Positions 1 to 64,000 of a stretch of DNA of 64,000 bases are shown here, piece by piece. The notes below the pieces were generated by a model. The model had not been told where the DNA came from. It searched no databases and was given only the letters and a program-made list of their open reading frames with translations. The stretch is taken from assembly GCA_029933075.1 (NCBI GenBank), contig JAOZOW010000006.1, positions 1,080-65,079 of the forward strand. The letters are read 5' to 3'. The stretch comes from Deltaproteobacteria bacterium. GTDB lineage: Bacteria > Desulfobacterota > DSM-4660 > Desulfatiglandales > Desulfatiglandaceae. Position numbers and translations under genes: made by a program. The first letter of the stretch is position 1. Each line of letters starts with the position of its first letter.

Positions 1-52
1 GGTCTCTATCCAGCATGACCCTTGTATCTCGTATAATGTGAATCTTACCCAT
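1..52 (-). CDS. 5' end of a gene running off the left edge; possible ORF6N/KilA-N-type DNA-binding protein
   Basis: ATG at 50-52 (minus) is preceded by a GGAAAGGA purine run. The 17 visible codons, MGKIHIIRDTRVMLDRD, resemble the I-R-x-x-x-VMLD-x-D start of ORF6N-domain proteins. Too short to be sure. Confidence 0.3.
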   Translation of the reverse strand, partial: MGKIHIIRDTRVMLDRD

Positions 53-301
53 GATCCTTTCCATTGGCACAATATCCGGCATCTTTAAGCTCCCATGTTG
101 CGGTAAGTAAACAATGTGGTTGGGCGCCCACAAAACCATAAAAATATTATATCCAGCCCAAGACCCCTTTCTCTTATCATCTCCCCGGCCCGTTGAAGGC
201 AAAAAGGAGGGGGCTTCGGTCCTGATGCCGCACCCTTTTCATTCCCTGTTCCGCCGTCCTTTTGGCAACCATTCTATCTTACTTCCAATCCCGCCACAGG
301 A

Positions 302-334
302 GAAAACCCGCTCCGTGCTCAATGAAGCGGGTTT
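302..334 (-). terminator. Candidate intrinsic terminator, about 190 nt downstream of the nitroreductase gene
   Basis: 9-bp stem AAACCCGCT (304-312) pairs with AGCGGGTTT (326-334). On the minus strand the stem runs into TTTTCTCC. Confidence 0.35.
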
Positions 335-519
335 CCATACAGTCAATCCATTGTTCCCTCCCAAAAAAGATTAAAAGCACTATTAAGAAAATTTGGGTAA
401 AATTATATAAAATTAGTTCATTAGTCAAGGAAAACTCGAAGATGCGGGCAGTCAGGGCCGAGACAGACCCGTGTCTGCCCGGGAGGAGAGAAGAACAGCA
501 GGGGAAGTGGGTGTGACGG

Positions 520-1071
520 CTATGATGCGATAAACGTCTCGTGATGGATGAATTCATCCATGCCCCGGCGCTTCGGGGCCGAAGATTCATGGGCGGGATA
601 GCCCAGAGGAATCAGGGCCACCACCTCATATCCTTCAGGGACCTTTAACAGTGCCTTTGCCTTTTCATGATCAAACAAGCCTGCAATAACGGTCCCCAGT
701 CCAAGGGCATGGGCGGTCAGACATAGGTTTTGCACGGCGATTCCCAGGTCGAACATGAACCAGTCGCCAAATTTGGTGGTAGGCTGCCCCATATAGAATC
801 CCGAGCTTTCCAGCTTGCCGCACAGGGCTATCACCACCGGGGCCTCGAGGAGGGCCTTGCGGGCAGGATTGATCGTGGGCATGATCTCCTGGAGTTTCGC
901 TTTGTTCCCCTTGTCTCTGATAACGATCAGTTCCCAGCACTGGGTGTTGTTCCACGAGGGGGCCCAGCGGACCGATTCGAGGACCTGGGTCAGCGCTTCC
1001 TCCGGTATCGGGTCTTCCCTGTATCTCCTGATGCTTCGCCTGCCTTTTATTATCTGCATCAGATCCTGCAT
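520..1071 (-). CDS. Nitroreductase-family flavoprotein
   Basis: 183-aa ORF. The N-terminal IKGRRSIRRY motif and the size are typical of the NAD(P)H nitroreductase fold. Confidence 0.8.
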   Translation of the reverse strand: MQDLMQIIKGRRSIRRYREDPIPEEALTQVLESVRWAPSWNNTQCWELIVIRDKGNKAKLQEIMPTINPARKALLEAPVVIALCGKLESSGFYMGQPTTKFGDWFMFDLGIAVQNLCLTAHALGLGTVIAGLFDHEKAKALLKVPEGYEVVALIPLGYPAHESSAPKRRGMDEFIHHETFIAS

Positions 1072-1351
1072 GACCTTCCTCCTGTTCCAATGTTCGGCAT
1101 TCGGGGTATTTGGTGATTTAGGGCATAACAGGGCGAAACAAAATAATACAGAAAAAACAGGCCGTGAGCAAGGCTGTGTCAGGGTGGCTCCCCCGAAGAG
1201 ATAGGATCAGACACGGGATCGCCGCGCCCCTGTTCAGCGTATGGGCTTGGGCCTGCCGGATGAAGGCGATTGACATGCTCCCCACTTTGGGATAACAGAA
1301 ATTGCAGCAGTCATTCCGGTCTCTACAATAACCTTTTTGCCCTGGAGCTGA

Positions 1352-2650
<1,299 letters not shown>

Positions 2651-2743
2651 TGGGAGAAACAGGTCCCCGGAGGAACACAGTTTCGGGCAGATGCATTCCA
2701 GACCTTGAGATCCACCCACCTTCTTGCTGTCAGCCATTCCACC

Positions 2744-4630
2744 ATGCCAACTTGCGACAAAGAATATGATGTGATTGTTGTGGGCGCGGGGCATGCCGGA
2801 TGCGAGGCGGCCTTGGCCGCGGCCAGAATGGGGCATCCTACGCTCCTGCTCACCATCAACCTGGATCATGTGGCCGCCATGAGCTGCAATCCGGCCATCG
2901 GGGGGCTGGCCAAAGGACACCTGGTGAAGGAGATAGACGCCTTGGGCGGAGAAATGGCCAGGATCGCCGACCAGACAGGTATCCAGTTCAGGCGGCTCAA
3001 CACTCGGAAAGGCCTGGCGGTCCAGGGATCAAGGTCCCAGAACGACAGGGATCTCTATCGCAAACGGATGAAGTCGGTGGTGGAGTCCCAGCCCAACCTG
3101 GACCTGCGGCAGGCAATGGTGGAGCGGCTCCTCGTAAAGGATGGAAAGGTCTATGGCGTTGAAACGCATATCCATGAAAGATTCATGGGAAAGGCCGTGA
3201 TCCTCACGAGCGGGACCTTCATGCGGGGACTAATTCATATAGGGCTTGACCATTTCCCTGCAGGCCGCATGGGGGACCCCCCATCGGTCCATCTGTCAGA
3301 GCAGCTCGAGGAGCTCGGCTTTGAGCTGGGGAGGCTCAAGACGGGCACAACGCCCCGCCTCAATGGCAGGACCATTGATTATGATGGCCTGGAGGTCCAG
3401 GAGGGGGACAAGAATCCCAGGCCTTTCTCTTTTACCACCAAGACCATTCCCCTTCCCCAGGTCTGCTGCCATATCACATATACCAATCAGCAAACCCATG
3501 AGGCCATCCGGGAAGGCCTGGACCGCTCTCCGCTTTACAGCGGAATTATCAAGGGCACGGGGGCGAGATATTGCCCCTCCATAGAGGACAAAGTGGTGCG
3601 TTTTGCGGAAAAGGAGCGGCACCAGATATTTCTCGAGCCCGAAGGCCTTGACACGATTGAAGTCTATCCGAACGGCCTGGCTACCAGCCTGCCCATTGAT
3701 ATCCAGGTCAAGATGGTTCGCTCAATCCCTGGGCTGGAAAGGGCTGAGATCCTGAGGCCAGGCTATGCCATCGAATATGATTACATTGACCCTGTCCAGC
3801 TCCTCCCCACTCAGGAGACCAAGCTGGTGGAGGGGCTTTACCATGCGGGGCAGATCAATGGCACCTCCGGTTACGAGGAGGCGGCAGCCCAGGGCCTCAT
3901 GGCAGGCATCAATGCGGTGTTGAAAATCCGGGGGGAGGAGCCCCTTATCCTCTCCCGCTCCCAGGCATATACGGGCGTGCTCATTGACGACCTGGTCACC
4001 AAAGGTACCAAGGAACCCTACCGAATGTTCACTTCCAGGGCTGAATACAGGCTGCTGCTCAGGGAGGACAATGCCGATTTCAGACTGAGGGACATCGGGT
4101 ACAGGATAGGGCTGGTATCCGAGGAGGTTTATAGAGAGTTCTGTCAAAAAAGGGAGCGGGTGGAGCATATCCTGGCCAGGCTGAAGCAATCCCAACTGCG
4201 CCCCGCACCCGGAGTGCAGGATCGGTTGAAGGAGATCGGGACCTCTCCCATCAAGAATCTTACATCGCTGGAACAGTTATTGAGGCGTAATGATGTATTG
4301 TTTGAGCATCTTCATCTGTTCGATCCGGAACTGGCAGGCACGGACCTCCAGGTGGCCGACGAGGTGGAGACACGCATCAAGTACGCAGGATATATTGACC
4401 GGCAGGAGCGGCAGGTGGCCCGGCTCAAGCGCATGGAGGATGTGAGGATCCCCCAACAGATAGACTACGATGCCATTCACGGCCTCACAGCAGAGGCGAG
4501 GGAAAAGCTGAACAGGGTGAGGCCCGTTTCATTAGGCCAGGCGTCCAGGATCTCCGGTGTGACCCCTGCGGCCATCATGGCCATCCAGGTCCATCTGAAA
4601 AGGTTGGGGGTGTATGGGGATTCGCCGTGA
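2744..4630 (+). CDS. mnmG: tRNA uridine-5-carboxymethylaminomethyl modification enzyme MnmG/GidA
   Basis: [26 protein letters not shown] motif and full-length GidA-like sequence. I prefer ATG 2744 over the TTG at 2705 given in the ORF track. Confidence 0.95.
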
Positions 4631-4753
4631 CATTTGCCTCTCAAAAACGGTTCTTCGGGAAGGAGGAGGGGGATGTCTTCCTCAGAAGGTAAGGGAAAGG
4701 GCAAAGGCGTAAGGCTCAATGGCCATGGTCAGGGGAGAAAGCAGGGGCTTGCC

Positions 4754-6007
4754 ATGAATAGGCCTCAATGGATTCTATGGATAGCTGCCGTGCTCTTGGG
4801 TCTGGCTGCCCTCGGGGTGTGGGGATGCGGAGACAACACGGGGGATAGCGGCCGTGAGAAGCCGAGGAAAACGAAGGTGAGAAAGGTGGAGGTCAGGCCT
4901 GTAGGGGCCATGTCGGCTGCCGGGAATATCGAGTATGTGGGAGTGTTGGCGGCACGGAAAAAGGTCTCCGTCTCCAGCGAGACGGGGGGCACCGTGGAGA
5001 GGATTTATTTTGAAAAAGGGGACCATGTAAAAAAAGGGCAGGTCCTTGCGGAGATCAGTGCCAGCACCGTGCGCCTCAAGGTAAGGGAGGCAAAGGCGGC
5101 CGTGGAAGCGGCCAGGCAGTACCTGGAGAAACTGGAGGTGGGGAGCAGACCCGAAGAGATCCAAATGGCTGAGGCAGCCTTCAGGGAGGCCGAGGCCGCG
5201 CAGCAAGAAGCGGAGAAAAACTTCAAGAGGATCAAGGAGCTTTTCTCACGCAAGGTGGCCTCTCAGAGGGAATACGATGCTGCCGAAAGGATGGTTGAGA
5301 CGGCCCGCGCAAGGCTGGAGGCTGCAGCACAGCGGCTGTCCCTTGCAAGACAGGGGCCCCGGGCTGAAGATCGGCAGGCGGCCCGCGCAAGGCTGGATCA
5401 GGCCCTGGCAGGGCTGGCCTTAGCAGAGGACAGGTTGGAGAAATCAATCCTGCGCTCGCCCTGCAACGGGGTTGTCGCCTTCAGGGAGGTGGAGCAGGGA
5501 GAGGTCATCGTGGTGCCTCCTGCCAAGGTCATCACCCAGGTGGTGGATCGGAGCACCATGAAGATCAGACTGTCCATCGCCGAAAAAGATATCCATATGC
5601 TGAGGGAACAAAAGCGGTTTCCTTTCACCGTGGATGCCATCCCCGGGAGCACCTTCTTCTGCACCCTGACCTTTATTTCCCCCGTCGGAGACCCCCTTAT
5701 GCACTCATTTCCCGTGGAGCTGGCGGTGGAGAAGCCCGATCCGCGCATGGCAGACGGAATGACGGTGCGTGTGAGCTTGCCTGTGGAGGATGATAAAAAA
5801 GCCATCAAAGTCCCTTCCTCCTGGCTTTCCGAGGAGAATGGCAAGCTGGGCCTTTTCGTGGTGGAGGAGGGGAGGGCGCGTTTCAGGAAAGTCACCCTCG
5901 GCACTTACTACGGCCAGATGGTGGAAATCGTATCGGGCCTGAATGTCAAAGACCTGGTGATCACGGATCCATCCGGGCTCCACAGCGGGGATCCGGTGGA
6001 ATATTAA
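4754..6007 (+). CDS. RND efflux periplasmic adaptor (HlyD/MFP family), probable lipoprotein
   Basis: MNRPQWILWIAAVLLGLAALGVWGCG is a signal peptide with a lipobox-like Cys. It is followed by a long coiled-coil (EAKAAVEAARQYLEKLE...) and a beta-barrel region. Start chosen at ATG 4754; the upstream GKGKGKG stretch looks non-coding. Confidence 0.85.
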   Translation: MNRPQWILWIAAVLLGLAALGVWGCGDNTGDSGREKPRKTKVRKVEVRPVGAMSAAGNIEYVGVLAARKKVSVSSETGGTVERIYFEKGDHVKKGQVLAEISASTVRLKVREAKAAVEAARQYLEKLEVGSRPEEIQMAEAAFREAEAAQQEAEKNFKRIKELFSRKVASQREYDAAERMVETARARLEAAAQRLSLARQGPRAEDRQAARARLDQALAGLALAEDRLEKSILRSPCNGVVAFREVEQGEVIVVPPAKVITQVVDRSTMKIRLSIAEKDIHMLREQKRFPFTVDAIPGSTFFCTLTFISPVGDPLMHSFPVELAVEKPDPRMADGMTVRVSLPVEDDKKAIKVPSSWLSEENGKLGLFVVEEGRARFRKVTLGTYYGQMVEIVSGLNVKDLVITDPSGLHSGDPVEY

Positions 6008-6012
6008 CCGAA

Positions 6013-9000
6013 ATGTTTTTTACCAGATTCGGCATAAATAGACCTATCATCGTCCGAATGACGTTGATGCTGATCCTGATTTTGGGCATCTACTGCTACA
6101 GGGCCATGCCGCGCTATCTGGACCCGGATCTTACCGTCGGAGAGGCCATGGTCATCACCATATGTCCGGGCTTCTCACCGGAGGAGATGGAGAAGTTGGT
6201 GACAAAAAAGATAGAGGATGAGCTCCAGGGAATTTCCCAGATCAGGCGGTTCGAATCCCAGTCTTTTGAAAGCACTTCCAAGGTTCATATCTATTTCCAG
6301 ACCCATCTTTCAGAGTATGAGATCGACCAGGCTATGCAGGAAGTCCGGAATGCCGTTGACCGGGTGGATGATCTGCCGGATGAGGCAAAGGTCCCCCGGG
6401 TGCTGGAGATCGATATTGCGCTTTTCCCTGTATGCATGGTGGGACTTTACGGTGAACTCCCCATGATGCAGCTCCAGGATGTGGCAAGGGATGTGGCGGA
6501 CACCCTGGAGAATATTAACGGCGTGTCCACGGTGAAAATATATGGCGAGAGGGAAAACGAGATCTGGATCGAACTCAATCCGCGCCGGATGTCAGCCTAT
6601 GGAATATCCGTTGCGGACGTTGCCGGAGCCCTGGCCAATCGCTCCAGGAACCTTCCGGGCGGCACCCTGGAAATGGGCCATCATGAAACGGCCATCAGGA
6701 TGTTAGGTGAACCGTATGACCCCGAAGAACTCTCCCGTGTGGTCCTCAAGAGCGTCAATGGCGCAACAGTCTATCTTGGAGATATCGCCAGGGTCAGACC
6801 GGCGCTCGAGAAGGCCCGCACCTTCACTTTCATTGATAAAAAGAACGCCCTGGTGCTCGGAGTGAAACGCAAGCGGAACACCAACATGATCCGGATAGTG
6901 GATGATGTGAGGGCGTTGACGAAGGACATTGAGGCCCAGTATCCCGGCCTTCATACCACTATCTACTTCGATCAATCCCAGGAGATCAGGAAGCGGATAA
7001 GAGAGCTTCAGACCAACGCGCTGCTGGGGATCATGGCCGTATTCCTGATATTGTGGATTTCCATGGGCATCCGCAACGCCATCTATGCCTCCATCGGGAT
7101 ACCCGTCTCCTTCCTGCTGACGTTCATATTTATGCGGATATTTAACCTCTCCATTGACGGGGTCACCCTGTTCGGCCTCATCCTCGTGTTAGGGATTATT
7201 GTGGATGACGCGATCGTGGTCTTGGAAAATGTATTCAGGTATATTGAAGCAGGAGTGCCGCTTTCAGAGGCGGTGATCGGGGGAAGCAGGGAGGTGCTGG
7301 CCCCTGTCCTGGCATCGGTGTCCACCAATATGGCGGCCTTTTTCCCTCTGCTTTTCATGATAAGCGGCGTCATGGGGAGGTATCTTTCCATACTTCCCAA
7401 GGTAGTCCTTTTCGCCCTTTCGGCATCGCTCTTTGAGGTCTTTTTTATGCTCCCCTCCCACGTGGTGGAGTTGACCCCGAAAAGGGCGCTTGAGAATGCG
7501 ACGGCCACTAAGGGGTCCGATGTGTTCGCCCCTATCCGCAGGATCTATTATCCATATTTACGGATAATCCTCCGGCACCGTTATATCTCGGTAGTGGTGA
7601 TTGTGCTATCGACCATCCTTGCCTTCTTCCTGTATTTCCAGACCGATTTTGAACTCTTTCCTAAATCCGATGCCTTCCCGCGGTTCAATATCCATTTCGA
7701 TCTGCCCGTGGGCTCCACCCTGGATCGATCCAGAGATGTTCTTATGGATTTGACCGATCTGGTCAGGGAGCGGATCGGGGACGATCTGGATGCGCCCATA
7801 GCCATTGCAGGCATGAAGGAGGTCAATTACGAGCCGATCTACGGAACCCATTACGGTCAGTTGAACGTGATCCTGAAGGAACGAGGACAGAGGCGGCACA
7901 GCGTGCTGGAGCTTATGGAAGGTATAAGAGAAGAGGTCACTCAGCTTCTCCGGTCACGCGGGGCCACGGCCGTGGTGCTGGAAAGGCTGCTGGAAGGCCC
8001 TCCAGTGGGCACGGACCTGGATCTCAAGATACAGTCCCAGGATTGGGAGACGTCAGCCGCCATCTCCAGGCTTATCCAGAAGGAGCTTTCCAGGCACAGG
8101 GGAATAGTTGACATCCGGGACAACTTTTCGAGAGAAAAACAGTTCATGGAAATTACCGTTGATGAACCCAAGGCAAAGAGGCTGGGAATAGACCAGGCAT
8201 ATCTGGTGATGGCGGTTCAGGCGGCCTTCTATGGTCTGAAGGTGGGCACCTACCACCACGGAGATGAAGAGCAGGATGTGAGGCTCAAATATCTGCCACA
8301 GTACAGACGGGACTTTGATGACCTCATGAATCTCAAGATCTCGGTAAAAGGGCATGGCGTGGTCCCTCTGAAGGAGGTGGCAAGTATCGACATGAAGCCC
8401 GGTTTTCACAATATCTATCATTACAACGGCAAGCCCACAGTCCGGCTGACGGCCAATGTCCAGGGCATCCAGGACAAAAGAAAAGGGATCAGGGGATTTC
8501 TTTCAAACCTCATGGGGGAGAAGATGACCCCCGTCAAGGCCAACGGCATTGCAAGGCAGTATTTCGACAGCATCAAGGCGGGGTATGCCGGGGCGAGGAT
8601 GATTGCAGGCGGTCTACAGGATGAGACGCGGACCTCTCTGAGGGAGCTGCGCAATGCGGGCATACTGGCCCTCTTCCTCATATTTTTTATCCTGGCCCTT
8701 CAATTCAATTCTTTCACTCAACCGTTCATCATCATGGTAACCATTCCTTTTGTGACTTTGGGGGTGATAATAGGTCTTCTGGTCAGCAACAATCCCCTGA
8801 CCTTTGTGACGCTTATCGGGCTTTTGACGCTGTCAGGGATCGTGGTAAATGATTCCCTTGTGCTCATAGATTTCATAAACCGATACTGGAAGGACCATCC
8901 CAAGCAGCTCTATTTGGCCATTATCAGGGGATGCCATGTGCGTATGCGCCCCATCATACTTACATCCATGACCACTATTTTCGGCCTTGCACCCATGGCA

Positions 9001-9240
9001 TTCGGTCTCGGTGGGAAATCCCCTTTCTGGGCGCCGCTGGCCACCGCGATCATGTGGGGATTAGCCTTTTCCACCCTTCTCATCCTTACGATGGTTCCGG
9101 CCTACTATGCTATACTTCAGGATGTCGGATATGTGATCAGGCACAGGAGGAGGCGCAAGGCCGAGACGTTGAAGGAAATCGAGGAGGCATTTACCTACAA
9201 AGAACTGGAACCTTATTTAAAACCGCGAGATCAGCTTTAG
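6013..9240 (+). CDS. RND-family efflux transporter permease (AcrB/HAE-type)
   Basis: 1075 aa with a 12-TM architecture and two large periplasmic loops. It lies immediately downstream of the adaptor gene. Confidence 0.9.
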   Translation: MFFTRFGINRPIIVRMTLMLILILGIYCYRAMPRYLDPDLTVGEAMVITICPGFSPEEMEKLVTKKIEDELQGISQIRRFESQSFESTSKVHIYFQTHLSEYEIDQAMQEVRNAVDRVDDLPDEAKVPRVLEIDIALFPVCMVGLYGELPMMQLQDVARDVADTLENINGVSTVKIYGERENEIWIELNPRRMSAYGISVADVAGALANRSRNLPGGTLEMGHHETAIRMLGEPYDPEELSRVVLKSVNGATVYLGDIARVRPALEKARTFTFIDKKNALVLGVKRKRNTNMIRIVDDVRALTKDIEAQYPGLHTTIYFDQSQEIRKRIRELQTNALLGIMAVFLILWISMGIRNAIYASIGIPVSFLLTFIFMRIFNLSIDGVTLFGLILVLGIIVDDAIVVLENVFRYIEAGVPLSEAVIGGSREVLAPVLASVSTNMAAFFPLLFMISGVMGRYLSILPKVVLFALSASLFEVFFMLPSHVVELTPKRALENATATKGSDVFAPIRRIYYPYLRIILRHRYISVVVIVLSTILAFFLYFQTDFELFPKSDAFPRFNIHFDLPVGSTLDRSRDVLMDLTDLVRERIGDDLDAPIAIAGMKEVNYEPIYGTHYGQLNVILKERGQRRHSVLELMEGIREEVTQLLRSRGATAVVLERLLEGPPVGTDLDLKIQSQDWETSAAISRLIQKELSRHRGIVDIRDNFSREKQFMEITVDEPKAKRLGIDQAYLVMAVQAAFYGLKVGTYHHGDEEQDVRLKYLPQYRRDFDDLMNLKISVKGHGVVPLKEVASIDMKPGFHNIYHYNGKPTVRLTANVQGIQDKRKGIRGFLSNLMGEKMTPVKANGIARQYFDSIKAGYAGARMIAGGLQDETRTSLRELRNAGILALFLIFFILALQFNSFTQPFIIMVTIPFVTLGVIIGLLVSNNPLTFVTLIGLLTLSGIVVNDSLVLIDFINRYWKDHPKQLYLAIIRGCHVRMRPIILTSMTTIFGLAPMAFGLGGKSPFWAPLATAIMWGLAFSTLLILTMVPAYYAILQDVGYVIRHRRRRKAETLKEIEEAFTYKELEPYLKPRDQL

Positions 9241-9257
9241 GAAGAAAGGATCAGGGT

Positions 9258-9551
9258 ATGAGTAAACTGATAGGGAAAGATCAATGGGTTTGGGTGGTGG
9301 TTCAGGACCCGGGGGGCGATGAGCAGTTCTTAGGACAGTATGACCAGGAGAAGGATGAGAGCTTTATTCCCTTGTTCCTTGAAAAGGATGAGGCACAGCA
9401 GGCCCTCGACCGTCTCCAGCGAAAGGAGGGCTCAGAGTATGAGGTCCAGGCCATAGAGTTCGGAGAACTGCGCCGGAGCGCGGCGGAAAATCGCTTCATG
9501 CTCTTTGTATTAGATGGAGCGGGAGCAATACTTGAAAAGATCAGACCCTGA
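9258..9551 (+). CDS. Small conserved-looking hypothetical protein (97 aa)
   Basis: ATG 9258 lies 18 nt after the RND stop. Sequence begins MSKLIGKDQWVWVVVQDPGGDEQFLGQYDQEKDESFIPLFLEKDEAQQA... No motif I can assign firmly. Confidence 0.5.
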   Translation: MSKLIGKDQWVWVVVQDPGGDEQFLGQYDQEKDESFIPLFLEKDEAQQALDRLQRKEGSEYEVQAIEFGELRRSAAENRFMLFVLDGAGAILEKIRP

Positions 9552-9574
9552 ATGCCGCATTTAAGGGAGAGGAA

Positions 9575-10102
9575 ATGCACATGGATGAAGACAAGGCAAT
9601 GGAAGATGAAAGGCCCCAAGTTATGGAATACAAGTTCAAGCCTATCGGCGTTATCAGGAGCAAGTATCGTTCCAAGGGGGGTGTGCCCATCCAGGGGATC
9701 TTTGGGCCGGATTCAAAGGGAAGGGCGGAGATCTTTGAAGAGTATGAAGCAGGTTTGAAGGACATTGAGGGTTTTTCCCATATCATCCTGATCTATGTGT
9801 TTCATCGCTCGGAGGGGTATGAGCTGGTCTGCCGGCCTTACATGGAGGATAAGCTCCACGGGGTTTTCGCCATCCGTGCACCACGGCGCCCCAACCCCAT
9901 TGGATTTTCAGTAGTCCGTCTGGAAAAAAGGGAGGGCAGGGTCCTTTACCTCTCCGAGGTGGATATGCTCGATGGGACGCCGATCCTGGATATCAAGCCC
10001 TTTGCCCCCAGATTCGACCACAGGCCTGGGGCACGGGTGGGGTGGATGGAAGGCTCTTTCAGGGACAAAGATCACAGGAAGGTTTCCGATGACAGGTTTT
10101 GA
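9575..10102 (+). CDS. trmO: tRNA (N6-threonylcarbamoyladenosine-N6)-methyltransferase TrmO/TsaA family
   Basis: FKPIGVIRS...FSHIILIYVFH...RRPNPIGFSVVRL...LDGTPILDIKPF are hallmark TsaA/YaeB motifs. AAGGGAGAGGAA RBS lies upstream. Confidence 0.85.
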   Translation: MHMDEDKAMEDERPQVMEYKFKPIGVIRSKYRSKGGVPIQGIFGPDSKGRAEIFEEYEAGLKDIEGFSHIILIYVFHRSEGYELVCRPYMEDKLHGVFAIRAPRRPNPIGFSVVRLEKREGRVLYLSEVDMLDGTPILDIKPFAPRFDHRPGARVGWMEGSFRDKDHRKVSDDRF

Positions 10103-10229
10103 GCGGGAATGGGAAGCGTGCAGTTTTTTGCTTCCGCAGCTTCAGAACGAGGGGGTGGGAGGGGAGTTAATTTTACGTAATCCTTTGCTATGTTTGAAGA
10201 AAATCGCATGAATGCGACGCATTTTTTCC

Positions 10230-10258
10230 TTGACACCCAACCACAATTTGACTATACA
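10230..10258 (+). promoter_or_regulatory. Candidate sigma70-type promoter for the RsbRD_N-dsrMKJOP unit
   Basis: TTGACA (10230-10235), 17-nt spacer, TATACA (10253-10258). A TTGAC-N7-GTCAA inverted repeat lies just downstream. Confidence 0.35.
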
Positions 10259-10365
10259 CCAGCATCGACATATTTGACTTAATCCGTCAACAATTTCAGA
10301 TCCTGAGCCTTACGGACTCGTAAGCCTGCTTTTAATGGCCCTTTCGAGGCCGCGGAAGATTTCTC

Positions 10366-10893
10366 ATGAATTTAAAAGATCTCCTTTCAGATAAGAGATC
10401 CAGCCTCATCAAGAAATGGCGCAACTTGCTCATTGAGAGCTATCCGGCGGGCACGCGTAGATTTTTGAAAAGCGAGAAGGACCAGTTTGCAAATCCGGTA
10501 GGTCATGTCATTTCAAAGGACATTGAGATACTTTTCGATGAGTTTGTCCATGACGGGGATATTGCCAAGATAACCGCCTCCCTTGAAAACATACTCCGGA
10601 TAAGGGCGGTCCAGGATATGAAGCCATCCCATGCCCTGGCATTCGTGCTTCAGTTCAAAGGGCTCATAAGGGAGGAACTGAAAAGGGGAAAACCTCTAAA
10701 TGGGCTGTCAGGGGAGCTGCAGGCCTTTGAGCGGAAGATTGACGACCTGGTGCTGCTGGCATTTGATGTGTATACTAACTGCCGACAAAGGCTTTACGAG
10801 ATACGGGTCAGGGAGGTGAAGGAACAGTACGGGAAGTTGCTGGAAAGGACGGGTGTCTTTTACAATATATCAGAGCAGGAACCATCTCCTTGA
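10366..10893 (+). CDS. RsbRD N-terminal-domain-like protein (putative regulator or accessory protein)
   Basis: 175 aa with W-x-LLIESYP...FLKSEKDQFANPVGH, which I recall as typical of RsbRD_N-domain proteins. Sits directly upstream of dsrM. Confidence 0.5.
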   Translation: MNLKDLLSDKRSSLIKKWRNLLIESYPAGTRRFLKSEKDQFANPVGHVISKDIEILFDEFVHDGDIAKITASLENILRIRAVQDMKPSHALAFVLQFKGLIREELKRGKPLNGLSGELQAFERKIDDLVLLAFDVYTNCRQRLYEIRVREVKEQYGKLLERTGVFYNISEQEPSP

Positions 10894-10938
10894 GATGACA
10901 ACGGGGACAGTCAGTTATTCGAAGCGAGGTAGGAGCCT

Positions 10939-12030
10939 ATGAATTTTATACTCGGTATAATCATAGCACTGATAGGGGTCGCGGGGGTTATTCTGATTCC
11001 CTGGATAGGCGTGGGAGCTTTTGACATGCGCATCCTTTTCGGAATCGTCGTGCCCTACGCGGCCATGGCCACTTTCTTCGTCGGGATAATCGTTCGGGTA
11101 ATCGGATGGGCGCGCTCGCCTGTCCCCTTTCGGATCCCCACCACTGCGGGTCAGCAATGGTCTTTCCCCTGGATCAAGCCCAACCGTATCGACAATCCCA
11201 GGAGTACGGGCGGTGTGATTGTAAGGATGCTTTTCGAGGTCCTGACTTTCCGCTCTCTGTTTAGAAACACAAGGCTGGAATATCGGAGCGCAGAGGGGGG
11301 GCCCAAGATCGATTATGAGTGGGAAAAGTGGCTCTGGCTGGCGGCCTTGGCTTTCCACTATTCCTTCCTTGTGATTTTTCTCAGACATTTCAGGTTCTTT
11401 ACCGAGCCCATTCCGGGGTTTGTACATCTGCTTGAAAGCCTCGACGGGTTCCTTCAATTAGGTGTGCTACCCGTGAGCGGGCTGGGCGTTCCCAGCGTTT
11501 ATGTGACCGATATGCTGCTTCTGCTCGCCTTGCTCTATCTGTTTGTAAGGAGGATCTACATCTCCCAGGTCCGATATGTCTCACTTCCCGCAGACTATTT
11601 CCCGTTGCTCCTGATCCTTGCGCTGGGCACCACAGGGGTATTGATGCGCTACTTTATCAGGGTGGACATCACAGCAGTAAAGACCCTGGCCCTGGGTCTG
11701 TTCAAGCTGAGCCCAAAAGCCCCTGAGGGGATAGGGGTTATTTTTTATATACATCTATTTGTCCTGAGCGTTCTGGTCGCATATTTTCCATTCAGCAAAC
11801 TGATGCACTTTATGGGCGTATTTTTGAGCCCGACCAGGAATTTGTCCAATAACAGCCGTATGGTAAGGCACGTAAACCCATGGAATTATCCGGTCAAGGT
11901 CCATACGTATGAGGCCTATGAAGACGAGTTTAGAGAGCATATGATAGAGGCCGGACTGCCGGTGGAAAAAATGCCCGAGAAACCGGCAGAACAAGAGGGA
12001 GAATCATCTGAAGGAGAAGAAAAGGAGTAG
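10939..12030 (+). CDS. dsrM: DsrM, membrane diheme cytochrome b (NarI/HdrE-like)
   Basis: 363-aa polytopic membrane protein. It is first in an M-K-J-O-P gene order with 3-nt to overlapping junctions. Confidence 0.85.
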   Translation: MNFILGIIIALIGVAGVILIPWIGVGAFDMRILFGIVVPYAAMATFFVGIIVRVIGWARSPVPFRIPTTAGQQWSFPWIKPNRIDNPRSTGGVIVRMLFEVLTFRSLFRNTRLEYRSAEGGPKIDYEWEKWLWLAALAFHYSFLVIFLRHFRFFTEPIPGFVHLLESLDGFLQLGVLPVSGLGVPSVYVTDMLLLLALLYLFVRRIYISQVRYVSLPADYFPLLLILALGTTGVLMRYFIRVDITAVKTLALGLFKLSPKAPEGIGVIFYIHLFVLSVLVAYFPFSKLMHFMGVFLSPTRNLSNNSRMVRHVNPWNYPVKVHTYEAYEDEFREHMIEAGLPVEKMPEKPAEQEGESSEGEEKE

Positions 12031-12032
12031 TC

Positions 12033-13661
12033 ATGGCCGAGACCCCCAAACCAGAAGAGATAGCGAGGATTGATCACAAGGCTCCTTTGTGGGAAGGCTG
12101 GATGAACAGGCCTGTGGATATCAGACCGGGCATCTATTGCTATGCAGCCAATCCGAAAAATGTCGAAGCTGTGGGGATGCCGAATGCCCGCCAGTGGAAT
12201 CCCGTTGATGAGGACTGGAAGCTGCCGGAGAACTGGCAGGAGATCTTTATTGAGGGGTTCAAAGACAGGCTGGGCAAGTTCCGCTCCCTGAAGCTGTTCA
12301 TGGATATCTGCGTCCGATGCGGGGCCTGCGCAGACAAATGCCATTTCTTTATCGGCTCGGGCGATCCCAAGAATATGCCTGTAATGCGGGCGGAACTGCT
12401 CAGGTCGGTGTACCGGAAGTATTTTACGACCGGAGGCAGGATTCTCGGTTTGCTGGCCGGTGCAAGAGGGCTCACCGATGAAGTGTTGAAGGACATCTGG
12501 TATTACCTGTATCAGTGCACGGAGTGTCGCCGCTGCTCGGTTTTCTGCCCTTACGGCATCGACACTGCGGAAGTTACGATCCTTGGGCGGGAGTTGACCA
12601 ACCTCCTGGGTCTTAATACCGACTGGATCCAGGCCCCAGTGGCAAACTGTTACCGGACGGGAAACCATCTGGGCATCCAGCCGCATGCCTACAAGGATAT
12701 GATCGACTTCTTTGTGGATGAGATCGAGGAGGTCACCGGGGTCAAGGTGGAGCCAAGCTTCAACAGAAAGGGCGCCGAGATCCTATTTATCACCCCTTCC
12801 GGCGATGTCTTTGCCGACCCTGGGACCTATACGGCCATGGGGTACCTCATCCTGTTCCATTATCTCCAGGACCAGGGCCTCGATATTACCTGGAGCACTT
12901 ATGCGTCCGAGGGCGGAAATTTTGGTTACTTTACCTCCCACGAAATGGCAAAAAGGCTGAATGCCAAGATGTACGCCGAGGCCAAGCGCCTGGGGGTAAA
13001 GTGGATCCTGGGCGGGGAATGCGGCCACATGTGGAGAGTTATAAACCAGTACATGGATACCTTCAACGGCCCGGCAGATTTTCTCGAGGAGCCGGTGTCC
13101 CCCATTACCGGCACGAAATTCGAGAATGCCAAGGGCACCAAGATGGTCCATATCGTGGAGTTCACCGCGGATCTCATCAAGAATAATAAGTTAAAGCTGG
13201 ATCCGAGCCGGAACGACAATTTAGTGGTGACATTCCATGATTCCTGCAATCCGGCCAGAGGGATGGGATTTTTTGAGGAGCCCAGATATATTATTAAAAA
13301 CGTATGCAACAACTTCTATGATATGCCGCCGAGCACCATCAGAGAGCAGACCTTTTGCTGCGGGAGCGGCGCAGGGCTGAATGCAGGGGAGGACATGGAG
13401 TTGAGAATGCGCGGCGGGCTGCCCAGGGCGAATGCTGTGAAATATGTCCACGAAAAGTACGGGGTGAACATGCTCGCATGCATTTGCGCCATTGATCGGG
13501 CCGTGTTGCCGAATTTAATGGAATACTGGGTCCCTGAGGTGGATGTCACCGGCGTTCACGAGATGGTCGGCAATGCCTTGATTCTGGACGGAGAGAAGGA
13601 GAGAACCACCAACCTGAGGGGTGAACCTCTGCCGGGAATGGAGGAGGAAGAGGATGTATGA
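12033..13661 (+). CDS. dsrK: DsrK, HdrD-like catalytic Fe-S subunit
   Basis: CVRCGACADKCHFF and CTECRRCSVFCPYG ferredoxin motifs, plus the CCG-domain signature FCCGSGAG. Confidence 0.9.
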   Translation: MAETPKPEEIARIDHKAPLWEGWMNRPVDIRPGIYCYAANPKNVEAVGMPNARQWNPVDEDWKLPENWQEIFIEGFKDRLGKFRSLKLFMDICVRCGACADKCHFFIGSGDPKNMPVMRAELLRSVYRKYFTTGGRILGLLAGARGLTDEVLKDIWYYLYQCTECRRCSVFCPYGIDTAEVTILGRELTNLLGLNTDWIQAPVANCYRTGNHLGIQPHAYKDMIDFFVDEIEEVTGVKVEPSFNRKGAEILFITPSGDVFADPGTYTAMGYLILFHYLQDQGLDITWSTYASEGGNFGYFTSHEMAKRLNAKMYAEAKRLGVKWILGGECGHMWRVINQYMDTFNGPADFLEEPVSPITGTKFENAKGTKMVHIVEFTADLIKNNKLKLDPSRNDNLVVTFHDSCNPARGMGFFEEPRYIIKNVCNNFYDMPPSTIREQTFCCGSGAGLNAGEDMELRMRGGLPRANAVKYVHEKYGVNMLACICAIDRAVLPNLMEYWVPEVDVTGVHEMVGNALILDGEKERTTNLRGEPLPGMEEEEDV

Positions 13662-14121
13662 CGGATGGAAGATCATCGTCGGGCTGATTGTCTGTTTGGC
13701 GTTTTTTACGTTCCCGTTTTTCTACGACGCAGGGAAGGCCGCCAAGGCGCCTGAGCCTGTGCTGACACCCAAGGCGAAAGAAGCAAAGGAGTGTGTGGCC
13801 CCCGGCGCCTATATGAAAAGGTATCATATGCAATTGCTGGAAGATTGGCGGAATACCGCGGTGCGGGGGGGCGAGCGGTATTATGATACGGGAAATCCTA
13901 CTTGGCACCTCCGGGTGATGGACAAGATTGCGGATGCGACCGCCTCTGCCGGCGAGAGGTTGTACAAGAGCGTAGAGAGGAAGGTCTATTATAAGAGCCT
14001 TCAGGTAACCTGTATGGATTGCCATTCCAACAAGAGCAAGTTCTGTGACCAGTGTCACAACTATATGGGGATAGCGCCCTATTGCTGGGAGTGCCATATC
14101 GAGCCAGAGGAGAAGAAGTGA
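13654..14121 (+). CDS. dsrJ: DsrJ, periplasmic triheme cytochrome c
   Basis: Three CxxCH motifs (CMDCH, CDQCH, CWECH), an N-terminal anchor helix and a conserved upstream Cys (KECVAP). ATG 13654 overlaps the dsrK stop. Confidence 0.9.
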   Translation: MYDGWKIIVGLIVCLAFFTFPFFYDAGKAAKAPEPVLTPKAKEAKECVAPGAYMKRYHMQLLEDWRNTAVRGGERYYDTGNPTWHLRVMDKIADATASAGERLYKSVERKVYYKSLQVTCMDCHSNKSKFCDQCHNYMGIAPYCWECHIEPEEKK

Positions 14122-14936
14122 TGGGCATAGACAGAAGAGAATTCCTGAAAGTAGCCGGACTTTCCGCACTTTTCGGCCTGGGCGGGAGAGCGGCTATGGA
14201 TATCCTTGCCCCGGGCGAGCTGGAAGCTTCCGCAGAGATCCCTCCTTTGAAGAAAGGGAAACAATGGGCCATGGTGGTTGATGCACTTAAGATGGACGAG
14301 GCCGTTATGGACAAATGCATAGAGGCCTGCCATCATGAGCACAATGTCCCTGACCTTGGGACTCCCAAGGAGGAGATCAAGTGGATCTGGAAGGAGGATT
14401 ACGAACATACGTTTCCGGATCAGGAAAACCCTTATATAGCTGAAGAATTCGAGCACAAGACATTTCTCCTGATGTGCAATCACTGCACACACCCCCCCTG
14501 TGTACGGGTATGTCCGACCAAGGCCACGTGGCAGAGGGAAGACGGGATCGTCATGATGGACCAGCACCGCTGCATAGGGTGTAGGTTCTGCATGGCCGCA
14601 TGCCCCTTTGGCGCCCGTAGCTTCAACTGGGGGGATCCGCGGCGCGTACTCAGGGTGGCAGAGTTGAAGGAATTGAACCGCGGCTTCCCATGGAATCACA
14701 ACTATCCCACGAGGTCCAAAGGGGTGGTCGAAAAATGCACCTTCTGTCCCGAGAGACTGGCCAAGGGCATGCTCCCAGCATGTGTTGAGGCGGCCAATAA
14801 GGTCAAAAAGGGCTCCATGATCTTTGGGGACCTTGCGGACCCCGAATCGGAAGTCAGAGAGGTTCTCAGAAAACGTTATTCGATTCGGCGGAAACCTGAA
14901 TTGGGGACGGAACCAAAACTATTTTTTGCAATATGA
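14121..14936 (+). CDS. dsrO: DsrO, periplasmic 4Fe-4S ferredoxin-like subunit with Tat signal
   Basis: MGIDRREFLKVAG twin-arginine signal and several CxxCxxCxxxCP-type motifs. TGATG overlap with dsrJ. Confidence 0.9.
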   Translation: MGIDRREFLKVAGLSALFGLGGRAAMDILAPGELEASAEIPPLKKGKQWAMVVDALKMDEAVMDKCIEACHHEHNVPDLGTPKEEIKWIWKEDYEHTFPDQENPYIAEEFEHKTFLLMCNHCTHPPCVRVCPTKATWQREDGIVMMDQHRCIGCRFCMAACPFGARSFNWGDPRRVLRVAELKELNRGFPWNHNYPTRSKGVVEKCTFCPERLAKGMLPACVEAANKVKKGSMIFGDLADPESEVREVLRKRYSIRRKPELGTEPKLFFAI

Positions 14937-14943
14937 GGTAGCT

Positions 14944-16101
14944 ATGCTTGAAACGGCGTTGAAGGGAAGACAGGGATACTGGGGCTGGCTGATATTTCTG
15001 CTCTTCATGATGGGCCTGGGGTTTGGTTGCTATATTTACCAGTTTCATGAAGGGTTGAGAATTACAGGGATGAGCAGGGATGTTTCCTGGGGTTTTTATA
15101 TTGCCCAGTTTACCTATCTCGTTGGGGTCGCGGCCTCCGGCGTGATGGTTGTATTGCCCTACTATCTCCATGATTACAAGGCGTTTGGCCGGATTACTGT
15201 CCTGGGTGAGTTTCTGGCTATTGCCGCGGTCACCATGTGCCTGCTTTTTATCTTTGTGGACCTCGGGTACCCGCTCAGGATAATGAACGTAATCATGTAT
15301 CCAACGCCCAATTCAATCCTGTTTTGGGACATGATAGTCCTGAATGGATACCTGCTTCTCAATATTTTCGTTGGCTGGAATGTGCTGAGTGCGGAGCGGA
15401 AAGGGATCATGTACCCCAAATGGGTCAAGGTCCTGGCATATATTTCCATCCCCTGGGCGTTCAGCATTCATACTGTCACAGCGTTCCTGTACGCGGGCTT
15501 GCCGGGAAGGCATTACTGGCTGACAGCCATTATGGCTGCCCGGTTTCTTTCCTCGGCATTTTGTTCCGGGCCTGCCTTGTTGATCCTGGTATGCCTGATC
15601 GTGAGAAGGGTGAGCAACTTCGACCCGGGAAAGGAACAGATAAGGACCCTGGGCGGCATAGTTGCCTATGCCATGATCCTTAACGTGTTCTTTTTCCTAC
15701 TGGAGCTTTTTACCTCTTTCTACAGCCAGATACCCGGGCACATGCATACATTTGAATTTCTGTTCCGGGGTCTCGAAGGACACGGGAGATTGGTGCCATG
15801 GATGTGGACGGCTGCAGCCTTTGCCCTGATTTCCCTGGTGCTGCTCATAGTACCGGCTACCCGGAGAAATGAAGATACCCTGGCAGTGGCGTGCGTGTCG
15901 GTCATTGTTGCCACATGGATTGACAAGGGACTGGGGCTGATCATAGGCGGTTTTACCCCCAATCCTTTTGAAAGAGTCACCGATTACTGGCCCACCACGC
16001 CTGAGGTCCTTATCACCCTGGGCGTCTATGCCACGGGATTTTTCGTGATGACGGTCCTCTACAAAATCGCAGTATCCATAAAAGAAGAGGTGGGTGCGTA
16101 G
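14944..16101 (+). CDS. dsrP: DsrP, NrfD/PsrC-family integral membrane quinone-interacting subunit
   Basis: 385-aa polytopic protein starting MLETALKGRQGYWGWLIFLLF. It holds the last position of the dsr membrane-complex operon. Confidence 0.88.
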   Translation: MLETALKGRQGYWGWLIFLLFMMGLGFGCYIYQFHEGLRITGMSRDVSWGFYIAQFTYLVGVAASGVMVVLPYYLHDYKAFGRITVLGEFLAIAAVTMCLLFIFVDLGYPLRIMNVIMYPTPNSILFWDMIVLNGYLLLNIFVGWNVLSAERKGIMYPKWVKVLAYISIPWAFSIHTVTAFLYAGLPGRHYWLTAIMAARFLSSAFCSGPALLILVCLIVRRVSNFDPGKEQIRTLGGIVAYAMILNVFFFLLELFTSFYSQIPGHMHTFEFLFRGLEGHGRLVPWMWTAAAFALISLVLLIVPATRRNEDTLAVACVSVIVATWIDKGLGLIIGGFTPNPFERVTDYWPTTPEVLITLGVYATGFFVMTVLYKIAVSIKEEVGA

Positions 16102-16353
16102 GGGCCGCCGGAACCAGTATTTTACCGGGAGTACTTAGGGGCCGATCCCTGTAGTTAAGGATTGGCCTCTTTGATTTGACAACACCCGTGCTCGTCCGAA
16201 CCAAGCATTTCCTTTGAATAACGAGCACTCCTGCAGGCGCCGTAGGAAATGAATCGCGGCCCTCACACTTTCGAGAATTTTTGCCCCCTACAGGGGAGTT
16301 AGGGCCTGGGAGGAGGGGTATTTTGGACCTATAAAGGAGCGCCCACAAAAGAC

Positions 16354-16382
16354 TTGACACGGTTATTTGACTCTGTTAAATA
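16354..16382 (+). promoter_or_regulatory. Candidate sigma70-type promoter for the ferredoxin gene
   Basis: TTGACA (16354-16359), 17 nt, TAAATA (16377-16382), about 110 nt upstream of ATG 16491. Confidence 0.35.
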
Positions 16383-16490
16383 ACCGCCAACTCTCTTTCC
16401 GGACAAGGTAGAATATGCCTTAACAAGCTTGGGAGGCCTGCCTTTTTTGTTTCCGCATAACAAATTTCATAATTGAGGAGGAGAAAGAAC

Positions 16491-16679
16491 ATGGGTTACG
16501 AAGTGACGGTTGACGAAGATAAGTGTGAAGGCTGCGAAGAGTGTGTTGAAGTCTGTCCTGTGGATGTCTATGAGATCCAGGATGGAAAATCGGTGCCTGT
16601 GAATGCAGAGGAATGCCTCGGATGCGAAAGCTGTGTGGAGGTCTGCGACCAGGAGGCTATCACGGTCACTGAAGTTTAA
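16491..16679 (+). CDS. 2x[4Fe-4S] ferredoxin (62 aa)
   Basis: CEGCEECVEVCP and CLGCESCVEVC motifs, with an AGGAGGAG RBS 6 nt upstream. Confidence 0.85.
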   Translation: MGYEVTVDEDKCEGCEECVEVCPVDVYEIQDGKSVPVNAEECLGCESCVEVCDQEAITVTEV

Positions 16680-16705
16680 TTGCTTGCTTCAAAAGCCCCT
16701 AACAT

Positions 16706-16743
16706 GGGTGTCGTTCCTGTAACATGGGCGACGCCCTTTTTTT
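16706..16743 (+). terminator. Intrinsic terminator after the ferredoxin gene
   Basis: GGGTGTCG pairs with CGACGCCC (one G-U pair) and is followed by TTTTTTT (16737-16743). Confidence 0.6.
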
Positions 16744-16770
16744 GTCCCCGTGCCCCTGTACGGTGAAAAT

Positions 16771-16802
16771 AAGAAGCCGCTCTTTCAAAAGAGCGGCTTC
16801 TT
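16771..16802. terminator. Perfect 12-bp hairpin between convergent genes; likely terminator of the cytochrome c3 transcript
   Basis: AAGAAGCCGCTC (16771-16782) pairs with GAGCGGCTTCTT (16791-16802). On the minus strand it is followed by ATTTTC. Confidence 0.55.
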
Positions 16803-16843
16803 ATCCTTCATAAAGTCATAAAGTTATCTATCAAAAAGTACGC

Positions 16844-17260
16844 CTACGACTTTTTCTGGTGACACTGATTGCACTTTTTGAAAGGCCCGGTTTTCTTTCC
16901 CGCCTTTCCAAGTGCCTTGTGGCAGTTCTTGCAATTCCTGTGGTAGGCGTTTTGCAGCTTCATCACCTTGCCCTCTTTTTTCTTGGGGTTGTGGCATGAA
17001 CTGCACTTCTTGACCGGATCGCCTTCCTTCCATACGTTCTTTCCGCCTTCATAATGATGATGGCAGTCAGTACAGGCGAGTTTGTATTCTTCATGGTGCT
17101 TCTTATGGCTGAACTTGACAGGTCCCTTTTTATCCTTCTTGTACCCCTCATTCTGTATCATGATTTCATTGGGCACATCAGCGGCAGTCAAAACACCCAC
17201 ACTCACAAAAACCAAACCAACAAAAAGGGCCAGTAACAGGGTCGCGAATTTTTTGTTCAT
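16844..17260 (-). CDS. Periplasmic tetraheme cytochrome c3
   Basis: Signal peptide MNKKFATLLLALFVGLVFVSVGVLTA, four CxxCH motifs (CTDCH, CSSCH, CKNCH, CNQCH) and Lys-rich composition; 138 aa. Confidence 0.9.
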   Translation of the reverse strand: MNKKFATLLLALFVGLVFVSVGVLTAADVPNEIMIQNEGYKKDKKGPVKFSHKKHHEEYKLACTDCHHHYEGGKNVWKEGDPVKKCSSCHNPKKKEGKVMKLQNAYHRNCKNCHKALGKAGKKTGPFKKCNQCHQKKS

Positions 17261-17349
17261 GGAATGTACAACCTCCTTTCTATAGGCAACCTCACTTCAA
17301 CTTGATCCCTTAGTAAAAACCACACCTTATTTTCCAATGCTTTTTGAGA

Positions 17350-17379
17350 AATATAGTAAAACAGGGTCGCAAATGTCAA
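17350..17379 (-). promoter_or_regulatory. Candidate promoter for the cytochrome c3 gene
   Basis: On the minus strand: TTGACA (17379-17374), 18 nt, TATATT (17355-17350). Confidence 0.4.
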
Positions 17380-17393
17380 GAAAATATCGCATT

Positions 17394-17630
17394 TCATTCG
17401 CTCTCCGCTTCCGCCAGCTCAGATGCCATCTCGCGTAAGGTTTCCAGAGAGGCGAGTGCTTGCTCTTCATCTATCTTTTGAATGGCGAAACCCGCGTGTA
17501 CTACCACATAGTCGCCCACCTTGGCATCTTCCTGCAAAAGGAGACTCACTTCCTTCTGCGTTCCCTCCATATCGATGATCCCCATGCCGTGTTCAATTTT
17601 GATGATCTTGGCAGGTATCCCTAAGCACAT
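17394..17630 (-). CDS. hypC: Hydrogenase maturation chaperone HypC/HupF family
   Basis: Canonical MCLGIPAKII N-terminus at ATG 17630; 78 aa. Overlaps the protease gene by 38 nt. Confidence 0.85.
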   Translation of the reverse strand: MCLGIPAKIIKIEHGMGIIDMEGTQKEVSLLLQEDAKVGDYVVVHAGFAIQKIDEEQALASLETLREMASELAEAESE

Positions 17631-18135
17631 GGTTTTCCGCTCCTTTGAGACGGTACCTGACGTCAAGGCGCTCAAGTTCTTTCAGGACGAGGGCAATGAT
17701 ATCCTCCATCCTTTGTTTTATAGGTAATGTAAGTTCAAGCCCGACGGTTTCGATGTCTTTGGGTTCTACACCCAATATAACAGTTTCCGGCACCTTATCA
17801 AGGGCCTGGCACAGGGTGAGGGCCTCAAGGAGATCCACCTGGTGCAAGGAGTTCTTTGCCAGGATGCGTTTGGGTATGGCTTCTCCTTCGATGCGGTAAA
17901 GGTCTCCCGGTTTGCCCTTGTTTCTAATGGCGTCCACAACAATGAGGTGATCCGCCTCGGAGATGGTCCCCAAGAGATTCAGGCCAAGGACTCCCCCGTC
18001 TTCAAGGGACACATTCTCAGGAAACTCGTATCTGGCCTTCAACTCTTCAATGACACGCACACCGAAGCCCTCATCGGTGAACAGGATATTGCCGACACCC
18101 AGCACGGTGATCCTTGCTTGGTCGTTAATTTCCAT
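17593..18135 (-). CDS. NiFe hydrogenase large-subunit C-terminal maturation endopeptidase (HybD/HynC family)
   Basis: ITVLGVGNILFTDEGFGVRV motif with later HQVD and GVEP motifs. Start chosen at MEINDQ (18135). Confidence 0.85.
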   Translation of the reverse strand: MEINDQARITVLGVGNILFTDEGFGVRVIEELKARYEFPENVSLEDGGVLGLNLLGTISEADHLIVVDAIRNKGKPGDLYRIEGEAIPKRILAKNSLHQVDLLEALTLCQALDKVPETVILGVEPKDIETVGLELTLPIKQRMEDIIALVLKELERLDVRYRLKGAENHVLRDTCQDHQN

Positions 18136-18177
18136 AATATTCCTTAAACCAGTAAAGAAGAACAGGGGCATCCAATC

Positions 18178-18221
18178 AAAAAAAACCCTTCAGTCCCTCT
18201 TCAAAGAGGAACTGAAGGGTT
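18178..18221 (-). terminator. Strong intrinsic terminator or attenuator directly after the hydrogenase large-subunit gene
   Basis: On the minus strand AACCCTTCAGT pairs with ACTGAAGGGTT (11 bp; 18221-18211 with 18194-18184) and runs into a T8 tract (18185-18178) whose first two T are the stem's own 3' end. Confidence 0.7.
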
Positions 18222-18234
18222 TAGCGGAAACCTC

Positions 18235-19875
18235 CTATACGGCCTTTACTTTATAGACCTGGTTGGAATCAGGATCTATTACATGCACTCCACAGGCAAT
18301 ACAGGGATCGAAGGAATGGACCGTTCGCAGGATCTCCACAGGACGCTTCGGATCTGCCACAGGTGTTCCGATCAAGGATTCTTCTACCGGTCCCAGCTTC
18401 CCTTCGGCATCTCTGGGACACAGATTCCAAGTGGAAGGCACCACGTACTGGTAGTTGGCAATCTTCTTGTTTTCGATCCGAATCCAGTGACCCAGTGATC
18501 CCCTGGCCACGTCATTGAGCCCTACACCCATTCCGCTCTTTGGCATGGTCCAAGGCGTATAGGTTGCTGTGTTGCCCTTTTTCAGGTTACCCACCAGTTC
18601 CATGACCCAGCCTTCCATGGCATTGCCGATCGCCACCGTCTCTATACAACGGGCTGCGGTCCTGCCCAATGTAGAGAAAAGGGCGGTCACGGGGATGCTC
18701 AGTTTGGTTGCCACGGTATTCACGAGGTCCTTGATCTCCTTCTTGCCCCATGCATAGGCCACAAGCACCCTGGCAAGAGGGCCTACCTCACAGGGCGCAC
18801 CTTCGTAGCGCGGTGCCTTGAGCCAGGAGTATTTGCCGTTAGTATCGTAATCCCCGTGTTGCGGCTTGGTTTCCCCATTGAAGGGATGTCTGTCTGTCTT
18901 GCCTTCATACCAGGAATGGGCTACATGTTCCGTGACCGCTTCATGGTTCGCCATCTTGACCCCCTTGAGGTCGCGGTTCAGGATCACACCCCTCGGCATG
19001 AATAGGCTTTCCGGTTCCTTTTCCGATTCGGGAAGATCTCCCCAGGCAAGGAAGTTGGTCGTCCCGCCGATTGCCCCCCAGTCCTTGTAAAAGGAGGCCA
19101 CCGCCAGGATATCCGGCAGGTAGACATTCTTGACAAAATCCTGGGTCTCTTTCCAGAGGTAGAGAAATTCCGCAATGCGATCCGGCGTCAGATCTTTTAC
19201 GCAGGTGACACCGCCTACCACAAAGCTCTGTAGGTGCGGATTCTTGCCGCCGAATATTGCGTGCATCCTTGCCGCTTTGGCCTGGAGGCGCAGGGCCTCG
19301 ATGTAATGGGCCGTTGCCATGAGGTTGGCCTCAGGCGGCAGTTTATATGCAGGGTGGCCCCAGTACGCGTTGTTGAAGGGACCGAGCTGGCCGCTGTCAA
19401 CAAAGGTTTTGAGGCGCTGCTGGACGTTTTTGAAATAGACAGCCCCGCCCCAGGGCGCATTGCTCACATTGTCCGCCAATGCAGCCGTCTTTTTGGGATC
19501 GGCCTTTAGGGCGCTTACCACATCCACCCAGTCCAGGGCGTGTAGGTGGTAGAAGTGGACAATATGGTCGTGCTGGAATTGGGCTCCATGCATCAGGTTC
19601 CTGATTATACGGGCGTTGTCAGGAATCTTTACCCCTACCGCGTCTTCGACTGCCCTCACCGAGGACAGGTAATGAACCATCGTTCAGACGCCTCATGTGC
19701 GCTGGGTGAAAAGCGGTGCGTCCCGGGGGTCACGCCCTTTCAAGATGAGCTCGATGCCCCGGAACATCTGTCCCGAGCTCCAGGCATTCACCACTTTGCC
19801 TCCGGACACCTCCACCTCAATTCTCAGGTGTCCTTCTATCCTTGTAATTGGGTCTATCATTATTTTCTTCGCCAT
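18235..19875 (-). CDS. Periplasmic [NiFe] hydrogenase large subunit with two in-frame UGA (putative Sec) codons in the N-terminal Ni-binding motif
   Basis: ORFs 19693..19875 and 18235..19680 are in the same frame. Read-through gives ...RDPRDAPLFTQRT-TGA(19695-19693)-GV-TGA(19686-19684)-TMVHYLSSVRAVEDAVGVKIPDNARIIRNLM, which matches R-x-C-G-x-C-x-x-x-H. C-terminus is HSFDPCIACGVH plus a 15-aa cleavable extension. Total 546 codons. Confidence 0.85.
19650..19668 (-). promoter_or_regulatory. Candidate SECIS hairpin serving the hydrogenase UGA codons
   Basis: mRNA CUGUCCU-CGGUG-AGGGCAG: 7-bp stem with one G-U pair and a GGU-containing loop. It starts 15 nt after the second UGA and 24 nt after the first. 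Confidence 0.45.
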
Positions 19876-19935
19876 TTTCTCCCCTCTCTTTTACTAAGGT
19901 GATTTCATTGACTCAAGATCAGGTGACTCGCCTTT

Positions 19936-20880
19936 CTATCCACTTTCCTGGAAGAATGGCGACATCTTGTCCCAGAAGTCGGGCTCGCTGCATCCTATGC
20001 AGGGATGCCCTGCCTGAATAGGAAAGCTGGTTCCATCATTGAATTTTGCGATGGGACAGTTGTTGTAAGTGTCCGGTCCCTTGCACCCCATCTTGTAGAG
20101 GCAATAACCATTTGCCGCCTCTTCGGAGCCGAACTCCTCCACAAACTCATCGTTCTCATAGTGGGATCTTCTCGGACACTGATCGTGAATCGATTTCCCG
20201 TAGGCGAAGAGTGGTCTCCCAAGGTCATCGCACTCGGGCAGTTTCCCCAGGAGCAGGTAATTGACAACAGTTCCGACCAGGTTGATCGGATTGGGAGGGC
20301 ATCCTGGGATGTTGACCGTTTTGATGCCCAGTGCATCGCCGACGCCTTTGTATCCGCCTGGATTTGGTTTGGCCGCCTGTACGCCGCCGTATGAGGAACA
20401 GGTTCCCAGACAAACCACGGCAGCTGCTTTAGGGCAAACTTCCTTGGCGATTTCAAGGAATGTTCGGCCGCCGATTTTCCCGTAAGCGCCGCCATATTTC
20501 GTGGCAATGGCGCCTTCAACCACACAGATGAATTTGCCGTTGTACTTTTCCACAGCGGCTTTCAGATTCTCCTCCATCTGCTGGCCAGCGGCCGCAAAAA
20601 TGGTTTCGAGGTATTCAATGGAGAGGATCTCCAGGACCAGTTCGTCAATCCATGGATACATGGACCTCAAAACCGCCTCGGTACAGCCCGTGCATTCCGC
20701 AAAGTGAAGCCAGACTACGGGCGGCCTCTGCTTGGGCGCTGCGAAGACCTCTGCCACCTTGGGGACGAATGACGAAGAGAGTCCCATTGTCGCTGTAAGC
20801 ATACCGCAGTACTTCATGAAATCCCTTCGTGAGATCCCCTTTTCCGATAACCTTTTGTAAAAATCTTTTGCCTCCCTCAT
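19936..20880 (-). CDS. Periplasmic [NiFe] hydrogenase small subunit (Tat signal, no C-terminal membrane anchor)
   Basis: MREAKDFYKRLSEKGISRRDFMKYCG twin-arginine signal, WLHFAECTGCTEA proximal-cluster motif and GHPCIGCSEPDFWD distal motif. AGGAGG RBS before ATG 20880. Confidence 0.92.
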   Translation of the reverse strand: MREAKDFYKRLSEKGISRRDFMKYCGMLTATMGLSSSFVPKVAEVFAAPKQRPPVVWLHFAECTGCTEAVLRSMYPWIDELVLEILSIEYLETIFAAAGQQMEENLKAAVEKYNGKFICVVEGAIATKYGGAYGKIGGRTFLEIAKEVCPKAAAVVCLGTCSSYGGVQAAKPNPGGYKGVGDALGIKTVNIPGCPPNPINLVGTVVNYLLLGKLPECDDLGRPLFAYGKSIHDQCPRRSHYENDEFVEEFGSEEAANGYCLYKMGCKGPDTYNNCPIAKFNDGTSFPIQAGHPCIGCSEPDFWDKMSPFFQESG

Positions 20881-21059
20881 TGGCACCTCCTGATGCTGGT
20901 TAACAAAAGCCCTCCTTCCCAAACTTCTTCCGGTTTCCGTGCATATGATTAAAAAATTTAAGCACTGTTTGTCAATCTTTTTTTGCAAAAAATATTGAGA
21001 AAAGGCCAACTTGGGTGATAAAAGAGTTGAAAGCGTCCGAATGGGAGTCATTTGACACG

Positions 21060-22691
21060 ATGGCTGCGAAAAAAGTCCTGCTCCTTTATACAGACAGGTA
21101 TTATCTGGTCAAACAGGTATATCCATTCGGTCTGGACCTGATTGCCCATCACCTGAGACGCTCCGGGCATGAAGCGAGCGTGGAGTACCCTTTTCTTCCC
21201 GAAAAGAATATGGAAGCGAACCTGGTTAGCATACTGGAGCGAACCGAGCCTGATATTGTGGGCATCGGAATCCGAAACCTGGACACATGCATGTCATGCG
21301 AAGAATATGGCGACTTAGAGGGGAAGGATTACAGGACTTTCTTTTTTCTGCCCCATGTGAAGGCGGTGGTGGATGGCATAAAGAAACATGCGCCCGGCGT
21401 GCCAGTGATTGCCGGAGGCGGGGCCTTCAGCGTTTGTCCTGTGGACATAATGGAGTATCTGGATATTGACTACGGCGTTGTAGGGGAAGGGGAGGAGCCG
21501 CTTAAGCGGTTTGCCGATGCCTTTCCTGACAGGGGGAAAATCTCCGAGGTTCCAAATCTCGTATTCCGCTCCGACAAAGGCCATGTGGTGAACCCTAAGC
21601 GGAAATATGATTTTAAGGATTATCCGCTGCTCGGCGAGAGGGATCGTAAGTTCGATCATGGGTTTGAGATGTCAGGGATCCCCGTGCAGACGAAAAGGGG
21701 CTGCAATCAGAGATGCAGCTACTGCGTGGAGCCTCTGATTGAGGGGCAGCGATATATTTTCAGGGAAGTAGAAGAGGTGGTGGGGGAGTTGAAGCAGATC
21801 TCTCGGGTTCATGACAATGCCACTGCCGTTTTCTTTGTGGATACGGAATTTAACCTGCCTGATTTGACCTACTGTTCCCAACTCATTAAGCGGATTCTCG
21901 AAGAGGGCATGCACCAGAGGTTTCGATTTTCTTCTCAATTTTTGCCCAGGCCCTTTGAAGCCGATTTTGCAAAACTGTTGGCCGAGGCGGGTTTTTCGAT
22001 TGTGCTCACCTGTGACAGCTTTTCAGACGAGGTTCTCGAAAGAAATGGGGCTTCATATCGCATGGCCGATATCATCAAGGCACTGGAGCTTTGCGAAGCA
22101 CATGGCGTAAGCTGTACAGTGGCCATGATCTTTGGCCTGCCGGGGGAAACCCGTGCAAGCATTGACCGCAGTCTTGAACAGATGCGGAGGTATGCGCCCG
22201 GACCCTTGAGGCGATATGAATATACAGTGGGGGGGCGAATATACAAGGGGACGGCGCTGTGCCGGATTGCCGGGCAGGAGGGGGCCGGAGAACACCTCTA
22301 CGGCCGATGGTCCGAAGGATTTCTGGAGCCCTGTTATTATTGCGCCCCAGAGAGCCCATTGAGGCTGAAATCATACATCGATAATGCTCTGGGCTATTCC
22401 GTGGCCTATGAAAACCTTTTCGACGAGACACGGTTCCAGACCTTGGCACTCAGCTACCTGGCAGATCAGGGGAGATGGGCTGATGCGATTCCCAGGTTTA
22501 TGGATGCCCAGTTGAGTGTCAAGAGCAATGTCTATCAATATTTTTTTCAACGATTAGCAGACACAGGAAGGATTGATGAGGCTGCAGAGATCTCCTTCAG
22601 GCTGCTGGATGCCATTGAGGGAAGCAATCAGGGAGCAAGATACGGGGAAGAGGCGGAACTTGCCAAGTTCTACTTGAGCCGTATCAAGTAA
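21060..22691 (+). CDS. B12-binding-domain radical SAM enzyme, function unknown
   Basis: N-terminal Rossmann-like B12-binding region (KKVLLLYTD...IVGIGIRNL), radical SAM motif GCNQRCSYC and a helical C-terminal extension. Start chosen at ATG 21060. Confidence 0.8.
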   Translation: MAAKKVLLLYTDRYYLVKQVYPFGLDLIAHHLRRSGHEASVEYPFLPEKNMEANLVSILERTEPDIVGIGIRNLDTCMSCEEYGDLEGKDYRTFFFLPHVKAVVDGIKKHAPGVPVIAGGGAFSVCPVDIMEYLDIDYGVVGEGEEPLKRFADAFPDRGKISEVPNLVFRSDKGHVVNPKRKYDFKDYPLLGERDRKFDHGFEMSGIPVQTKRGCNQRCSYCVEPLIEGQRYIFREVEEVVGELKQISRVHDNATAVFFVDTEFNLPDLTYCSQLIKRILEEGMHQRFRFSSQFLPRPFEADFAKLLAEAGFSIVLTCDSFSDEVLERNGASYRMADIIKALELCEAHGVSCTVAMIFGLPGETRASIDRSLEQMRRYAPGPLRRYEYTVGGRIYKGTALCRIAGQEGAGEHLYGRWSEGFLEPCYYCAPESPLRLKSYIDNALGYSVAYENLFDETRFQTLALSYLADQGRWADAIPRFMDAQLSVKSNVYQYFFQRLADTGRIDEAAEISFRLLDAIEGSNQGARYGEEAELAKFYLSRIK

Positions 22692-22703
22692 AGTATGTCA
22701 GCT

Positions 22704-23531
22704 TTATTTGAAGCCCTGCTCCACCGCAGCCATGTCCAGATAGAGTGTGGCCAGGTTTTCGATCTCCATGGGGGCCACCTGTTCGAGAGCCCTCTTGTCA
22801 AGGGTCTTGATATACCTTTTGCATTTCCTGCAGAAGTCCACCCGAAAGCCTTCTTCCCCTTCAGCCAGAAAGTACCCCAAGGTGCTCTGGTCCTCGTTCT
22901 GGCAGAAGACACACTTGACCCGTGGATAGGGCCACTCCTGCCCGCACAGTTCGCAGTGTAAATACCTTTTTCCGGTCTTTGCGAAGTATGAGATGTCCGG
23001 TTCGGAGCCGCACACAGGACAATACCCATTGTCCCATTTTTCAGCCTCTATCTTGTGAGACAGCGCCTCCCGTAAGGTCTCGAACGAAGGTCTCAGGGCG
23101 GTTTGTCCCAGGAAGAAGAGGGCCTTCGGGTCCAGCCCGACATCTTTTCCCAAGAGCGATAGGGCGTTTTCGTCCTGGCCCAGGATGGCCCTGAACAATC
23201 TTTCGCACCATTGGGGCTCTGTCTCTGATTTTTCAAAGGCCGTTTTTAGCCCCTCTTTGTCGGGCCTCTCGGTGTCTTTGAGGTGTTGAAAGAATTTTTT
23301 CAGCAGCCCCGAAGCAGTCCCGAGGTCGAGCGGAAGCTCCTGCCTCGAGAAAAGAGAAAATCCCTCCTCCTGTTTGATCTCCTTGTAGGAATCGTCAAGT
23401 TCGAAAGGCTTGCTTACGGGATGTTCCCTGATCAGAAGTGCCATGAGATCTCTATAAGGCTCAAGGGCGGCCCTGGCAACCGGTCTTTGTCGAATCAGGC
23501 GCTCTATATGTTCCAAGATTTCCTCTGCCAT
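22704..23531 (-). CDS. fdhE: Formate dehydrogenase accessory protein FdhE
   Basis: Four CxxC pairs (CPVCGSEP, CELCGQEW, CVFCQNED, CRKCKRYIK) in the C-terminal half; 275 aa. Confidence 0.85.
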   Translation of the reverse strand: MAEEILEHIERLIRQRPVARAALEPYRDLMALLIREHPVSKPFELDDSYKEIKQEEGFSLFSRQELPLDLGTASGLLKKFFQHLKDTERPDKEGLKTAFEKSETEPQWCERLFRAILGQDENALSLLGKDVGLDPKALFFLGQTALRPSFETLREALSHKIEAEKWDNGYCPVCGSEPDISYFAKTGKRYLHCELCGQEWPYPRVKCVFCQNEDQSTLGYFLAEGEEGFRVDFCRKCKRYIKTLDKRALEQVAPMEIENLATLYLDMAAVEQGFK

Positions 23532-23654
23532 TGATCCTCCTTTTTCCTATTCCCCCAGCTTTTCCAGCTGCTTGACGAGTATATCGAGATGAGGCCTCTT
23601 TGTTGATATCATGGACGTCGATATATCGAATAGTCCCGTTTCTGTCGATTCACG

Positions 23655-23700
23655 CAAGAAAAGAGTGGGGATACCCACCTTCCTCAGGAGGTATCCCCAC
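23655..23700 (-). terminator. Intrinsic terminator or attenuator between fdhB and fdhE
   Basis: On the minus strand GTGGGGATACC pairs with GGTATCCCCAC (11 bp) and is followed by TCTTTTCTTG. Confidence 0.55.
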
Positions 23701-23726
23701 GGCCTCTTTGAAATGTCTCAAACCGG

Positions 23727-24482
23727 TTAACCGGCGAGCTTTTTCAAAAGCTGCCACTCTCTTGAAAGATCGCTCAAAGACTTGCCGATCTTTTTGAGGG
23801 CCATCTTCCGGTCCATAACATCTGGAGCTTTTTCCACACCGGCAAACTGGTAGTACTTGGAGGGCTCGTCTGCCAGGAGATAGAAAACCCTCAAGTCCTC
23901 CAGTCCCGTGACCTTGGCATTGGGGAATTTGGCCTTCACCTCGCCCAGGCGTTTCTTGGCGAGCGCCGCCATCTTATCCCGATCACCAAAATTCATGGCC
24001 CCGGTGGGGCAGGTCTTGACGCAGGCCGGCTCAAGCCCGTTGTGCACCCTGTCGTAACACATGGTGCATTTGGACATATAGCCGGTGCCTTTCTGCACCC
24101 GTGGAATATTAAAGGGGCAGGCCTCTATGACATCCTTTGCATTGGCCTTTTTGAGCTTGTCCGTATAAAGCACCGCCCCGGTTTCACTGTCCACTATGAT
24201 GCCGCCCGGCGCATCATCCTCGGCAGCCTCCTTGCAAGGAGGCTCGAGGCAATGACGGCATTGGTCCGGGAAGAAATACCATACCGGCTTGTTCTCAGGG
24301 CCAAGGTGCTCCTGGAATCTTACCACCTTCCAGGTAAAGAATGACAGGTCCTTGGGGTTCTGGTAACTGCCCCAGTTCTCCGTCTTTGTGGCAGGGAGTT
24401 GATTCCATTGCTTACAGGCAATCTGACAGCCCCGGCAAGCGGTACACACGGTTGTATCTATGAAGAATGCCTTTCCACTCAT
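23727..24482 (-). CDS. fdhB: Formate dehydrogenase beta (Fe-S) subunit
   Basis: MSGKAFFIDTTVCTACRGCQIACKQWN and further 4Fe-4S motifs, with no TM anchor. Located 16 nt downstream of fdhA. Confidence 0.9.
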   Translation of the reverse strand: MSGKAFFIDTTVCTACRGCQIACKQWNQLPATKTENWGSYQNPKDLSFFTWKVVRFQEHLGPENKPVWYFFPDQCRHCLEPPCKEAAEDDAPGGIIVDSETGAVLYTDKLKKANAKDVIEACPFNIPRVQKGTGYMSKCTMCYDRVHNGLEPACVKTCPTGAMNFGDRDKMAALAKKRLGEVKAKFPNAKVTGLEDLRVFYLLADEPSKYYQFAGVEKAPDVMDRKMALKKIGKSLSDLSREWQLLKKLAG

Positions 24483-24497
24483 TGGATCACCTCCCTT

Positions 24498-27400
24498 CTA
24501 TGCCTTTTTTATGTTGACCATAAAGGCCTTGGTTTCAGGGATCCTGGTGTTAGGATCGCCCGTTGACGGAGTGAGCAGGTTGGCTGAATCGCCGCCATCC
24601 TTCGGGTAGACCCATCCGAAGTGCCATGGCAGCCCCACCTGGTGAACCACGCTTCCCTGTATCTTGAAGGGACGGAAGCGATGGGTCACAATCGCTTTCG
24701 CCTTCACTTTGCCGCGGGCGGATTCCACGATCACCCATTCACCATTATTAATGCCTTTGAGCTTTGCCAGTTCATGGCTCAACTCCACAAAGAGCTGTGG
24801 CTGGGCTTCCAAGAGCCAGGGTTGCCACCTGGTCATGACCCCCGTCTGCCAGTGCTCGCAAACCCGGTATGTGGTCGCCACAAAAGGATACCGGGGATCG
24901 CATGTCCTGTACACATCCATGTCGGTCCCATATTTGGGCGCCGTGGGGTTGACGAGCTGGCTGGACATGAGGTTCTTTTCCACCGGGCATTCCATGGGCT
25001 CATAGTGCTCGGGGAAAGGCCCGTCCGCCCTGCCCGGGCCGAACACGTGGGCATGGCCCTCCGGCTTCATGATAAAGGGGTACTTGGTCTTGGGGTTGGG
25101 GGTCCCATCAGGCTTCAGCATAGGAGGCCACCCGCCGTCTGGCACGTCCCCGACCCATCCGCCTTTTCCACCTTTGGCGTTGGGATCCCAGCGGATAACC
25201 GGATGCTCCGGATCCCAGGGCTTGCCATATTTATCCACCGATGCGCGATTATAGATAATGCGCCGATTCACGGGCCAGCACCAGGCCCATTCAAGATTGA
25301 GACCGATACCGGACTTCTCCCTTTTCCTTCGAGCCGACATGTTCCCCTTATTTGTGTACGAGTTACAGTAGAGCCAGTTGCCGCTGCTGGTGGAACCATC
25401 GGCCTGGAGATAGGCAAAACTGGGAACCAGGTCTCCCTTCTTAAAGGATTTGCCCTTGACCGTGACATTTTTCAGAAAATAGCCGTTGATTTCCTTGGCC
25501 ACCTTGTGCGGGTCATATGCCCCTTTGGTGGTGTAGTCCCACTTCAGGTTAAGGATAGGCTCAGGAAACACAGCGTTTTTGTCTCTGCGGTACAGGTATT
25601 TGACCTTCTTCATCAGGTCCATGATGATGTCGCCATCCGACTTTGCATCCCCTGGCGGTTCCGCAGCCTTGTAACGCCACTGCATCCAGCGACCGCTGTT
25701 GGTGATGGACCCCTCTTTTTCCAGCGACACGGCGCAGGGAAGGAAGAAGACCTCGGTTTTGATCTTCTTGGGATTCATGCCGGGACCCTTCCAGAACCAG
25801 CCCGTCTCGTTGGGGAAGATGTTTACGTTGACCATCCAGTCCAGCTTGGCCAGGGCCTTTCTGTTTTTATCGGCATTGGCCCCTGAGGCTGCAGGATTCT
25901 GGCCCCATGCAAAGAAGCCGGTGAATTCCCCCCTGTACATGGCGTCAAAGAGATCAAGCCAAGAATAGATCTTGCCGTCATCCAGCTTGGGCAGCCAGCT
26001 ATAGCCAAAGTCATTCGCCTTGGTCGCCTTGTCTCCGAAGAATGATTTGAGAAGGCTTACCGAGTACTTGGGGTAATTTCCCCACCAGTTGGCGCTCAGG
26101 GGATCGTGGGTCACGGGCGTGTATTTCTTATTGTAAGCGGCAAGCGTGGCCTGGGATGCCCTGGGCGTTTTCAGGTAGCCGGGCCAGATGTGGAAGAGGA
26201 TGCAATGGTCCGTTGAGCCCTGGACATTGGACTCGCCCCTGAGGGCGTTTACCCCGCCTCCGGCCACGCCCATGTTGCCGAGCAGCAATTGGATCATGGC
26301 CATGGTGCGGATGTTCTGGACTCCCACTGTGTGCTGGGTCCATCCCATGGCGTACATGATCGTACCGGCCTTGCCCTTCTTCCCGGTGGCCGAGTACATC
26401 TCGTAGACCTTTTTGAGGTCTTCTTTCGGTGTCCCCGTGATGGCCGAGACCGTATCGAGATCATAGCGGCTATAATGTTTTTTCAGTAATTGAAAGACAC
26501 AACGGGGGTCCTGCAAGCTCCGATCCTTCTTTGGAATCCCTTTTGAATCTTTCACAAAGGCCCACATCTTTTTGTTGTATTTGTGGGTCTTTGGGTCATA
26601 ACCGGAGAAAAGACCGTCCTTGAAATCATAGGTCTCCGCCACGATAAACGGGGCGTTCGTATACTCAGCCACGTACTCTTTGAAGTACTTGTCGTTTTCG
26701 ATGATGTACTTGATCATACCCCCTAAGAAGGCGATATCCGTGCCTGATCTCAGATAGGTGTAGAAGTCGGCCTTGGAGGAGGTGCGGGTGAATCGGGGAT
26801 CAACGCTGATCAGTTTGGCCCCCCGCTTCATGGCCTCGTTCACCCATTTGAAGGAAATGGGGTGATTTTCGGCCGCATTGGAGCCCATAATAAGGATGCA
26901 ATCGCTGTTCCGGATATCGATCCAGTGATTGGTCATTGCGCCGCGTCCGAACGACTCTGCCAGAGCCGCAACCGTGGCGCTGTGTCAGATACGGGCCTGA
27001 TGCTCTATATAGACCAGACCGAGGGCCCTCATCATTGCCTGGATCAGCCAGCACTCCTCATTGTCCAGAGCGGCACTTCCCACTTCGGCAATGCCGTTAG
27101 TGCGGTTGACCACCTGGCCTTTGTCATTCTTCCGGGTAAAGCTGGCATCGCGGCTCTTCTTGATCCTTTTTGCTATGGTGAACAGGGCCCAGTCCCAGGA
27201 TACCTTTTGCCAATGGCTGCTGTAAGGCGCCCGATAAAGAGGCGTCGTTACGCGATTTTCATTATTGACGAGTTGACTCAGTGCAGCGCCTTTGGCACAG
27301 AGGGCCCCCTCATTTATAGGATGATCGGGGTCTCCCTCAACGTTGATGATCTTTCCTGCTCCTGCCTTCCCGGTATGTGCGATGACCCCGCAGCCAACGG

Positions 27401-27560
27401 CGCAATAACAACATATACTTGTTGTCTCTTTGGCAAACCGGATCTTCAGGGTTTGGGCGTAAGACCTGACAGGCTTCAAGTCGAGGCCCAATCCCATGGC
27501 GGCAACGCCAGCGGCAGAAGCTCCTGCGATTTTCAGAAAACCACGACGCGTAACGTTCAT
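24498..27560 (-). CDS. fdhA: Periplasmic selenocysteine-containing formate dehydrogenase alpha subunit (Mo/W-bisPGD)
   Basis: MNVTRRGFLKIAGASAAG Tat signal and CCYCAVGCG 4Fe-4S motif. ORFs 26985..27626 and 24498..26936 join in frame through TGA 26987-26985, giving the canonical EHQARI-U-HSATVAALAESFGRGAMTNHW. Confidence 0.93.
26952..26968 (-). promoter_or_regulatory. Candidate SECIS hairpin for fdhA
   Basis: mRNA CGGCUCU-GGC-AGAGUCG: 7-bp stem with one G-U pair, starting 16 nt after the UGA. Confidence 0.45.
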
Positions 27561-28074
27561 GGGGCCTCCTTTCTCTTGAGGGTTGTTAACAACAAACAAT
27601 GTCATCGCTATCTGAAACCCGAACACTTAAGAATTTCTTTTTCTTTGATTATCACCTCCCGCAGCCTGAAGTTTTGGTGGATATGAGTTTCTTCTTTGAA
27701 GGTTAACCGCCAATGATATGAAGGGAATTTTCATGTTGGGGGTGAATAATGACGGTAAGCACTCTTAAAAAAATTTTTATCCATAAAAATCCCGGTTTTG
27801 TCAACCGTTTTTTCCTGTCTATTTTTTGGAAAATCAGCCACTTACATATATCAAAAATGACATAACCATATTAACCTTTCTCTTTCCAGGCGCTCCTCCG
27901 GGGCATTTTTATCCCTAAAACCTCCTGCTGGAGGTTCATTTCTGTTGCAAAATGGCTATAATGTAGTTACAATATAGTTATTTCTGTCCGGATTGGGCCT
28001 GAGGAGAAATACGTATCGGGGTCTTGGAAGAAGATCCCAGGCCCACCCGGCCATCTTCCGGGGAGGAAAAGTCC

Positions 28075-28470
28075 ATGTCAGAGGAGATAAGGGGCGCCGT
28101 ACTGGTGGTGGGAGGGGGCATTGCTGGGATGCAATCCGCTCTGGACCTGGCTGATTCCGGGTATTACGTGTACCTGCTTGAAAAAAGCCCTTCCATTGGT
28201 GGAGGAATGGCACAATTGGATAAGACCTTTCCCACCAATGATTGCGCCATGTGAATCATTTCTCCAAAACTGGTCGAGGTCGGCCGGCACAGAAACATTG
28301 AGTTGATCACTTATGCAGATCTTGAGTCCGTGGAGGGGTCTGCCGGAGATTTCAGGGTCCGGATCAAGAAACGTGCGCGCAGCATTGATATGAATCTGTG
28401 CACCGGATGCGGCAATTGTATCGAAAGCTGTCCTGTGACAAACAGGCCCGTTTCCGCTTCACCGCCATAA
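28075..28470 (+). CDS. HdrA N-terminal fragment (FAD-binding half of the thioredoxin-reductase-like domain plus first Fe-S motif of the inserted ferredoxin domain) with Sec
   Basis: GGGAGG RBS. Sequence [29 protein letters not shown]...[21 protein letters not shown](28252-28254)[23 protein letters not shown]...[13 protein letters not shown], with stop at 28468-28470. The TGA sits at the DCxxC position of HdrA. Confidence 0.75.
28270..28287 (+). promoter_or_regulatory. Candidate SECIS hairpin for the hdrA fragment
   Basis: CUGGUC-GAGGUC-GGCCGG: 6-bp stem including two G-U pairs and a GGU-containing loop, starting 15 nt after the UGA. Confidence 0.4.
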
Positions 28471-28483
28471 TCCTGAATTATCC

Positions 28484-29026
28484 ATGTTTGAGCCATTAGG
28501 GGGCGGAGGAGAGTTCTCCCCCCGGATAAGAGAATGGGACGACATGCAAGCACCTTTTGAGATCCGATTGGAAAAGATCGAAGAGATAATTGAAAAGTAT
28601 CATGGAGATCGCGAGGCCCTGCTCATGATCTTGCAGGATATCGCCGACATCCACAATTATGTGCCTCCCGAGGTGGTACCCCTCCTTGTGGAGAGACTGG
28701 GCGTCAGGCCGAGCCTGATTTACAGCGTGGCTACTTTTTATAAGACCATCAGCCTGGAGCCCAGGGGAAAGTATGTCATCAACGTCTGTACTGGTACCGC
28801 CTGCCATGTTAGAGGGGCTGACAAGATCATGGAGGCATTAAAAGAAAAGCTCGGGATCGATGAAGGTGAGACCACGGAGGATCTGAAATTCACCCTGGAG
28901 GCCGTGCGGTGCGTGGGCTGCTGCGCCTCCGGGCCGGTGATCACCGTAAATCGGGAAACGCACGGCGGGCTTGACCGCTCCAGTGCCCTGAAGATCATTG
29001 AATCGTATGAGAAGGAGATCTCCTGA
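28484..29026 (+). CDS. NuoE/HoxE-like [2Fe-2S] thioredoxin-fold subunit
   Basis: CTGTACHVRGA...CVGCCASGPV cysteine pattern. The start is uncertain: ATG 28484 or ATG 28544. Confidence 0.85.
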   Translation: MFEPLGGGGEFSPRIREWDDMQAPFEIRLEKIEEIIEKYHGDREALLMILQDIADIHNYVPPEVVPLLVERLGVRPSLIYSVATFYKTISLEPRGKYVINVCTGTACHVRGADKIMEALKEKLGIDEGETTEDLKFTLEAVRCVGCCASGPVITVNRETHGGLDRSSALKIIESYEKEIS

Positions 29027-29060
29027 CCCCCGGGTTCCCATAAGAAGCAACGACTGAACT

Positions 29061-30911
29061 ATGGCCACCTTAAAGAACAGTGAATCTCTGGACAGGCTCA
29101 GAGAATCCCTAAAAGAGAGAGGGGAGAGAGGCGCGCGATTGGTGTCCTTATGCGCCGGCTCCGGCTGTGCCGCCTATGGGACGGGAAGGGTCTACAGGGC
29201 CCTTAAAGAGGAACTTGCCCGGCAGGGGATGGAGGGAGATGTGGAGGTAAAGCTCACAGGGTGCCATGGGTTTTGTGAGAAGGGGCCCATTATGGTTCTC
29301 CACCCCGAAGGTTTTTTCTACCCTCAGGTCAAGGAAGAACAGATCCCCGAGATCGTGGAAAAAAGCATTAAGGGGGGAGAGTTGATCGAGAGCCTGGTCT
29401 TCAAGGACCCTGTAACGAAAAAGATGATTCCCTATGAGCGAGATGTCCCCTTTTACAGGCTGCAGCAGCGGATAATTTTCGGCAATAATGGGATCATCGA
29501 TCCCACCAATATTGAGGATTACATTGCCGTGGGCGGCTACAGTGCCCTGCAGAGAGCCCTGTTCGAGATGACCCCGGAGGAGATCATCGAGGAAATAAAG
29601 CGCTCTGGATTGCGGGGCCGAGGGGGGGGAGGTTTTCCTACGGGGATCAAGTGGGAGAGCTGCAGGCGGCATGAGGGAGAGCGGTATGTGATCTGCAATG
29701 CTGACGAAGGCGACCCGGGTGCCTATATGGACCGCAGCCTCCTTGAGGGCAACCCCCACAGCGTGGTGGAAGGGATGATTATCGGCGCCGTTGCCATCGG
29801 TTCCCGTGAGGGGTACGTGTATGTAAGGCATGAGTATCCCCTGGCCGTCAAGAACCTGACGAAGGCCCTGGAGGCGGCTGAGGAATACGGCCTCCTGGGC
29901 AGGGATATCCTCGGCTCAGGCTTTGATTTTGAGATCCGGATCAGCCGCGGCGGCGGGGCCTTTGTGTGCGGCGAGTCCACCGCGCTCATGGCTTCCCTGG
30001 AAGGGAACCCCGGGCGACCGAGGGCCAAGTATGTCCATACAGTGGCGCGGGGTTTCCGACAGAATCCTTCCAATCTGAATAATGTGGAGACCTGGGCCAA
30101 TGTGCCTGTCATCATCAACAGGGGAGCGGATTGGTATGCCTCCATAGGCACGGAGAACAGCAAGGGCACGAAGATATTCTCGCTGGTGGGGAAGGTTGTC
30201 AATACCGGTCTGGTGGAAGTGCCCATGGGCACGAGCCTCAGAACCATCATTTACGATATCGGCGGTGGAATTCCCAAGAAGAAACAATTTAAGGCGGTGC
30301 AGACGGGCGGACCCTCCGGGGGCTGTATTCCCGGACAATTTCTGGACTTAGGCGTTGACTTTGACGAGCTTGCAAAGGTGGGCTCCATGATGGGCTCTGG
30401 CGGAATGATCGTGATGGACCAGGATACCTGCATGGTGGATGTGGCCCGCTATTTTCTGGATTTCTTGAAGGAGGAATCATGCGGCCAGTGCACTCCCTGC
30501 CGCGAGGGGATCAAGCAGATGCTGGAGATCCTTACAAACATCTGTGAAGGACACGGCAAAGAAGGAGATATAAGTCTGCTTGAAGAGCTGGGCGGCATGG
30601 TCAAGAAGTTTTCCCTGTGCGGGCTGGGGACCTCCGCCCCGAATCCGGTGCTGACCACCATCCGGTATTTTAGGGATGAATACGAAGCGCACATCAGGGA
30701 TAAAAGATGCCCCGCTGGGGTCTGCAAGAACCTCTTTCACTACGAGATAGACCCCGATACGTGCACCGGCTGCCGTCTTTGTGCCCTGAAGTGCCCTCAA
30801 GGGGCCATCAGCGGTGAAAAAAAGAAACCTCACAAACTGGACCAGGACAAATGTATCAAGTGCGGGGTCTGCTATGACGCCTGCAAATTCGGTGCGGTGC
30901 TGATCAAGTAG
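29061..30911 (+). CDS. NuoF/HydB-like NAD(H)-binding FMN flavoprotein with N-terminal 2Fe-2S domain and C-terminal 2x[4Fe-4S]
   Basis: [23 protein letters not shown] motif, [13 protein letters not shown]3-cluster motif, and C-terminal [12 protein letters not shown] and [11 protein letters not shown]. Confidence 0.9.
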
Positions 30912-30972
30912 CCTCCTGTGGGTTCGAGCCTGTGGAGAGATCGAAGATGGAAATGCTCGAGGGAAATCGTCC

Positions 30973-33900
30973 ATGATCACTTTCAAACTCAATGGCCGCG
31001 AGGTTCAGGGAGAAGAGGGGGAATACATCCTTGAGGTGGCCGAGAGATACGGGGTGGAGATCCCCACCCTTTGCCATCACAAGGCCTTAGAACCGGCGGG
31101 TGCGTGCAGGCTCTGCACGGTGGAACTCTTCGACGGGCGCAGGACCCGCTTCGTCACCGCTTGCAACTATCCCATCTGGGAAGGCATGGAGGTCTATACG
31201 GATACCGATGAGGTGCGAAGGGGGCGCAAACTGATCGTGGAGCTTCTCCTGGCCCGGTGCCCTGAAGTCCCCATTATCAGGAGACTGGCGGAGGACTACG
31301 GCATTGAGGAGCCCCGATTCAAGAAAGATGAAGATGACTGCATCCTCTGCGGGCTTTGCACCCGCATTTGCGAAAGGATGGGAAACGGGGCCATCAGCCT
31401 CGCGGGAAGAGGCGTGGGCTTGAAGGTGACTACGCCTTTCGAGATCCAGTCGGATCTATGCATGGCCTGCGGGGCCTGTGTCTCGGTCTGCCCCACAGGA
31501 CATATCAAGCTGGAGGAGATCACCAAGCACACGGTTAAACCCATACCCTCCGAGTATGATATGGGGTTGAGAGGACGAAAGCCCATCTATGTGCCCTATG
31601 CCCAGGCTGTCCCCAACACGCCTGTGATTGACCGAGACACCTGCATGCACTTCAGGACAGGGGAATGCAAGATATGTGTACAGTCGTGCAGCGCCGGTGC
31701 CATCGACCACGCCCAGCAGGATGAAGCGATAGAGTTGCGCGTGGGCGCTATTATCTTGGCCCCCGGTTTTCAGGCCTTCGACCCTGGCCGGTACGAAGCT
31801 TACGGCTATGCCGAAAACCCGAATATCGTCACTTCCATGGAATTTGAGAGGCTTCTGTCAGCATCAGGCCCAACAATGGGACATCTTGTGAGGCCTTCGG
31901 ACGGAAAGGAACCCAGAAGGATCGCCTGGGTGCAATGTGTGGGCTCCAGGGACGTCCACCGCTGCGACAATGCTTATTGCTCCTCCGTGTGTTGTATGTA
32001 TGCCGTAAAACAGGCGGTGATCGCAAAGGAACATGCCGGAGGCGAACTGGACTGCGCCATTTTCTACATGGATATGCGCACCCATGGCAAAGACTTCGAG
32101 AGGTATTACAATGACGCCAGGGATAAGCATGGAGTACGCTTCATCCGTTCGCGGATCCCCGCCATTGAGACGGTGAAGGAGACCGGAGAACTTCTGGTGC
32201 CTTATGTGAATGAAAAGGAACGGGTTGTGGAGGAGCGGTTTGACCTGGTTGTCCTTTCTGTGGGTCTGGAGACCGCTGCCGAGGTGGTGGAACTTGCAAA
32301 GAAGCTGGGTGTGCAGCTGACGGAAGGTCGATTCTGCAAGACCGATCCGTTCCGTCCGGTGGCCACTTCCAGGGAGGGCATCTTTGTCTGCGGCGCCTTC
32401 CAGGGGCCTAAGGACATTCCCCAGTCAGTGATCGAGGCCGGCTCCGCAGCAGCCGAGGCAGGGGCCCTGCTGAGTGAAGGTAGAAACAGCCTTACCCTGA
32501 CCAGGGAGGAGCCGCAGGAGCGGGACTGCCGTGGAGAGAGGCTCCGGGTGGGGGTGTTTGTATGTCGTTGCGGGATCAATATCGCCGGCGTGGTGGACGT
32601 GGAAGCAGTACGGGACTATGCCGCATCCCTGCCCCATGTGGAGTATGTGGCTGACAACCTTTACACCTGTTCCCAGGATACCCAGGAGAGCCTCACGGAG
32701 GTGATCAAGGAGAAAAACCTGAACAGGATCGTGGTGGCGGCATGCACCCCCAAGACCCACGAGGCCCTTTTTCAGGAAACCATGGCCAATGCGGGGTTGA
32801 ATAAGTACCTGTTTGAAATGGCCAATATTCGAAATCAGGATTCCTGGGTGCATCAGGAAGACCCGGAGGCCGCCACGGCCAAGGCCAAGGATCTGGTCCG
32901 CATGGCTGTGGCCAAGGTGACCCTTTTGGAGCCCCTCCGGGAGGCGGAACTTGAGGTCAACCAGAAGGCACTGGTGGTAGGGGGAGGGGTCGCCGGGATG
33001 ACGGCTGCCAGGGCCCTTTCCGCCCAGGGATATGAGGTCTGCCTTGTAGAGCGGGCTCAGTCACTCGGGGGGCAGGCCCGCAACCTGTACCGCATGTGGA
33101 CCGGGGAGAATATCCAGGAGAGACTCGAGGAGCTTATAGAAGCGGTGCAGGGAGATGAAAACATCAGGGTCCACTTAGAGACCGAGTTAGGCAATGTAGA
33201 GGGTTTTGTAGGCAATTTCAGGACCACCCTGATTTGTCGGGGCAAGGAAGAGGTGGTGGAGCATGGTATTGCCGTCATTGCCACCGGCGCACAGGAGCTC
33301 AAGCCCAAGGAATACCTCTATGGAGAGGATTCCAGGGTGGTCACCCACCTTGAACTGGACCGGATGTTCATGAATGATGAATCCGCTCTCAGGGGAATCA
33401 AGAGGGCGGTGTTCATTCAGTGCGTGGGATCGAGGGAACCCGAAAGACCTTATTGCTCCAGGGTCTGCTGTACCCACTCGATCGAGAGTGCCCTCCATTT
33501 GAAAGAATTGAACCCGGATATGGATGTCTATATTCTTTATCGGGATATCCGGACTTATGGCGAGCGGGAATATCTATACCGAAAAGCCCGCCTTGCCGGC
33601 ATCCTTTTCATCCCTTTTTCTCTGGAGCGGAAGCCCCGGGTCTCATTGGGACAGGGAGCGCTGAAGATAGATATCTGGGACCCTTTGCTTTGCCAGGATA
33701 TTGTCATGAACTCCGACCTCCTGGTTCTGGCCGCCGCCATTGTCCCTTACGGGGATCAAAAATTGGCCCGAATGTTCAAAGTTCCCCTCAATGAGGATGG
33801 ATTTTTTGTGGAAGCCCATGCCAAGTTAGGGCCTTCGGAGTTTGCCACGGATGGGGTTTACCTGTGTGGCATGGCCCATTATCCCAAGCCCATTGATGAA

Positions 33901-34206
33901 TCCGTAGCCCAGGCCCAGGCCGCGGTTTCCCGCGCCGTGACACTGCTGGCCAGGCAAAAAATCAAGACGAGCGGCACTGTTGCTGAGGTCAATCCCCTTT
34001 ACTGCAGCAGCTGCGGGGTGTGCGTGGAGGTCTGCCCCTATAAGGCCCCGACCATGCGTGAACAGGGGCCTTTTGCGGGAAAGGCGGAGGTGAATCCGGT
34101 GCTGTGCAAGGGCTGTGGAATCTGTGTGGCCTCCTGTCGCTCAGGGGCCATGAGCCTGAAAGGGTTCGGCAATGATCAGATCATGGCTATGATCGCCCAT
34201 ATGTGA
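30973..34206 (+). CDS. 1077-aa fusion: NuoG-like 2Fe-2S plus 2x[4Fe-4S] N-terminus, C-terminal half of an HdrA module, then a second HdrA-like module
   Basis: [11 protein letters not shown]...[15 protein letters not shown] (2Fe-2S), then [12 protein letters not shown] and [12 protein letters not shown]. Next [18 protein letters not shown]...WVQCVGSRD...[10 protein letters not shown], the HdrA region that follows the inserted ferredoxin. Then [14 protein letters not shown]...VAACTP (HdrA N-domain), [15 protein letters not shown], and C-terminal [12 protein letters not shown] and [11 protein letters not shown]. Confidence 0.85.
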
Positions 34207-34274
34207 TCGGGGCTGTGGAGGCAGAAGACACCGAGCCCACGGGGATTTGTGAGATTGATATTGTGGAGAAGAGC

Positions 34275-34706
34275 ATGCACGACTGGCAACCTAAAATCAC
34301 CGCTTTTTTGTGTCACTGGTGTAGTTACGGTGCGGCGGATCTGGCTGGTGTCAGCCGCCTTCAATATCCGCCAAATTTCAGAATAATCCGGGTGCCGTGC
34401 TCCGGCCGAGTGAGCCCCAAATTCATCCTGGCCGCCTTCCGTCACGGGGCCGACGGCGTTTGGGTGAGCGGGTGACATCCGGGCGACTGTCATTACCTGG
34501 AAGGTAATTATTATGCCAGGCGAAAATTTGTGCTTTTGAAAAATCTCTTGGAGCACATTGGCCTGGAACCGGGAAGGCTTCATTTCTCATGGATTTCTTC
34601 TGCCGAGGCCGCCAAGTTTGTGGAAGTTGCCAATGAGGTTAACCAAGTGGTGGAGGAACTGGGACCTGCGAGATTCCTCGTGAAACGAAAAGCCCGGGTG
34701 GCATGA
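34275..34706 (+). CDS. mvhD: MvhD/FlxD-like [2Fe-2S] protein with Sec
   Basis: [18 protein letters not shown]...VPCSGRV...[12 protein letters not shown](34473-34475)[14 protein letters not shown]. The TGA replaces the Cys of the G-C-x-x-G-x-C-H-Y motif. Same frame throughout; stop at 34704-34706 overlaps the next start (ATGA). Confidence 0.8.
34492..34508 (+). promoter_or_regulatory. Candidate SECIS hairpin for mvhD
   Basis: AUUACCU-GGA-AGGUAAU: perfect 7-bp stem (or 6 bp with a UGGAA loop), starting 16 nt after the UGA. Confidence 0.45.
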
Positions 34707-35656
34707 TGCTACATTATACGGAAAAAATCAGAGAGATCGCCGGGAGACTCCTGAAACAGGGGGTGGTGGACGTATTTATCGGCTACAGGAAGGGCTCGGT
34801 CCCCATGATGAATAATCCTTTATTGATTAGGGATCCCGGCAGCACGGATCTCCTTTACTGGGACAGCAATTGTGCGCTGAACCTTTGCAATTATTTGACA
34901 GGGAGGAAGGACAGGATCGGGATTGTGGCCACCGGTTGCGTTTCAAGAAATATCGTCACCCATATAGTTGAAAACCAGATCAGCCGCTCCCAGCTCTATG
35001 TAGTCGGGATCCCATGCACGGGGATGATAAGCCACAGGGCAGTGATAAGAGCGGTGGGCGGGAGGGAAATCATCGAATTTGAGGAACAGGGGGAGCGATT
35101 CCTGGTACGCGGGCGGGATTTTGAAGAGATATTTGAAAAGAATGATTTCCTCCAAAGCAATTGCGCCGTGTGCAGATATCCCAATCCGGTGCTGTACGAC
35201 GAGATGTTGGGAGAGCGTGTGCCGGGATATGAAGGGGACGATGTCTACAGGGACGTGGAAAAGGTGGAGCAGATGAGCAGTGAGGATAGGCGTGGCTTTT
35301 TCTCGCGCATGATCTCCCGCTGTATTCGTTGTTATGCCTGCAGGGATGCCTGTCCTTTATGTTATTGCCCCACCTGTTTTGTGGATGAATCGCGGCCCCA
35401 GTGGGTGGGGAAAAGCATAGACCCTGTGGACACAATGACCTTTCATCTGCTGCGGGCCTTTCACTGTGCCGGCAGGTGTACGGATTGCGGCGCATGCGAG
35501 CGTGCCTGTCCCATGGGTATCCCGGTCAGGCAGTTTACCAAGAAACTCAACAAGGACGTCCAGGAGCTGTTTTCCTGGGAGGCGGGGCTCGGCCTGGAGC
35601 AGAGGCCCCCCTTGGATGTGTACAGGCAGGATGACTACGACGGTTTTATTCGATGA
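34703..35656 (+). CDS. Fe-S protein, FlxC-like (AsrA / sulfhydrogenase-beta paralogue)
   Basis: CIRCYACRDACPLCYCPTCF and CTDCGACERACP motifs; 317 aa; translationally coupled on both sides. The B versus C assignment is tentative. Confidence 0.6.
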   Translation: MMLHYTEKIREIAGRLLKQGVVDVFIGYRKGSVPMMNNPLLIRDPGSTDLLYWDSNCALNLCNYLTGRKDRIGIVATGCVSRNIVTHIVENQISRSQLYVVGIPCTGMISHRAVIRAVGGREIIEFEEQGERFLVRGRDFEEIFEKNDFLQSNCAVCRYPNPVLYDEMLGERVPGYEGDDVYRDVEKVEQMSSEDRRGFFSRMISRCIRCYACRDACPLCYCPTCFVDESRPQWVGKSIDPVDTMTFHLLRAFHCAGRCTDCGACERACPMGIPVRQFTKKLNKDVQELFSWEAGLGLEQRPPLDVYRQDDYDGFIR

Positions 35657-36693
35657 CGGCCTATAGAGTATACAGCAAGGAGGAATGGACCAGTGCAGTG
35701 AAGGCCCTGGAGTCTCACTATCAGGTATTTGTGCCCGTAAAGGATGGGGATTTTCATCTATTCGGCCTTCTTTCGGAGGGCAAGAGGCCGGATTTTGATT
35801 TTCAAAATACGCACCTTTCTCCCAAGTCCATCGTATATCCCCAGTCGGAGCGCATGTTCGAGTACAGTCTGGACGGAGAGGACCCTGACGCCCACATGCT
35901 GAAAGAAGCGCCAAAGGATTTTTCGCCCAGGGCCATCGTCGGCATCAGACCTTGTGATGCCTTGGCCTTTCAAAGGGTCAGGGTCAATTTCGACACCCCC
36001 CGGTACCGGGACCCCTGGTGGGTGAGCCGGTTCGAGTCCACCACCTTTGTGGGTTTGGGCTGCAATGCCCCTGAGGCCACCTGCTTTTGCACCTCGGTAG
36101 GCGGCGGCCCCTTCAGCGAAGCGGGTCTGGACGTGTTACTCTACGACTTGGGAGACCGCTTCCTGGCCAAGGTGCTCACCTCCAAAGGGGATGGCCTTTT
36201 GAAGAAAGCCCTGGGGGGAATGGAGGCGGATGGTACTTTGGTGCGACAGGCAGAATCACTGGCACTCAAGGTGACAGAGGCCATGCCGGCCGTTGTTCCA
36301 GTTGATGGTTTGAAAGACAAATCAGTACTGGAACTATTTGAGGCGCCTTTCTGGGAGGATGTGGCTTTTGGCTGTATCAACTGCGGCACCTGCACCTATC
36401 TCTGTCCCACCTGCTGGTGCTTTGACATACAGGACGAGGTGCTGGGAAAGTCGGGGGATCGTATTCGCAACTGGGATTCCTGCATGTTCCCCCTGTTTAC
36501 CCTGCATGGATCAGGACACAACCCAAGGGGCGGGAAGGTGGCGCGGGTACGCCAGCGCTTCATGCACAAGCTGAAGTATTATTTGGACAAGTATAACGAA
36601 GGAGTTCAGTGTTCGGGCTGCGGGCGCTGTGTGCGCTCCTGTCCCGCAAATATTGATATCCGGCAGGTAGCCGAACTCATGAACAGTCTATGA
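35653..36693 (+). CDS. Fe-S protein, FlxB-like (AsrA / sulfhydrogenase-beta-like)
   Basis: CINCGTCTYLCPTCWCFDIQDE and CSGCGRCVRSCP motifs; 346 aa. Confidence 0.65.
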   Translation: MTAYRVYSKEEWTSAVKALESHYQVFVPVKDGDFHLFGLLSEGKRPDFDFQNTHLSPKSIVYPQSERMFEYSLDGEDPDAHMLKEAPKDFSPRAIVGIRPCDALAFQRVRVNFDTPRYRDPWWVSRFESTTFVGLGCNAPEATCFCTSVGGGPFSEAGLDVLLYDLGDRFLAKVLTSKGDGLLKKALGGMEADGTLVRQAESLALKVTEAMPAVVPVDGLKDKSVLELFEAPFWEDVAFGCINCGTCTYLCPTCWCFDIQDEVLGKSGDRIRNWDSCMFPLFTLHGSGHNPRGGKVARVRQRFMHKLKYYLDKYNEGVQCSGCGRCVRSCPANIDIRQVAELMNSL

Positions 36694-37556
36694 GTAAGCG
36701 AGCCCGTATGACCCTCGACAACCCATATTTACCCTATCCGGTGCGCATCGAGCAGATCGTGACCGAGACCGAGGACGGCAATCTCAAGACCTTCCGTCTT
36801 GTATTCTTGAATCCGGAGCACGAGGAGAAGTTTCGCTATATGCCGGGGCAGTTCGCCGAGCTTTCCATTGCGGGGAAGGGCGAGATTCCTATCGGCATTG
36901 CTTCTTCTCCCACCGAGAGAGGGTTTTTGAGTTTTACGGTGAACAGAGTAGGGGTGGTGACCGCCCATCTCCATAACATGAAGGAGGGAGATGTGATGGG
37001 AGTCAGGGGTCCGCTGGGAAACTGCTACCCCTGGGACGAGATGGAGGCAAAGAATGTGGTCATCATCGGCGGGGGCTTTGCCTTTACCACCCTGAGATCG
37101 AGCCTTGTATATCTCCTTGACCCCCAAAACCGCTCCAGGTTCAAGGATGTCATCGTGGTCTATGGGGCCAGGAGCCCGGGCATGCTTCTTTACAGAGATG
37201 AACTCTGGCAGTGGGAAAAGCGGGACGACCTCCAGATGCATGTGACCGTCGATGCCACGGATGATCCTGACTGGAAACACCACACAGGATTTGTCCCCAC
37301 CATTGTAAAAAAGGTGGTCCCATCCTCGGACAGCTCGGTGGCCTTGGTGTGCGGCCCCCCTGTTATGATCAGAAACACCCAACCTGTGCTGGAAGACTTG
37401 GGGTTTCCGCCCGAGAGGGTCTTTTTGTCCCTTGAGATGCGCATGAAGTGCGGCATAGGCATGTGCGGCAGATGCAATATCGGAGATCAATATGTGTGCA
37501 AGGACGGCCCCGTATTCTCTTTGGCCCAGCTCAAAGAGATGCCCCCGGAGTACTGA
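36690..37556 (+). CDS. FAD/NAD(P)H-binding [2Fe-2S] oxidoreductase, FlxA-like (AsrB / sulfhydrogenase-gamma / PyrK fold)
   Basis: FNR-like fold (RYMPGQF, VVIIGGGFAFTTL) with C-terminal CGIGMCGRCNIGDQYVCKDGPVF. Confidence 0.75.
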   Translation: MSKRARMTLDNPYLPYPVRIEQIVTETEDGNLKTFRLVFLNPEHEEKFRYMPGQFAELSIAGKGEIPIGIASSPTERGFLSFTVNRVGVVTAHLHNMKEGDVMGVRGPLGNCYPWDEMEAKNVVIIGGGFAFTTLRSSLVYLLDPQNRSRFKDVIVVYGARSPGMLLYRDELWQWEKRDDLQMHVTVDATDDPDWKHHTGFVPTIVKKVVPSSDSSVALVCGPPVMIRNTQPVLEDLGFPPERVFLSLEMRMKCGIGMCGRCNIGDQYVCKDGPVFSLAQLKEMPPEY

Positions 37557-37592
37557 ACCGGGGGGCAGCTTACGGCAATAAGGAAAGGTTCT

Positions 37593-38102
37593 GTGACTGT
37601 GAGCAAAATCGACCTTGATCAAGCGGATGCAGGCTTCAAAAAGGAATTGATGTCCCAGCCGGGTGGAGAGATGATCTCGGCCTGCTTCATGTGTCGCACC
37701 TGCGTGGCGAGCTGTCCCATATCCGCCGTGAATGATAGATTTCACCCCCTCAGGATCATTCGCATGGCCCTTTACGGACTCAAGCATGAGGTCCTGAGAA
37801 GTGAATTCATATGGCTTTGCTCCAGTTGCTATGCCTGCCAGGAGAGGTGCCCCCAGGGCGTCAGCATCACCGAGTTCATGACACTGCTCAAGAACTTGGC
37901 TGTAAAGGAAGGCCATATGCCTACGGGGATAAGGGCGCAACTGGACCTGGTAAAAGGGCAGGGCCGAATTTATCCCCTGGACGATTTCGACAACAAGAAG
38001 CGCGGGAAGGTGGGACTTCCGCCTCTGCCAACTTCATGCGATGTTGTGCAAAAGCTGTTTCCAGCGGAAGTTGAGGATAAGGGGCCCTCAGGCCGAGGAT
38101 AG
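37593..38102 (+). CDS. hdrC: Heterodisulfide reductase subunit C-like
   Basis: CFMCRTCVASCPIS and CSSCYACQERCPQG motifs; GTG start; 169 aa. Confidence 0.8.
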   Translation: MTVSKIDLDQADAGFKKELMSQPGGEMISACFMCRTCVASCPISAVNDRFHPLRIIRMALYGLKHEVLRSEFIWLCSSCYACQERCPQGVSITEFMTLLKNLAVKEGHMPTGIRAQLDLVKGQGRIYPLDDFDNKKRGKVGLPPLPTSCDVVQKLFPAEVEDKGPSGRG

Positions 38103-38162
38103 GAGTGTCCGTCACAGAATAGGAACTACTCTGCCGGGTCAAGTTGAATCGTTTACTCTGGG

Positions 38163-39059
38163 ATGACGACAATGAGATATGCACTGTTTTTGGGATGCAC
38201 CATTCCCGCCAGGTCCAGGAACTATGAGCTTTCCGCAAGGCATGTGGCCGGCAAGCTGGGTATTGAGCTGGTGGACGTGGAGGAATTCGCATGTTGCGGA
38301 TTCCCCATCAAGGCCAGTGACCGCAAGGCCTCTGAATTAATGGCCGCATATAATCTGTCGCTGGCCGAAAAGCGGGGCCTGGATCTCCTGACCCTTTGCA
38401 GCTCATGTTCTTCAGCCCTTACAGAAGCGGCACACAGCCTGGAGACCGGCGGTGCCCTGCGAGGACATGTCAATGATGCACTTGCAAGGGTAGGGCTCCA
38501 CTACCAGGGCCGGGCCAGGGTGAGACACTTTGCCCGGGTCCTTTTTGAAGAAGTGGGCGCGGAGAAGATTGCACAATATTTGGAAAGGGATTTGAAGGGT
38601 CTCAAGGTCGCAGTCCATTACGGATGCCACTACCTAAAACCATCTGAAATCTATGACCGTTTTGATTCCGTTGAAATCCCTGAGACTATTGAAACCCTTG
38701 TTGCCCTGACCGGTGCGGAGGTGGTGGACTATCCGGGCAAAAAGCTGTGCTGTGGAGGGCCGGTGCTCCCTGTAGATGAGAAGGTAGCCATGGCCGTGGC
38801 AAAAGAGAAACTTGACAATATTGTAGATGCAGGTGCCGATGCCATGTGCTTGGTATGTCCTTTCTGTTCGGTAATGTATGACGGTAACCAGAAAAGCATC
38901 GAATCGGAATATCAGAAGAGCTACAGGCTCCCTGTGCTTTACCTGACCCAGATCTTGGGCCTGGCAATGGGGTTTGATCGCAAGGCCCTTGGCCTGAACA
39001 TGAATGTGGTCAAGACAAAGGAACTTCTTGCCCCTTTTTTTGGTAAAGGATCAGCTTAA
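38163..39059 (+). CDS. hdrB: Heterodisulfide reductase subunit B-like (two CCG domains)
   Basis: EEFACCGFPIKA and KKLCCGGPVLP CCG signatures; 298 aa. Confidence 0.85.
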   Translation: MTTMRYALFLGCTIPARSRNYELSARHVAGKLGIELVDVEEFACCGFPIKASDRKASELMAAYNLSLAEKRGLDLLTLCSSCSSALTEAAHSLETGGALRGHVNDALARVGLHYQGRARVRHFARVLFEEVGAEKIAQYLERDLKGLKVAVHYGCHYLKPSEIYDRFDSVEIPETIETLVALTGAEVVDYPGKKLCCGGPVLPVDEKVAMAVAKEKLDNIVDAGADAMCLVCPFCSVMYDGNQKSIESEYQKSYRLPVLYLTQILGLAMGFDRKALGLNMNVVKTKELLAPFFGKGSA

Positions 39060-39300
39060 GGGTAAGATTTTAAAGGGAAAAATGGAAAGGAAGAGAGGTT
39101 TTTGCTGATATTTTCGCCCGGGGTGGGGTTTGACGGTTGGAATTTTTTGATAAAATGTTTATAATATAACGGTAAATCAGAGCTGATGGCCTCGCAGGAA
39201 GTCACAACTTCTCTTCTCCTTTGAAAGGGCAAGAGAGGCGCATGATTTTTTGCGGAAGCATAACAAATTGAAATCCCAGTCGATAGGAGAAGAACTTACG

Positions 39301-39543
39301 ATGACCGAATCCAAAACCATAACATTTCCCAAAACTGTTCCTCTTATAGAACGGATAGAGGGGGTGAGCAAGGAGATTTCAAAGTGGCTTGAATCACTTG
39401 AGGAACCCTTTGATATGGACAGGGACACAATGCACCTGGTAAAGGCGGAGAGAAACGACCATTACAGCTATCACTATATTTTGGATCGTGCAGTCAAAGG
39501 ACCGGAGAAAAAGTCAGCCTCCCACAAATCCAAACAGGGATGA
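39301..39543 (+). CDS. Orphan small ORF (80 aa), hypothetical
   Basis: ATG 39301 follows AGGAGAAGAA. Sequence MTESKTITFPKTVPLIERIEGVSKEISKWLESLEEPFDMD... has no recognisable motif, so coding status is uncertain. Confidence 0.3.
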   Translation: MTESKTITFPKTVPLIERIEGVSKEISKWLESLEEPFDMDRDTMHLVKAERNDHYSYHYILDRAVKGPEKKSASHKSKQG

Positions 39544-39591
39544 TGAAACACGGAAAGTAGGGGCTGGGGACAAAAGAGAACATATGCCGAA

Positions 39592-42500
39592 TCAGCTGGC
39601 CTCTAAAGATGGTGCTATCTTGCCGTAAACCTCATCAAATTTTTTTGCAATAAGGTTTTCAAATTCCTTTCCAAAAAACCGCCGATTTTGCTGCAGGTAC
39701 CACTTGATGCTTTCCCAGTGGTCCCGCAGTTCTTCTCTGTCCAGAACTGTTTTGAGTATTTCCTCTATTTCCCGGAGCTTCTGTCTCTTCAGGTTGTCTT
39801 TTCTAAATTCGTAAAGGTCGTTCAACCTGTGCCTTTGATCCTCGGAAAAACCCAGGTCAAAGGATCGCTCCATGAGGTCAGTGAAAAGGTTGTGGAGCTC
39901 TTCAAAGTCTTCAATGAGCGCCATCTGCTTTTCCGTCTGACCGAGCATGGATTCGATGATCTCTGTCAGCCTCTTTTCAAATGCCCGTTCCAATTGCAGT
40001 TCGTAGTCTTCCGTGTAATAGGGGTGCTTTCTCAGTGAGCGGAGACTGTAGTGAAAATAATTTTTCAGCTGCTCCACATTGTTGATAGTGCCCATATAAG
40101 TCACTTTCTGAGGGATGTTGATTCGATCTCGGAAATCCAGCGAAAGCACGTGAGGAAATGGTTCTTTCCTAAGCAAAAGGCCTGTCTTGGCTTTAAAGAA
40201 ATGATCCACCTGCCGCTTGTCTTCCCATAATTTCTTCATGGACAGTGGGTTGAGATATGCATTGATTGCCTCGTAGCGTTTTTCTATTTTCCTGCTCAGC
40301 TCCAGGAAATTGATGCAGACAGTGGCATGGTTTTGCCTGAATTTCTTGCTCCCGAGCAGTCCCACCAGGATCAGCTTGAGGCGGTTTTCATAAGTCAGGT
40401 ATCCGCTGGTCTTTTCATACCCGTAGATCCTCACCTTGTCCCCTATTAGTCGGTCCAGGATGAAATGTCTGGTCTCCTCGGCCAGTTGCTGGAGCGTGTT
40501 GTAGATACGGAGGGCCTCGAACAGCTCCTTTTCAAACATTGCATATCCGATGCTGGAGAGCTTTCTTTCTTTGTAGATATACTTAATGGGGACATTTAGC
40601 ATGTGACGTGCCAGATCCCGAAACTCCACATACCGGATGCCGTGGAGCCTGAACAGCCGTTCCATTGCGAAGATCATCCTCCCCGCTCGCAATGACTCTT
40701 TTCGGTCCACTTTTTCCCACCGGGGGGAGGCGAGGTAGTCGGCAGGCTTTGATCCTTTCGGCAGGCCTTTTTTCTGATAGGTGCTCAGGGCATGGAACAG
40801 TTTTCCCCTCTGGTGGAAGAGGGTTTCCAACTGGGCATTCAGAGTGGTTTCGCCATCAATGATTTTGTGACACATGGCCCTGATTGCAAATAGTCGTTCG
40901 GCCAGGTCCTCGCGAATGAGATCCTCCCTTAGGGCGGAGAGCATGATGAATGAAAAAACGAAAAAGGCATCGAACAGCTCCTTGTTGGCGGGTGCGAGGG
41001 TCTCCTGGATGGCGGAAAAGGAGAGCTCTCCTCGAACAATGTGGTGTACAAGGCCATGGTGTCTGATAAGAAACAGGAGGCACTCTTCCCCTCCGGGCTC
41101 CAGGTGGTATTTTTCATGTATCCTTTCCTTTTCCACGAAAAATGCCCCTGCCTGGGCAAGGTCAGCGGGATTGATCTCTTTTTGATATTTGTCCCGGAGG
41201 GTGGTTGACCTGCCCACATCCTGGAATATGAACGATTTTATAAAGGCATCAAATAGGGGGCCGTTTTGTTTGAGGGTCTCAAGGATTCTTTCAAGTTCCT
41301 CGATCTGGTCTTCACTTGCCCCCACTATGCCCGCTGCCATGGGGCCGAATTCTTTCCGGGCCAGCATGTGCAGGAACCGGGTGTCCTGGAAGCTCTCCCT
41401 GTCATGCCTGATCAGGGCCTGTAGTTTCTTTGTGCTGGCGATAATATAGTGAATGACAGGGGATTTCAGGTACAGATGAGGCGAGAGATCAAGATCTTGC
41501 AAGCCTTTTAATTCGGGAAGGATGAAATCCAGAAGGGAGGGCGCATGTTGATGAAGGAGATCGAGGTCTGTATATAATGCTTCGGGCTTGAAAATCACGT
41601 CCAGAAAATTATCCCGCAACTGTTTTCTCAGCTCCCCCGTCCTTTGAAACCATTGGGTCTGCCTGGCAGGCAGTTTCAAGGATGGATCTTTTTGCTGAGC
41701 AATCCTGATATGTCCCTGATAAAAGTCCTCCAGGTTAGAGAAGAGGGCCTCGAATTTCTTTAGATCCTCAAGCGGTATTTCAGATATCCGGCACCCGGCC
41801 AAGCGCTTTGAGAGCGATTCAAGCTGATCCATGTTCCGGTCCAGGTCCACGCAGTCGATCTCCAGCGCCTGGTTTTCCGCGTCAACAGTGAGCTTGAAGC
41901 CGGTTCCCGCAATAAAGGCCGTCCCGTCTTCATGGAGTTGTCTGCCGAGCTGTTTCAGGATGGCGTGGTCAAGGTAATGGATATTTATGGCTCTGGCCTC
42001 CTCTTCCACTTTTTTTACCCAGGCAGGCACATCCTCAGGCTCCACACGGGCCAGGATGGGATTGAAGTTGATGATATCCCCGCGGGAGATGGTCACGGCA
42101 ATCCAAAGCAATATGAATACCAACTCACTGTCCATCCGTTCGAACAGGTGGACGGTGCCATGGAACTCTATGTCCAAAAACTTCCTGTAAAATGCGGGCA
42201 ATTGAAGGGGGTCGGATCGCAAGTAGAGATTTTCAAACTGTTCTATCGTGTCAACGAGCTTTATCACGTTGTTGATCCGCGACAGTTTGTGCTCATCATA
42301 ATCCGCAAGGGCCTCCTTTTCCATCCGCCCCTTGTGCCTCAGATCGACCCAATTGTCCAGGAACTCAAAATGGTTTATCATCTTCAGGAGTTTTCGCGTA
42401 ACCCTGTTGTGGATCCCGCCGACGGAGATGATCTTCTCGTCCAGAAGGCGGTCCCAATCAAGTTCCCGGATGGTGACGACTTTCACTGCGGATTCATAAA

Positions 42501-44361
42501 GGTCAAAGAGCTCTGTAAGTTCTTCCTGACTCAGTTGGGAGCCTCCGGCGGCCTCCTTTTCAGCCATAGTCATCAATCTGCAGTAACGGAGCAGGTTGAT
42601 GCCCTGCCGGGCATCAAATGTTCGGGCCAGGTCCGAGACCGGCTTAAGGGCTTTCTCGTTCATTTTTCCCGAGATGATTCGCCCGAGGGGCGTATGGCCC
42701 AGAACAATGTACAGGATCTCCTTTAACTCTTCATGGCTGAACCCGAAAAAGGGCAGGATCTCCAGGTTTTCAATCACCTTGGTATTTGTGCCTTCGATAT
42801 TGTCAGGGTTTAGATGGTCTCTTACTCTTTTCAGCCTCCCGGTTTTGGACATCAATCGGATTACGTGATTGAAGGCGGGAAATCTCCTGTTCTTGTTTTC
42901 AAGGGGTTGCCTCAACCGGTCAATAAGGGTTTTGGGAAGATCATCGTGATCGCCCTCTTTCAGTCTGTTAAGTACGTCGAGGGTCTGGATGACATAATCG
43001 AAGGAGTCCCTGTAATCGGAAACCAGGGCAACAGGGCATCCCATGAGCTTTGATTCCTTGGCCTCGTTTTCCAGTTCCTCGAAGGTTGTTCTCAAGGGCT
43101 TTTTCTGCCCGAGATAGATGAGCATGTAGGACGGTTCATACCCATTAAAAGAAAATCTTTTTCTCCACCCCTTCTTTACGTAGGGAGGGACGAGGGGTTT
43201 CAGAAATATCATGTCAAAATAGATGGAAAGGAGCCTGGACCAGTTCTTTTCCTGCTCGCTCAAAAGGGGCCAGTCGGCAAGCTCATCGTTTCTATAAGGA
43301 AGTCTGTTCATTTCCCTGAGGGAGAGATCGGAAAGATCTCTACCTTGGAGCAGTTTTTCAATGACTTCATGTTCCACGTAGAGCCCGTCCAGGTACTTTT
43401 GAAAGTCGAAGGTGTTTACTTCAACGGCATGGTCTTTGATCCTGTACTTTTTCTTGGTTTTGAATATGTGGCTGAAAAGGAGAAAATTCTTTTCTTCTTC
43501 CTCGGACCTGAAAGCGATCTTTGTTACGCGGTTTGATCTTGGAACGTGGTGATTTGCGATGATAAACAGTTCGCCCTCCGGTTTCAACAGCCTGAAGATT
43601 TTATGGAGAAGGTAGGTGGCATATTGATCCAGGCGCTTCTTGGAAACGCCTTCCCGGGAGAGGGGGCCGAATTTTTCCATGAAAAGGATTTCATAAAGGT
43701 CCCAGGTCAACACGATCAGGTCTAGGGTTTCATTTAAAAGGCGGAGCTTTTCCACAGAGTCTATCACCAGGAAACGGTGTTCCTTGAACCTAAGAGAGAG
43801 CTCATGGGCGATAAGGTCGTCCTGGTGGGTGATAATCCCGATATCGTGGTATTCCTTGAAATATTTTTTTCTGTGGAAGCCGATGATCTTGGTAATTTCG
43901 TCAACCTTGGCTCTTATATGGGTGAGGGTGTTTGAGACCAGATGACCGGGAATGAGGTAATAGGGTTTTCCGTGGCGGGTAAATCGAATCAGTAGCCCTA
44001 TCCTCCTGTATAGATCGTTAAGGGCCCTGTAATGTGCCTTGGTATCTTCTGGATTTTCTATGCTGATGGACTGGATCAGTCTGATGTCTTCAGGGCTCAG
44101 CCTATGGTAGAATTCAAAAATTCCGAACCCGTAAGCATTTCCACCGAATCTGCTTTCCAGGTGTGCGGGGTGTTTCAGGGCGGGAAAGGTGCCTAAAGGG
44201 ATATCTCTCGGGTTGATGCCGAAGTCTTCAAACTCCTCCGGCTTGACAAATCGAAAAGAGTCCTTTTGCCAAACGGACTCTTTCGGAAAGAAGGCGATGG
44301 GATCCATCTGAGTACCAGGACCTTGATAAGTCCTACACAGAGCACCAAGCGCCCGCCTCAT
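39592..44361 (-). CDS. Giant (1589 aa) protein of unknown function with degenerate GlnD-type HD-like helical modules and an N-terminal methyltransferase-like segment
   Basis: Uninterrupted 4.77-kb ORF. FIKSFIFQDVGRS...LLFLIRHHGLVHHIVRGE resembles the GlnD HD region (hhHDIGKG...LVxHHLLM) with His replaced by Gln. DLIVLTWDL...IFRLLKPEGELFII resembles class-I SAM-MTase motifs but has no G-rich loop. The ATG directly abuts the livF stop (TAGATG). Confidence 0.75.
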   Translation of the reverse strand: MRRALGALCRTYQGPGTQMDPIAFFPKESVWQKDSFRFVKPEEFEDFGINPRDIPLGTFPALKHPAHLESRFGGNAYGFGIFEFYHRLSPEDIRLIQSISIENPEDTKAHYRALNDLYRRIGLLIRFTRHGKPYYLIPGHLVSNTLTHIRAKVDEITKIIGFHRKKYFKEYHDIGIITHQDDLIAHELSLRFKEHRFLVIDSVEKLRLLNETLDLIVLTWDLYEILFMEKFGPLSREGVSKKRLDQYATYLLHKIFRLLKPEGELFIIANHHVPRSNRVTKIAFRSEEEEKNFLLFSHIFKTKKKYRIKDHAVEVNTFDFQKYLDGLYVEHEVIEKLLQGRDLSDLSLREMNRLPYRNDELADWPLLSEQEKNWSRLLSIYFDMIFLKPLVPPYVKKGWRKRFSFNGYEPSYMLIYLGQKKPLRTTFEELENEAKESKLMGCPVALVSDYRDSFDYVIQTLDVLNRLKEGDHDDLPKTLIDRLRQPLENKNRRFPAFNHVIRLMSKTGRLKRVRDHLNPDNIEGTNTKVIENLEILPFFGFSHEELKEILYIVLGHTPLGRIISGKMNEKALKPVSDLARTFDARQGINLLRYCRLMTMAEKEAAGGSQLSQEELTELFDLYESAVKVVTIRELDWDRLLDEKIISVGGIHNRVTRKLLKMINHFEFLDNWVDLRHKGRMEKEALADYDEHKLSRINNVIKLVDTIEQFENLYLRSDPLQLPAFYRKFLDIEFHGTVHLFERMDSELVFILLWIAVTISRGDIINFNPILARVEPEDVPAWVKKVEEEARAINIHYLDHAILKQLGRQLHEDGTAFIAGTGFKLTVDAENQALEIDCVDLDRNMDQLESLSKRLAGCRISEIPLEDLKKFEALFSNLEDFYQGHIRIAQQKDPSLKLPARQTQWFQRTGELRKQLRDNFLDVIFKPEALYTDLDLLHQHAPSLLDFILPELKGLQDLDLSPHLYLKSPVIHYIIASTKKLQALIRHDRESFQDTRFLHMLARKEFGPMAAGIVGASEDQIEELERILETLKQNGPLFDAFIKSFIFQDVGRSTTLRDKYQKEINPADLAQAGAFFVEKERIHEKYHLEPGGEECLLFLIRHHGLVHHIVRGELSFSAIQETLAPANKELFDAFFVFSFIMLSALREDLIREDLAERLFAIRAMCHKIIDGETTLNAQLETLFHQRGKLFHALSTYQKKGLPKGSKPADYLASPRWEKVDRKESLRAGRMIFAMERLFRLHGIRYVEFRDLARHMLNVPIKYIYKERKLSSIGYAMFEKELFEALRIYNTLQQLAEETRHFILDRLIGDKVRIYGYEKTSGYLTYENRLKLILVGLLGSKKFRQNHATVCINFLELSRKIEKRYEAINAYLNPLSMKKLWEDKRQVDHFFKAKTGLLLRKEPFPHVLSLDFRDRINIPQKVTYMGTINNVEQLKNYFHYSLRSLRKHPYYTEDYELQLERAFEKRLTEIIESMLGQTEKQMALIEDFEELHNLFTDLMERSFDLGFSEDQRHRLNDLYEFRKDNLKRQKLREIEEILKTVLDREELRDHWESIKWYLQQNRRFFGKEFENLIAKKFDEVYGKIAPSLEAS

Positions 44362-45165
44362 CTAAAGCCAGCGCTTGCGTCTCTTGTATGCTTTAACATC
44401 CCTATACGATTTAAGTGCCCCGGAAGCGGCGGTTCCAAGGTAGAATTCTTTCACGTCAGGATTCTCTCTTAGCTCCTGGGCCGTGCTCTCCATGACGATC
44501 TTGCCGTTTTCCATAACGTAGCCATAATGGGCGATCTGGAGGGCCATATTGGCGTTCTGCTCGACCACCATCAGCGTTGTGCCTTGCTCCTCATTGATCT
44601 TTCTGATGATCTGAAATATTTCTTTGACCAGCAGTGGGGCAAGACCTAAGGAAGGCTCATCCAAAAGGAGGAGCTTGGGGTGGGCCATCAGTCCTCTGCC
44701 GATCACGAGCATTTGGAGTTCACCGCCGCTACAATATCCTGCTAATGATTTTTTTCTGGCCAGGAGGGCCGGAAAATACCGGTATACCAGTTCCAGGTCC
44801 TTTTGGTACGGTTTCCCCCACCGGGTAGCGGTCCCCACCCTCAGGTTTTCCTCTACGGTGAGATATTTGAATTCCTGCCTTCCTTCAAGGACCTGAATAA
44901 TTCCTTTTCTCGTGATCTCCTCAGGGGAAGAGTTTTGCACCTGCTCTCCATCATACTCGATGGATCCTTCCGTGACTTTGCCATTTTCAGGTTTGAGTAG
45001 CCCGGAGATGGCCTTGAGCGTGGTGGTTTTGCCTGCGCCGTTGCTGCCCAAAAGGGAAACGATCTGCCCTTTCCTTATGGTAAGGGAGACTCCTTTTAGG
45101 ACCTGGATAACGTCAGCGTAGACCACACTGATGTTGTTGATGAGCAGCCTGATGTTGTCTTCCAT
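44362..45165 (-). CDS. livF: Branched-chain-amino-acid-type ABC transporter ATP-binding protein (LivF-like) with basic C-terminal tail
   Basis: Walker A GSNGAGKTT, signature SGGELQML and Walker B LLLDEP. Tail ...KAYKRRKRWL follows the usual YLG end. Confidence 0.9.
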   Translation of the reverse strand: MEDNIRLLINNISVVYADVIQVLKGVSLTIRKGQIVSLLGSNGAGKTTTLKAISGLLKPENGKVTEGSIEYDGEQVQNSSPEEITRKGIIQVLEGRQEFKYLTVEENLRVGTATRWGKPYQKDLELVYRYFPALLARKKSLAGYCSGGELQMLVIGRGLMAHPKLLLLDEPSLGLAPLLVKEIFQIIRKINEEQGTTLMVVEQNANMALQIAHYGYVMENGKIVMESTAQELRENPDVKEFYLGTAASGALKSYRDVKAYKRRKRWL

Positions 45166-45237
45166 GACATCAACCTTTTTTCCTTCGGACAATGGAGCGC
45201 CGGAACATTGGATCAGTTTTCGATCCCCCGGCAAATG

Positions 45238-46326
45238 TCAATACGAGAATGGCCACAGCCTGAAACCGGAACGGACAATCCGCCAAACTTCCGCAATGCC
45301 TTTTGGTTCGAAGATGATAAAGAGCACTATGGCCAGCCCAAACACGAACTCGCGCAGTGGCGCGATGGTAATGGCAACCCCAGTGGATGCACCAATATTC
45401 ATAAGGTACTCCGTAGCATGGCTCAATACTTCCTCCAGTGTGACGATGAAGACCGCGCCGAATACGGAACCGGGAATATTCCCCAGACCCCCGATAATGA
45501 TCATCGCGATAAACACTATGGATAGCCATAGATTAAAGGGCTCCGGTGTAATGCTGATCATATAGTAAGCATAAAGCCCACCGGCAAAACCGGCATAAAA
45601 TGAGCTTATGGCAAAAGAGAGCAATTTGTATGGAAAGATGGGGATCCCCATCCCTTCCGCAGCGCGGTCATTGTCGCGGATTGCGATAAATGCCCGGCCG
45701 TATCGGGTACGGATCAGATTGACTGCCACCCAGGCGAAGAATACGAAACAGATGTATATGACATAGTAGAAGGTCCTGTCATTGCCGAGGTCCAGTCCGA
45801 ACAGGGTGGCGCCGATAACGCTAATGCCGGCGGCGCCCCCTGTAAGACCTTCCCATTGCACAAGCACATATTCGATAATGAACTGACCTGCCAGAGTGGC
45901 GATACAGAGATAAAGATGCTTCAACCGGGCCGAGGGGAGACCAAAGACCATGCCCACAGCGGCTGTTATCAAGCCTGCGGCGGGTAGCGCGGCCCAGAAA
46001 GGGAAATGGGCCCTTGTAGCCAGGATTGCCGCGGCATAGGCCCCTACACCGAAGAAGGCGCCGTGGCCAAGGGATATTTGGCCTGTATAGCCTATGAGGA
46101 GATTGAGTCCAATGGCGGCTATGGCATATATCCCCATAGTATTGAGCACGTATAGGACGAATGCACTGCTGATGAAGGGGATTACCCCGAACAGGAGTAT
46201 CAGACCGATGATCATCCACAGCCTTCCGAAGTCTGTTTCGAAGATGGTGAGCTCCTGGTAATAGGATTCCTTGAAATTACCACAGGGATGGAATTGAAAC
46301 TTTTGCATGTCTACCCTATCCTTCAA
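45238..46326 (-). CDS. livM: ABC transporter permease (LivM-like)
   Basis: 362-aa polytopic protein with the GQISLGHGAFFGVGAY motif. Confidence 0.9.
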   Translation of the reverse strand: MKDRVDMQKFQFHPCGNFKESYYQELTIFETDFGRLWMIIGLILLFGVIPFISSAFVLYVLNTMGIYAIAAIGLNLLIGYTGQISLGHGAFFGVGAYAAAILATRAHFPFWAALPAAGLITAAVGMVFGLPSARLKHLYLCIATLAGQFIIEYVLVQWEGLTGGAAGISVIGATLFGLDLGNDRTFYYVIYICFVFFAWVAVNLIRTRYGRAFIAIRDNDRAAEGMGIPIFPYKLLSFAISSFYAGFAGGLYAYYMISITPEPFNLWLSIVFIAMIIIGGLGNIPGSVFGAVFIVTLEEVLSHATEYLMNIGASTGVAITIAPLREFVFGLAIVLFIIFEPKGIAEVWRIVRSGFRLWPFSY

Positions 46327-46342
46327 GCTTTATTTGCGAGCC

Positions 46343-47221
46343 TTAAACCCTTTCAATTTCAACCAGGCCGAAAAGGCCGTAAGGTTTGACCATAAGGATC
46401 AAGACAAGCACGATATAGGGGACCACCTCCCTCAGGGATGTGGATATATATCCTCCTGTGAAGGTCTCAAGCAGGCCGATAATGACCCCTCCCAGTATCG
46501 CCCCGCCGATGCTGTCCAGGCCCCCGAGGATGACAACCGGAAAGACTTTGAGTCCTATGGCGCTAAGGTTATGGACATTTACGCCGTTGATGATACCCAG
46601 CACGATACCGCTCATGGCACAGACCAAGGCTGCAATGGCCCACGACAGGGCGAAAACCCGCCTGACATGCACGCCAAGAGACAGGGCTGCAGGCTGGTTG
46701 TCCGCCACGGATCTCATATAGATGCCTTGCGAGGAATATTTGAAGAAGAAACCGAAAATGATGAGGAAAATAATGCCTATAATGAAGGTTGCCACATAGA
46801 CAGAAGGGATCTGAATGGCGCCCCATTGCATTGAAAGGCCTTCGGGGAGGAAGTTGGGATAACTGTGAATATCCCCTCCGAAGATAAAAAGGAGGAGGCC
46901 TTTGAACATGGCAGCCAGCCCCACCGTAAGCATAATGACCTCAATCAATTCTTCGCCGATCAAGGGGCGTAGAAAAAACCTCTCGATGATAAAACCGAGC
47001 GAGAAACTCCCTATCAATGTAACGGCGAAAGCAAGGATTATGGGCAACTTGGCCCAGGTAGAGAGTGCAAGGAATAGAAAAGCGCCAATGGCAAGAAGCT
47101 CCCCGTGGGCGAAATTTAAGACACTGCTTGACTTGAAGATCATAACAAAGCCCAGGGCAGAGAGCGCGTAAAGAAATCCGAGCGATATGCCGTTTACCAG
47201 GAGCTGCAAGAAAAATTCCAT
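46343..47221 (-). CDS. livH: ABC transporter permease (LivH-like)
   Basis: 292 aa beginning MEFFLQLLVNGISLGFLYALSALGFVMIF, with NFAHGEL. Confidence 0.9.
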   Translation of the reverse strand: MEFFLQLLVNGISLGFLYALSALGFVMIFKSSSVLNFAHGELLAIGAFLFLALSTWAKLPIILAFAVTLIGSFSLGFIIERFFLRPLIGEELIEVIMLTVGLAAMFKGLLLFIFGGDIHSYPNFLPEGLSMQWGAIQIPSVYVATFIIGIIFLIIFGFFFKYSSQGIYMRSVADNQPAALSLGVHVRRVFALSWAIAALVCAMSGIVLGIINGVNVHNLSAIGLKVFPVVILGGLDSIGGAILGGVIIGLLETFTGGYISTSLREVVPYIVLVLILMVKPYGLFGLVEIERV

Positions 47222-47243
47222 ATCTGGAATACCCTCCCCCTTA

Positions 47244-49199
47244 TTAAACGTCTAATATTTTTACGGTTGTCTCGACGGTTCCCACATGTCCGTCCCTGTA
47301 GCGGACCTGGCCTTTTACCCTAAGCTCCGCCTTATTCTCATACATGGCATCAATTAGATCCTTATATTGCTTAAACACGAATTTCCGTCTCACTTTCCCC
47401 GTCCTGGTCAATTCTTCGTCGTCCGCATCCAGGAGTTTGTAAAGGAGGATGAATTTTACAAGCTGCATCGGCTTTGGCAGTTGGGTATTTACTTCGCGTA
47501 TCTCTCCCCTGATCAGTTCTTCCACGGCAGGCTGCTGTGAAAGGTCGGTGTAAGTGGTATAAGGAATCTTTCTGTCCTCGGCCCAGTTCCCTACGTTGCC
47601 GAAGTCGATATTGATAAATGCGGTCAGATAAGGCTGGCCCTCTCCCCATATGACTGCTTCCTTTATGTAAGGACTGAATTTCAACCTCGTCTCGACAAAG
47701 TCGGGTGAGAAGGCTTCCCCTTCTCTTGTGCGCATGATATCTTCTTTGCGGCCGATAATCAGCAGGTGACCGTCTTCATCCAGATAGCCGGCGTCTCCGG
47801 TGTAGAACCAGTCGTCTTTGAGGGCCTCGGCAGTGGCCTCAGGGTTTTCATAATAGCCCTTGAAAATGGATCTGCTTTTTACGAGGACCTCCTGATCCTC
47901 CGTGATCCTTACCTCGGTGCGCGGGAGGCACTTGCCCACTGTCTCGGGCTTTACCTCATCGTCGGGCTGGACCTGGAAGATGCCCCCGGCCTCCGTTAGT
48001 CCATAACATTGCTTCAGATTAAGTCCATTGGCCCTGAAAAAACGGATAACATCCGGACTGATTGGATGCCCGCCGGTATAGGCCCCCCGGAAGTTAAGAC
48101 ATCCCACGCGGTCCATAAGGGGCCGGGAGATGATCCGTGTTGCCAGCCACCTCAGTAACCGCAGGCTTGCGGGGACCGGTTTTTTTTCGGATTCCAGATC
48201 CACCACCGCTCCCCCTATTTTCTGAGAGAGGTTATAGAGGTATCGCTTGGCAAATCCGGCGTCGCTGATTTTCACCCTGATCTTGGAGGCCAGGTCCTCC
48301 CAGAATCTGGATGAAGTGATTATGACGCTTGGGCCTATCTCCCTGAAGTCCTCCACCGCAGTCTCAAATGTCTCCGGGAAATTCATGGTCATGCCGCCCG
48401 CAAGTGTGATGCCAACCCCCCATAATTGATCCACTATCCAGGCCGTGGGCGTTATGGAAATCCAGTTGTCCCCGATGCCTATCGGTGCGGTCTCAAGCCA
48501 TTTTCGGGACATCTCGGTGAAATTCTCATAGCTCAACATGACGAGCTTGGGCTCGCCAGTGGTCCCCGAGGTCATGAGCATCAGGGCAACATCGTCCGGC
48601 TTTCCCTCCCACAGCTCCTTTATGAAGAACTCCGGCTGCTCCCTGTCGAGCTCTTCTCCAAGCTCAAGTAACTGGGCGAAGCTGATAAGCCAAGGATCGT
48701 CTCTGTACGCTCTCATTCCTGTGGGGTCGATATATATCACCCTTCGCACATGAGGGAGTTCTTCCCGACAAGAGAGCACTTTGTCCACCTGCTCTTGGTC
48801 CTGGACAAAGACGTAGGCCGCCCTGAACCGATTAAGGCCCTGTTGCTGCTCTTTGGCTACCGCCGAGGTGAACAGTGGGACTGCTACGGCCCCGATCGAC
48901 TGCAATCCCAGTTCGGCAAAAAGCCATTCCGGGTGATTGTCAAGGATCAGCCCCACGTTCTCCCCTCTCTTTAAGCCCAGTGAGGCCAGCCCCAAGGCAA
49001 CCAGCTTCATGTAATTGAAATATTCCTTCCAATTGAAGGTTTGCCATATCCCATATGCCTTTTCCCGGATGGCGGTTTTATCGGAGCCCAGGCGCTCTGC
49101 CTGCCTGGAGAGAATCTGGGGAAAGGTATATTCGCACATGGACTCCAAGGTATCGTTATCAATACGGTCTATCTTAAGATCGTTCGGGCTCATCTCCAT
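47244..49199 (-). CDS. AMP-dependent synthetase/ligase (long-chain acyl-CoA synthetase-like) embedded in the ABC operon
   Basis: MTSGTTGEPK AMP-binding motif plus YTGD and GRKED motifs; 651 aa. Sits between livG and livH. Confidence 0.88.
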   Translation of the reverse strand: MEMSPNDLKIDRIDNDTLESMCEYTFPQILSRQAERLGSDKTAIREKAYGIWQTFNWKEYFNYMKLVALGLASLGLKRGENVGLILDNHPEWLFAELGLQSIGAVAVPLFTSAVAKEQQQGLNRFRAAYVFVQDQEQVDKVLSCREELPHVRRVIYIDPTGMRAYRDDPWLISFAQLLELGEELDREQPEFFIKELWEGKPDDVALMLMTSGTTGEPKLVMLSYENFTEMSRKWLETAPIGIGDNWISITPTAWIVDQLWGVGITLAGGMTMNFPETFETAVEDFREIGPSVIITSSRFWEDLASKIRVKISDAGFAKRYLYNLSQKIGGAVVDLESEKKPVPASLRLLRWLATRIISRPLMDRVGCLNFRGAYTGGHPISPDVIRFFRANGLNLKQCYGLTEAGGIFQVQPDDEVKPETVGKCLPRTEVRITEDQEVLVKSRSIFKGYYENPEATAEALKDDWFYTGDAGYLDEDGHLLIIGRKEDIMRTREGEAFSPDFVETRLKFSPYIKEAVIWGEGQPYLTAFINIDFGNVGNWAEDRKIPYTTYTDLSQQPAVEELIRGEIREVNTQLPKPMQLVKFILLYKLLDADDEELTRTGKVRRKFVFKQYKDLIDAMYENKAELRVKGQVRYRDGHVGTVETTVKILDV

Positions 49200-49215
49200 T
49201 TATCGACTCTCTGCT

Positions 49216-50046
49216 TTAATCAATGGTGGAGGTGTCTCCGAGGTAGGCTTTTATTACTTGAGGGTGATTTTGAATGAAATCAGGGGAACCTTCTGCCAGC
49301 TTGACCCCGAAGTCAAGAACCATAATCCGCTTTGAGATACTCATTACAACGGACATGTCGTGTTCCACGAGAATCATGGTCTGATTCCATGCCTCATTCA
49401 ATTCCAGGAGGAACCGGACCATATCCTCCTTTTCCTCCAGTGTCATCCCTGCGAAGGGCTCATCGAGTACCAGTAGCTTGGGTTCCAATGCCAGAGCCCG
49501 GCCCAGCTCCACGCGTTTGCGCATGCCGTAAGGCAGGGAGCCCACGAGCTTTTTCCGAAGCGATTGCATCTCCAGAAAGTCAATGAGCTCTTCCAGGACT
49601 TCTCGGTGTCGAACTTCTTCGTCTTTAACCGATTTTGTAAAGACAGACGCCTTGCCCACGTTATAGCTGCAGTGGATGTGGCGGGCCAGCATCATATTGG
49701 AAAGCACGGTCATGCCGGGGAAAAGCTCGATGTTCTGGTAGGTCCTTCCTATGCCGATTTTAGTGAGATGATGTGTGGGCAGATTGGTTATCTCTTTATC
49801 GTTGAAGAAGATTTGCCCTTCCTGGGGCTTGTAATAACCGGTGATGCAGTTGAGAAGGCTGGTCTTCCCTGCCCCGTTGGGACCAATTATGGCAACCAGC
49901 TCTCCGGTATTCACCGAGAAGTTGATCTTATTGAGGGCGGTGATGCCCCCGAATTTCAATGTTAGATTCTTCACCTCCAGCTCCGCCCGCTTGTCTTCGG
50001 GGCGGGCGGAGGCGAAGATACTCGGTTCACCGCGAAAGGCTTTCAT
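49216..50046 (-). CDS. livG: ABC transporter ATP-binding protein (LivG-like)
   Basis: GPNGAGKTS Walker A, LLVLDEP Walker B and the LivG-type N-terminal extension. ATGA overlap with the binding-protein gene. Confidence 0.9.
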   Translation of the reverse strand: MKAFRGEPSIFASARPEDKRAELEVKNLTLKFGGITALNKINFSVNTGELVAIIGPNGAGKTSLLNCITGYYKPQEGQIFFNDKEITNLPTHHLTKIGIGRTYQNIELFPGMTVLSNMMLARHIHCSYNVGKASVFTKSVKDEEVRHREVLEELIDFLEMQSLRKKLVGSLPYGMRKRVELGRALALEPKLLVLDEPFAGMTLEEKEDMVRFLLELNEAWNQTMILVEHDMSVVMSISKRIMVLDFGVKLAEGSPDFIQNHPQVIKAYLGDTSTID

Positions 50047-51251
50047 CTCAAGATCTTGACTTTCTCTTTGCCGGGTCCCCAGAAATTGGTGAGCGGCGTA
50101 TAGGTTCCATTTTCATTTATCTTTACGATCCTTGCCTTCCACGAGCCGCTGTGGTCCGTATTGGTATAAGTGAGGTTGGGGAAAAGCCCCCCGAAGTCCT
50201 CATTGCGGAATGTCTGCAAGGCCTGATTAATCGTCTGGCTGTTGACTTCTCCGAATTTTTCGTTCGCCCTCTGGAAGGCCCTCTCCATGATCATGGCAAC
50301 CACCACGCCTTCCCAGTAGGAGGCATCAAAAGATGTCACGGTCTTATACTTCTTCCACAGCTCTTGCATAGCTTTCATCCCCGGTGTGCCGTCTACAGGC
50401 AGGCCGCCTGGGAACTGCATATGCATGCGATTGCGGATCAGACCTTTTCCGCGTTTGAAAAAGTCCGGGTCTGTGGATGTCCAGGTTCCGAAGAACGGAA
50501 CATCATACTTGATACGATCAGCGGATTGCAGAGCCATAAGGATGGCCGAAGGGAGACACTGCATAAAGATGTATTCAGCCCCCTTCTGTTTGAGCCTGAG
50601 CAGTTCCGTGTTGAGATCAAGAGTCTTGGGAGGAAACTGTTCGATAGCAACAATATTTACGTTGTGCTTCTCAGCATATTCCTTGCTGGCCGCATGAATG
50701 GACTTCCCATATGCATTGTTATAGGTCAGGAGGCCCACTTTGGGCGCTGAAGCTCCCTTGTGGATATTTTTGATATACTCCAGCACAGCATAGCTGTCCA
50801 TGATATAACTTCCATAGGGAAGGTAGGCATAGTCCACAGGTGGTTTAAGGATTCCCTGGTAGGTGGAGAAATTGATGTTGGGGACCTTGTACTTCTGGAT
50901 AATAGGTTTGCACATGATGCCCGATCCGGCATCCCAGGTTGCAGTAATATCCATCTTATCCTCAGTACAGAATTTCTTGATGAATTTAATGGCCTCAGGA
51001 ACCTTGTAGGCATGGTCGACTATGGTCAGGTTGATTTTGTTACCCCCTATGCCGCCCTTTACCTCATTAACGTAACGCATGTAGTCTTTCATTCCCTTGG
51101 CATGGAACTGGCCCCAGGTGGAGGCGGGCCCTGTCAGGTTGATAACCGCCCCGACTTTGATCTCTTTGGCACATACTGCGTTCATGGAACCCAAAGTGAT
51201 CAAGCCCATCGCAACCACTGAGACTACTGCCAAAATCAAGAACTTACGCAT
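50043..51251 (-). CDS. Periplasmic substrate-binding protein (LivK/type-I PBP family)
   Basis: MRKFLILAVVSVVAMGLITLGSMNAVCA signal peptide followed by KEIKVGAVINLTGPAS. AAAGGAGGGAG RBS before ATG 51251. Confidence 0.88.
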   Translation of the reverse strand: MRKFLILAVVSVVAMGLITLGSMNAVCAKEIKVGAVINLTGPASTWGQFHAKGMKDYMRYVNEVKGGIGGNKINLTIVDHAYKVPEAIKFIKKFCTEDKMDITATWDAGSGIMCKPIIQKYKVPNINFSTYQGILKPPVDYAYLPYGSYIMDSYAVLEYIKNIHKGASAPKVGLLTYNNAYGKSIHAASKEYAEKHNVNIVAIEQFPPKTLDLNTELLRLKQKGAEYIFMQCLPSAILMALQSADRIKYDVPFFGTWTSTDPDFFKRGKGLIRNRMHMQFPGGLPVDGTPGMKAMQELWKKYKTVTSFDASYWEGVVVAMIMERAFQRANEKFGEVNSQTINQALQTFRNEDFGGLFPNLTYTNTDHSGSWKARIVKINENGTYTPLTNFWGPGKEKVKILR

Positions 51252-51360
51252 GGTCTCCCTCCTTTGAAAATGGTTAGTTCTTATTACCCACAAGCCTTAA
51301 TTCTTCCCTATATAATATCACCAACCTTTCTGTTTGTGAAATATTAAGTGAACGCCGTGA

Positions 51361-51390
51361 ATTTATTTTACTTTTTAACATCTTGTCAAG
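51361..51390 (-). promoter_or_regulatory. Candidate promoter of the liv-type operon
   Basis: On the minus strand: TTGACA (51390-51385), 18 nt, ATAAAT (51366-51361). Confidence 0.3.
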
Positions 51391-51569
51391 GGAAATCGTC
51401 CGCGGACTTCCGCGGGAGACTCATGTAAAGATGCCTTGTCAAGGCGGGGTGTCGTAAGAGGTCGGACATGCTCTTTATGGATGATACGTTTACAATTTAA
51501 CTGCAATTTAGCTTTAAAGTAGCTATTGTATGACCACATGAGGCCTGTCAAGAAAAAACCATAAAACCC

Positions 51570-51598
51570 TTGACATGCCCGGGACAGGGTGCTATCAA
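51570..51598 (+). promoter_or_regulatory. Candidate sigma70-type promoter of the tetR-etfBA unit
   Basis: TTGACA (51570-51575), 17 nt, TATCAA (51593-51598). Confidence 0.45.
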
Positions 51599-51602
51599 GC
51601 CT

Positions 51603-51622
51603 GTGAATGAATAGTCATTCAC
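51603..51622 (+). promoter_or_regulatory. Perfect inverted repeat GTGAATGA-ATAG-TCATTCAC; probable operator of the adjacent FadR-like TetR repressor
   Basis: 8+8-bp palindrome 5 nt downstream of the -10 hexamer and 16 nt upstream of the tetR ATG. The TGAATGA-N-TCATTCA core resembles the Bacillus FadR (YsiA) box as I recall it. Confidence 0.5.
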
Positions 51623-51637
51623 CAAAGGACTGTCATC

Positions 51638-52228
51638 ATGGGTAAGCGGAAAAACAGTGAAAAATATCACAGGATAATAGAGGCTGCCACCAAGATATTC
51701 GCGGACAAGGGATTCTATCAGACAAAAATTTCCGAGATTGCCAGGGAGGCGGGGGTGGCCGATGGAACCATCTATATCTACTTTGAAAACAAGGATGACA
51801 TACTGATATCGCTCTTTGAGGAGCGGATGAAGGAAGTGCTCGATAATATGAGGGAGCAGGTCTCCAAAGAAGGAGATCCCGTAAAAAAACTGGAGACATT
51901 TGCTCTGGCCCACCTGCGCCTGGTGGAACAGAATAAGAGCATGGCGGAGATCATCCAGGTGGAATTGCGACAGAGCAGTAAATTCATGAAAGAGTATAAG
52001 AATGAGCAATTCCTCGAGTATCTCGAACTGATAGCGGAGATTATTCGCCAGGGGCAGAGAAAAGGAATATTCAGGAAGGATATTATCCCGGGTGTTGCCA
52101 AGAGGGCGTTTTTCGGCGCCTTGGACGAGATGTCCCGATTCTGGGTATTGTCAAGCCGCAAGCAATATGATATTAGTACCGCTGCCAGGCAGATCAGCGG
52201 TTATTTTTTGACGGGCATAAAGGCCTGA
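51638..52228 (+). CDS. TetR/AcrR-family regulator, FadR(YsiA)-like
   Basis: HTH ATKIFADKGFYQTKISEIAREAGVADGTIYIYFENKDDIL. The tetR-etfB-etfA gene order matches that of Bacillus fadR. Confidence 0.85.
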   Translation: MGKRKNSEKYHRIIEAATKIFADKGFYQTKISEIAREAGVADGTIYIYFENKDDILISLFEERMKEVLDNMREQVSKEGDPVKKLETFALAHLRLVEQNKSMAEIIQVELRQSSKFMKEYKNEQFLEYLELIAEIIRQGQRKGIFRKDIIPGVAKRAFFGALDEMSRFWVLSSRKQYDISTAARQISGYFLTGIKA

Positions 52229-52291
52229 TTGAAAAGTGTGAGTCCAAAGAGACTCAAAATCTTTCCTGCGGGGTGAAAGGAGGACAATAAA

Positions 52292-53086
52292 GTGAATATC
52301 GTGGTTTGTATAAAGCAGGTTCCAGACACAGAGACCCAGATCAAGATCGCTTCGGACAACAAGTCCATTGTGACGGACGATATCAAATGGGTCATGAACC
52401 CTTATGATGAGTTCGGCGTGGAGGAGGCCCTTCGTCTGAAAGAGAAGTTCGGAGGGGAGGTTACCGTGGTTGGGTTGGGCCCCAAGAGGGTGACCGAATC
52501 CCTGCGGACCGCGCTGGCTATGGGCGCTGACAAGGCGGTCCTGATCACCGATGACGCCCTGGAGGGCAGTGATTCCCTTGCCGTTGCCAAGGCCCTTGCG
52601 GCAGCCATCAAGGATTTGGAATATGACCTGATCTTCACTGGCCAGAGGGGCGTGGATGACGATATGGGAGTTGCGGGAGCCTCGCTGGCGGAACTGCTGG
52701 GGATTCCCCATGTGGCCCTGGCAGTGAAAGTGGAGGTGGCGGAAGACGGTAAATCCGTAAAGGTGCACAGGCCCGTGGAAGGCCAGACCCTGGTCATCGA
52801 GTCCGGTCTGCCCGTGCTGATCACCGCACAGAAAGGTTTGAACGAACCCAGATACGCCTCTTTGCCGGGCATAATGAAAGCGAAAAAGAAACCTTTGGAT
52901 GAAAAAAGCCTCTCGGACCTGGGGCTGGACAGTGCGCAATTCGGGCAGGAGGGCAGGAAGGTGAAGGTGTTGGAGTTGACCCCGCCTCCTGAAAGGGCCG
53001 CCGGAAAGATCGTGGAGGGGGAGACCCCTCAGGAAAAGGCGGCGGAGCTGGCCAGACTGCTCCATGAAGAGGCCAAAGTCATATAG
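52292..53086 (+). CDS. etfB: Electron transfer flavoprotein beta subunit
   Basis: GTG start after a GAAAGGAGG RBS; begins MNIVVCIKQVPDTETQIKI; 264 aa. Confidence 0.92.
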   Translation: MNIVVCIKQVPDTETQIKIASDNKSIVTDDIKWVMNPYDEFGVEEALRLKEKFGGEVTVVGLGPKRVTESLRTALAMGADKAVLITDDALEGSDSLAVAKALAAAIKDLEYDLIFTGQRGVDDDMGVAGASLAELLGIPHVALAVKVEVAEDGKSVKVHRPVEGQTLVIESGLPVLITAQKGLNEPRYASLPGIMKAKKKPLDEKSLSDLGLDSAQFGQEGRKVKVLELTPPPERAAGKIVEGETPQEKAAELARLLHEEAKVI

Positions 53087-53168
53087 ACGATGACCTACGA
53101 GAGCCCTGATGTGAAAGCATCCAATTATAACATGATCAAAATCCAATAAAAGCAAGGAGAAGATAGAA

Positions 53169-54158
53169 ATGGCGCAGGGAGTTTGGACCATAGTTGAGCA
53201 AAGAGAGGGTGAAATCCGGAAAATCAGTTATGAAATAATAAGCGAAGGGAGGAGGCTCGCGGATGCGCTCGGTCAGGAGCTCACCGCGGTCCTGCTGGGC
53301 GCCGGTATCAAGGAAAAGGCGGCCGGGCTCGGACACTACGGGGCCGACAAGGTGATGGTTGCGGATGATCCCAGGCTGGATCCTTATACCACGGACGCCT
53401 ATGTGGCCGTTATCTCCCAGCTCGTAAAGGCCGGTGAACCCGCCCTGTTGTTGGTGGGCGCCTCAGTGCAAGGCAAGGACCTTGCGGCCAGGTTGTCGGC
53501 AAATCTCGATGTTGGAATGGCCCAGGACTGCACGGCATTCGCCATAGAAGATGGAAATCTGGTGGCCATTCGGCCCATATATGCCGGCAAGGCCTATGCC
53601 AAGGTCACGTTCGAAAACAGCCGGCCCCAGATGGCAACGGCCAGGCCCAATGTGATGGCCATCAATGAGCCGGATACCTCGAAGTCGGCCGAAGTGATCG
53701 ATGCCTCATTCACTCTGGAAGACAGCGCCTTGAAGACCAAGGTGGCCGAGGTGATCAAAGACGAGAGCGGGAAGGTGGATCTTACGGAGGCGGACAAGAT
53801 AGTTTCTGGCGGAAGGGGCATGAAAGGCCCTGAAAATTACAAGATCCTTGAAGAGCTGGCCGACCTTATAGGCGCCAGCGTGGGGGCATCGCGATCGGCA
53901 GTGGATGCCGGGTGGAGGCCCCATTCGGACCAGGTGGGGCAGACGGGAAAGGTGGTCTCCCCAAATCTCTATATTGCCTGTGGCATCTCCGGAGCGATAC
54001 AGCATCTGGCGGGTATGAGCACGTCCAAGGTGATCGTTGCCATCAACAAGGATCCAGACGCTCCCATATTCCAGAAGGCCGATTACGGAGTGGTAGCGGA
54101 CCTTTTTGACGTGGTCCCTGCACTAACAGAGGAAGTGAAAAAGTATCTGGAGGGTTGA
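53169..54158 (+). CDS. etfA: Electron transfer flavoprotein alpha subunit
   Basis: VSGGRGMKGPENY...GASRSAVDAGW...QVGQTGKVVSPNLYIACGISGAIQHLAGM FAD-binding signature. Confidence 0.92.
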   Translation: MAQGVWTIVEQREGEIRKISYEIISEGRRLADALGQELTAVLLGAGIKEKAAGLGHYGADKVMVADDPRLDPYTTDAYVAVISQLVKAGEPALLLVGASVQGKDLAARLSANLDVGMAQDCTAFAIEDGNLVAIRPIYAGKAYAKVTFENSRPQMATARPNVMAINEPDTSKSAEVIDASFTLEDSALKTKVAEVIKDESGKVDLTEADKIVSGGRGMKGPENYKILEELADLIGASVGASRSAVDAGWRPHSDQVGQTGKVVSPNLYIACGISGAIQHLAGMSTSKVIVAINKDPDAPIFQKADYGVVADLFDVVPALTEEVKKYLEG

Positions 54159-54218
54159 GAAAGAAGGGCGGACGGACGCGGCCCGTATCCCCTGAAGCGA
54201 CTGCCATAAGATAAAGTA

Positions 54219-54254
54219 AAAGGGCGCGGATCCGAAAGAGATCTTGCGCCCTTT
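54219..54254. terminator. Bidirectional terminator hairpin between convergent etfA and a hypothetical gene
   Basis: AAAGGGCGC (54219-54227) pairs with GCGCCCTTT (54246-54254), with T/A-rich flanks. Confidence 0.55.
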
Positions 54255-54266
54255 ATGTTTGTGGGA

Positions 54267-54935
54267 TCATACGAGTTCCAAAAATTGCTCCAGAGTGAGC
54301 GCCTCCAGCTCCTTTCGTAGCTCTTCATCGGTCACAGGGGCTGGGTCGGGATCCGGCGGACTCCCTGGACCCAGAAGTGCCTTAAGTGTCGCAGGACCCG
54401 GATCGTCAAGCCATTCAATGATTTTGACGGCAGGTTTTCGAATCTCCTCGAGCTCCCGCCACATGGCCAGGGCTATCTCCTTCGGCTCACCCGAGGCAAG
54501 GTGGGGTGCTGTGAAAAACCGGTCCAGTATAACTGCAAGTGGCACCTCAATCTCCTTCTCAATGAGGTATTGAAGTTTTTCAAGGTATGCGCGCTGGAAT
54601 AGAACCTTGTCCATCTTGTCCCTTTGGAGCTCCTTTTTCAGCAGAACCCCATACTTGAGCCTCAAGTCCCTGTATCTTCTCAGAGGCTCGGGGATCCATG
54701 GCCTTGACTCAAGTTTTTCCTCCAAGAAAGGCCTCTCCGACCGGTCTTTTTCCATGAAGGGCTGAAGTTTTGGCTCAACAGGAGAAGGCCCTTCCAGGAT
54801 CTGTATCCGCATACCGGGCCTCAGGGCATGGAATTCTCCCTGCTCGGTGATGATGCCCACCTCATGGTGTCCGCACGCATGACATCGCCTTGAAGAGACG
54901 GTGCCGATGATCGGCCTATTTACTTTTGTTCCCAC
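54267..54935 (-). CDS. Hypothetical protein (222 aa) with an N-terminal Cys/His cluster
   Basis: GTG start. Contains RRCHACGHHEVGIITEQGEF and a proline-rich linker (PGSPPDPDPAP). No family recognised. Confidence 0.5.
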   Translation of the reverse strand: MGTKVNRPIIGTVSSRRCHACGHHEVGIITEQGEFHALRPGMRIQILEGPSPVEPKLQPFMEKDRSERPFLEEKLESRPWIPEPLRRYRDLRLKYGVLLKKELQRDKMDKVLFQRAYLEKLQYLIEKEIEVPLAVILDRFFTAPHLASGEPKEIALAMWRELEEIRKPAVKIIEWLDDPGPATLKALLGPGSPPDPDPAPVTDEELRKELEALTLEQFLELV

Positions 54936-55037
54936 TTCTCAATTTTCCTCTGGGGTCCTTCGCTTCACTTTGGGTACCGGCATGGGCAGGTCGCGGGGTT
55001 AGCGCAAGACAGACTGGATCCCCCATGCCGGTCGGGG

Positions 55038-56339
55038 TCAACGCATCAGTCCGGGCAGGAAGAGGGCGATCTGGGGAAAAATCAAGAGAATCAGATTGCA
55101 GATGAGAAGCGCTGCAAGCATGGGAAGGACCCCTCTGAATATGGCTTCTAACGGAACATCTTTAGCAACGCCGTAAACCACATAGACGTTGACCCCCACA
55201 GGGGGTGTGATCACGCCCATCTCTGTGATCAGCACAATCACGACCCCGAACCATATGGGATCATATCCCAGGGCCTGAGACACGGGGAAGAATATGGGGA
55301 TGGTAAGCATGATCATGGCCAGGGCATCCATGAAGCAGCCACCAAAAAGGTAAACCATTATGATGACCCCCATAATAGCGGATTTGGGCAGGGGAAGGGT
55401 GGTGACCCAATCAGCTAACTGGAAAGGCACCCTGGTTACGGCCATGAAATGTCCGAATATGACTGCGCCGGTGACAATTACCATTACCATGCAACTGATC
55501 CGCGTGGTGTCGGCAAGGGACTTAACGAACCCTTCCCATGAGAGCTGTTTTCGTATGATGGCCAGTAACAACGTGAGGAACGCCCCTGCAGCGGCCGCTT
55601 CTGTAGGAGTGAAGATCCCGAAGAAGATGCCGCCCATGACCAGAGCGAAGATAACCAATGTTTCCAGCACTCCCGCAAAGGATCTGATTTTTTCCTTTAA
55701 AGAGGTCTTTGGTCCGGGAGGGGCAAGGGCTGGGTTTTTAAGGACCCTCAGATAGATGGTCATCAGGAACAGGAAAGAGAGAAGTATGCCGGGGAGAATC
55801 CCTGCGGCGAAGAGCTTGCCGATGGATTGCTCGGTCAGTATCCCGTAGACAATGAAGATGACGCTGGGCGGGATCAGAATACCGAGGCTCCCCGCAGCCG
55901 CTACCGTGCCGGTGGCGAGGCTCATGTCGTAATTGTATCGCTTCATTTCTGGCAGTGTAACGGTGGCCATGGTGGCTGCCGTGGCATTGGTGGAACCGGA
56001 GATGGCCGAAAACCCGGCGCAGGCTCCTACCGTGGCCATGGCAAGACCGCCTTTGCGGCTGCCCAGGAATACGTAAGCGGAGTCGTAAAGCCTTCGGCTG
56101 ATGCCGGAGTGAAAGGCGATCTGACCCATGAAGACGAAAAGGGGGATTACAGTCAGGCCATAAGAGGAAAACACCTCGAAGACGTCTCTTGCAAGCAGGC
56201 TGAGGCCGGGTGCCAGTCCACGGACATAGCTGAACCCTACAAAGCCGAGGAACCCCATTACAAAACCTACCGGCATGTTTGAGAACAGGAGGATGACTAA
56301 GACGATGATTCCTATGATGCCTATTGCGGTTAAGCTCAT
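55038..56339 (-). CDS. dctM: TRAP transporter large permease (DctM family)
   Basis: 433-aa polytopic protein with ATGA overlap with dctQ. Confidence 0.9.
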   Translation of the reverse strand: MSLTAIGIIGIIVLVILLFSNMPVGFVMGFLGFVGFSYVRGLAPGLSLLARDVFEVFSSYGLTVIPLFVFMGQIAFHSGISRRLYDSAYVFLGSRKGGLAMATVGACAGFSAISGSTNATAATMATVTLPEMKRYNYDMSLATGTVAAAGSLGILIPPSVIFIVYGILTEQSIGKLFAAGILPGILLSFLFLMTIYLRVLKNPALAPPGPKTSLKEKIRSFAGVLETLVIFALVMGGIFFGIFTPTEAAAAGAFLTLLLAIIRKQLSWEGFVKSLADTTRISCMVMVIVTGAVIFGHFMAVTRVPFQLADWVTTLPLPKSAIMGVIIMVYLFGGCFMDALAMIMLTIPIFFPVSQALGYDPIWFGVVIVLITEMGVITPPVGVNVYVVYGVAKDVPLEAIFRGVLPMLAALLICNLILLIFPQIALFLPGLMR

Positions 56340-56863
56340 TTGCCGAATACCTTGACGATGTTATTGGACAGGTCCACCAACAAAACGAGACACACAGCAG
56401 CCGAGGCAAAAGCTATCCCGTATACGAAGGGATAAAAAGGGAGTTGAAGAGTAAGGGATACCTCCCCCGTGGTCCGTAGTTGATTTGCGTACAGGACCGA
56501 CTGCCAGGCTATAAGGGCAAACAGGATGAACCCGGAGGAATCTGTTATGGTGCCAATTATGGCTTGAATTCTCTTGGGAAGAAGCCGCACGATCAGGCTT
56601 ACCGAGACATGCCCCTTTTCCACAGAGGTATGGGCCATGGCAAAGGCCACCGCAACCGCCCCGAGAAAGCACACCAGCTCATAGGTCCCGGGGATGGGTT
56701 TGAACGGTGAAAGAAAGGCCAGGTGATATCTATGATAGAAGGTTACTCCGAGGCGCAGGATTACGTCGGCACATGTAAGCAGCATCATGGCCACAATGGC
56801 AATCCCCGCAATCCAGTAAAGGATTTTTGCCAGCTCTTTTGAGGCTTTCTCCAAAAGCTTCAT
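56336..56863 (-). CDS. dctQ: TRAP transporter small permease (DctQ family)
   Basis: 175 aa with 4 predicted TM helices, upstream of and coupled to dctM. Confidence 0.85.
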   Translation of the reverse strand: MKLLEKASKELAKILYWIAGIAIVAMMLLTCADVILRLGVTFYHRYHLAFLSPFKPIPGTYELVCFLGAVAVAFAMAHTSVEKGHVSVSLIVRLLPKRIQAIIGTITDSSGFILFALIAWQSVLYANQLRTTGEVSLTLQLPFYPFVYGIAFASAAVCLVLLVDLSNNIVKVFGK

Positions 56864-57109
56864 CTTTCCACTACCTCGTCAATCCCTGTCGTTCCCTTCC
56901 AGGCATCGAGCGCACAACGGAAAGGTTTTGTACCTGGGGCCGGCCTTGCTCAGGACCCCGCTTTATTCACCGCACTGTTCGCCTTTAAACAAGAGGTAGC
57001 GAATCGCCCTTTAAAATGGTACCTTCTCTTGGGTTGAGAGCTCTTTATCACATTAGAAAGAAGAAAGTCAATGAAGACTGTTAGCAGACGATTGAAAAGG
57101 TTTTTTGTC

Positions 57110-57138
57110 TTGACATGGTTTGTTTCTTAAGCTAATTG
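57110..57138 (+). promoter_or_regulatory. Candidate promoter for dctP
   Basis: TTGACA (57110-57115), 17 nt, TAATTG (57133-57138). Confidence 0.3.
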
Positions 57139-57230
57139 CAAATACGTGAAGAAAGGCATAAACAGGGTTAAGGAGGTTATTGTAACGACGGATTAATTTA
57201 TTTAACGGTATTTTGAAAAGGAGGATGGCT

Positions 57231-58256
57231 ATGAAAGGCAGAGGACATGTGCTGGTTTTTTTTCTTGTAATCGCCGTTGGAATGATGTTCGGGTTTGCTC
57301 CCCAGGCCGCCCAGGCCAAGGCTATCGAGTTGAGCTATGCCAATTTTTTCCCGCCCAGTCACATACAGGCCAAGTTGGGTCAGTCCTGGGCCAAAGAGAT
57401 TGAAAAGCGCACAAACGGAAAGGTCAAGATTACTTACTACCCTGGGGGTTCCTTACTTAAGGGACCAAAGGTCTATGATGGCATTGTCAATGGCATCGCG
57501 GATATCGGGATGTCTGTCTTGGCTTACAGCCGGGGCCGGTTCCTGGCCATGGCGGCTTTTGATCTTCCCTTGGGGTATCCCAATGGCAAGGTTGCGACCC
57601 GGGTGGTGAATGACTTCTATAAAAAATTCAAGCCCAAAGAGCTTTCAGATGTAAAGATGCTCTATGTTTTTGGCCATGGACCCGGAATCCTCCACACCAA
57701 GAAGCCTGTTTATAAAATCGAAGACATAAAAGGCCTGAAAATCCGCGCCACCGGCAATAGCGCCAAGGTGGCCCAGGCCTTGGGGGCGGTCCCGGTGGCC
57801 ATGAGCCAGGGGCACGCCTATGAAGCCCTTCAGAAGGGCGTGGTGGATGGCACATTTGCCCCTATAGAGGTCTTGAAGGGATGGAAGCAGGCAGAAGTGA
57901 TCAAGTATACGACCGAATGTTACAGCATTGCATATTCGACCGGGTTTTTCGTGGCCATGAACCTCCAGAAGTGGAATGCCCTGCCAAAGGATGTGCAGAA
58001 GGTCTTTGAAGAGGTGAGCGAGGAATGGATTCCCAAGACCGGCGCGGCATGGGATTCCAGTGACGCGGAAGGTCGAAAGTTCACCCTGAGCCTGGGAAAT
58101 AAGATTATCCCCTTGTCCAAAGAGGAAAGCGCCCGCTGGGCCAAGGCTATAACGTCGGTTATCGCAAATTATGAAAAGAAGGCGGAGGCCAAAGGCTTGC
58201 CCGGGAAGGATTACGTGAAATTCCTCCAAAACGGCATCAAGAAATACAGCAAGTAG
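57231..58256 (+). CDS. dctP: TRAP transporter substrate-binding protein (DctP family)
   Basis: Signal peptide ending AQA-KAIEL, then NFFPPSH...IRATG...typical DctP motifs. AAAGGAGG RBS lies 6 nt before ATG 57231. Confidence 0.9.
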   Translation: MKGRGHVLVFFLVIAVGMMFGFAPQAAQAKAIELSYANFFPPSHIQAKLGQSWAKEIEKRTNGKVKITYYPGGSLLKGPKVYDGIVNGIADIGMSVLAYSRGRFLAMAAFDLPLGYPNGKVATRVVNDFYKKFKPKELSDVKMLYVFGHGPGILHTKKPVYKIEDIKGLKIRATGNSAKVAQALGAVPVAMSQGHAYEALQKGVVDGTFAPIEVLKGWKQAEVIKYTTECYSIAYSTGFFVAMNLQKWNALPKDVQKVFEEVSEEWIPKTGAAWDSSDAEGRKFTLSLGNKIIPLSKEESARWAKAITSVIANYEKKAEAKGLPGKDYVKFLQNGIKKYSK

Positions 58257-58280
58257 CGTATAATTGAACGCCGATTTTAA

Positions 58281-58327
58281 GAAGAGGGGTTGCGGTCTTC
58301 ACACACCTGAAGGCGTAATCCCTCTTC
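58281..58327. terminator. Hairpin between convergent dctP and the acyl-CoA synthetase gene
   Basis: GAAGAGGG (58281-58288) pairs with CCCTCTTC (58320-58327), with a nested CTTCA/TGAAG stem. Confidence 0.35.
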
Positions 58328-58354
58328 CTGTTTCCTGCATCAGGGCTTTAGGGT

Positions 58355-59851
58355 TTAGATTTTTTCAAGGATTCGCCTTTTCAATTCCCTCTTAAGGATC
58401 TTGCCCGCGCTGCTTCTGGGAAATTCGGATACCTGGATAAACTCCTTGGGCACCTTGTAGGGAGAGAGCGCTGATTTGAGGAAAGCCTTCAGCTCGGCCT
58501 GGTCTAAGGATGTGTTCTCCTTGGGGATGATGACCGCCGTCACCCTTTCACCATATACCATGTCCGGCAGGCCGATCACAGCGCATTCCTGGACCTCCGG
58601 CCGGGTATAGAGGAGCTCCTCGATTTCTCTGGGATAAACATTTTCTCCACCCGTAATGATCATGTCTTTCAGCCGATCCACTATATAGAGGTAACCATTG
58701 TCGTCAAAGAGACCGATATCCCCGCTCCGGAACCACTCACCCCGGAAAGCGGCCTTCGTGTCTTCGGGCCTGTTCAGGTATCCTTTCATGATATTGGGCC
58801 CCCTGATGCAGATCTCCCCTTCGTCGCCGGGGCTCAGCCTGTTTCCCTCCAGGTCCCTGATTTGCACTTCTACGGTATTGACCGGTGTGCCTACTGATCC
58901 GATTATGTGGCGATAATAATGATTGTAGGTGACCATGGAGGCGCTCTCGGTCATGCCGTAAGCCTCATGGATCTCAAGCCCCGTTCGGTTTTTCCACTCG
59001 CGCACCAATTCTGCGGCCATACTGGCTGCAGCAGAGAAGGCATATCTGAGGGACCCCAGCCTTTCTTTCAGATCTTTCTGGGCCAAGAGATGGACATAAA
59101 TGGTGGGTACCCCATAAAATTTGGTCACCCGTTTCCTTTCTATGGCATGGAGGGCCTTTTCAAGGTCAAATGAGGGTTGGAGGATCACCGAACCCCCGCT
59201 GTAGATGGTGGAGTTCACGATGTGGATCTGCGCGAACACATGATTCAAAGGCAGAAAGCACAGGGCGCGGTCGGCAGGGGTTGATCTTTCCTGGTAGGCT
59301 ACGTTATGAATCGATGTCATGAGGTTTTCATGGCTCAGCATGACTCCCTTTGGCTCACCCGTAGTACCTCCTGTATAAAGGATGGCGGCCGTACTTTCTC
59401 TCTCCCTTTCTTTGGCCCTGAAGGCCGGGGTGCCCAACCGCACGAGATCCTCAAAGGAAAGATCTCCGCTCTGGCTCACTATCTTTTCCAGGCCGGGGTA
59501 GCGGTCTCTTTCTCTTAGGTCGTCCAGTTTTTCATCTGCGGTGAAGAGGATTCTCGGTTGAGCATCTTCCATGATCCGGGTCAATTCCTTTTTGGTAAGG
59601 AGATTGGATAGGGTTATTGCAATGGCGCCGGCCTTCAGGGCTCCATAGTAAAAGAAAAGCCAATGGCAGGAGTTGGGCGCACACAGGACCACATGGTCAC
59701 CGGGTCTGACGCCCAGGCTGGTGAGTGCTGCGCCCACACGGCTTGCGGTCTCATTGAATTCCCTGAAACTGACCTCCCGGTCTTCTTCAATGAGGGCAGG
59801 GCGGTCAGGGAAGTAAAAGGCCGTATATTCAAGGTTCCTTGCTATGTTCAT
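58355..59851 (-). CDS. AMP-binding acyl-CoA synthetase (medium/long-chain or aromatic-acid CoA ligase class)
   Basis: LYTGGTTGEPKGVMLSH, YGMTE, GDIG and GRLKD motifs; 498 aa. Confidence 0.88.
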   Translation of the reverse strand: MNIARNLEYTAFYFPDRPALIEEDREVSFREFNETASRVGAALTSLGVRPGDHVVLCAPNSCHWLFFYYGALKAGAIAITLSNLLTKKELTRIMEDAQPRILFTADEKLDDLRERDRYPGLEKIVSQSGDLSFEDLVRLGTPAFRAKERERESTAAILYTGGTTGEPKGVMLSHENLMTSIHNVAYQERSTPADRALCFLPLNHVFAQIHIVNSTIYSGGSVILQPSFDLEKALHAIERKRVTKFYGVPTIYVHLLAQKDLKERLGSLRYAFSAAASMAAELVREWKNRTGLEIHEAYGMTESASMVTYNHYYRHIIGSVGTPVNTVEVQIRDLEGNRLSPGDEGEICIRGPNIMKGYLNRPEDTKAAFRGEWFRSGDIGLFDDNGYLYIVDRLKDMIITGGENVYPREIEELLYTRPEVQECAVIGLPDMVYGERVTAVIIPKENTSLDQAELKAFLKSALSPYKVPKEFIQVSEFPRSSAGKILKRELKRRILEKI

Positions 59852-59933
59852 GCCGTGTCTCCTGCGGGTGACCTGTTTGTCCTACAAATTGATGGGTTTT
59901 GCAAGATGGGGCTTTGCCTTTAAGATCAATCAG

Positions 59934-61280
59934 TCATATATTTTGCGTTTCCTCCTTTCTTCTATCTACGACCCTTTTCGCCTTCCCCTCGTAACGAGGA
60001 AGGGCGAAGGGTTCCTTTATCTCGATTTGTGGGCTTATTCCCGCGCGTGCCTGGATATGGGAGGAGATCTCTTTTTTGATCCTTTTGAGTTCTTCTTCCT
60101 TTTCCCACGAGGCAGGATCGGCTTCTACCATAATAAGAAGGGTTTCCAGGGTGTCCGGAGGTTGATCGATGACGATCTGCCACCCCCCTCCTACCCCCCG
60201 GACCCGGCTCAAGATCTCTTCAATCTGTGAGGGAAAGACCAGGGTCCCCCTGACCTTGAGGACATCATCTGACCTACCGGTTACGTGATGGATTAAAGGA
60301 TGGGCCTCCCTTCCGCAGGCACACCCGTATGGCTCCGATGCCATGCCTGATATGTCCCTTGTCCGCCAGCGAATCAGGGGATTGGATTCCCTTGTGAGCG
60401 TCGTAAAGACCAGCTCCCCCCTTTCGCCGGGCTCAAGCCGTTCCCCTGTTTCCGGGTCAATGACCTCCACAAAATAATGGTCTCCCAGTATGTGAAGCAG
60501 ATTGCTTTTCACTGTATGTGAGCAGCTAAAGGCCACGCAGGCGCCACCTAATTCTGAGAGCCCATAGGTCTCATGATAGAGAAAGCCCGGAGGGAGACTG
60601 GCCTCCAATTTCCTTCGAAATGAGGGGGCGGCCACTTCTCCTCCGAAATCCCCAGTCCTCAAGGCCCAATCTTTGCGAGGATCAATGCCGTGCTTGCACG
60701 CTTCATTGATGAGGTATCCAAGAAAGGTGGGCGTACAGCAGATCACCGTATGCTTCATATCTTTCAGCCACTGGATGGCGGCCATCGTTCTCCCGGGACC
60801 AGCGGGAAAAAGGCTGGCTCCCACCGCCTTTGCCGCCCTTTCCATGCACACCCCGCCCAGAAAGAGCCCATATCCGTAACACTGGTAGACCATGTCTTCT
60901 TTACCTATACCAAAGCTTTTCCAGATTCTTCCCATTTGATTCAGGAGGGTGACGTCCCAGTCTTTTTCGGTAAATCCGATGAGGGTCGGAACCCCTGTGG
61001 TCCCGGAAGACGCAGCAAACCGGTGGATCCGTTCAACGGGGACTCCAAGAAAACCATAAGGATACTGAGCCCGAAGGTCTTTCTTTTCAGTGAAAGGAAC
61101 GATGACCAGGTCATCGGTGGTGCGGATATGTTTTGGCTTGATCCCGTTCTTATCGAACAGTGCCTTATAATAAGGAATAGTATCGTAACACCTTTGCACA
61201 AGGTCTCTGAGTCTTTCGTTTTGCAGAGTCCGAAGGGCCTTCAGGGAAATGGTATCCATCTCTTTATCAAAATATTCCAT
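59934..61280 (-). CDS. Phenylacetate-CoA ligase (PaaK)/F390-synthetase-family adenylating enzyme
   Basis: ASSGTTGVPT motif and PaaK-like length (448 aa). Confidence 0.82.
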   Translation of the reverse strand: MEYFDKEMDTISLKALRTLQNERLRDLVQRCYDTIPYYKALFDKNGIKPKHIRTTDDLVIVPFTEKKDLRAQYPYGFLGVPVERIHRFAASSGTTGVPTLIGFTEKDWDVTLLNQMGRIWKSFGIGKEDMVYQCYGYGLFLGGVCMERAAKAVGASLFPAGPGRTMAAIQWLKDMKHTVICCTPTFLGYLINEACKHGIDPRKDWALRTGDFGGEVAAPSFRRKLEASLPPGFLYHETYGLSELGGACVAFSCSHTVKSNLLHILGDHYFVEVIDPETGERLEPGERGELVFTTLTRESNPLIRWRTRDISGMASEPYGCACGREAHPLIHHVTGRSDDVLKVRGTLVFPSQIEEILSRVRGVGGGWQIVIDQPPDTLETLLIMVEADPASWEKEEELKRIKKEISSHIQARAGISPQIEIKEPFALPRYEGKAKRVVDRRKEETQNI

Positions 61281-61339
61281 TGTGGCTCCTTTCGATTGAA
61301 AACATGAGGAGTCGTGAGTCCATTTGTTCCGACCATGGT

Positions 61340-61732
61340 TCAGTCAAAGAGAGATTCAATGGTATCCAAGATCTCTTGTTTTGTGGTTCCAGGCGTAAAA
61401 ATGGCATCCGCACCTCGGGCTTTCAGGTCCTGCACATCATCTGGAGGTATCACACCTCCCACCACTACTTTGACCTGTTTCATGCCCATCTCATTTAATT
61501 TCCTGATTAATGCATCGGTATAGTAGAGGTGCTCGCCTCCCAGGAAGCTGATCCCTACTGCATCAGCATCTTCTTCGGCAGCAATCTGAGCGATACGCTC
61601 CGGTGTGTTGTACAGCCCTGCGTAGATTATTTCGTAGCCACCCTCCATCAGCCACTTGGCAATGATTCTCAGCCCATTATCGTGGGCGTCTAACCCCATC
61701 TTGCCCACTATCAGTCTTTTCCTTTTGATCAT
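61340..61732 (-). CDS. Acyl-CoA mutase small subunit (cobalamin-binding domain)
   Basis: GLDAHDNG (DxHxxG base-off/His-on motif), ISFLGG and VVVGGVIP motifs; 130 aa. Confidence 0.88.
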   Translation of the reverse strand: MIKRKRLIVGKMGLDAHDNGLRIIAKWLMEGGYEIIYAGLYNTPERIAQIAAEEDADAVGISFLGGEHLYYTDALIRKLNEMGMKQVKVVVGGVIPPDDVQDLKARGADAIFTPGTTKQEILDTIESLFD

Positions 61733-61870
61733 GGTATCACTTCTCCCTGATGAACATAGTCATTCCTATACTTTAACCTATCCGCCATCGCTCTATATGA
61801 GCTTGTAAGATTAGTCTTAATTTCCTCGAACTAAAATGGATCTCAGATCTCTAAAAAGATCAGCTCTCTA

Positions 61871-63493
61871 TCAACTTGGGATTTTAAAATCTGTAGCCCT
61901 TCTTAGGGCATCACATATCTCCTGGAGTGTCGCCCTGGCTTCAACAGCTTTCATAATCGACTCAAAGAGGTTTTCTTCCGGTCTTTGTCGCACCAAATCC
62001 TGCAGATCATGTAAGGCCCTTTTCACCGTTTCAGTATCGCGGTGTTTCTTGTAGTCTTGGGCATAACGAACCCTTTCTTCCTGCATGTCAGAAGAATGCC
62101 TGAAAATGTTAATCTTGACCTGTTCATCCTCCTCCCTGAAGATATTGACGCCTACCACAGGCTGTTGTCCGGTTTCAATCGCTTCAGCCATTTTGTACCG
62201 GGCCTGATTGATTTGTTCTTCCACCCACCCGTCCTTGAAGCATTGAATAAATCCTCCCTTGTCCTCGATAATCTTCATCAGATCCAAGATTTCTTCTTCC
62301 AGTTGGTCAGTGAGCGATTCCACCAAATAGGAGCCTCCAAGCGGATCAACCGAATTCACCACTTTGGTTTCATAGGCAATAATCTGTTGCGTGCGTATGG
62401 AAAGCTTATGGCTCTCCTCGGTAGGCAGGGAATAGGCCTCATCGTATCCTGTGGTGTGGATGGACTGAGTACCGGCCAGGACAGCGGCTAAAGTTTGAAT
62501 GGTAGCCCGCACGATGTTGTTCAAGGGTTGCTGGGCTGTCAAGGGGAGTGCGGATGTCTGAATTGCGGTCCTGAACCACAGACTCCTCTCATTTTTGGCC
62601 CCAAAGGTCTCCCTGAGCATCCGGGCCCAGATCCGCCTCATGGCCCTCAACTTGGCTACCTCTTCGAAAAGATCGATATGGGCGGCGCAGAAAAAAGCCA
62701 TTCGATGGGCAAAGCGGTCCACGTCAAGACCCCGGCCCATCAGTCTTCTGATGTAATCGGCGGCCAGAGAAATGGAAAAAGCCGCTTCCTGAACGGCATC
62801 AACTCCGGTTTCACGCACGTTGTATGCGTTGATATTGACAATGTTCCATCTGGGTACGCGCTGAACAATATACTCCATAACATCCAGGCCGATTTTCACA
62901 GTCAGGTCAATGGGAAAGAATGCGGTTACGGACTCGTATGTGGGTCCCACAAACTGGGTCAGTGCGCAGTTCATGATCGTTCCGATCAGCTTTTCCCATG
63001 GGATTCCCCTCTCCTTTGCCATCAAGAGGTATTGAGACATGATCACAGCGGAGCAGGGCGGTTGAACGATCAGGGTAGAGCTTACTCGGTCGAGGGGGAT
63101 GTCTGCATACAGAGCTTCTATATCCTCGTAGGTACAAAGGGAGGTCCCTTGGAGGCCCACATCGGCCCGGGCCAGAGGATGATCGGGATCCAGGCCCAGT
63201 TTGGTTCCGATATCGGTGTCCATATTGATCCCTGTCTGACCGATTTTGAGAAGATACTTGATCCTTTCGTTGCTCTGCTCCGGTGTGCCGAATCCACTCT
63301 GTTGCCGCCTGGTCCAAAGCCGCCCCCTGTACATGTCCCTGTGAATGCCCCTGGTGAAGGGGTACTGGCCCGGGTCCGGCAGCTCTTTGTCCCAGTCGGA
63401 TTTTCTATAAACCTCTTTGTATGCAAACCCGGATAAGCTATGGAAATGAGGAATTTTTTCGCCGTCGAGATAGATGAAATTTTTTTGATCCAT
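61871..63493 (-). CDS. Methylmalonyl-CoA-mutase-family large (substrate-binding TIM-barrel) subunit, divergent subtype
   Basis: YPFTRGIHRDMYRGRLWTRRQQSGFGT...GINMDTD...GTIMNCALTQF aligns to the MCM motifs YPFTRG...PWTIRQYAGF...GLSVAFD...TIQNDILKEF, with substitutions at substrate-contact positions. Confidence 0.85.
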   Translation of the reverse strand: MDQKNFIYLDGEKIPHFHSLSGFAYKEVYRKSDWDKELPDPGQYPFTRGIHRDMYRGRLWTRRQQSGFGTPEQSNERIKYLLKIGQTGINMDTDIGTKLGLDPDHPLARADVGLQGTSLCTYEDIEALYADIPLDRVSSTLIVQPPCSAVIMSQYLLMAKERGIPWEKLIGTIMNCALTQFVGPTYESVTAFFPIDLTVKIGLDVMEYIVQRVPRWNIVNINAYNVRETGVDAVQEAAFSISLAADYIRRLMGRGLDVDRFAHRMAFFCAAHIDLFEEVAKLRAMRRIWARMLRETFGAKNERSLWFRTAIQTSALPLTAQQPLNNIVRATIQTLAAVLAGTQSIHTTGYDEAYSLPTEESHKLSIRTQQIIAYETKVVNSVDPLGGSYLVESLTDQLEEEILDLMKIIEDKGGFIQCFKDGWVEEQINQARYKMAEAIETGQQPVVGVNIFREEDEQVKINIFRHSSDMQEERVRYAQDYKKHRDTETVKRALHDLQDLVRQRPEENLFESIMKAVEARATLQEICDALRRATDFKIPS

Positions 63494-63526
63494 ACTTATT
63501 CCCCCTAAATGTGTCCGGAAATGTAT

Positions 63527-64000
63527 TCACCCAGCCAATCTCCTGCTTTGCGTCATTTTAAACTCGTTAAAGCCTGTCAGAAATATGTCATGAATAATTT
63601 CAGAGAGTTCGCGAGGCGTGACCGTTCCCTTAGGGTCATACCAGGAATAGATCCAGTTACACATTCCAAAAAGGGTGAACGTTATTGCGGTCAGCTGTGC
63701 CTTTGGAATCGAATCGCGAGCGAGCTCTTTTAGGATTCCAACCACAATTTGATAATATTCTCGTTCCTTTTCAGCGATACTGCTGAAGTATTTGGCCGGA
63801 AGGCAATGGGCGTCATGAAGCAAGACCTTGGCCTGATGCAGATTTTTTGAGTAGAGTTCAATATGTCGTGAGATAACGAATTTGAGCTTGTCTCCACTAT
63901 CCTCAATTTGCGATAGGCTTTGCTCCAGGTCTTCCAAAACCAAATCCATGTAAGTGGATAGCACAAAAAAAAGGACTTCGGTTTTACTCGGAAAATAATA
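63527..64000 (-). CDS. TetR-family regulator, 5' end beyond the right edge
   Basis: The frame stays open to the window edge (YYFPSKTEVLFFVLSTYMDLVLEDLE...), which is the typical end of a TetR HTH domain. The stop lies 33 nt before the mutase start. Confidence 0.75.
   Translation of the reverse strand, partial: YYFPSKTEVLFFVLSTYMDLVLEDLEQSLSQIEDSGDKLKFVISRHIELYSKNLHQAKVLLHDAHCLPAKYFSSIAEKEREYYQIVVGILKELARDSIPKAQLTAITFTLFGMCNWIYSWYDPKGTVTPRELSEIIHDIFLTGFNEFKMTQSRRLAG

What the first reader, a model, noticed from the sequence alone, without database searches (positions are those of the whole stretch)
39592..44361. Orphan 1589-aa protein with degenerate GlnD-like HD modules, abutting the ABC operon and visibly more AT-rich than its neighbours
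This is the largest gene in the window, and I could find no catalytic motif: no P-loop, no intact HD, no nucleotidyltransferase G-S/DxD motif. Two helical segments resemble the GlnD/HD-domain core, but the metal-binding His-Asp is altered (FIFQDVGRS...LIRHHGLVHHIVRGE, and earlier IVLGHTPLGRI). The N-terminal third has class-I methyltransferase-like strands (DLIVLTWDL, IFRLLKPEGELFII) without the SAM-binding glycine loop. That pattern suggests a pseudo-enzyme or scaffold. Its ATG directly abuts the livF stop (TAGATG), implying co-transcription with a transporter and ligase operon. Four 60-nt lines I counted by hand gave 35, 43, 43 and 58 percent GC. Single lines counted in purA and the liv permease region gave about 62 and 50 percent. 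This hints at a different origin or different constraints.
Basis: partly seen in the sequence, partly recalled or inferred. Interest (0 to 1): 0.7.

Follow-up and report, generated by a model that had tools for sequence, protein, structure and literature searches.

The report
Conserved giant pseudo-enzyme-like protein of Desulfobacterota
The big gene is real and native. It founds an unannotated family of about 1,570-residue proteins in uncultured sulfate-reducer relatives, built from methyltransferase-like and duplicated HD/nucleotidyltransferase-like folds that have lost the usual catalytic residues; its function is still unknown.

Summary
The ORF (39592..44361, minus strand) is real, but it is not an orphan. 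More than 370 protein clusters and 204 species-level genomes carry full-length relatives of about 1,570 aa at 25-66% identity. Nearly all are uncultured Desulfobacterota, all are labelled hypothetical, and none hits Pfam, NCBIfam, PADLOC or PDB sequences.

The conserved start is M19 (44307). The TAGATG junction with livF is therefore an artefact of an open upstream frame; the true spacer is 54 nt.

GC is lower than the window (48.7% against 52.5%), but GC3 and synonymous codon usage match the neighbours. The gene is native, and the deficit comes from amino-acid composition.

High-confidence AlphaFold models and Foldseek show a class-I methyltransferase fold without the glycine loop. The C-terminal half resembles class-II CCA-adding enzymes. 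hhalign shows an internal duplication (436-620 against 996-1190, probability 95.6%). Module 2 aligns weakly but in register with the HD domains of E. coli CCA and GlnD, with QD in place of HD.

Linkage to the ABC/ligase operon holds only in the close clade (19 of 37 loci). ETF linkage is commoner (30 of 37). Distant relatives show neither.

The pseudo-enzyme reading is supported at the classical sites. The proposed link to transport is not.

The parts
39592..44307 (-). Most likely CDS: 1571 aa plus stop, 185 kDa, pI 7.2, soluble. Starts at M19 of the longest ORF.
   Evidence: ORF and translation. Homologue N-termini. Conserved ATGGATCC start in relatives, preceded by an in-frame stop in three of them. 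Hydropathy, pI and mass.
44308..44361 (-). 54-nt spacer between the ABC ATPase stop and the true start. It is open in frame here, which creates the apparent TAGATG overlap. It contains a CCTGGTA element, conserved in close relatives, 8-15 nt before the ATG.
44017..44307 (-). N-terminal region (residues 19-115) carrying the family-wide HP..L.SR.GGNAYG.G..E loop. The loop is modelled with low confidence.
43057..44016 (-). Class-I methyltransferase-like Rossmann domain (residues ~116-435). It has no GxGxG SAM loop; the equivalent position reads IG[LI]xTxxDDL.
   Evidence: AF2 pLDDT 86.6. Foldseek. Motif check.
41962..43056 (-). Repeat module 1 (residues 436-800). It comprises an HD-like helical domain (436-620: GH[ST]xxxxRxxxGK ... 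AE) and a helical/beta part (621-800: HGTG, LLW, NxNP).
   Evidence: hhalign internal duplication. Motif conservation.
41377..41961 (-). Middle region (residues 801-995): a small beta-sheet (xTGF ... D839) followed by helices. It ends in the highly conserved segment K979...F991xD...EFGP.
40087..41376 (-). Repeat module 2 (residues 996-1425). It comprises an HD-like domain with FQD[IV]G[RK] in place of HDxGK, then HHGLxxHxxRGE and EDL (996-1190), and a helical/beta part (1191-1425).
   Evidence: Foldseek to class II CCA-adding enzyme:
39595..40086 (-). C-terminal bundle of five long helices (residues 1426-1589).
   Evidence: AF2 secondary structure, pLDDT about 90:
44362..51293 (-). Upstream co-directional operon: substrate-binding protein, ABC ATPase, AMP-dependent ligase, two BPD_transp_2 permeases, ABC ATPase.
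   Evidence: Pfam. Same gene order in relatives.
51638..54158 (+). Divergent TetR (YsiA/FadR-like C-terminal domain) followed by ETF beta and ETF alpha. This is the most consistently linked neighbour in the close clade.
   Evidence: Pfam. Linkage in 30 of 37 loci.

Best explanation
This is a genuine, vertically inherited gene for a soluble protein of about 185 kDa. It belongs to an undescribed family that keeps one fixed architecture of about 1,570 residues and is found, as far as the databases show, almost only in uncultured Desulfobacterota (Desulfobacterales, Desulfatiglandales, Syntrophobacteraceae).

Shown: the architecture is (1) an N-terminal region with an invariant GGNAYG loop; (2) a class-I methyltransferase fold that lacks the SAM glycine loop; (3) two tandem copies of a module of about 390 aa, each an HD-like helical domain followed by a helical/beta part, separated by a beta-sheet-plus-helix region, so that the C-terminal half resembles a class-II (CCA-adding/GlnD-type) nucleotidyltransferase; and (4) a C-terminal helical bundle. 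The canonical catalytic residues of all three parent folds are absent or not conserved across the family.

Inferred: the protein most likely works as a ligand-binding scaffold or regulator rather than as a methyltransferase, phosphohydrolase or nucleotidyltransferase. The likeliest ligand is a nucleotide or RNA, given its CCA/GlnD-type ancestry. In this genome it is probably read through from the TetR-controlled ABC/acyl-CoA-ligase operon across a 54-nt spacer. That linkage is lineage-specific synteny, not the family's functional context.
For: The gene is real and conserved. There are 375 clusters, and the best 120 are 55-66% identical over 87-100% of the length. 204 GTDB species carry a relative. 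An exhaustive search of 1.84e9 representatives finds only 133 clusters, all fragments or members of the same architecture, with identity down to 25%.

The gene is native: GC3 is 0.613, like the neighbours, and RSCU correlates at r = 0.88.

Folds. The AF2 models have pLDDT 86.6 and 90.1. Foldseek finds MTases (E 2e-3, probability 1.0) and a class II CCA-adding enzyme (3wfp/3wfr; E 2e-3, probability 1.0, about 400 columns).

Internal duplication: hhalign gives 95.6% (E 1e-8) for 436-620 against 996-1190, and E 2.4e-4 for 621-800 against 1191-1425.

HD register. Module 2 against the E. coli CCA HD region scores P 7.5e-4 and ranks above all 458 background proteins. GlnD H514-D515 aligns with Q1047-D1048.

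Degeneracy. No GxGxG loop occurs in any member, the xTG...DxD pattern is not conserved, and QD is lost in several distant members. There is no Pfam, NCBIfam, PADLOC or PDB sequence hit.

Context. ABC_F is directly upstream in 19 of 37 loci and divergent ETF is present in 30 of 37. Distant homologues sit among unrelated, mostly housekeeping genes.
Against: The structural matches are weak in absolute terms: Foldseek E is about 2e-3, TM 0.34-0.49 and rmsd is large. The HD similarity is not statistically secure (hhalign probability <=20%; GlnD P 0.06-0.1; Dgt, SpoT and YfbR give nothing).

About 30 polar residues are conserved across the whole family (H556, R561, K566, E601, H734, T736, N765, N767, K979, E1004, D1152 and others). 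These could form a non-canonical active site, so 'non-catalytic' is not proven.

There is no direct evidence for nucleotide or RNA binding. Transcription was not measured.
Confidence: 0.5

Rival explanations
1. It is an active enzyme with a non-canonical active site. For example, it could be a phosphohydrolase or nucleotidyl-transfer/removal enzyme acting on a nucleotide, an RNA 3' end or a protein. It would use the family-wide conserved residues (H556/R561/K566/E601 in module 1; H734/T736/N765/N767; K979/E1004; the N-terminal GGNAYG loop) instead of the classical HD, DxD or GxGxG motifs.
For: Conservation is very strong and even over 1,570 residues (mean column identity 69% in the close set). 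About 30 polar residues are conserved down to 25% identity, and they cluster in module 1 and the N-terminus, which are the most conserved parts. H556 and E601 align with the late His and the final Asp of the GlnD HD domain.
Against: No known catalytic constellation is intact. The QD doublet and D839 vary among distant members. No profile or PDB sequence hit exists.
Confidence: 0.25
2. It is a dedicated accessory of the fatty/organic-acid uptake and activation system. It would act as a scaffold or regulator linking the ABC importer, the AMP-dependent ligase and ETF.
For: In this window and in many relatives it is the last gene of the SBP-ATPase-ligase-permease-permease-ATPase operon, with a divergent FadR-like TetR and ETF beta/alpha. 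The full operon is upstream in 26 of 47 loci, ABC_F is directly upstream in 36 of 73, and ETF lies within 10 kb in 30 of 37. No terminator-like site lies in the spacer.
Against: The transporter cassette is replaceable: L005 has a TRAP transporter on the other strand, and several loci have ETF directly adjacent. L003 has acetate kinase upstream. Five of 37 loci have neither ETF nor ABC. All eight loci (seven distinct contexts) read for distant homologues lack ETF, ABC and a co-directional ligase. L086 carries only a differently built AMP-binding gene on the opposite strand more than 7 kb upstream. The neighbours there are PgpA, RNase E/G, tRNA synthetases, S21, Era/RNase III and a two-component system. 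The architecture points to nucleotide or RNA ancestry, not lipid ancestry.
Confidence: 0.12
3. It is a horizontally acquired or defence-type gene, which would explain its lower GC.
For: GC is 3.8 points below the window mean, in the lowest 2% of windows. The protein is large and unannotated, with a methyltransferase-like domain.
Against: GC3 and RSCU are indistinguishable from the neighbours. The gene keeps a stable syntenic position across dozens of species. No PADLOC hit was found. No mobile-element genes were seen in the flanks that were read.
Confidence: 0.03

Closest known systems
Bacterial class II CCA-adding enzymes with an HD domain (E. coli Cca; PDB 3wfp/3wfr-type enzymes)
   Same: They give the best structural match to residues 770-1589 (Foldseek E 2e-3, probability 1.0, about 400 aligned columns). 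Module 2 aligns in register with the Cca HD region 251-310 (SFIFQDVGR against ATLCHDLGK). Both have a small beta-sheet 'head' followed by long helical domains.
   Different: There is no GG...DxD catalytic motif and no helix between the Gly turn and the next strand. HD is replaced by QD. No PolyA_pol or HD Pfam hit is found. The protein is four times larger, has a duplicated module, and carries extra MTase-like and coiled-coil parts.
GlnD (PII uridylyltransferase/uridylyl-removing enzyme) and GlnE
   Same: They share the order NTase-like part followed by an HD-like domain. Both modules align in register with the GlnD HD domain (FQD against F-H514-D515; MTMAE against LTVAD). GlnE offers a precedent for tandem duplicated modules.
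   Different: The alignments are not significant (P 0.06-0.2). GlnE gives no signal. There are no ACT domains, no NTase motif and no NCBIfam or Pfam hit.
Methyltransferase-like pseudo-enzyme domains, e.g. the N-terminal domain of anamorsin (PDB 4m7r)
   Same: It is among the top structural matches to residues 19-830. It is a Rossmann MTase fold that its depositors name only 'methyltransferase-like'.
   Different: It belongs to an unrelated protein context (eukaryotic Fe-S assembly). Sequence identity is about 12%. SAM binding by the domain studied here is untested.
Inactive HD-like domain of the bacterial GlyRS beta subunit
   Same: It is a catalytically dead HD-type domain in a tRNA-handling protein. 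Its authors considered a relationship of that protein to class II CCA-adding enzymes (PDB 3wfr) but concluded it is apparently not close (bioRxiv 10.1101/2021.08.20.456953, read).
   Different: It was not compared directly here and serves only as a functional analogy.

Membership tests
HD-domain metal-dependent phosphohydrolases (Pfam PF01966) | Profile match to the HD family | tested here: not met
   No Pfam hit at E<=1 for the query or at E<=10 for 11 distant members. No PDB sequence hit with family profiles.
HD-domain metal-dependent phosphohydrolases (Pfam PF01966) | H...HD...D metal-binding residues | tested here: not met
   The doublet is Q1047-D1048 (FQDxG[RK]) and is lost altogether in several distant members. 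Module 1 has no doublet at all.
HD-domain metal-dependent phosphohydrolases (Pfam PF01966) | HD-type helical fold or remote homology | tested here: inconclusive
   hhalign of module 2 against the E. coli Cca HD region gives P 7.5e-4 to 6e-3, in register, ranking above all 458 background proteins. GlnD gives P 0.06-0.1, in register. Dgt, SpoT and YfbR give nothing. PDE10 appears in Foldseek only at E about 1-2.
GlnD / PII uridylyltransferase | NTase motif G-G-Y-G-R...S-D-x-D, an intact HD domain and two ACT domains | tested here: not met
   No G[SG]...DxD motif. D839 and D841 are not conserved. There are no ACT or HD Pfam hits and no NCBIfam hit.
Class I SAM-dependent methyltransferases | Rossmann-like MTase fold | tested here: met
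   The Foldseek top 50 are all MTases or MTase-like domains, with probability 0.93-1.0 for all but one (a spermidine synthase at 0.72) and TM (target) up to 0.49, on a model with pLDDT 86.6.
Class I SAM-dependent methyltransferases | Motif I glycine-rich SAM loop (GxGxG) after strand 1 | tested here: not met
   The position reads IG[LIV]xTxxDDL in close members and is also glycine-poor in distant members. The protein contains no GxGxG anywhere.
Class I SAM-dependent methyltransferases | SAM binding or methyl transfer | not testable with these tools
   Needs ITC or DSF with SAM/SAH on residues ~116-435.
Class II nucleotidyltransferases (CCA-adding enzyme / poly(A) polymerase) | Overall head-neck-body-tail fold | tested here: inconclusive
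   Foldseek matches 3wfp/3wfr/3wfq at E 2e-3 to 2e-2, probability 1.0, TM (target) 0.34-0.38 and rmsd 17-19 A. No residue-level alignment was available.
Class II nucleotidyltransferases (CCA-adding enzyme / poly(A) polymerase) | Catalytic GG...DxD carboxylates and a PolyA_pol profile match | tested here: not met
   hhalign of residues 700-1030 against the Cca N-terminal half gives P 0.23.
P-loop NTPases | Walker A motif [AG]x4GK[ST] in a strand-loop-helix context | tested here: not met
   Only G560-RIIS-GK-M is present. The next residue is M/V/L/T/Q across the family, and the AF2 model places the segment in an all-helical context.
Known anti-phage defence systems (PADLOC-DB) | Profile match to any defence protein | tested here: not met
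   No family at E<=1.

The most novel reading that the evidence does not exclude
The family is an active, previously unrecognised kind of enzyme or signalling protein descended from GlnD/CCA-type nucleotidyltransferase-HD proteins. One example would be a nucleotidyl-transfer/removal or RNA-3'-end-acting machine that uses Asn/Gln/His/Arg/Lys-based sites (H556-R561-K566-E601; N765/N767; Q1047-D1048) and a pseudo-methyltransferase domain as its substrate- or ligand-binding module. It would be a core function of uncultured sulfate-reducing and syntrophic Desulfobacterota.
Probability: 0.15. Interest if true: 0.7.

Novelty: new variant of a known kind. Interest (0 to 1): 0.45.

Why it matters
A 185-kDa protein conserved along its whole length in at least 204 species of environmentally important, mostly uncultured Desulfobacterota has no annotation in any curated library. 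This analysis shows that it is native. It has a fixed architecture built from degenerate methyltransferase and duplicated HD/class-II-nucleotidyltransferase-like modules. It is not functionally bound to the transporter operon next to it.

These results turn a 'hypothetical protein' into a defined family with testable domains and candidate functional residues. They also guard against annotating it by neighbourhood as a transport or fatty-acid protein. If it proves to be an active enzyme or a nucleotide/RNA sensor, it would be a new branch of the GlnD/CCA-type superfamily.

Tried and rejected
- Sequence-profile annotation gave nothing. This covered Pfam on the query and 11 distant members, NCBIfam, PADLOC, and PDB phmmer and hmmsearch with two family profiles.
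- Foldseek of the C-terminal model against viral structures (BFVD) returned only noise.
- I tried to strengthen the HD test with a Cca family alignment. The 120 best hits were 85-99% identical (template Neff 1.2), so there was no gain.
- Enriching the module profiles with all representative-search proteins gave no gain in significance: Cca P 0.0016 against 7.5e-4 with the smaller profile, GlnD P 0.097 against 0.058.
- Other E. coli HD proteins (Dgt, SpoT, YfbR) gave no signal.
- GlnE and the N-terminal halves of GlnD and Cca, compared with residues 700-1030, gave no significant match. Only a suggestive K979...FQD...EFG against GlnD 216-244 alignment appeared (P 0.07).
- I looked for a conserved small downstream partner ORF. 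The small ORFs next to distant homologues are unrelated to each other.
- I searched the fetched loci for GlnD or Cca genes of Desulfobacterota to use as templates and found none.
- The RelA/SpoT-like 'HD plus synthetase' reading of the modules was rejected. No RSH structure appears among the Foldseek hits, and SpoT gives no hhalign signal.
- Foreign origin and defence-island readings were rejected on GC3, RSCU, synteny and PADLOC.
Full report
OBSERVATION

The window contains one uninterrupted ORF of 1589 codons on the minus strand at 39592..44361. It is the largest ORF in the 64 kb. A motif scan finds no Walker A, no GxGxG, no NTase G[SG]...DxD and no CxxC. The three 'HD' dipeptides are at non-conserved positions. 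Pfam, NCBIfam and a phmmer search of all PDB chains return nothing at E<=1. The stop codon of the upstream ABC ATPase gene is immediately followed by an in-frame ATG.

START CODON

In an alignment of 23 homologues, almost all begin at the residue equivalent to M19 (MDP...). The few longer N-termini are unrelated to each other. At the DNA level, close relatives share the start ATGGATCC. It lies about 50-55 nt after the ABC_F stop and is preceded by a conserved CCTGG(T/A)A. In three of them (L006, L072, L073) an in-frame TAG sits directly before the ATG. In this window that codon is CAG, so the frame happens to stay open back to an ATG that touches the livF stop. The real CDS is therefore most likely 39592..44307 (1571 aa, 185 kDa, pI 7.2, no transmembrane segment). 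The 'TAGATG abutment' is not real. Co-transcription remains plausible: the spacer is 54 nt, no terminator-like site lies in it, and the best promoter-like sites lie upstream of the first operon gene. These consensus scans are no better than chance overall.

COMPOSITION

The gene has 48.7% GC against 52.5% for the window, which puts it in the lowest 2% of equal-sized windows. GC3 is 0.613, and the six genes of the upstream operon lie at 0.61-0.65. The deficit is in codon position 2 (0.304) and reflects a composition of Leu 13%, Glu 9%, Lys 7.5%, Arg 7.5%, Ile 7% and Phe 6%. Synonymous codon usage correlates with the rest of the window at r = 0.88, which is typical of the large genes there. The AT-richness is real but is an amino-acid effect, not a sign of foreign origin.

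NOT AN ORPHAN

A search of 5.8 billion protein clusters gives 375 hits. The best 120 are 1390-1591 aa long (all but two are 1555-1591 aa), 55-66% identical over 87-100% of the query, all 'hypothetical' and without Pfam domains. A scan of one genome per GTDB species finds relatives in 204 species. The 80 best are all MAGs labelled Desulfobacteraceae, Desulfobacterales, Desulfatiglandales, Ca. Desulfacyla, Thermodesulfobacteriota or 'Deltaproteobacteria'. A few short contigs are binned elsewhere.

An exhaustive HMMER search of 1.84 billion representatives with residues 19-1218 finds only 133 clusters. All are fragments or full-length proteins of the same length (1510-1585 aa), down to 25% identity, and no protein with another architecture matches. 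One distant cluster is named Syntrophobacteraceae. The family is coherent, clade-restricted and uncharacterised.

STRUCTURE

Two overlapping AlphaFold2 models built on alignments of 47-48 diverse members are confident. Residues 19-830 have pLDDT 86.6 and pTM 0.81. Residues 770-1589 have pLDDT 90.1 and pTM 0.83.

Foldseek against the PDB matches the N-terminal model only to class-I SAM methyltransferases and to the 'methyltransferase-like' domain of anamorsin (E 2e-3 to 1.5e-2, probability about 1.0, TM up to 0.49). The motif-I glycine loop is absent in every member (IG[LI]xTxxDDL), and the acidic residue after strand 2 is conserved only in the close clade.

The C-terminal model matches bacterial class II CCA-adding enzymes first (3wfp/3wfr/3wfq; E 2e-3, probability 1.0, about 400 columns, TM 0.34-0.38). 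After that come only low-probability helical proteins, among them several PDE10 entries at E about 1-2. The identity of 3wfr was taken from a preprint. The small beta-sheet at 814-837 carries xTGF...D839xD, but these residues are not conserved in distant members. The secondary structure also lacks the helix that canonical NTases place between the Gly turn and the DxD strand.

INTERNAL DUPLICATION AND HD LIKENESS

hhalign between column blocks of the family alignment shows that 436-620 and 996-1190 are homologous (probability 95.6%, E 1.1e-8, 140 columns). GH[ST]xxGRIxSGK pairs with HHGLxHHIxRGE, and MTMAExEA pairs with MLSALRED. The following parts, 621-800 and 1191-1425, also align (E 2.4e-4), as do the beta-hairpins at 814-842 and 1387-1415.

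Against single E. coli sequences, module 2 aligns in register with the HD region of Cca (SFIFQDVGR against ATLCHDLGK, then H..GA and ...H; P 7.5e-4). That score is higher than for any of 458 background proteins. It also aligns with the GlnD HD domain (FQD against F-H514-D515; P 0.058, rank 7 of 459). Module 1 aligns with GlnD 536-604 (MTMAE against LTVAD; P about 0.1). GlnE, Dgt, SpoT and YfbR give nothing. Richer query profiles and a low-diversity Cca template alignment did not raise significance.

The GlnD/CCA-type HD ancestry is therefore likely but not proven. The metal-binding His of the doublet is Gln. In several distant members the whole doublet is gone.

CONSERVATION PATTERN

The N-terminal half is more conserved towards distant members (30-34% identity for 19-115, 436-620 and 621-800) than the C-terminal half (23-25%). 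Polar residues conserved in at least 88% of 42 diverse sequences include H64, R71, N75, Y77 and E83 (the GGNAYG loop), and N115, R126, D214, H298 and D319. They also include H556, R561, K566 and E601, then H734, T736, N765 and N767, and finally K979, E1004, Q1019, H1102, E1112, D1152 and R1235. The classical sites are dead, but a non-canonical site cannot be excluded.

GENOMIC CONTEXT

In the window the gene follows SBP, ABC ATPase, AMP-dependent ligase, two permeases and a second ABC ATPase. A TetR with a YsiA/FadR-type ligand domain and ETF beta/alpha lie divergent upstream. A flx/hdr-like redox cluster converges downstream.

Among species-level loci with at least 9.5 kb of upstream sequence, 30 of 37 have the divergent ETF genes within 10 kb, but only 19 of 37 have ABC_F directly upstream. 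Thirteen have ETF without the ABC gene. Other loci, with less upstream sequence, have ETF beta only 300-700 bp away (L027, L041, L062, L076, L078, L084). Five of the 37 have neither.

The slot can hold a TRAP transporter on the other strand (L005) or acetate kinase (L003). HdrB/HdrC-like genes converge directly downstream in 13 of 64 loci.

The eight loci (seven distinct contexts) read for distant homologues (25-35% identity) lack ETF, ABC and a co-directional ligase. L086 has only a differently built AMP-binding gene on the opposite strand more than 7 kb upstream. Their neighbours are PgpA (three loci), RNase E/G directly upstream and co-directional with Asp- and His-tRNA synthetases opposite (L098), Era/RNase III, S21 with an EF-G-like gene, and a two-component system.

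The transporter link is thus lineage-specific synteny around a stable gene, not a family-wide functional association. PADLOC finds no defence relationship.

INTERPRETATION

The best-supported statement is descriptive. This is a native, strongly constrained, soluble multi-domain protein. Its recognisable folds are a methyltransferase fold and two copies of a GlnD/CCA-type HD-like module within a class-II-NTase-like half. All of them lack their canonical catalytic residues.

By inference from that ancestry and from precedents such as the MTase-like domain of anamorsin and the inactive HD domain of bacterial GlyRS beta, I consider a nucleotide- or RNA-binding scaffold or regulator the most likely mode of action (overall confidence 0.5). 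A cryptic enzyme using the conserved non-canonical residues is the main rival (0.25). A dedicated accessory of the ABC/ligase/ETF pathway follows (0.12). Foreign or defence origin is unlikely (0.03).

NOVELTY AND SCORE

No curated family, solved structure or paper found here describes this protein. Its folds are known, but its architecture, its duplication and its degenerate sites are not. I rate it a new variant of a known kind, with interest 0.45. It is a well-defined, widespread 'dark' family in an ecologically important clade with concrete testable residues, but it has no demonstrated function and only weak links to known systems.

Noticed in passing
window 39301..39543 (+): A small 80-aa ORF with a GGAGAAG ribosome-binding site converges on the 3' end of the big gene. 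It is conserved at 67-71% identity at the same position in four related loci (L006, L008, L072, L073). It has no Pfam hit.
   Followed up: partly
window 29061..39059 (+): A redox gene cluster converges on the big gene. It comprises a NuoF-like protein (616 aa), a 1077-aa Fer2/Fer4/Pyr_redox_2 protein, Fer4 proteins, a FAD/NAD oxidoreductase, an HdrC-like Fer4_8 protein and an HdrB-like CCG protein. It looks like a flx/hdr-type electron-bifurcation module. HdrB/HdrC-like genes lie directly downstream of the homologue in 13 of 64 related loci.
   Followed up: partly
window 44308..44330 (-) and related loci: A CCTGG(T/A)A element is conserved 8-15 nt upstream of the ATG of the big gene in the close clade, in place of a canonical GGAGG. 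More distant relatives have GGAG-type sites. It may be an unusual ribosome-binding or regulatory element.
   Followed up: no
window 51294..51637 and 51638..54158: A FadR/YsiA-type TetR plus ETF beta/alpha lie divergent from the ABC/ligase operon. The two best sigma-70-like promoter matches on the minus strand lie in the intergenic region (51389-51312). In relatives the transporter cassette between TetR-ETF and the big gene is variable (ABC, TRAP or none).
   Followed up: partly
L098 6493..12335: In a distant subfamily (1444 aa) the homologue lies 24 bp downstream of an RNase E/G gene and is co-directional with it. Asp- and His-tRNA synthetase genes lie opposite. This is the only hint of an RNA-related context.
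   Followed up: no
L089, L090, L096 (upstream of the homologue): A PgpA (phosphatidylglycerophosphatase A) gene is divergently adjacent to the homologue in three loci of the 33-35% identity subfamilies.
   Followed up: no
L002 16335..19361; L087 7898..10648: Two further large proteins without any Pfam hit lie near homologues. One is a 1008-aa protein beyond the HdrBC-like genes in L002. The other is a 916-aa protein immediately downstream in L087 and L088 whose sequence is highly charged (rich in Glu, Lys and Leu).
   Followed up: no
window 979-1009 of the protein (about 41335..41427, -): The segment K979...F991-Q-D993...LHxLAxxEFGP is one of the most conserved stretches of the C-terminal half. 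It aligns, not significantly (P 0.07), with GlnD 216-244 (K..GGLRD..L.WVARRHFG), a stretch that follows the NTase motif ([20 protein letters not shown]) in GlnD.
   Followed up: partly

What the first reader, a model, noticed from the sequence alone, without database searches (positions are those of the whole stretch)
61340..63493. B12-dependent acyl-CoA mutase with non-canonical substrate-pocket residues
The large subunit aligns well with methylmalonyl-CoA mutase (YPFTRG..., DPDHP, etc.), but the specificity-determining positions differ from every type I can recall. RQ-Y-AGF (Tyr89 in MCM, Phe in isobutyryl-CoA mutase, Ile in 2-hydroxyisobutyryl-CoA mutase) is RQ-Q-SGF here, with Gln65. GLSVAFD is GINMDTD. 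TIQNDILKEFMVRNTY (Gln197 and Arg207, which bind the substrate carboxylate in MCM) is TIMNCALTQFVGPTY, with no Arg. Loss of the carboxylate-binding Arg argues against methylmalonyl-CoA, and the Gln/Asp-rich pocket suggests a polar, non-carboxylated acyl-CoA. The small subunit has an intact DxHxxG B12 motif, so the enzyme is probably active.
Basis: partly seen in the sequence, partly recalled or inferred. Interest (0 to 1): 0.6.

Follow-up and report, generated by a model that had tools for sequence, protein, structure and literature searches.

The report
Uncharacterised B12 acyl-CoA mutase clade
These two genes encode a vitamin-B12-dependent enzyme that rearranges the carbon skeleton of a CoA-bound acid; it belongs to a tightly conserved branch known only from uncultured anaerobes, its substrate pocket and one catalytic residue differ from every studied relative, and its substrate is unknown and probably new for this enzyme family.

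Summary
Window 61340-63493 (minus strand) encodes a split acyl-CoA mutase: a 540-aa substrate subunit and a 130-aa B12 subunit with DAHDNG.

Alignments to solved structures show these replacements:
- MCM Tyr89 to Gln65.
- MCM Ala116 (HCM Asp117) to Asp92.
- Gln197 to Met174.
- Arg207 to Gly183-Pro184, followed by a 4-residue insertion.

All five features are invariant in 122 relatives and persist down to 57% identity. The rest of the scaffold is kept: 63 of 74 canonical conserved columns.

The clade is monophyletic (support 1.0). It lies outside the group that contains MCM, ICM-like and HCM sequences. All 51 motif matches, in a collection of one genome for each of 185,579 species, are in uncultured-organism assemblies (MAGs).

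The same genome has separate MCM-type and ICM-type paralogues.

The neighbours recur across relatives: a TetR repressor, three kinds of acid-CoA ligase, a 2-oxoacid:ferredoxin oxidoreductase and a TRAP importer. This points to a cassette for uptake, CoA activation and isomerisation.

The substrate cannot be named from sequence. It is most likely non-carboxylated and polar-substituted. I rate it a new variant of a known kind, of moderate to high interest.

The parts
61871..63493 (-). MutL: acyl-CoA mutase large (substrate-binding, TIM-barrel) subunit, 540 aa
   Evidence: Pfam PF01642 at E 2e-168 and TIGR00641 at 520 bits. AlphaFold model has pTM 0.88 and TM 0.87 to HCM 4R3U_A.
63299..63301 (-).
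   Evidence: Invariant in 122 clade sequences.
63218..63220 (-). Codon for Asp92, at the position of MCM Ala116 / HCM Asp117
   Evidence: Invariant in the 122 clade sequences and nearly invariant (90% or more) in the wider 42-sequence alignment.
62942..62974 (-). Remodelled pocket helix and loop, TIMNCALTQFVGP: Met174 (MCM Gln197), Cys176 (Asp199), Thr179 (Lys202), Gln180 (Glu203), Gly183-Pro184 (Arg207 site). A 4-residue insertion follows.
62819..62824 (-). Codons for Tyr224-Asn225. Tyr243 is kept; the catalytic His244 is replaced by Asn.
61340..61732 (-). MutS: B12-binding small subunit, 130 aa, DAHDNG at residues 15-20
   Evidence: PF02310 at E 1.6e-21 and TIGR00640 at 136 bits. Motif read.
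63527..64000 (-). TetR-family repressor (TetR_C_24). It is cut by the window end; the full 209-aa ORF is on contig C25 at 64606-65235.
   Evidence: TetR orthologues of at least 40% identity stand next to the mutase in 16 of 52 unique related loci.
59934..61280 (-). PaaK-like acid-CoA ligase, 448 aa
   Evidence: PF14535 and PF00501. TIGR02155 scores 342 bits, below its 646 cut-off. Best PDB matches are phenylacetate-CoA ligases at 279 bits; the 2-hydroxyisobutyryl-CoA synthetase scores 157 bits. Orthologues lie beside the mutase in 13 of 52 loci.
58355..59851 (-). Second, FadD/MatB-like acid-CoA ligase, 498 aa
   Evidence: Orthologues of 58-64% identity lie beside the mutase in L186 and L197.
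55038..58256 (.). TRAP transporter: DctP 57213-58256 (+), DctQ 56336-56863 (-), DctM 55038-56339 (-)
   Evidence: PF03480 for DctP; DctQ and DctM are named from their position and from blastp matches among relatives. DctP homologues lie beside the mutase in 10 of 52 loci.

Best explanation
MutL and MutS form a two-subunit, adenosylcobalamin-dependent acyl-CoA mutase with the same subunit layout as HcmAB and IcmAB. It belongs to an uncharacterised clade.

Inferred mechanism, from the family's established chemistry:
1. MutS binds AdoCbl with His17 as the lower ligand.
2. Co-C homolysis gives a 5'-deoxyadenosyl radical.
3. The radical abstracts a hydrogen from the carbon next to the one bearing the thioester.
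4. The COSCoA group shifts by one carbon, and the hydrogen is returned.

The operon supplies the substrate. The TRAP system imports a carboxylic acid, the PaaK-like and/or FadD-like ligase makes its CoA ester, the mutase isomerises it into a form that ordinary beta-oxidation-type enzymes can handle, and the TetR repressor controls the set.

The substrate is not methylmalonyl-, isobutyryl- or (most likely) 2-hydroxyisobutyryl-CoA. It probably lacks a free carboxylate and carries a polar group (hydroxy or amino) that Asp92 and Gln65 hold. The pocket, opened by Arg207 to Gly-Pro, may also take a bulkier, possibly aryl, substituent.

Shown here: the gene anatomy, the residue replacements and their conservation, the phylogenetic position, and the neighbour statistics. 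Inferred: activity, direction and substrate class.
For: Family and fold.

Intact DxHxxG.

Scaffold kept, pocket changed. Of 74 columns that are at least 85% conserved in canonical mutases, 63 are kept. Eight of the 11 changes lie in the pocket segments: A116D, N168P, Q197M, D199C, K202T, E203Q, G242A, H244N.

Conservation and selection: Gln65, Asp92, Met174 and Asn225 are invariant in 122 sequences, and the motifs persist in 38 more. Purifying selection is shown.

Distinct clade: it is a single 50%-identity cluster, and the next representative is 46% identical. Clade support is 1.0. It sits in a 47-tip group (support 0.995) that excludes the 78-tip group (0.983) holding HCM, MCM and the ICM-like sequences.

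The genome has separate MCM-type and ICM-type paralogues, one MeaB and a PduO-type adenosyltransferase.

Neighbours in 52 unique loci: MutS 36, TetR 16, PaaK-like 13, PrpD-like plus a second FadD-type ligase 10, DctP 10, MeaB 5, 2-oxoacid:ferredoxin oxidoreductase 3. The three feeder types are interleaved among orthologues of at least 75% identity. That suggests one acyl-CoA reached by several routes.
Against: No biochemical data exist for any member.

From my own knowledge of the MCM literature, His244 and Gln197 hold the migrating thioester carbonyl, and His244 variants lose 100- to 1000-fold activity. Both are replaced here, so activity cannot be taken for granted.

There is no MeaB in this operon.

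The neighbours are heterogeneous and often cut by short contigs, and they do not converge on one substrate.

Polar pocket residues do not prove a polar substrate. The model's confidence is low in the inserted loop (pLDDT about 63 at residues 181-190).
Confidence: 0.78

Rival explanations
1. It is a divergent 2-hydroxyisobutyryl-CoA / 3-hydroxybutyryl-CoA mutase (HCM or RCM type) serving 2-hydroxyisobutyrate or ketone degradation.
For: The best sequence and fold match in the PDB is HCM 4R3U (419 bits against 342 for human MCM; TM 0.87). Asp92 aligns with HCM Asp117. The PaaK-like ligase family includes the 2-hydroxyisobutyryl-CoA synthetase 6HDW, so the ligase-plus-mutase layout resembles the ligase-plus-mutase operon of the 2-hydroxyisobutyrate pathway (own knowledge).
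Against: HCM sits in the canonical group, far from this clade. HCM's Ile90, Gln198 and His245 are Gln, Met and Asn here. The ligase is nearer to phenylacetate-CoA ligases (279 bits against 157). None of the 52 loci showed the thiamine-diphosphate enzyme and short-chain dehydrogenase of the sulfate-reducer acetone cluster (PMC7888143). No record from those cultured ketone degraders appeared among the motif matches.
Confidence: 0.07
2. It rearranges an aryl-substituted acyl-CoA in anaerobic aromatic-acid catabolism. Examples are 2-aryl/3-aryl-propionyl-CoA or tropoyl/phenyllactyl-CoA, loosely analogous to the IaaGH mutase of auxin degradation.
For: The PaaK-like ligase is closest to phenylacetate-CoA ligases. 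The TRAP binding protein's nearest solved relatives (4N6D, 4PGN, 4NAP, 7NR2) are, as I recall and could not verify, binders of aromatic acids. Aldehyde:ferredoxin oxidoreductase genes lie near the mutase in several relatives (Pfam confirmed for L195 and L179; clustering). Members occur in Syntrophorhabdus and Desulfatiglandales MAGs. The pocket lost bulky residues at the Tyr89 and Arg207 positions. The cassette parallels the iaa-like locus on contig C49 (PMC8360864).
Against: Arylacetyl-CoA is what a PaaK-type ligase, or an arylpyruvate oxidoreductase, would make. It has no hydrogen-bearing carbon next to the thioester-bearing carbon, so a 1,2-shift is impossible. 3-Arylpropionates need no mutase, and 2-arylpropionates are rare. 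The PrpD-like context has no obvious aromatic logic. The oxidoreductase subunits score best to pyruvate/2-ketoisovalerate types, not phenylglyoxylate types.
Confidence: 0.2
3. It is a catalytically dead or non-mutase B12-binding pair, for example a sensor or a storage protein, because the carbonyl-holding His244 and Gln197 are lost.
For: His244 to Asn and Gln197 to Met. No MeaB in this operon.
Against: Conservation of the CoA and AdoCbl scaffold is very high (63 of 74 columns). Asn or Asp at the His244 site is common across a large, diverse half of the family (31 of 78 non-canonical representatives), which argues for an alternative catalytic set-up rather than decay. The genes are consistently linked to CoA ligases, and MeaB is adjacent in 5 relatives. 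Purifying selection is strong.
Confidence: 0.05

Closest known systems
2-Hydroxyisobutyryl-CoA mutase HcmAB (Aquincola tertiaricarbonis, PDB 4R3U) and its ligase-plus-mutase operon
   Same: Split large and small subunits. Best sequence match (419 bits) and fold match (TM 0.87). Asp at the position of HCM Asp117. A PaaK-superfamily ligase encoded beside the mutase.
   Different: 38% identity only, and not in the same phylogenetic group. Ile90 to Gln, Gln198 to Met, His245 to Asn, and Gly-Pro plus a 4-residue insertion where HCM has Gln (the MCM Arg207 site). The ligase is nearer to phenylacetate-CoA ligases. No MeaB-type chaperone in this operon.
Methylmalonyl-CoA mutase (P. shermanii 1REQ, human 2XIJ)
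   Same: Same fold (TM 0.85), the same overall radical 1,2-shift chemistry expected, Tyr243 kept, DxHxxG cobalamin ligation.
   Different: Tyr89, Gln197, Arg207 and His244 are all replaced. The B12 domain is a separate polypeptide. The genome has its own canonical MCM-type paralogue on contig C120.
Isobutyryl-CoA mutase IcmAB / IcmF (PDB 4XC6)
   Same: Two-subunit layout like IcmAB. Non-carboxylated substrate expected.
   Different: ICM-type sequences have Phe and Gln at the Tyr89 and Arg207 positions and keep Gln197 and His244; this clade has none of these. The genome's ICM-type paralogue, with MeaB, is on contig C95. Similarity to IcmF is weak (168 bits).
Benzylmalonyl-/phenylsuccinyl-CoA mutase IaaGH in the indoleacetate (iaa) cluster of Aromatoleum (PMC8360864)
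   Same: Cassette logic: a binding-protein-dependent importer, a PaaK-like ligase (IaaB) and a B12 mutase.
   Different: The IaaGH substrate carries a carboxylate. The iaa-like paralogue in this genome (contig C49) keeps Tyr, Arg and His, whereas the query does not. No CoA-transferase, IaaF-type dehydrogenase or molybdenum hydroxylase lies next to the query.

Membership tests
AdoCbl-dependent acyl-CoA mutase family (Pfam PF01642 plus PF02310) | Full-length MM_CoA_mutase substrate domain | tested here: met
   PF01642 at E 2.2e-168, covering profile positions 3-510 of 512. TIGR00641 scores 520 bits, above its 304 cut-off.
AdoCbl-dependent acyl-CoA mutase family (Pfam PF01642 plus PF02310) | Cobalamin-binding domain with the DxHxxG base-off/His-on motif | tested here: met
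   MutS matches PF02310, and TIGR00640 at 136 bits (cut-off 57). DAHDNG at residues 15-20.
AdoCbl-dependent acyl-CoA mutase family (Pfam PF01642 plus PF02310) | TIM-barrel fold of the large subunit | tested here: met
   AlphaFold2 pTM 0.88. Foldseek TM 0.87 to 4R3U_A and 0.85 to the MCM chains.
AdoCbl-dependent acyl-CoA mutase family (Pfam PF01642 plus PF02310) | AdoCbl-dependent 1,2-rearrangement activity | not testable with these tools
   Needs enzyme assays.
AdoCbl-dependent acyl-CoA mutase family (Pfam PF01642 plus PF02310) | G-protein chaperone (MeaB) and adenosyltransferase available | tested here: inconclusive
   No MeaB in this operon. The genome has one MeaB, beside the ICM-type paralogue on C95, and a PduO-type adenosyltransferase on C37. 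MeaB is adjacent in 5 of 52 related loci.
Methylmalonyl-CoA mutase | Tyr89, Gln197, Arg207 and His244 substrate and catalytic set | tested here: not met
   Gln65, Met174, Gly183-Pro184 and Asn225. NF006944 scores 429 bits, far below its 876 cut-off.
Isobutyryl-CoA mutase | Phe at the Tyr89 site and Gln at the Arg207 site, with Gln197 and His244 kept | tested here: not met
   The signature is Q/D/M/P/Y/N, against F/A/Q/Q/Y/H in the ICM-type sequences of the tree.
2-Hydroxyisobutyryl-CoA mutase | Ile90 plus Asp117 specificity pair, and membership of the HCM clade | tested here: not met
   Asp is present, but Ile is replaced by Gln. HCM falls in the canonical 78-tip group (support 0.983) that excludes the query.

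The most novel reading that the evidence does not exclude
The clade catalyses a thioester 1,2-shift not yet described in nature. The shift moves the CoA-thioester relative to a hydroxy or amino substituent of an acid derived from an amino acid, an amine or a fermentation product. Examples are 4-hydroxy- or 4-aminobutyryl-CoA to 3-hydroxy- or 3-aminoisobutyryl-CoA, lactyl-CoA to 3-hydroxypropionyl-CoA, or a bulkier 3-hydroxy/2-hydroxy pair. The polar group then becomes removable by ordinary beta-elimination or beta-oxidation enzymes. In this reading Asn225 replaces the canonical His244/Gln197 pair as the carbonyl-holding residue. The many feeder modules (ligases, 2-oxoacid and aldehyde oxidoreductases, amine oxidase) all converge on that one acyl-CoA.
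Probability: 0.2. Interest if true: 0.8.

Novelty: new variant of a known kind. Interest (0 to 1): 0.55.

Why it matters
Only a handful of acyl-CoA mutase specificities are known (MCM, ICM/IcmF, ECM, HCM/RCM, PCM, IaaGH). Each opened a pathway or a biotechnological route.

This clade is abundant in anoxic sediment, peat and wetland metagenomes: more than 120 clusters at 90% identity. It is absent from cultured organisms in the collection searched, and it replaces both the specificity residues and the catalytic His. Finding its substrate would add a carbon-skeleton rearrangement to anaerobic carbon cycling.

It would also test whether His244 is dispensable in this family. The cassette of binding protein, two ligases and a repressor gives a cheap experimental way in.

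Tried and rejected
- Literature. Nine full-text searches found no paper on this clade. The acetone/ketone HCM of Desulfococcus and Desulfosarcina (PMC7888143) and the engineered lactyl-CoA mutase (PMC11599936) are different enzymes.
- TRAP ligands. I tried to confirm the ligands of the nearest TRAP binding-protein structures. The key paper is not held, so that clue rests on memory only.
- Metagenome scan. One of its two patterns was general to all mutases, so only 8 of 80 loci were clade members.
- B12 riboswitch or other RNA. None in the window. The promoter and terminator scan was no better than chance.
- Arylacetyl-CoA as substrate. Rejected on chemical grounds: the neighbouring carbon bears no hydrogen.
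- The HGD-D pair in L079. I first read it as a 2-hydroxyacyl-CoA dehydratase. NCBIfam places it nearest to double-cubane reductases, below the cut-off, so it gives only weak support for a hydroxyacyl substrate.
- PrpD-like partner. It is equally distant from IDS epimerase and cis-aconitate decarboxylase, so it gives no functional clue.
Full report
**Anatomy**

On the minus strand the window ends with a co-oriented gene row:
- A TetR repressor, window 63527 to beyond 64000. The full 209-aa ORF is on contig C25 at 64606-65235.
- MutL, 61871-63493, 540 aa.
- MutS, 61340-61732, 130 aa.
- A PaaK-like ligase, 59934-61280.
- A FadD/MatB-like ligase, 58355-59851.
- A TRAP transporter next to them: dctP on the plus strand, dctQM on the minus strand, 55038-58256.

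MutL is a full-length MM_CoA_mutase domain (E 2e-168). MutS is a B12-binding domain with DAHDNG at residues 15-20. The window has no riboswitch or other Rfam element.

**Checking the observation**

The evidence is phmmer alignments to solved structures and a 278-sequence MAFFT alignment. For P. shermanii MCM, the literature number is the chain index plus 1. For HCM, it is the chain index minus 11.

| MCM residue | HCM residue | This protein |
|---|---|---|
| Tyr89 | Ile90 | Gln65 |
| Ala116 | Asp117 | Asp92 |
| Gln197 | Gln198 | Met174 |
| Arg207 | Gln | Gly183-Pro184, then 4 inserted residues |
| Tyr243 | Tyr | Tyr224 (kept) |
| His244 | His245 | Asn225 |

It did not see that Asp92 matches the HCM specificity residue, nor that the catalytic His is lost.

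From my own knowledge of the MCM literature, His244 and Gln197 hold the carbonyl of the migrating thioester, and His244 variants lose two to three orders of magnitude in kcat. That both are replaced is the most unusual feature.

**Is it a real, working gene?**

- Gln65, Asp92, Met174 and Asn225 are invariant in 122 sequences of the clade. Gly183-Pro184 is invariant in a 42-sequence alignment.
- The motifs WTRRQQSG, G[IL]NxDxD, GTIMNC and N[ASG][YR]NxRE persist in nearly all of 38 further full-length relatives, down to 57% identity.
- Of 74 columns that are at least 85% conserved in canonical mutases, 63 are retained. Eight of the 11 changes lie in the pocket segments.
- Against four orthologues, pN is 0.10-0.13 while synonymous sites are saturated.
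- The AlphaFold model (pTM 0.88) superposes on HCM with TM 0.87 and on the MCM chains with TM 0.85.
- The genome encodes a PduO-type adenosyltransferase and one MeaB.

**Where it sits in the family**

- At 50% clustering the clade is a single cluster, whose representative is 71% identical. The next representative is only 46% identical.
- In a FastTree of 158 sequences the clade has support 1.0. It groups with three other odd representatives (0.986) inside a 47-tip group (0.995).
- HCM, human MCM and the genome's MCM-type and ICM-type paralogues lie together in a 78-tip group (0.983) that excludes the query.
- HCM is therefore only the best available solved relative, and Asp92 is probably convergent with HCM Asp117.
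- Asn or Asp at the His244 site is common in the non-canonical part of the family.

**Paralogues**

The genome has four more large subunits:
- C120 has the canonical Y/A/Q/R/Y/H signature.
- C49 has the same signature and sits inside an iaa-like cluster.
- C95 has the ICM-type F/A/Q/Q/Y/H signature, with MeaB and acyl-CoA dehydrogenases.
- C68 is another odd one.

The ordinary jobs are thus filled by other genes.

**Distribution**

- The search for homologous proteins returned more than 120 clusters (90% identity) at 73-83% identity, all from metagenomes or MAGs.
- 16 of 209 genomes of the order hold the gene.
- A clade-specific DNA motif, searched in a collection of one genome for each of 185,579 species, matched 51 stretches of DNA. 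All are MAGs. They include Desulfobacteraceae, Desulfatiglandales, Syntrophorhabdus, Syntrophaceae, Nitrospinota, Dehalococcoidaceae and several Alphaproteobacteria.

**Neighbours**

These are counts over 52 unique loci with a mean of 8.9 kb of sequence. Many loci are truncated, so the counts are minima.

| Neighbour | Loci |
|---|---|
| MutS | 36 |
| TetR orthologue | 16 |
| PaaK-like ligase | 13 |
| PrpD-like protein plus a second FadD-type ligase | 10 |
| DctP | 10 |
| MeaB | 5 |
| Window-type FadD-like ligase | 3 |
| POR/VOR-like 2-oxoacid:ferredoxin oxidoreductase with a GltD-like subunit | 3 |

Occasional neighbours:
- aldehyde:ferredoxin oxidoreductase
- amine oxidase
- ETF with an acyl-CoA dehydrogenase
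- OYE-type reductase
- enoyl-CoA hydratase
- an HGD-D pair with its ATPase

Ligase-type, PrpD-type and oxidoreductase-type contexts are interleaved among orthologues of at least 75% identity. The simplest reading is one acyl-CoA reached by several routes: from the free acid, from the 2-oxoacid one carbon longer, or from an aldehyde or amine.

**What it probably does**

The shown facts fit a cassette of uptake (TRAP), activation (ligases), isomerisation (mutase) and control (TetR).

The substrate class is an inference:
- There is no Arg or other cation at the carboxylate site, and a conserved Asp lies in the pocket. Both argue against a free carboxylate.
- Asp92 and Gln65 could hold a hydroxyl or an amino group.
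- The loss of Tyr89, Arg207, Asp199 and Lys202 opens space for a larger substituent.
- Arylacetyl-CoA is excluded on chemical grounds.
- I cannot choose between hydroxy-, amino- and aryl-substituted candidates.

**Novelty**

The held literature has no characterised member. Earlier notes from this scan flagged the same or sister clades in other genomes as uncharacterised. I used them as leads only and re-tested the motif, the TetR link and the ligase link here.

I rate it a new variant of a known kind. The chemistry class is known. The specificity, and perhaps the catalytic arrangement, are not.

Noticed in passing
Own genome contig C49:4900-19000 (outside the window): The locus reads EtfB, EtfA, acyl-CoA dehydrogenase, a regulator, MutS, MutL (canonical Tyr/Arg/His), DctPQM, a PaaK-like ligase, and a three-gene FAD / 2Fe-2S / Mo set that I read as xanthine-dehydrogenase type from sizes and N-terminal sequences only (no family search). 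It looks like an iaa-type (indoleacetate) degradation cluster and is a structural twin of the query cassette.
   Followed up: partly
Own genome contig C68:29261-30946: A further non-canonical mutase large subunit (signature L/V/Q/V/Y/N, Asn at the His244 site) next to a divergent TetR gene. No small-subunit gene was seen nearby.
   Followed up: no
L084:5783-11605; also L201 and L205: Some relatives carry two diverged large-subunit genes of this clade (60-64% identical to the query) with a PaaK-like ligase gene, and in L084 and L205 also the MutS gene, between them. This may be a heteromeric enzyme.
   Followed up: no
L062/L184, L076/L192, L167, L183, L187, L201, L207, L209: A subset of the clade has Arg instead of Tyr at the Tyr243 position (NSRN or NARN). 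Several of these loci also carry the PrpD-like gene and/or the second FadD-type ligase. The Arg could bind a carboxylate, so this subset may have a different substrate.
   Followed up: no
L079:2644-6040 (same contig as L188): A 59%-identical orthologue is followed by two HGD-D family genes and a BcrAD/BadFG ATPase, that is an ATP-driven radical dehydratase or reductase module. The best NCBIfam model is the double-cubane reductase, below its cut-off.
   Followed up: partly
L195:5371-7197, L179:3166-5163, L191, L205, L084: Genes of the tungsten/molybdenum aldehyde:ferredoxin oxidoreductase family recur near the mutase and PaaK-like pair in the 57-64% identity subclades. Pfam confirmed this for L195 and L179; the others rest on sequence clustering.
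   Followed up: partly
window 61733-61870: The spacer between mutL and mutS is 138 nt, unusually long. Orthologous spacers are 18-87 nt. No Rfam match.
   Followed up: no
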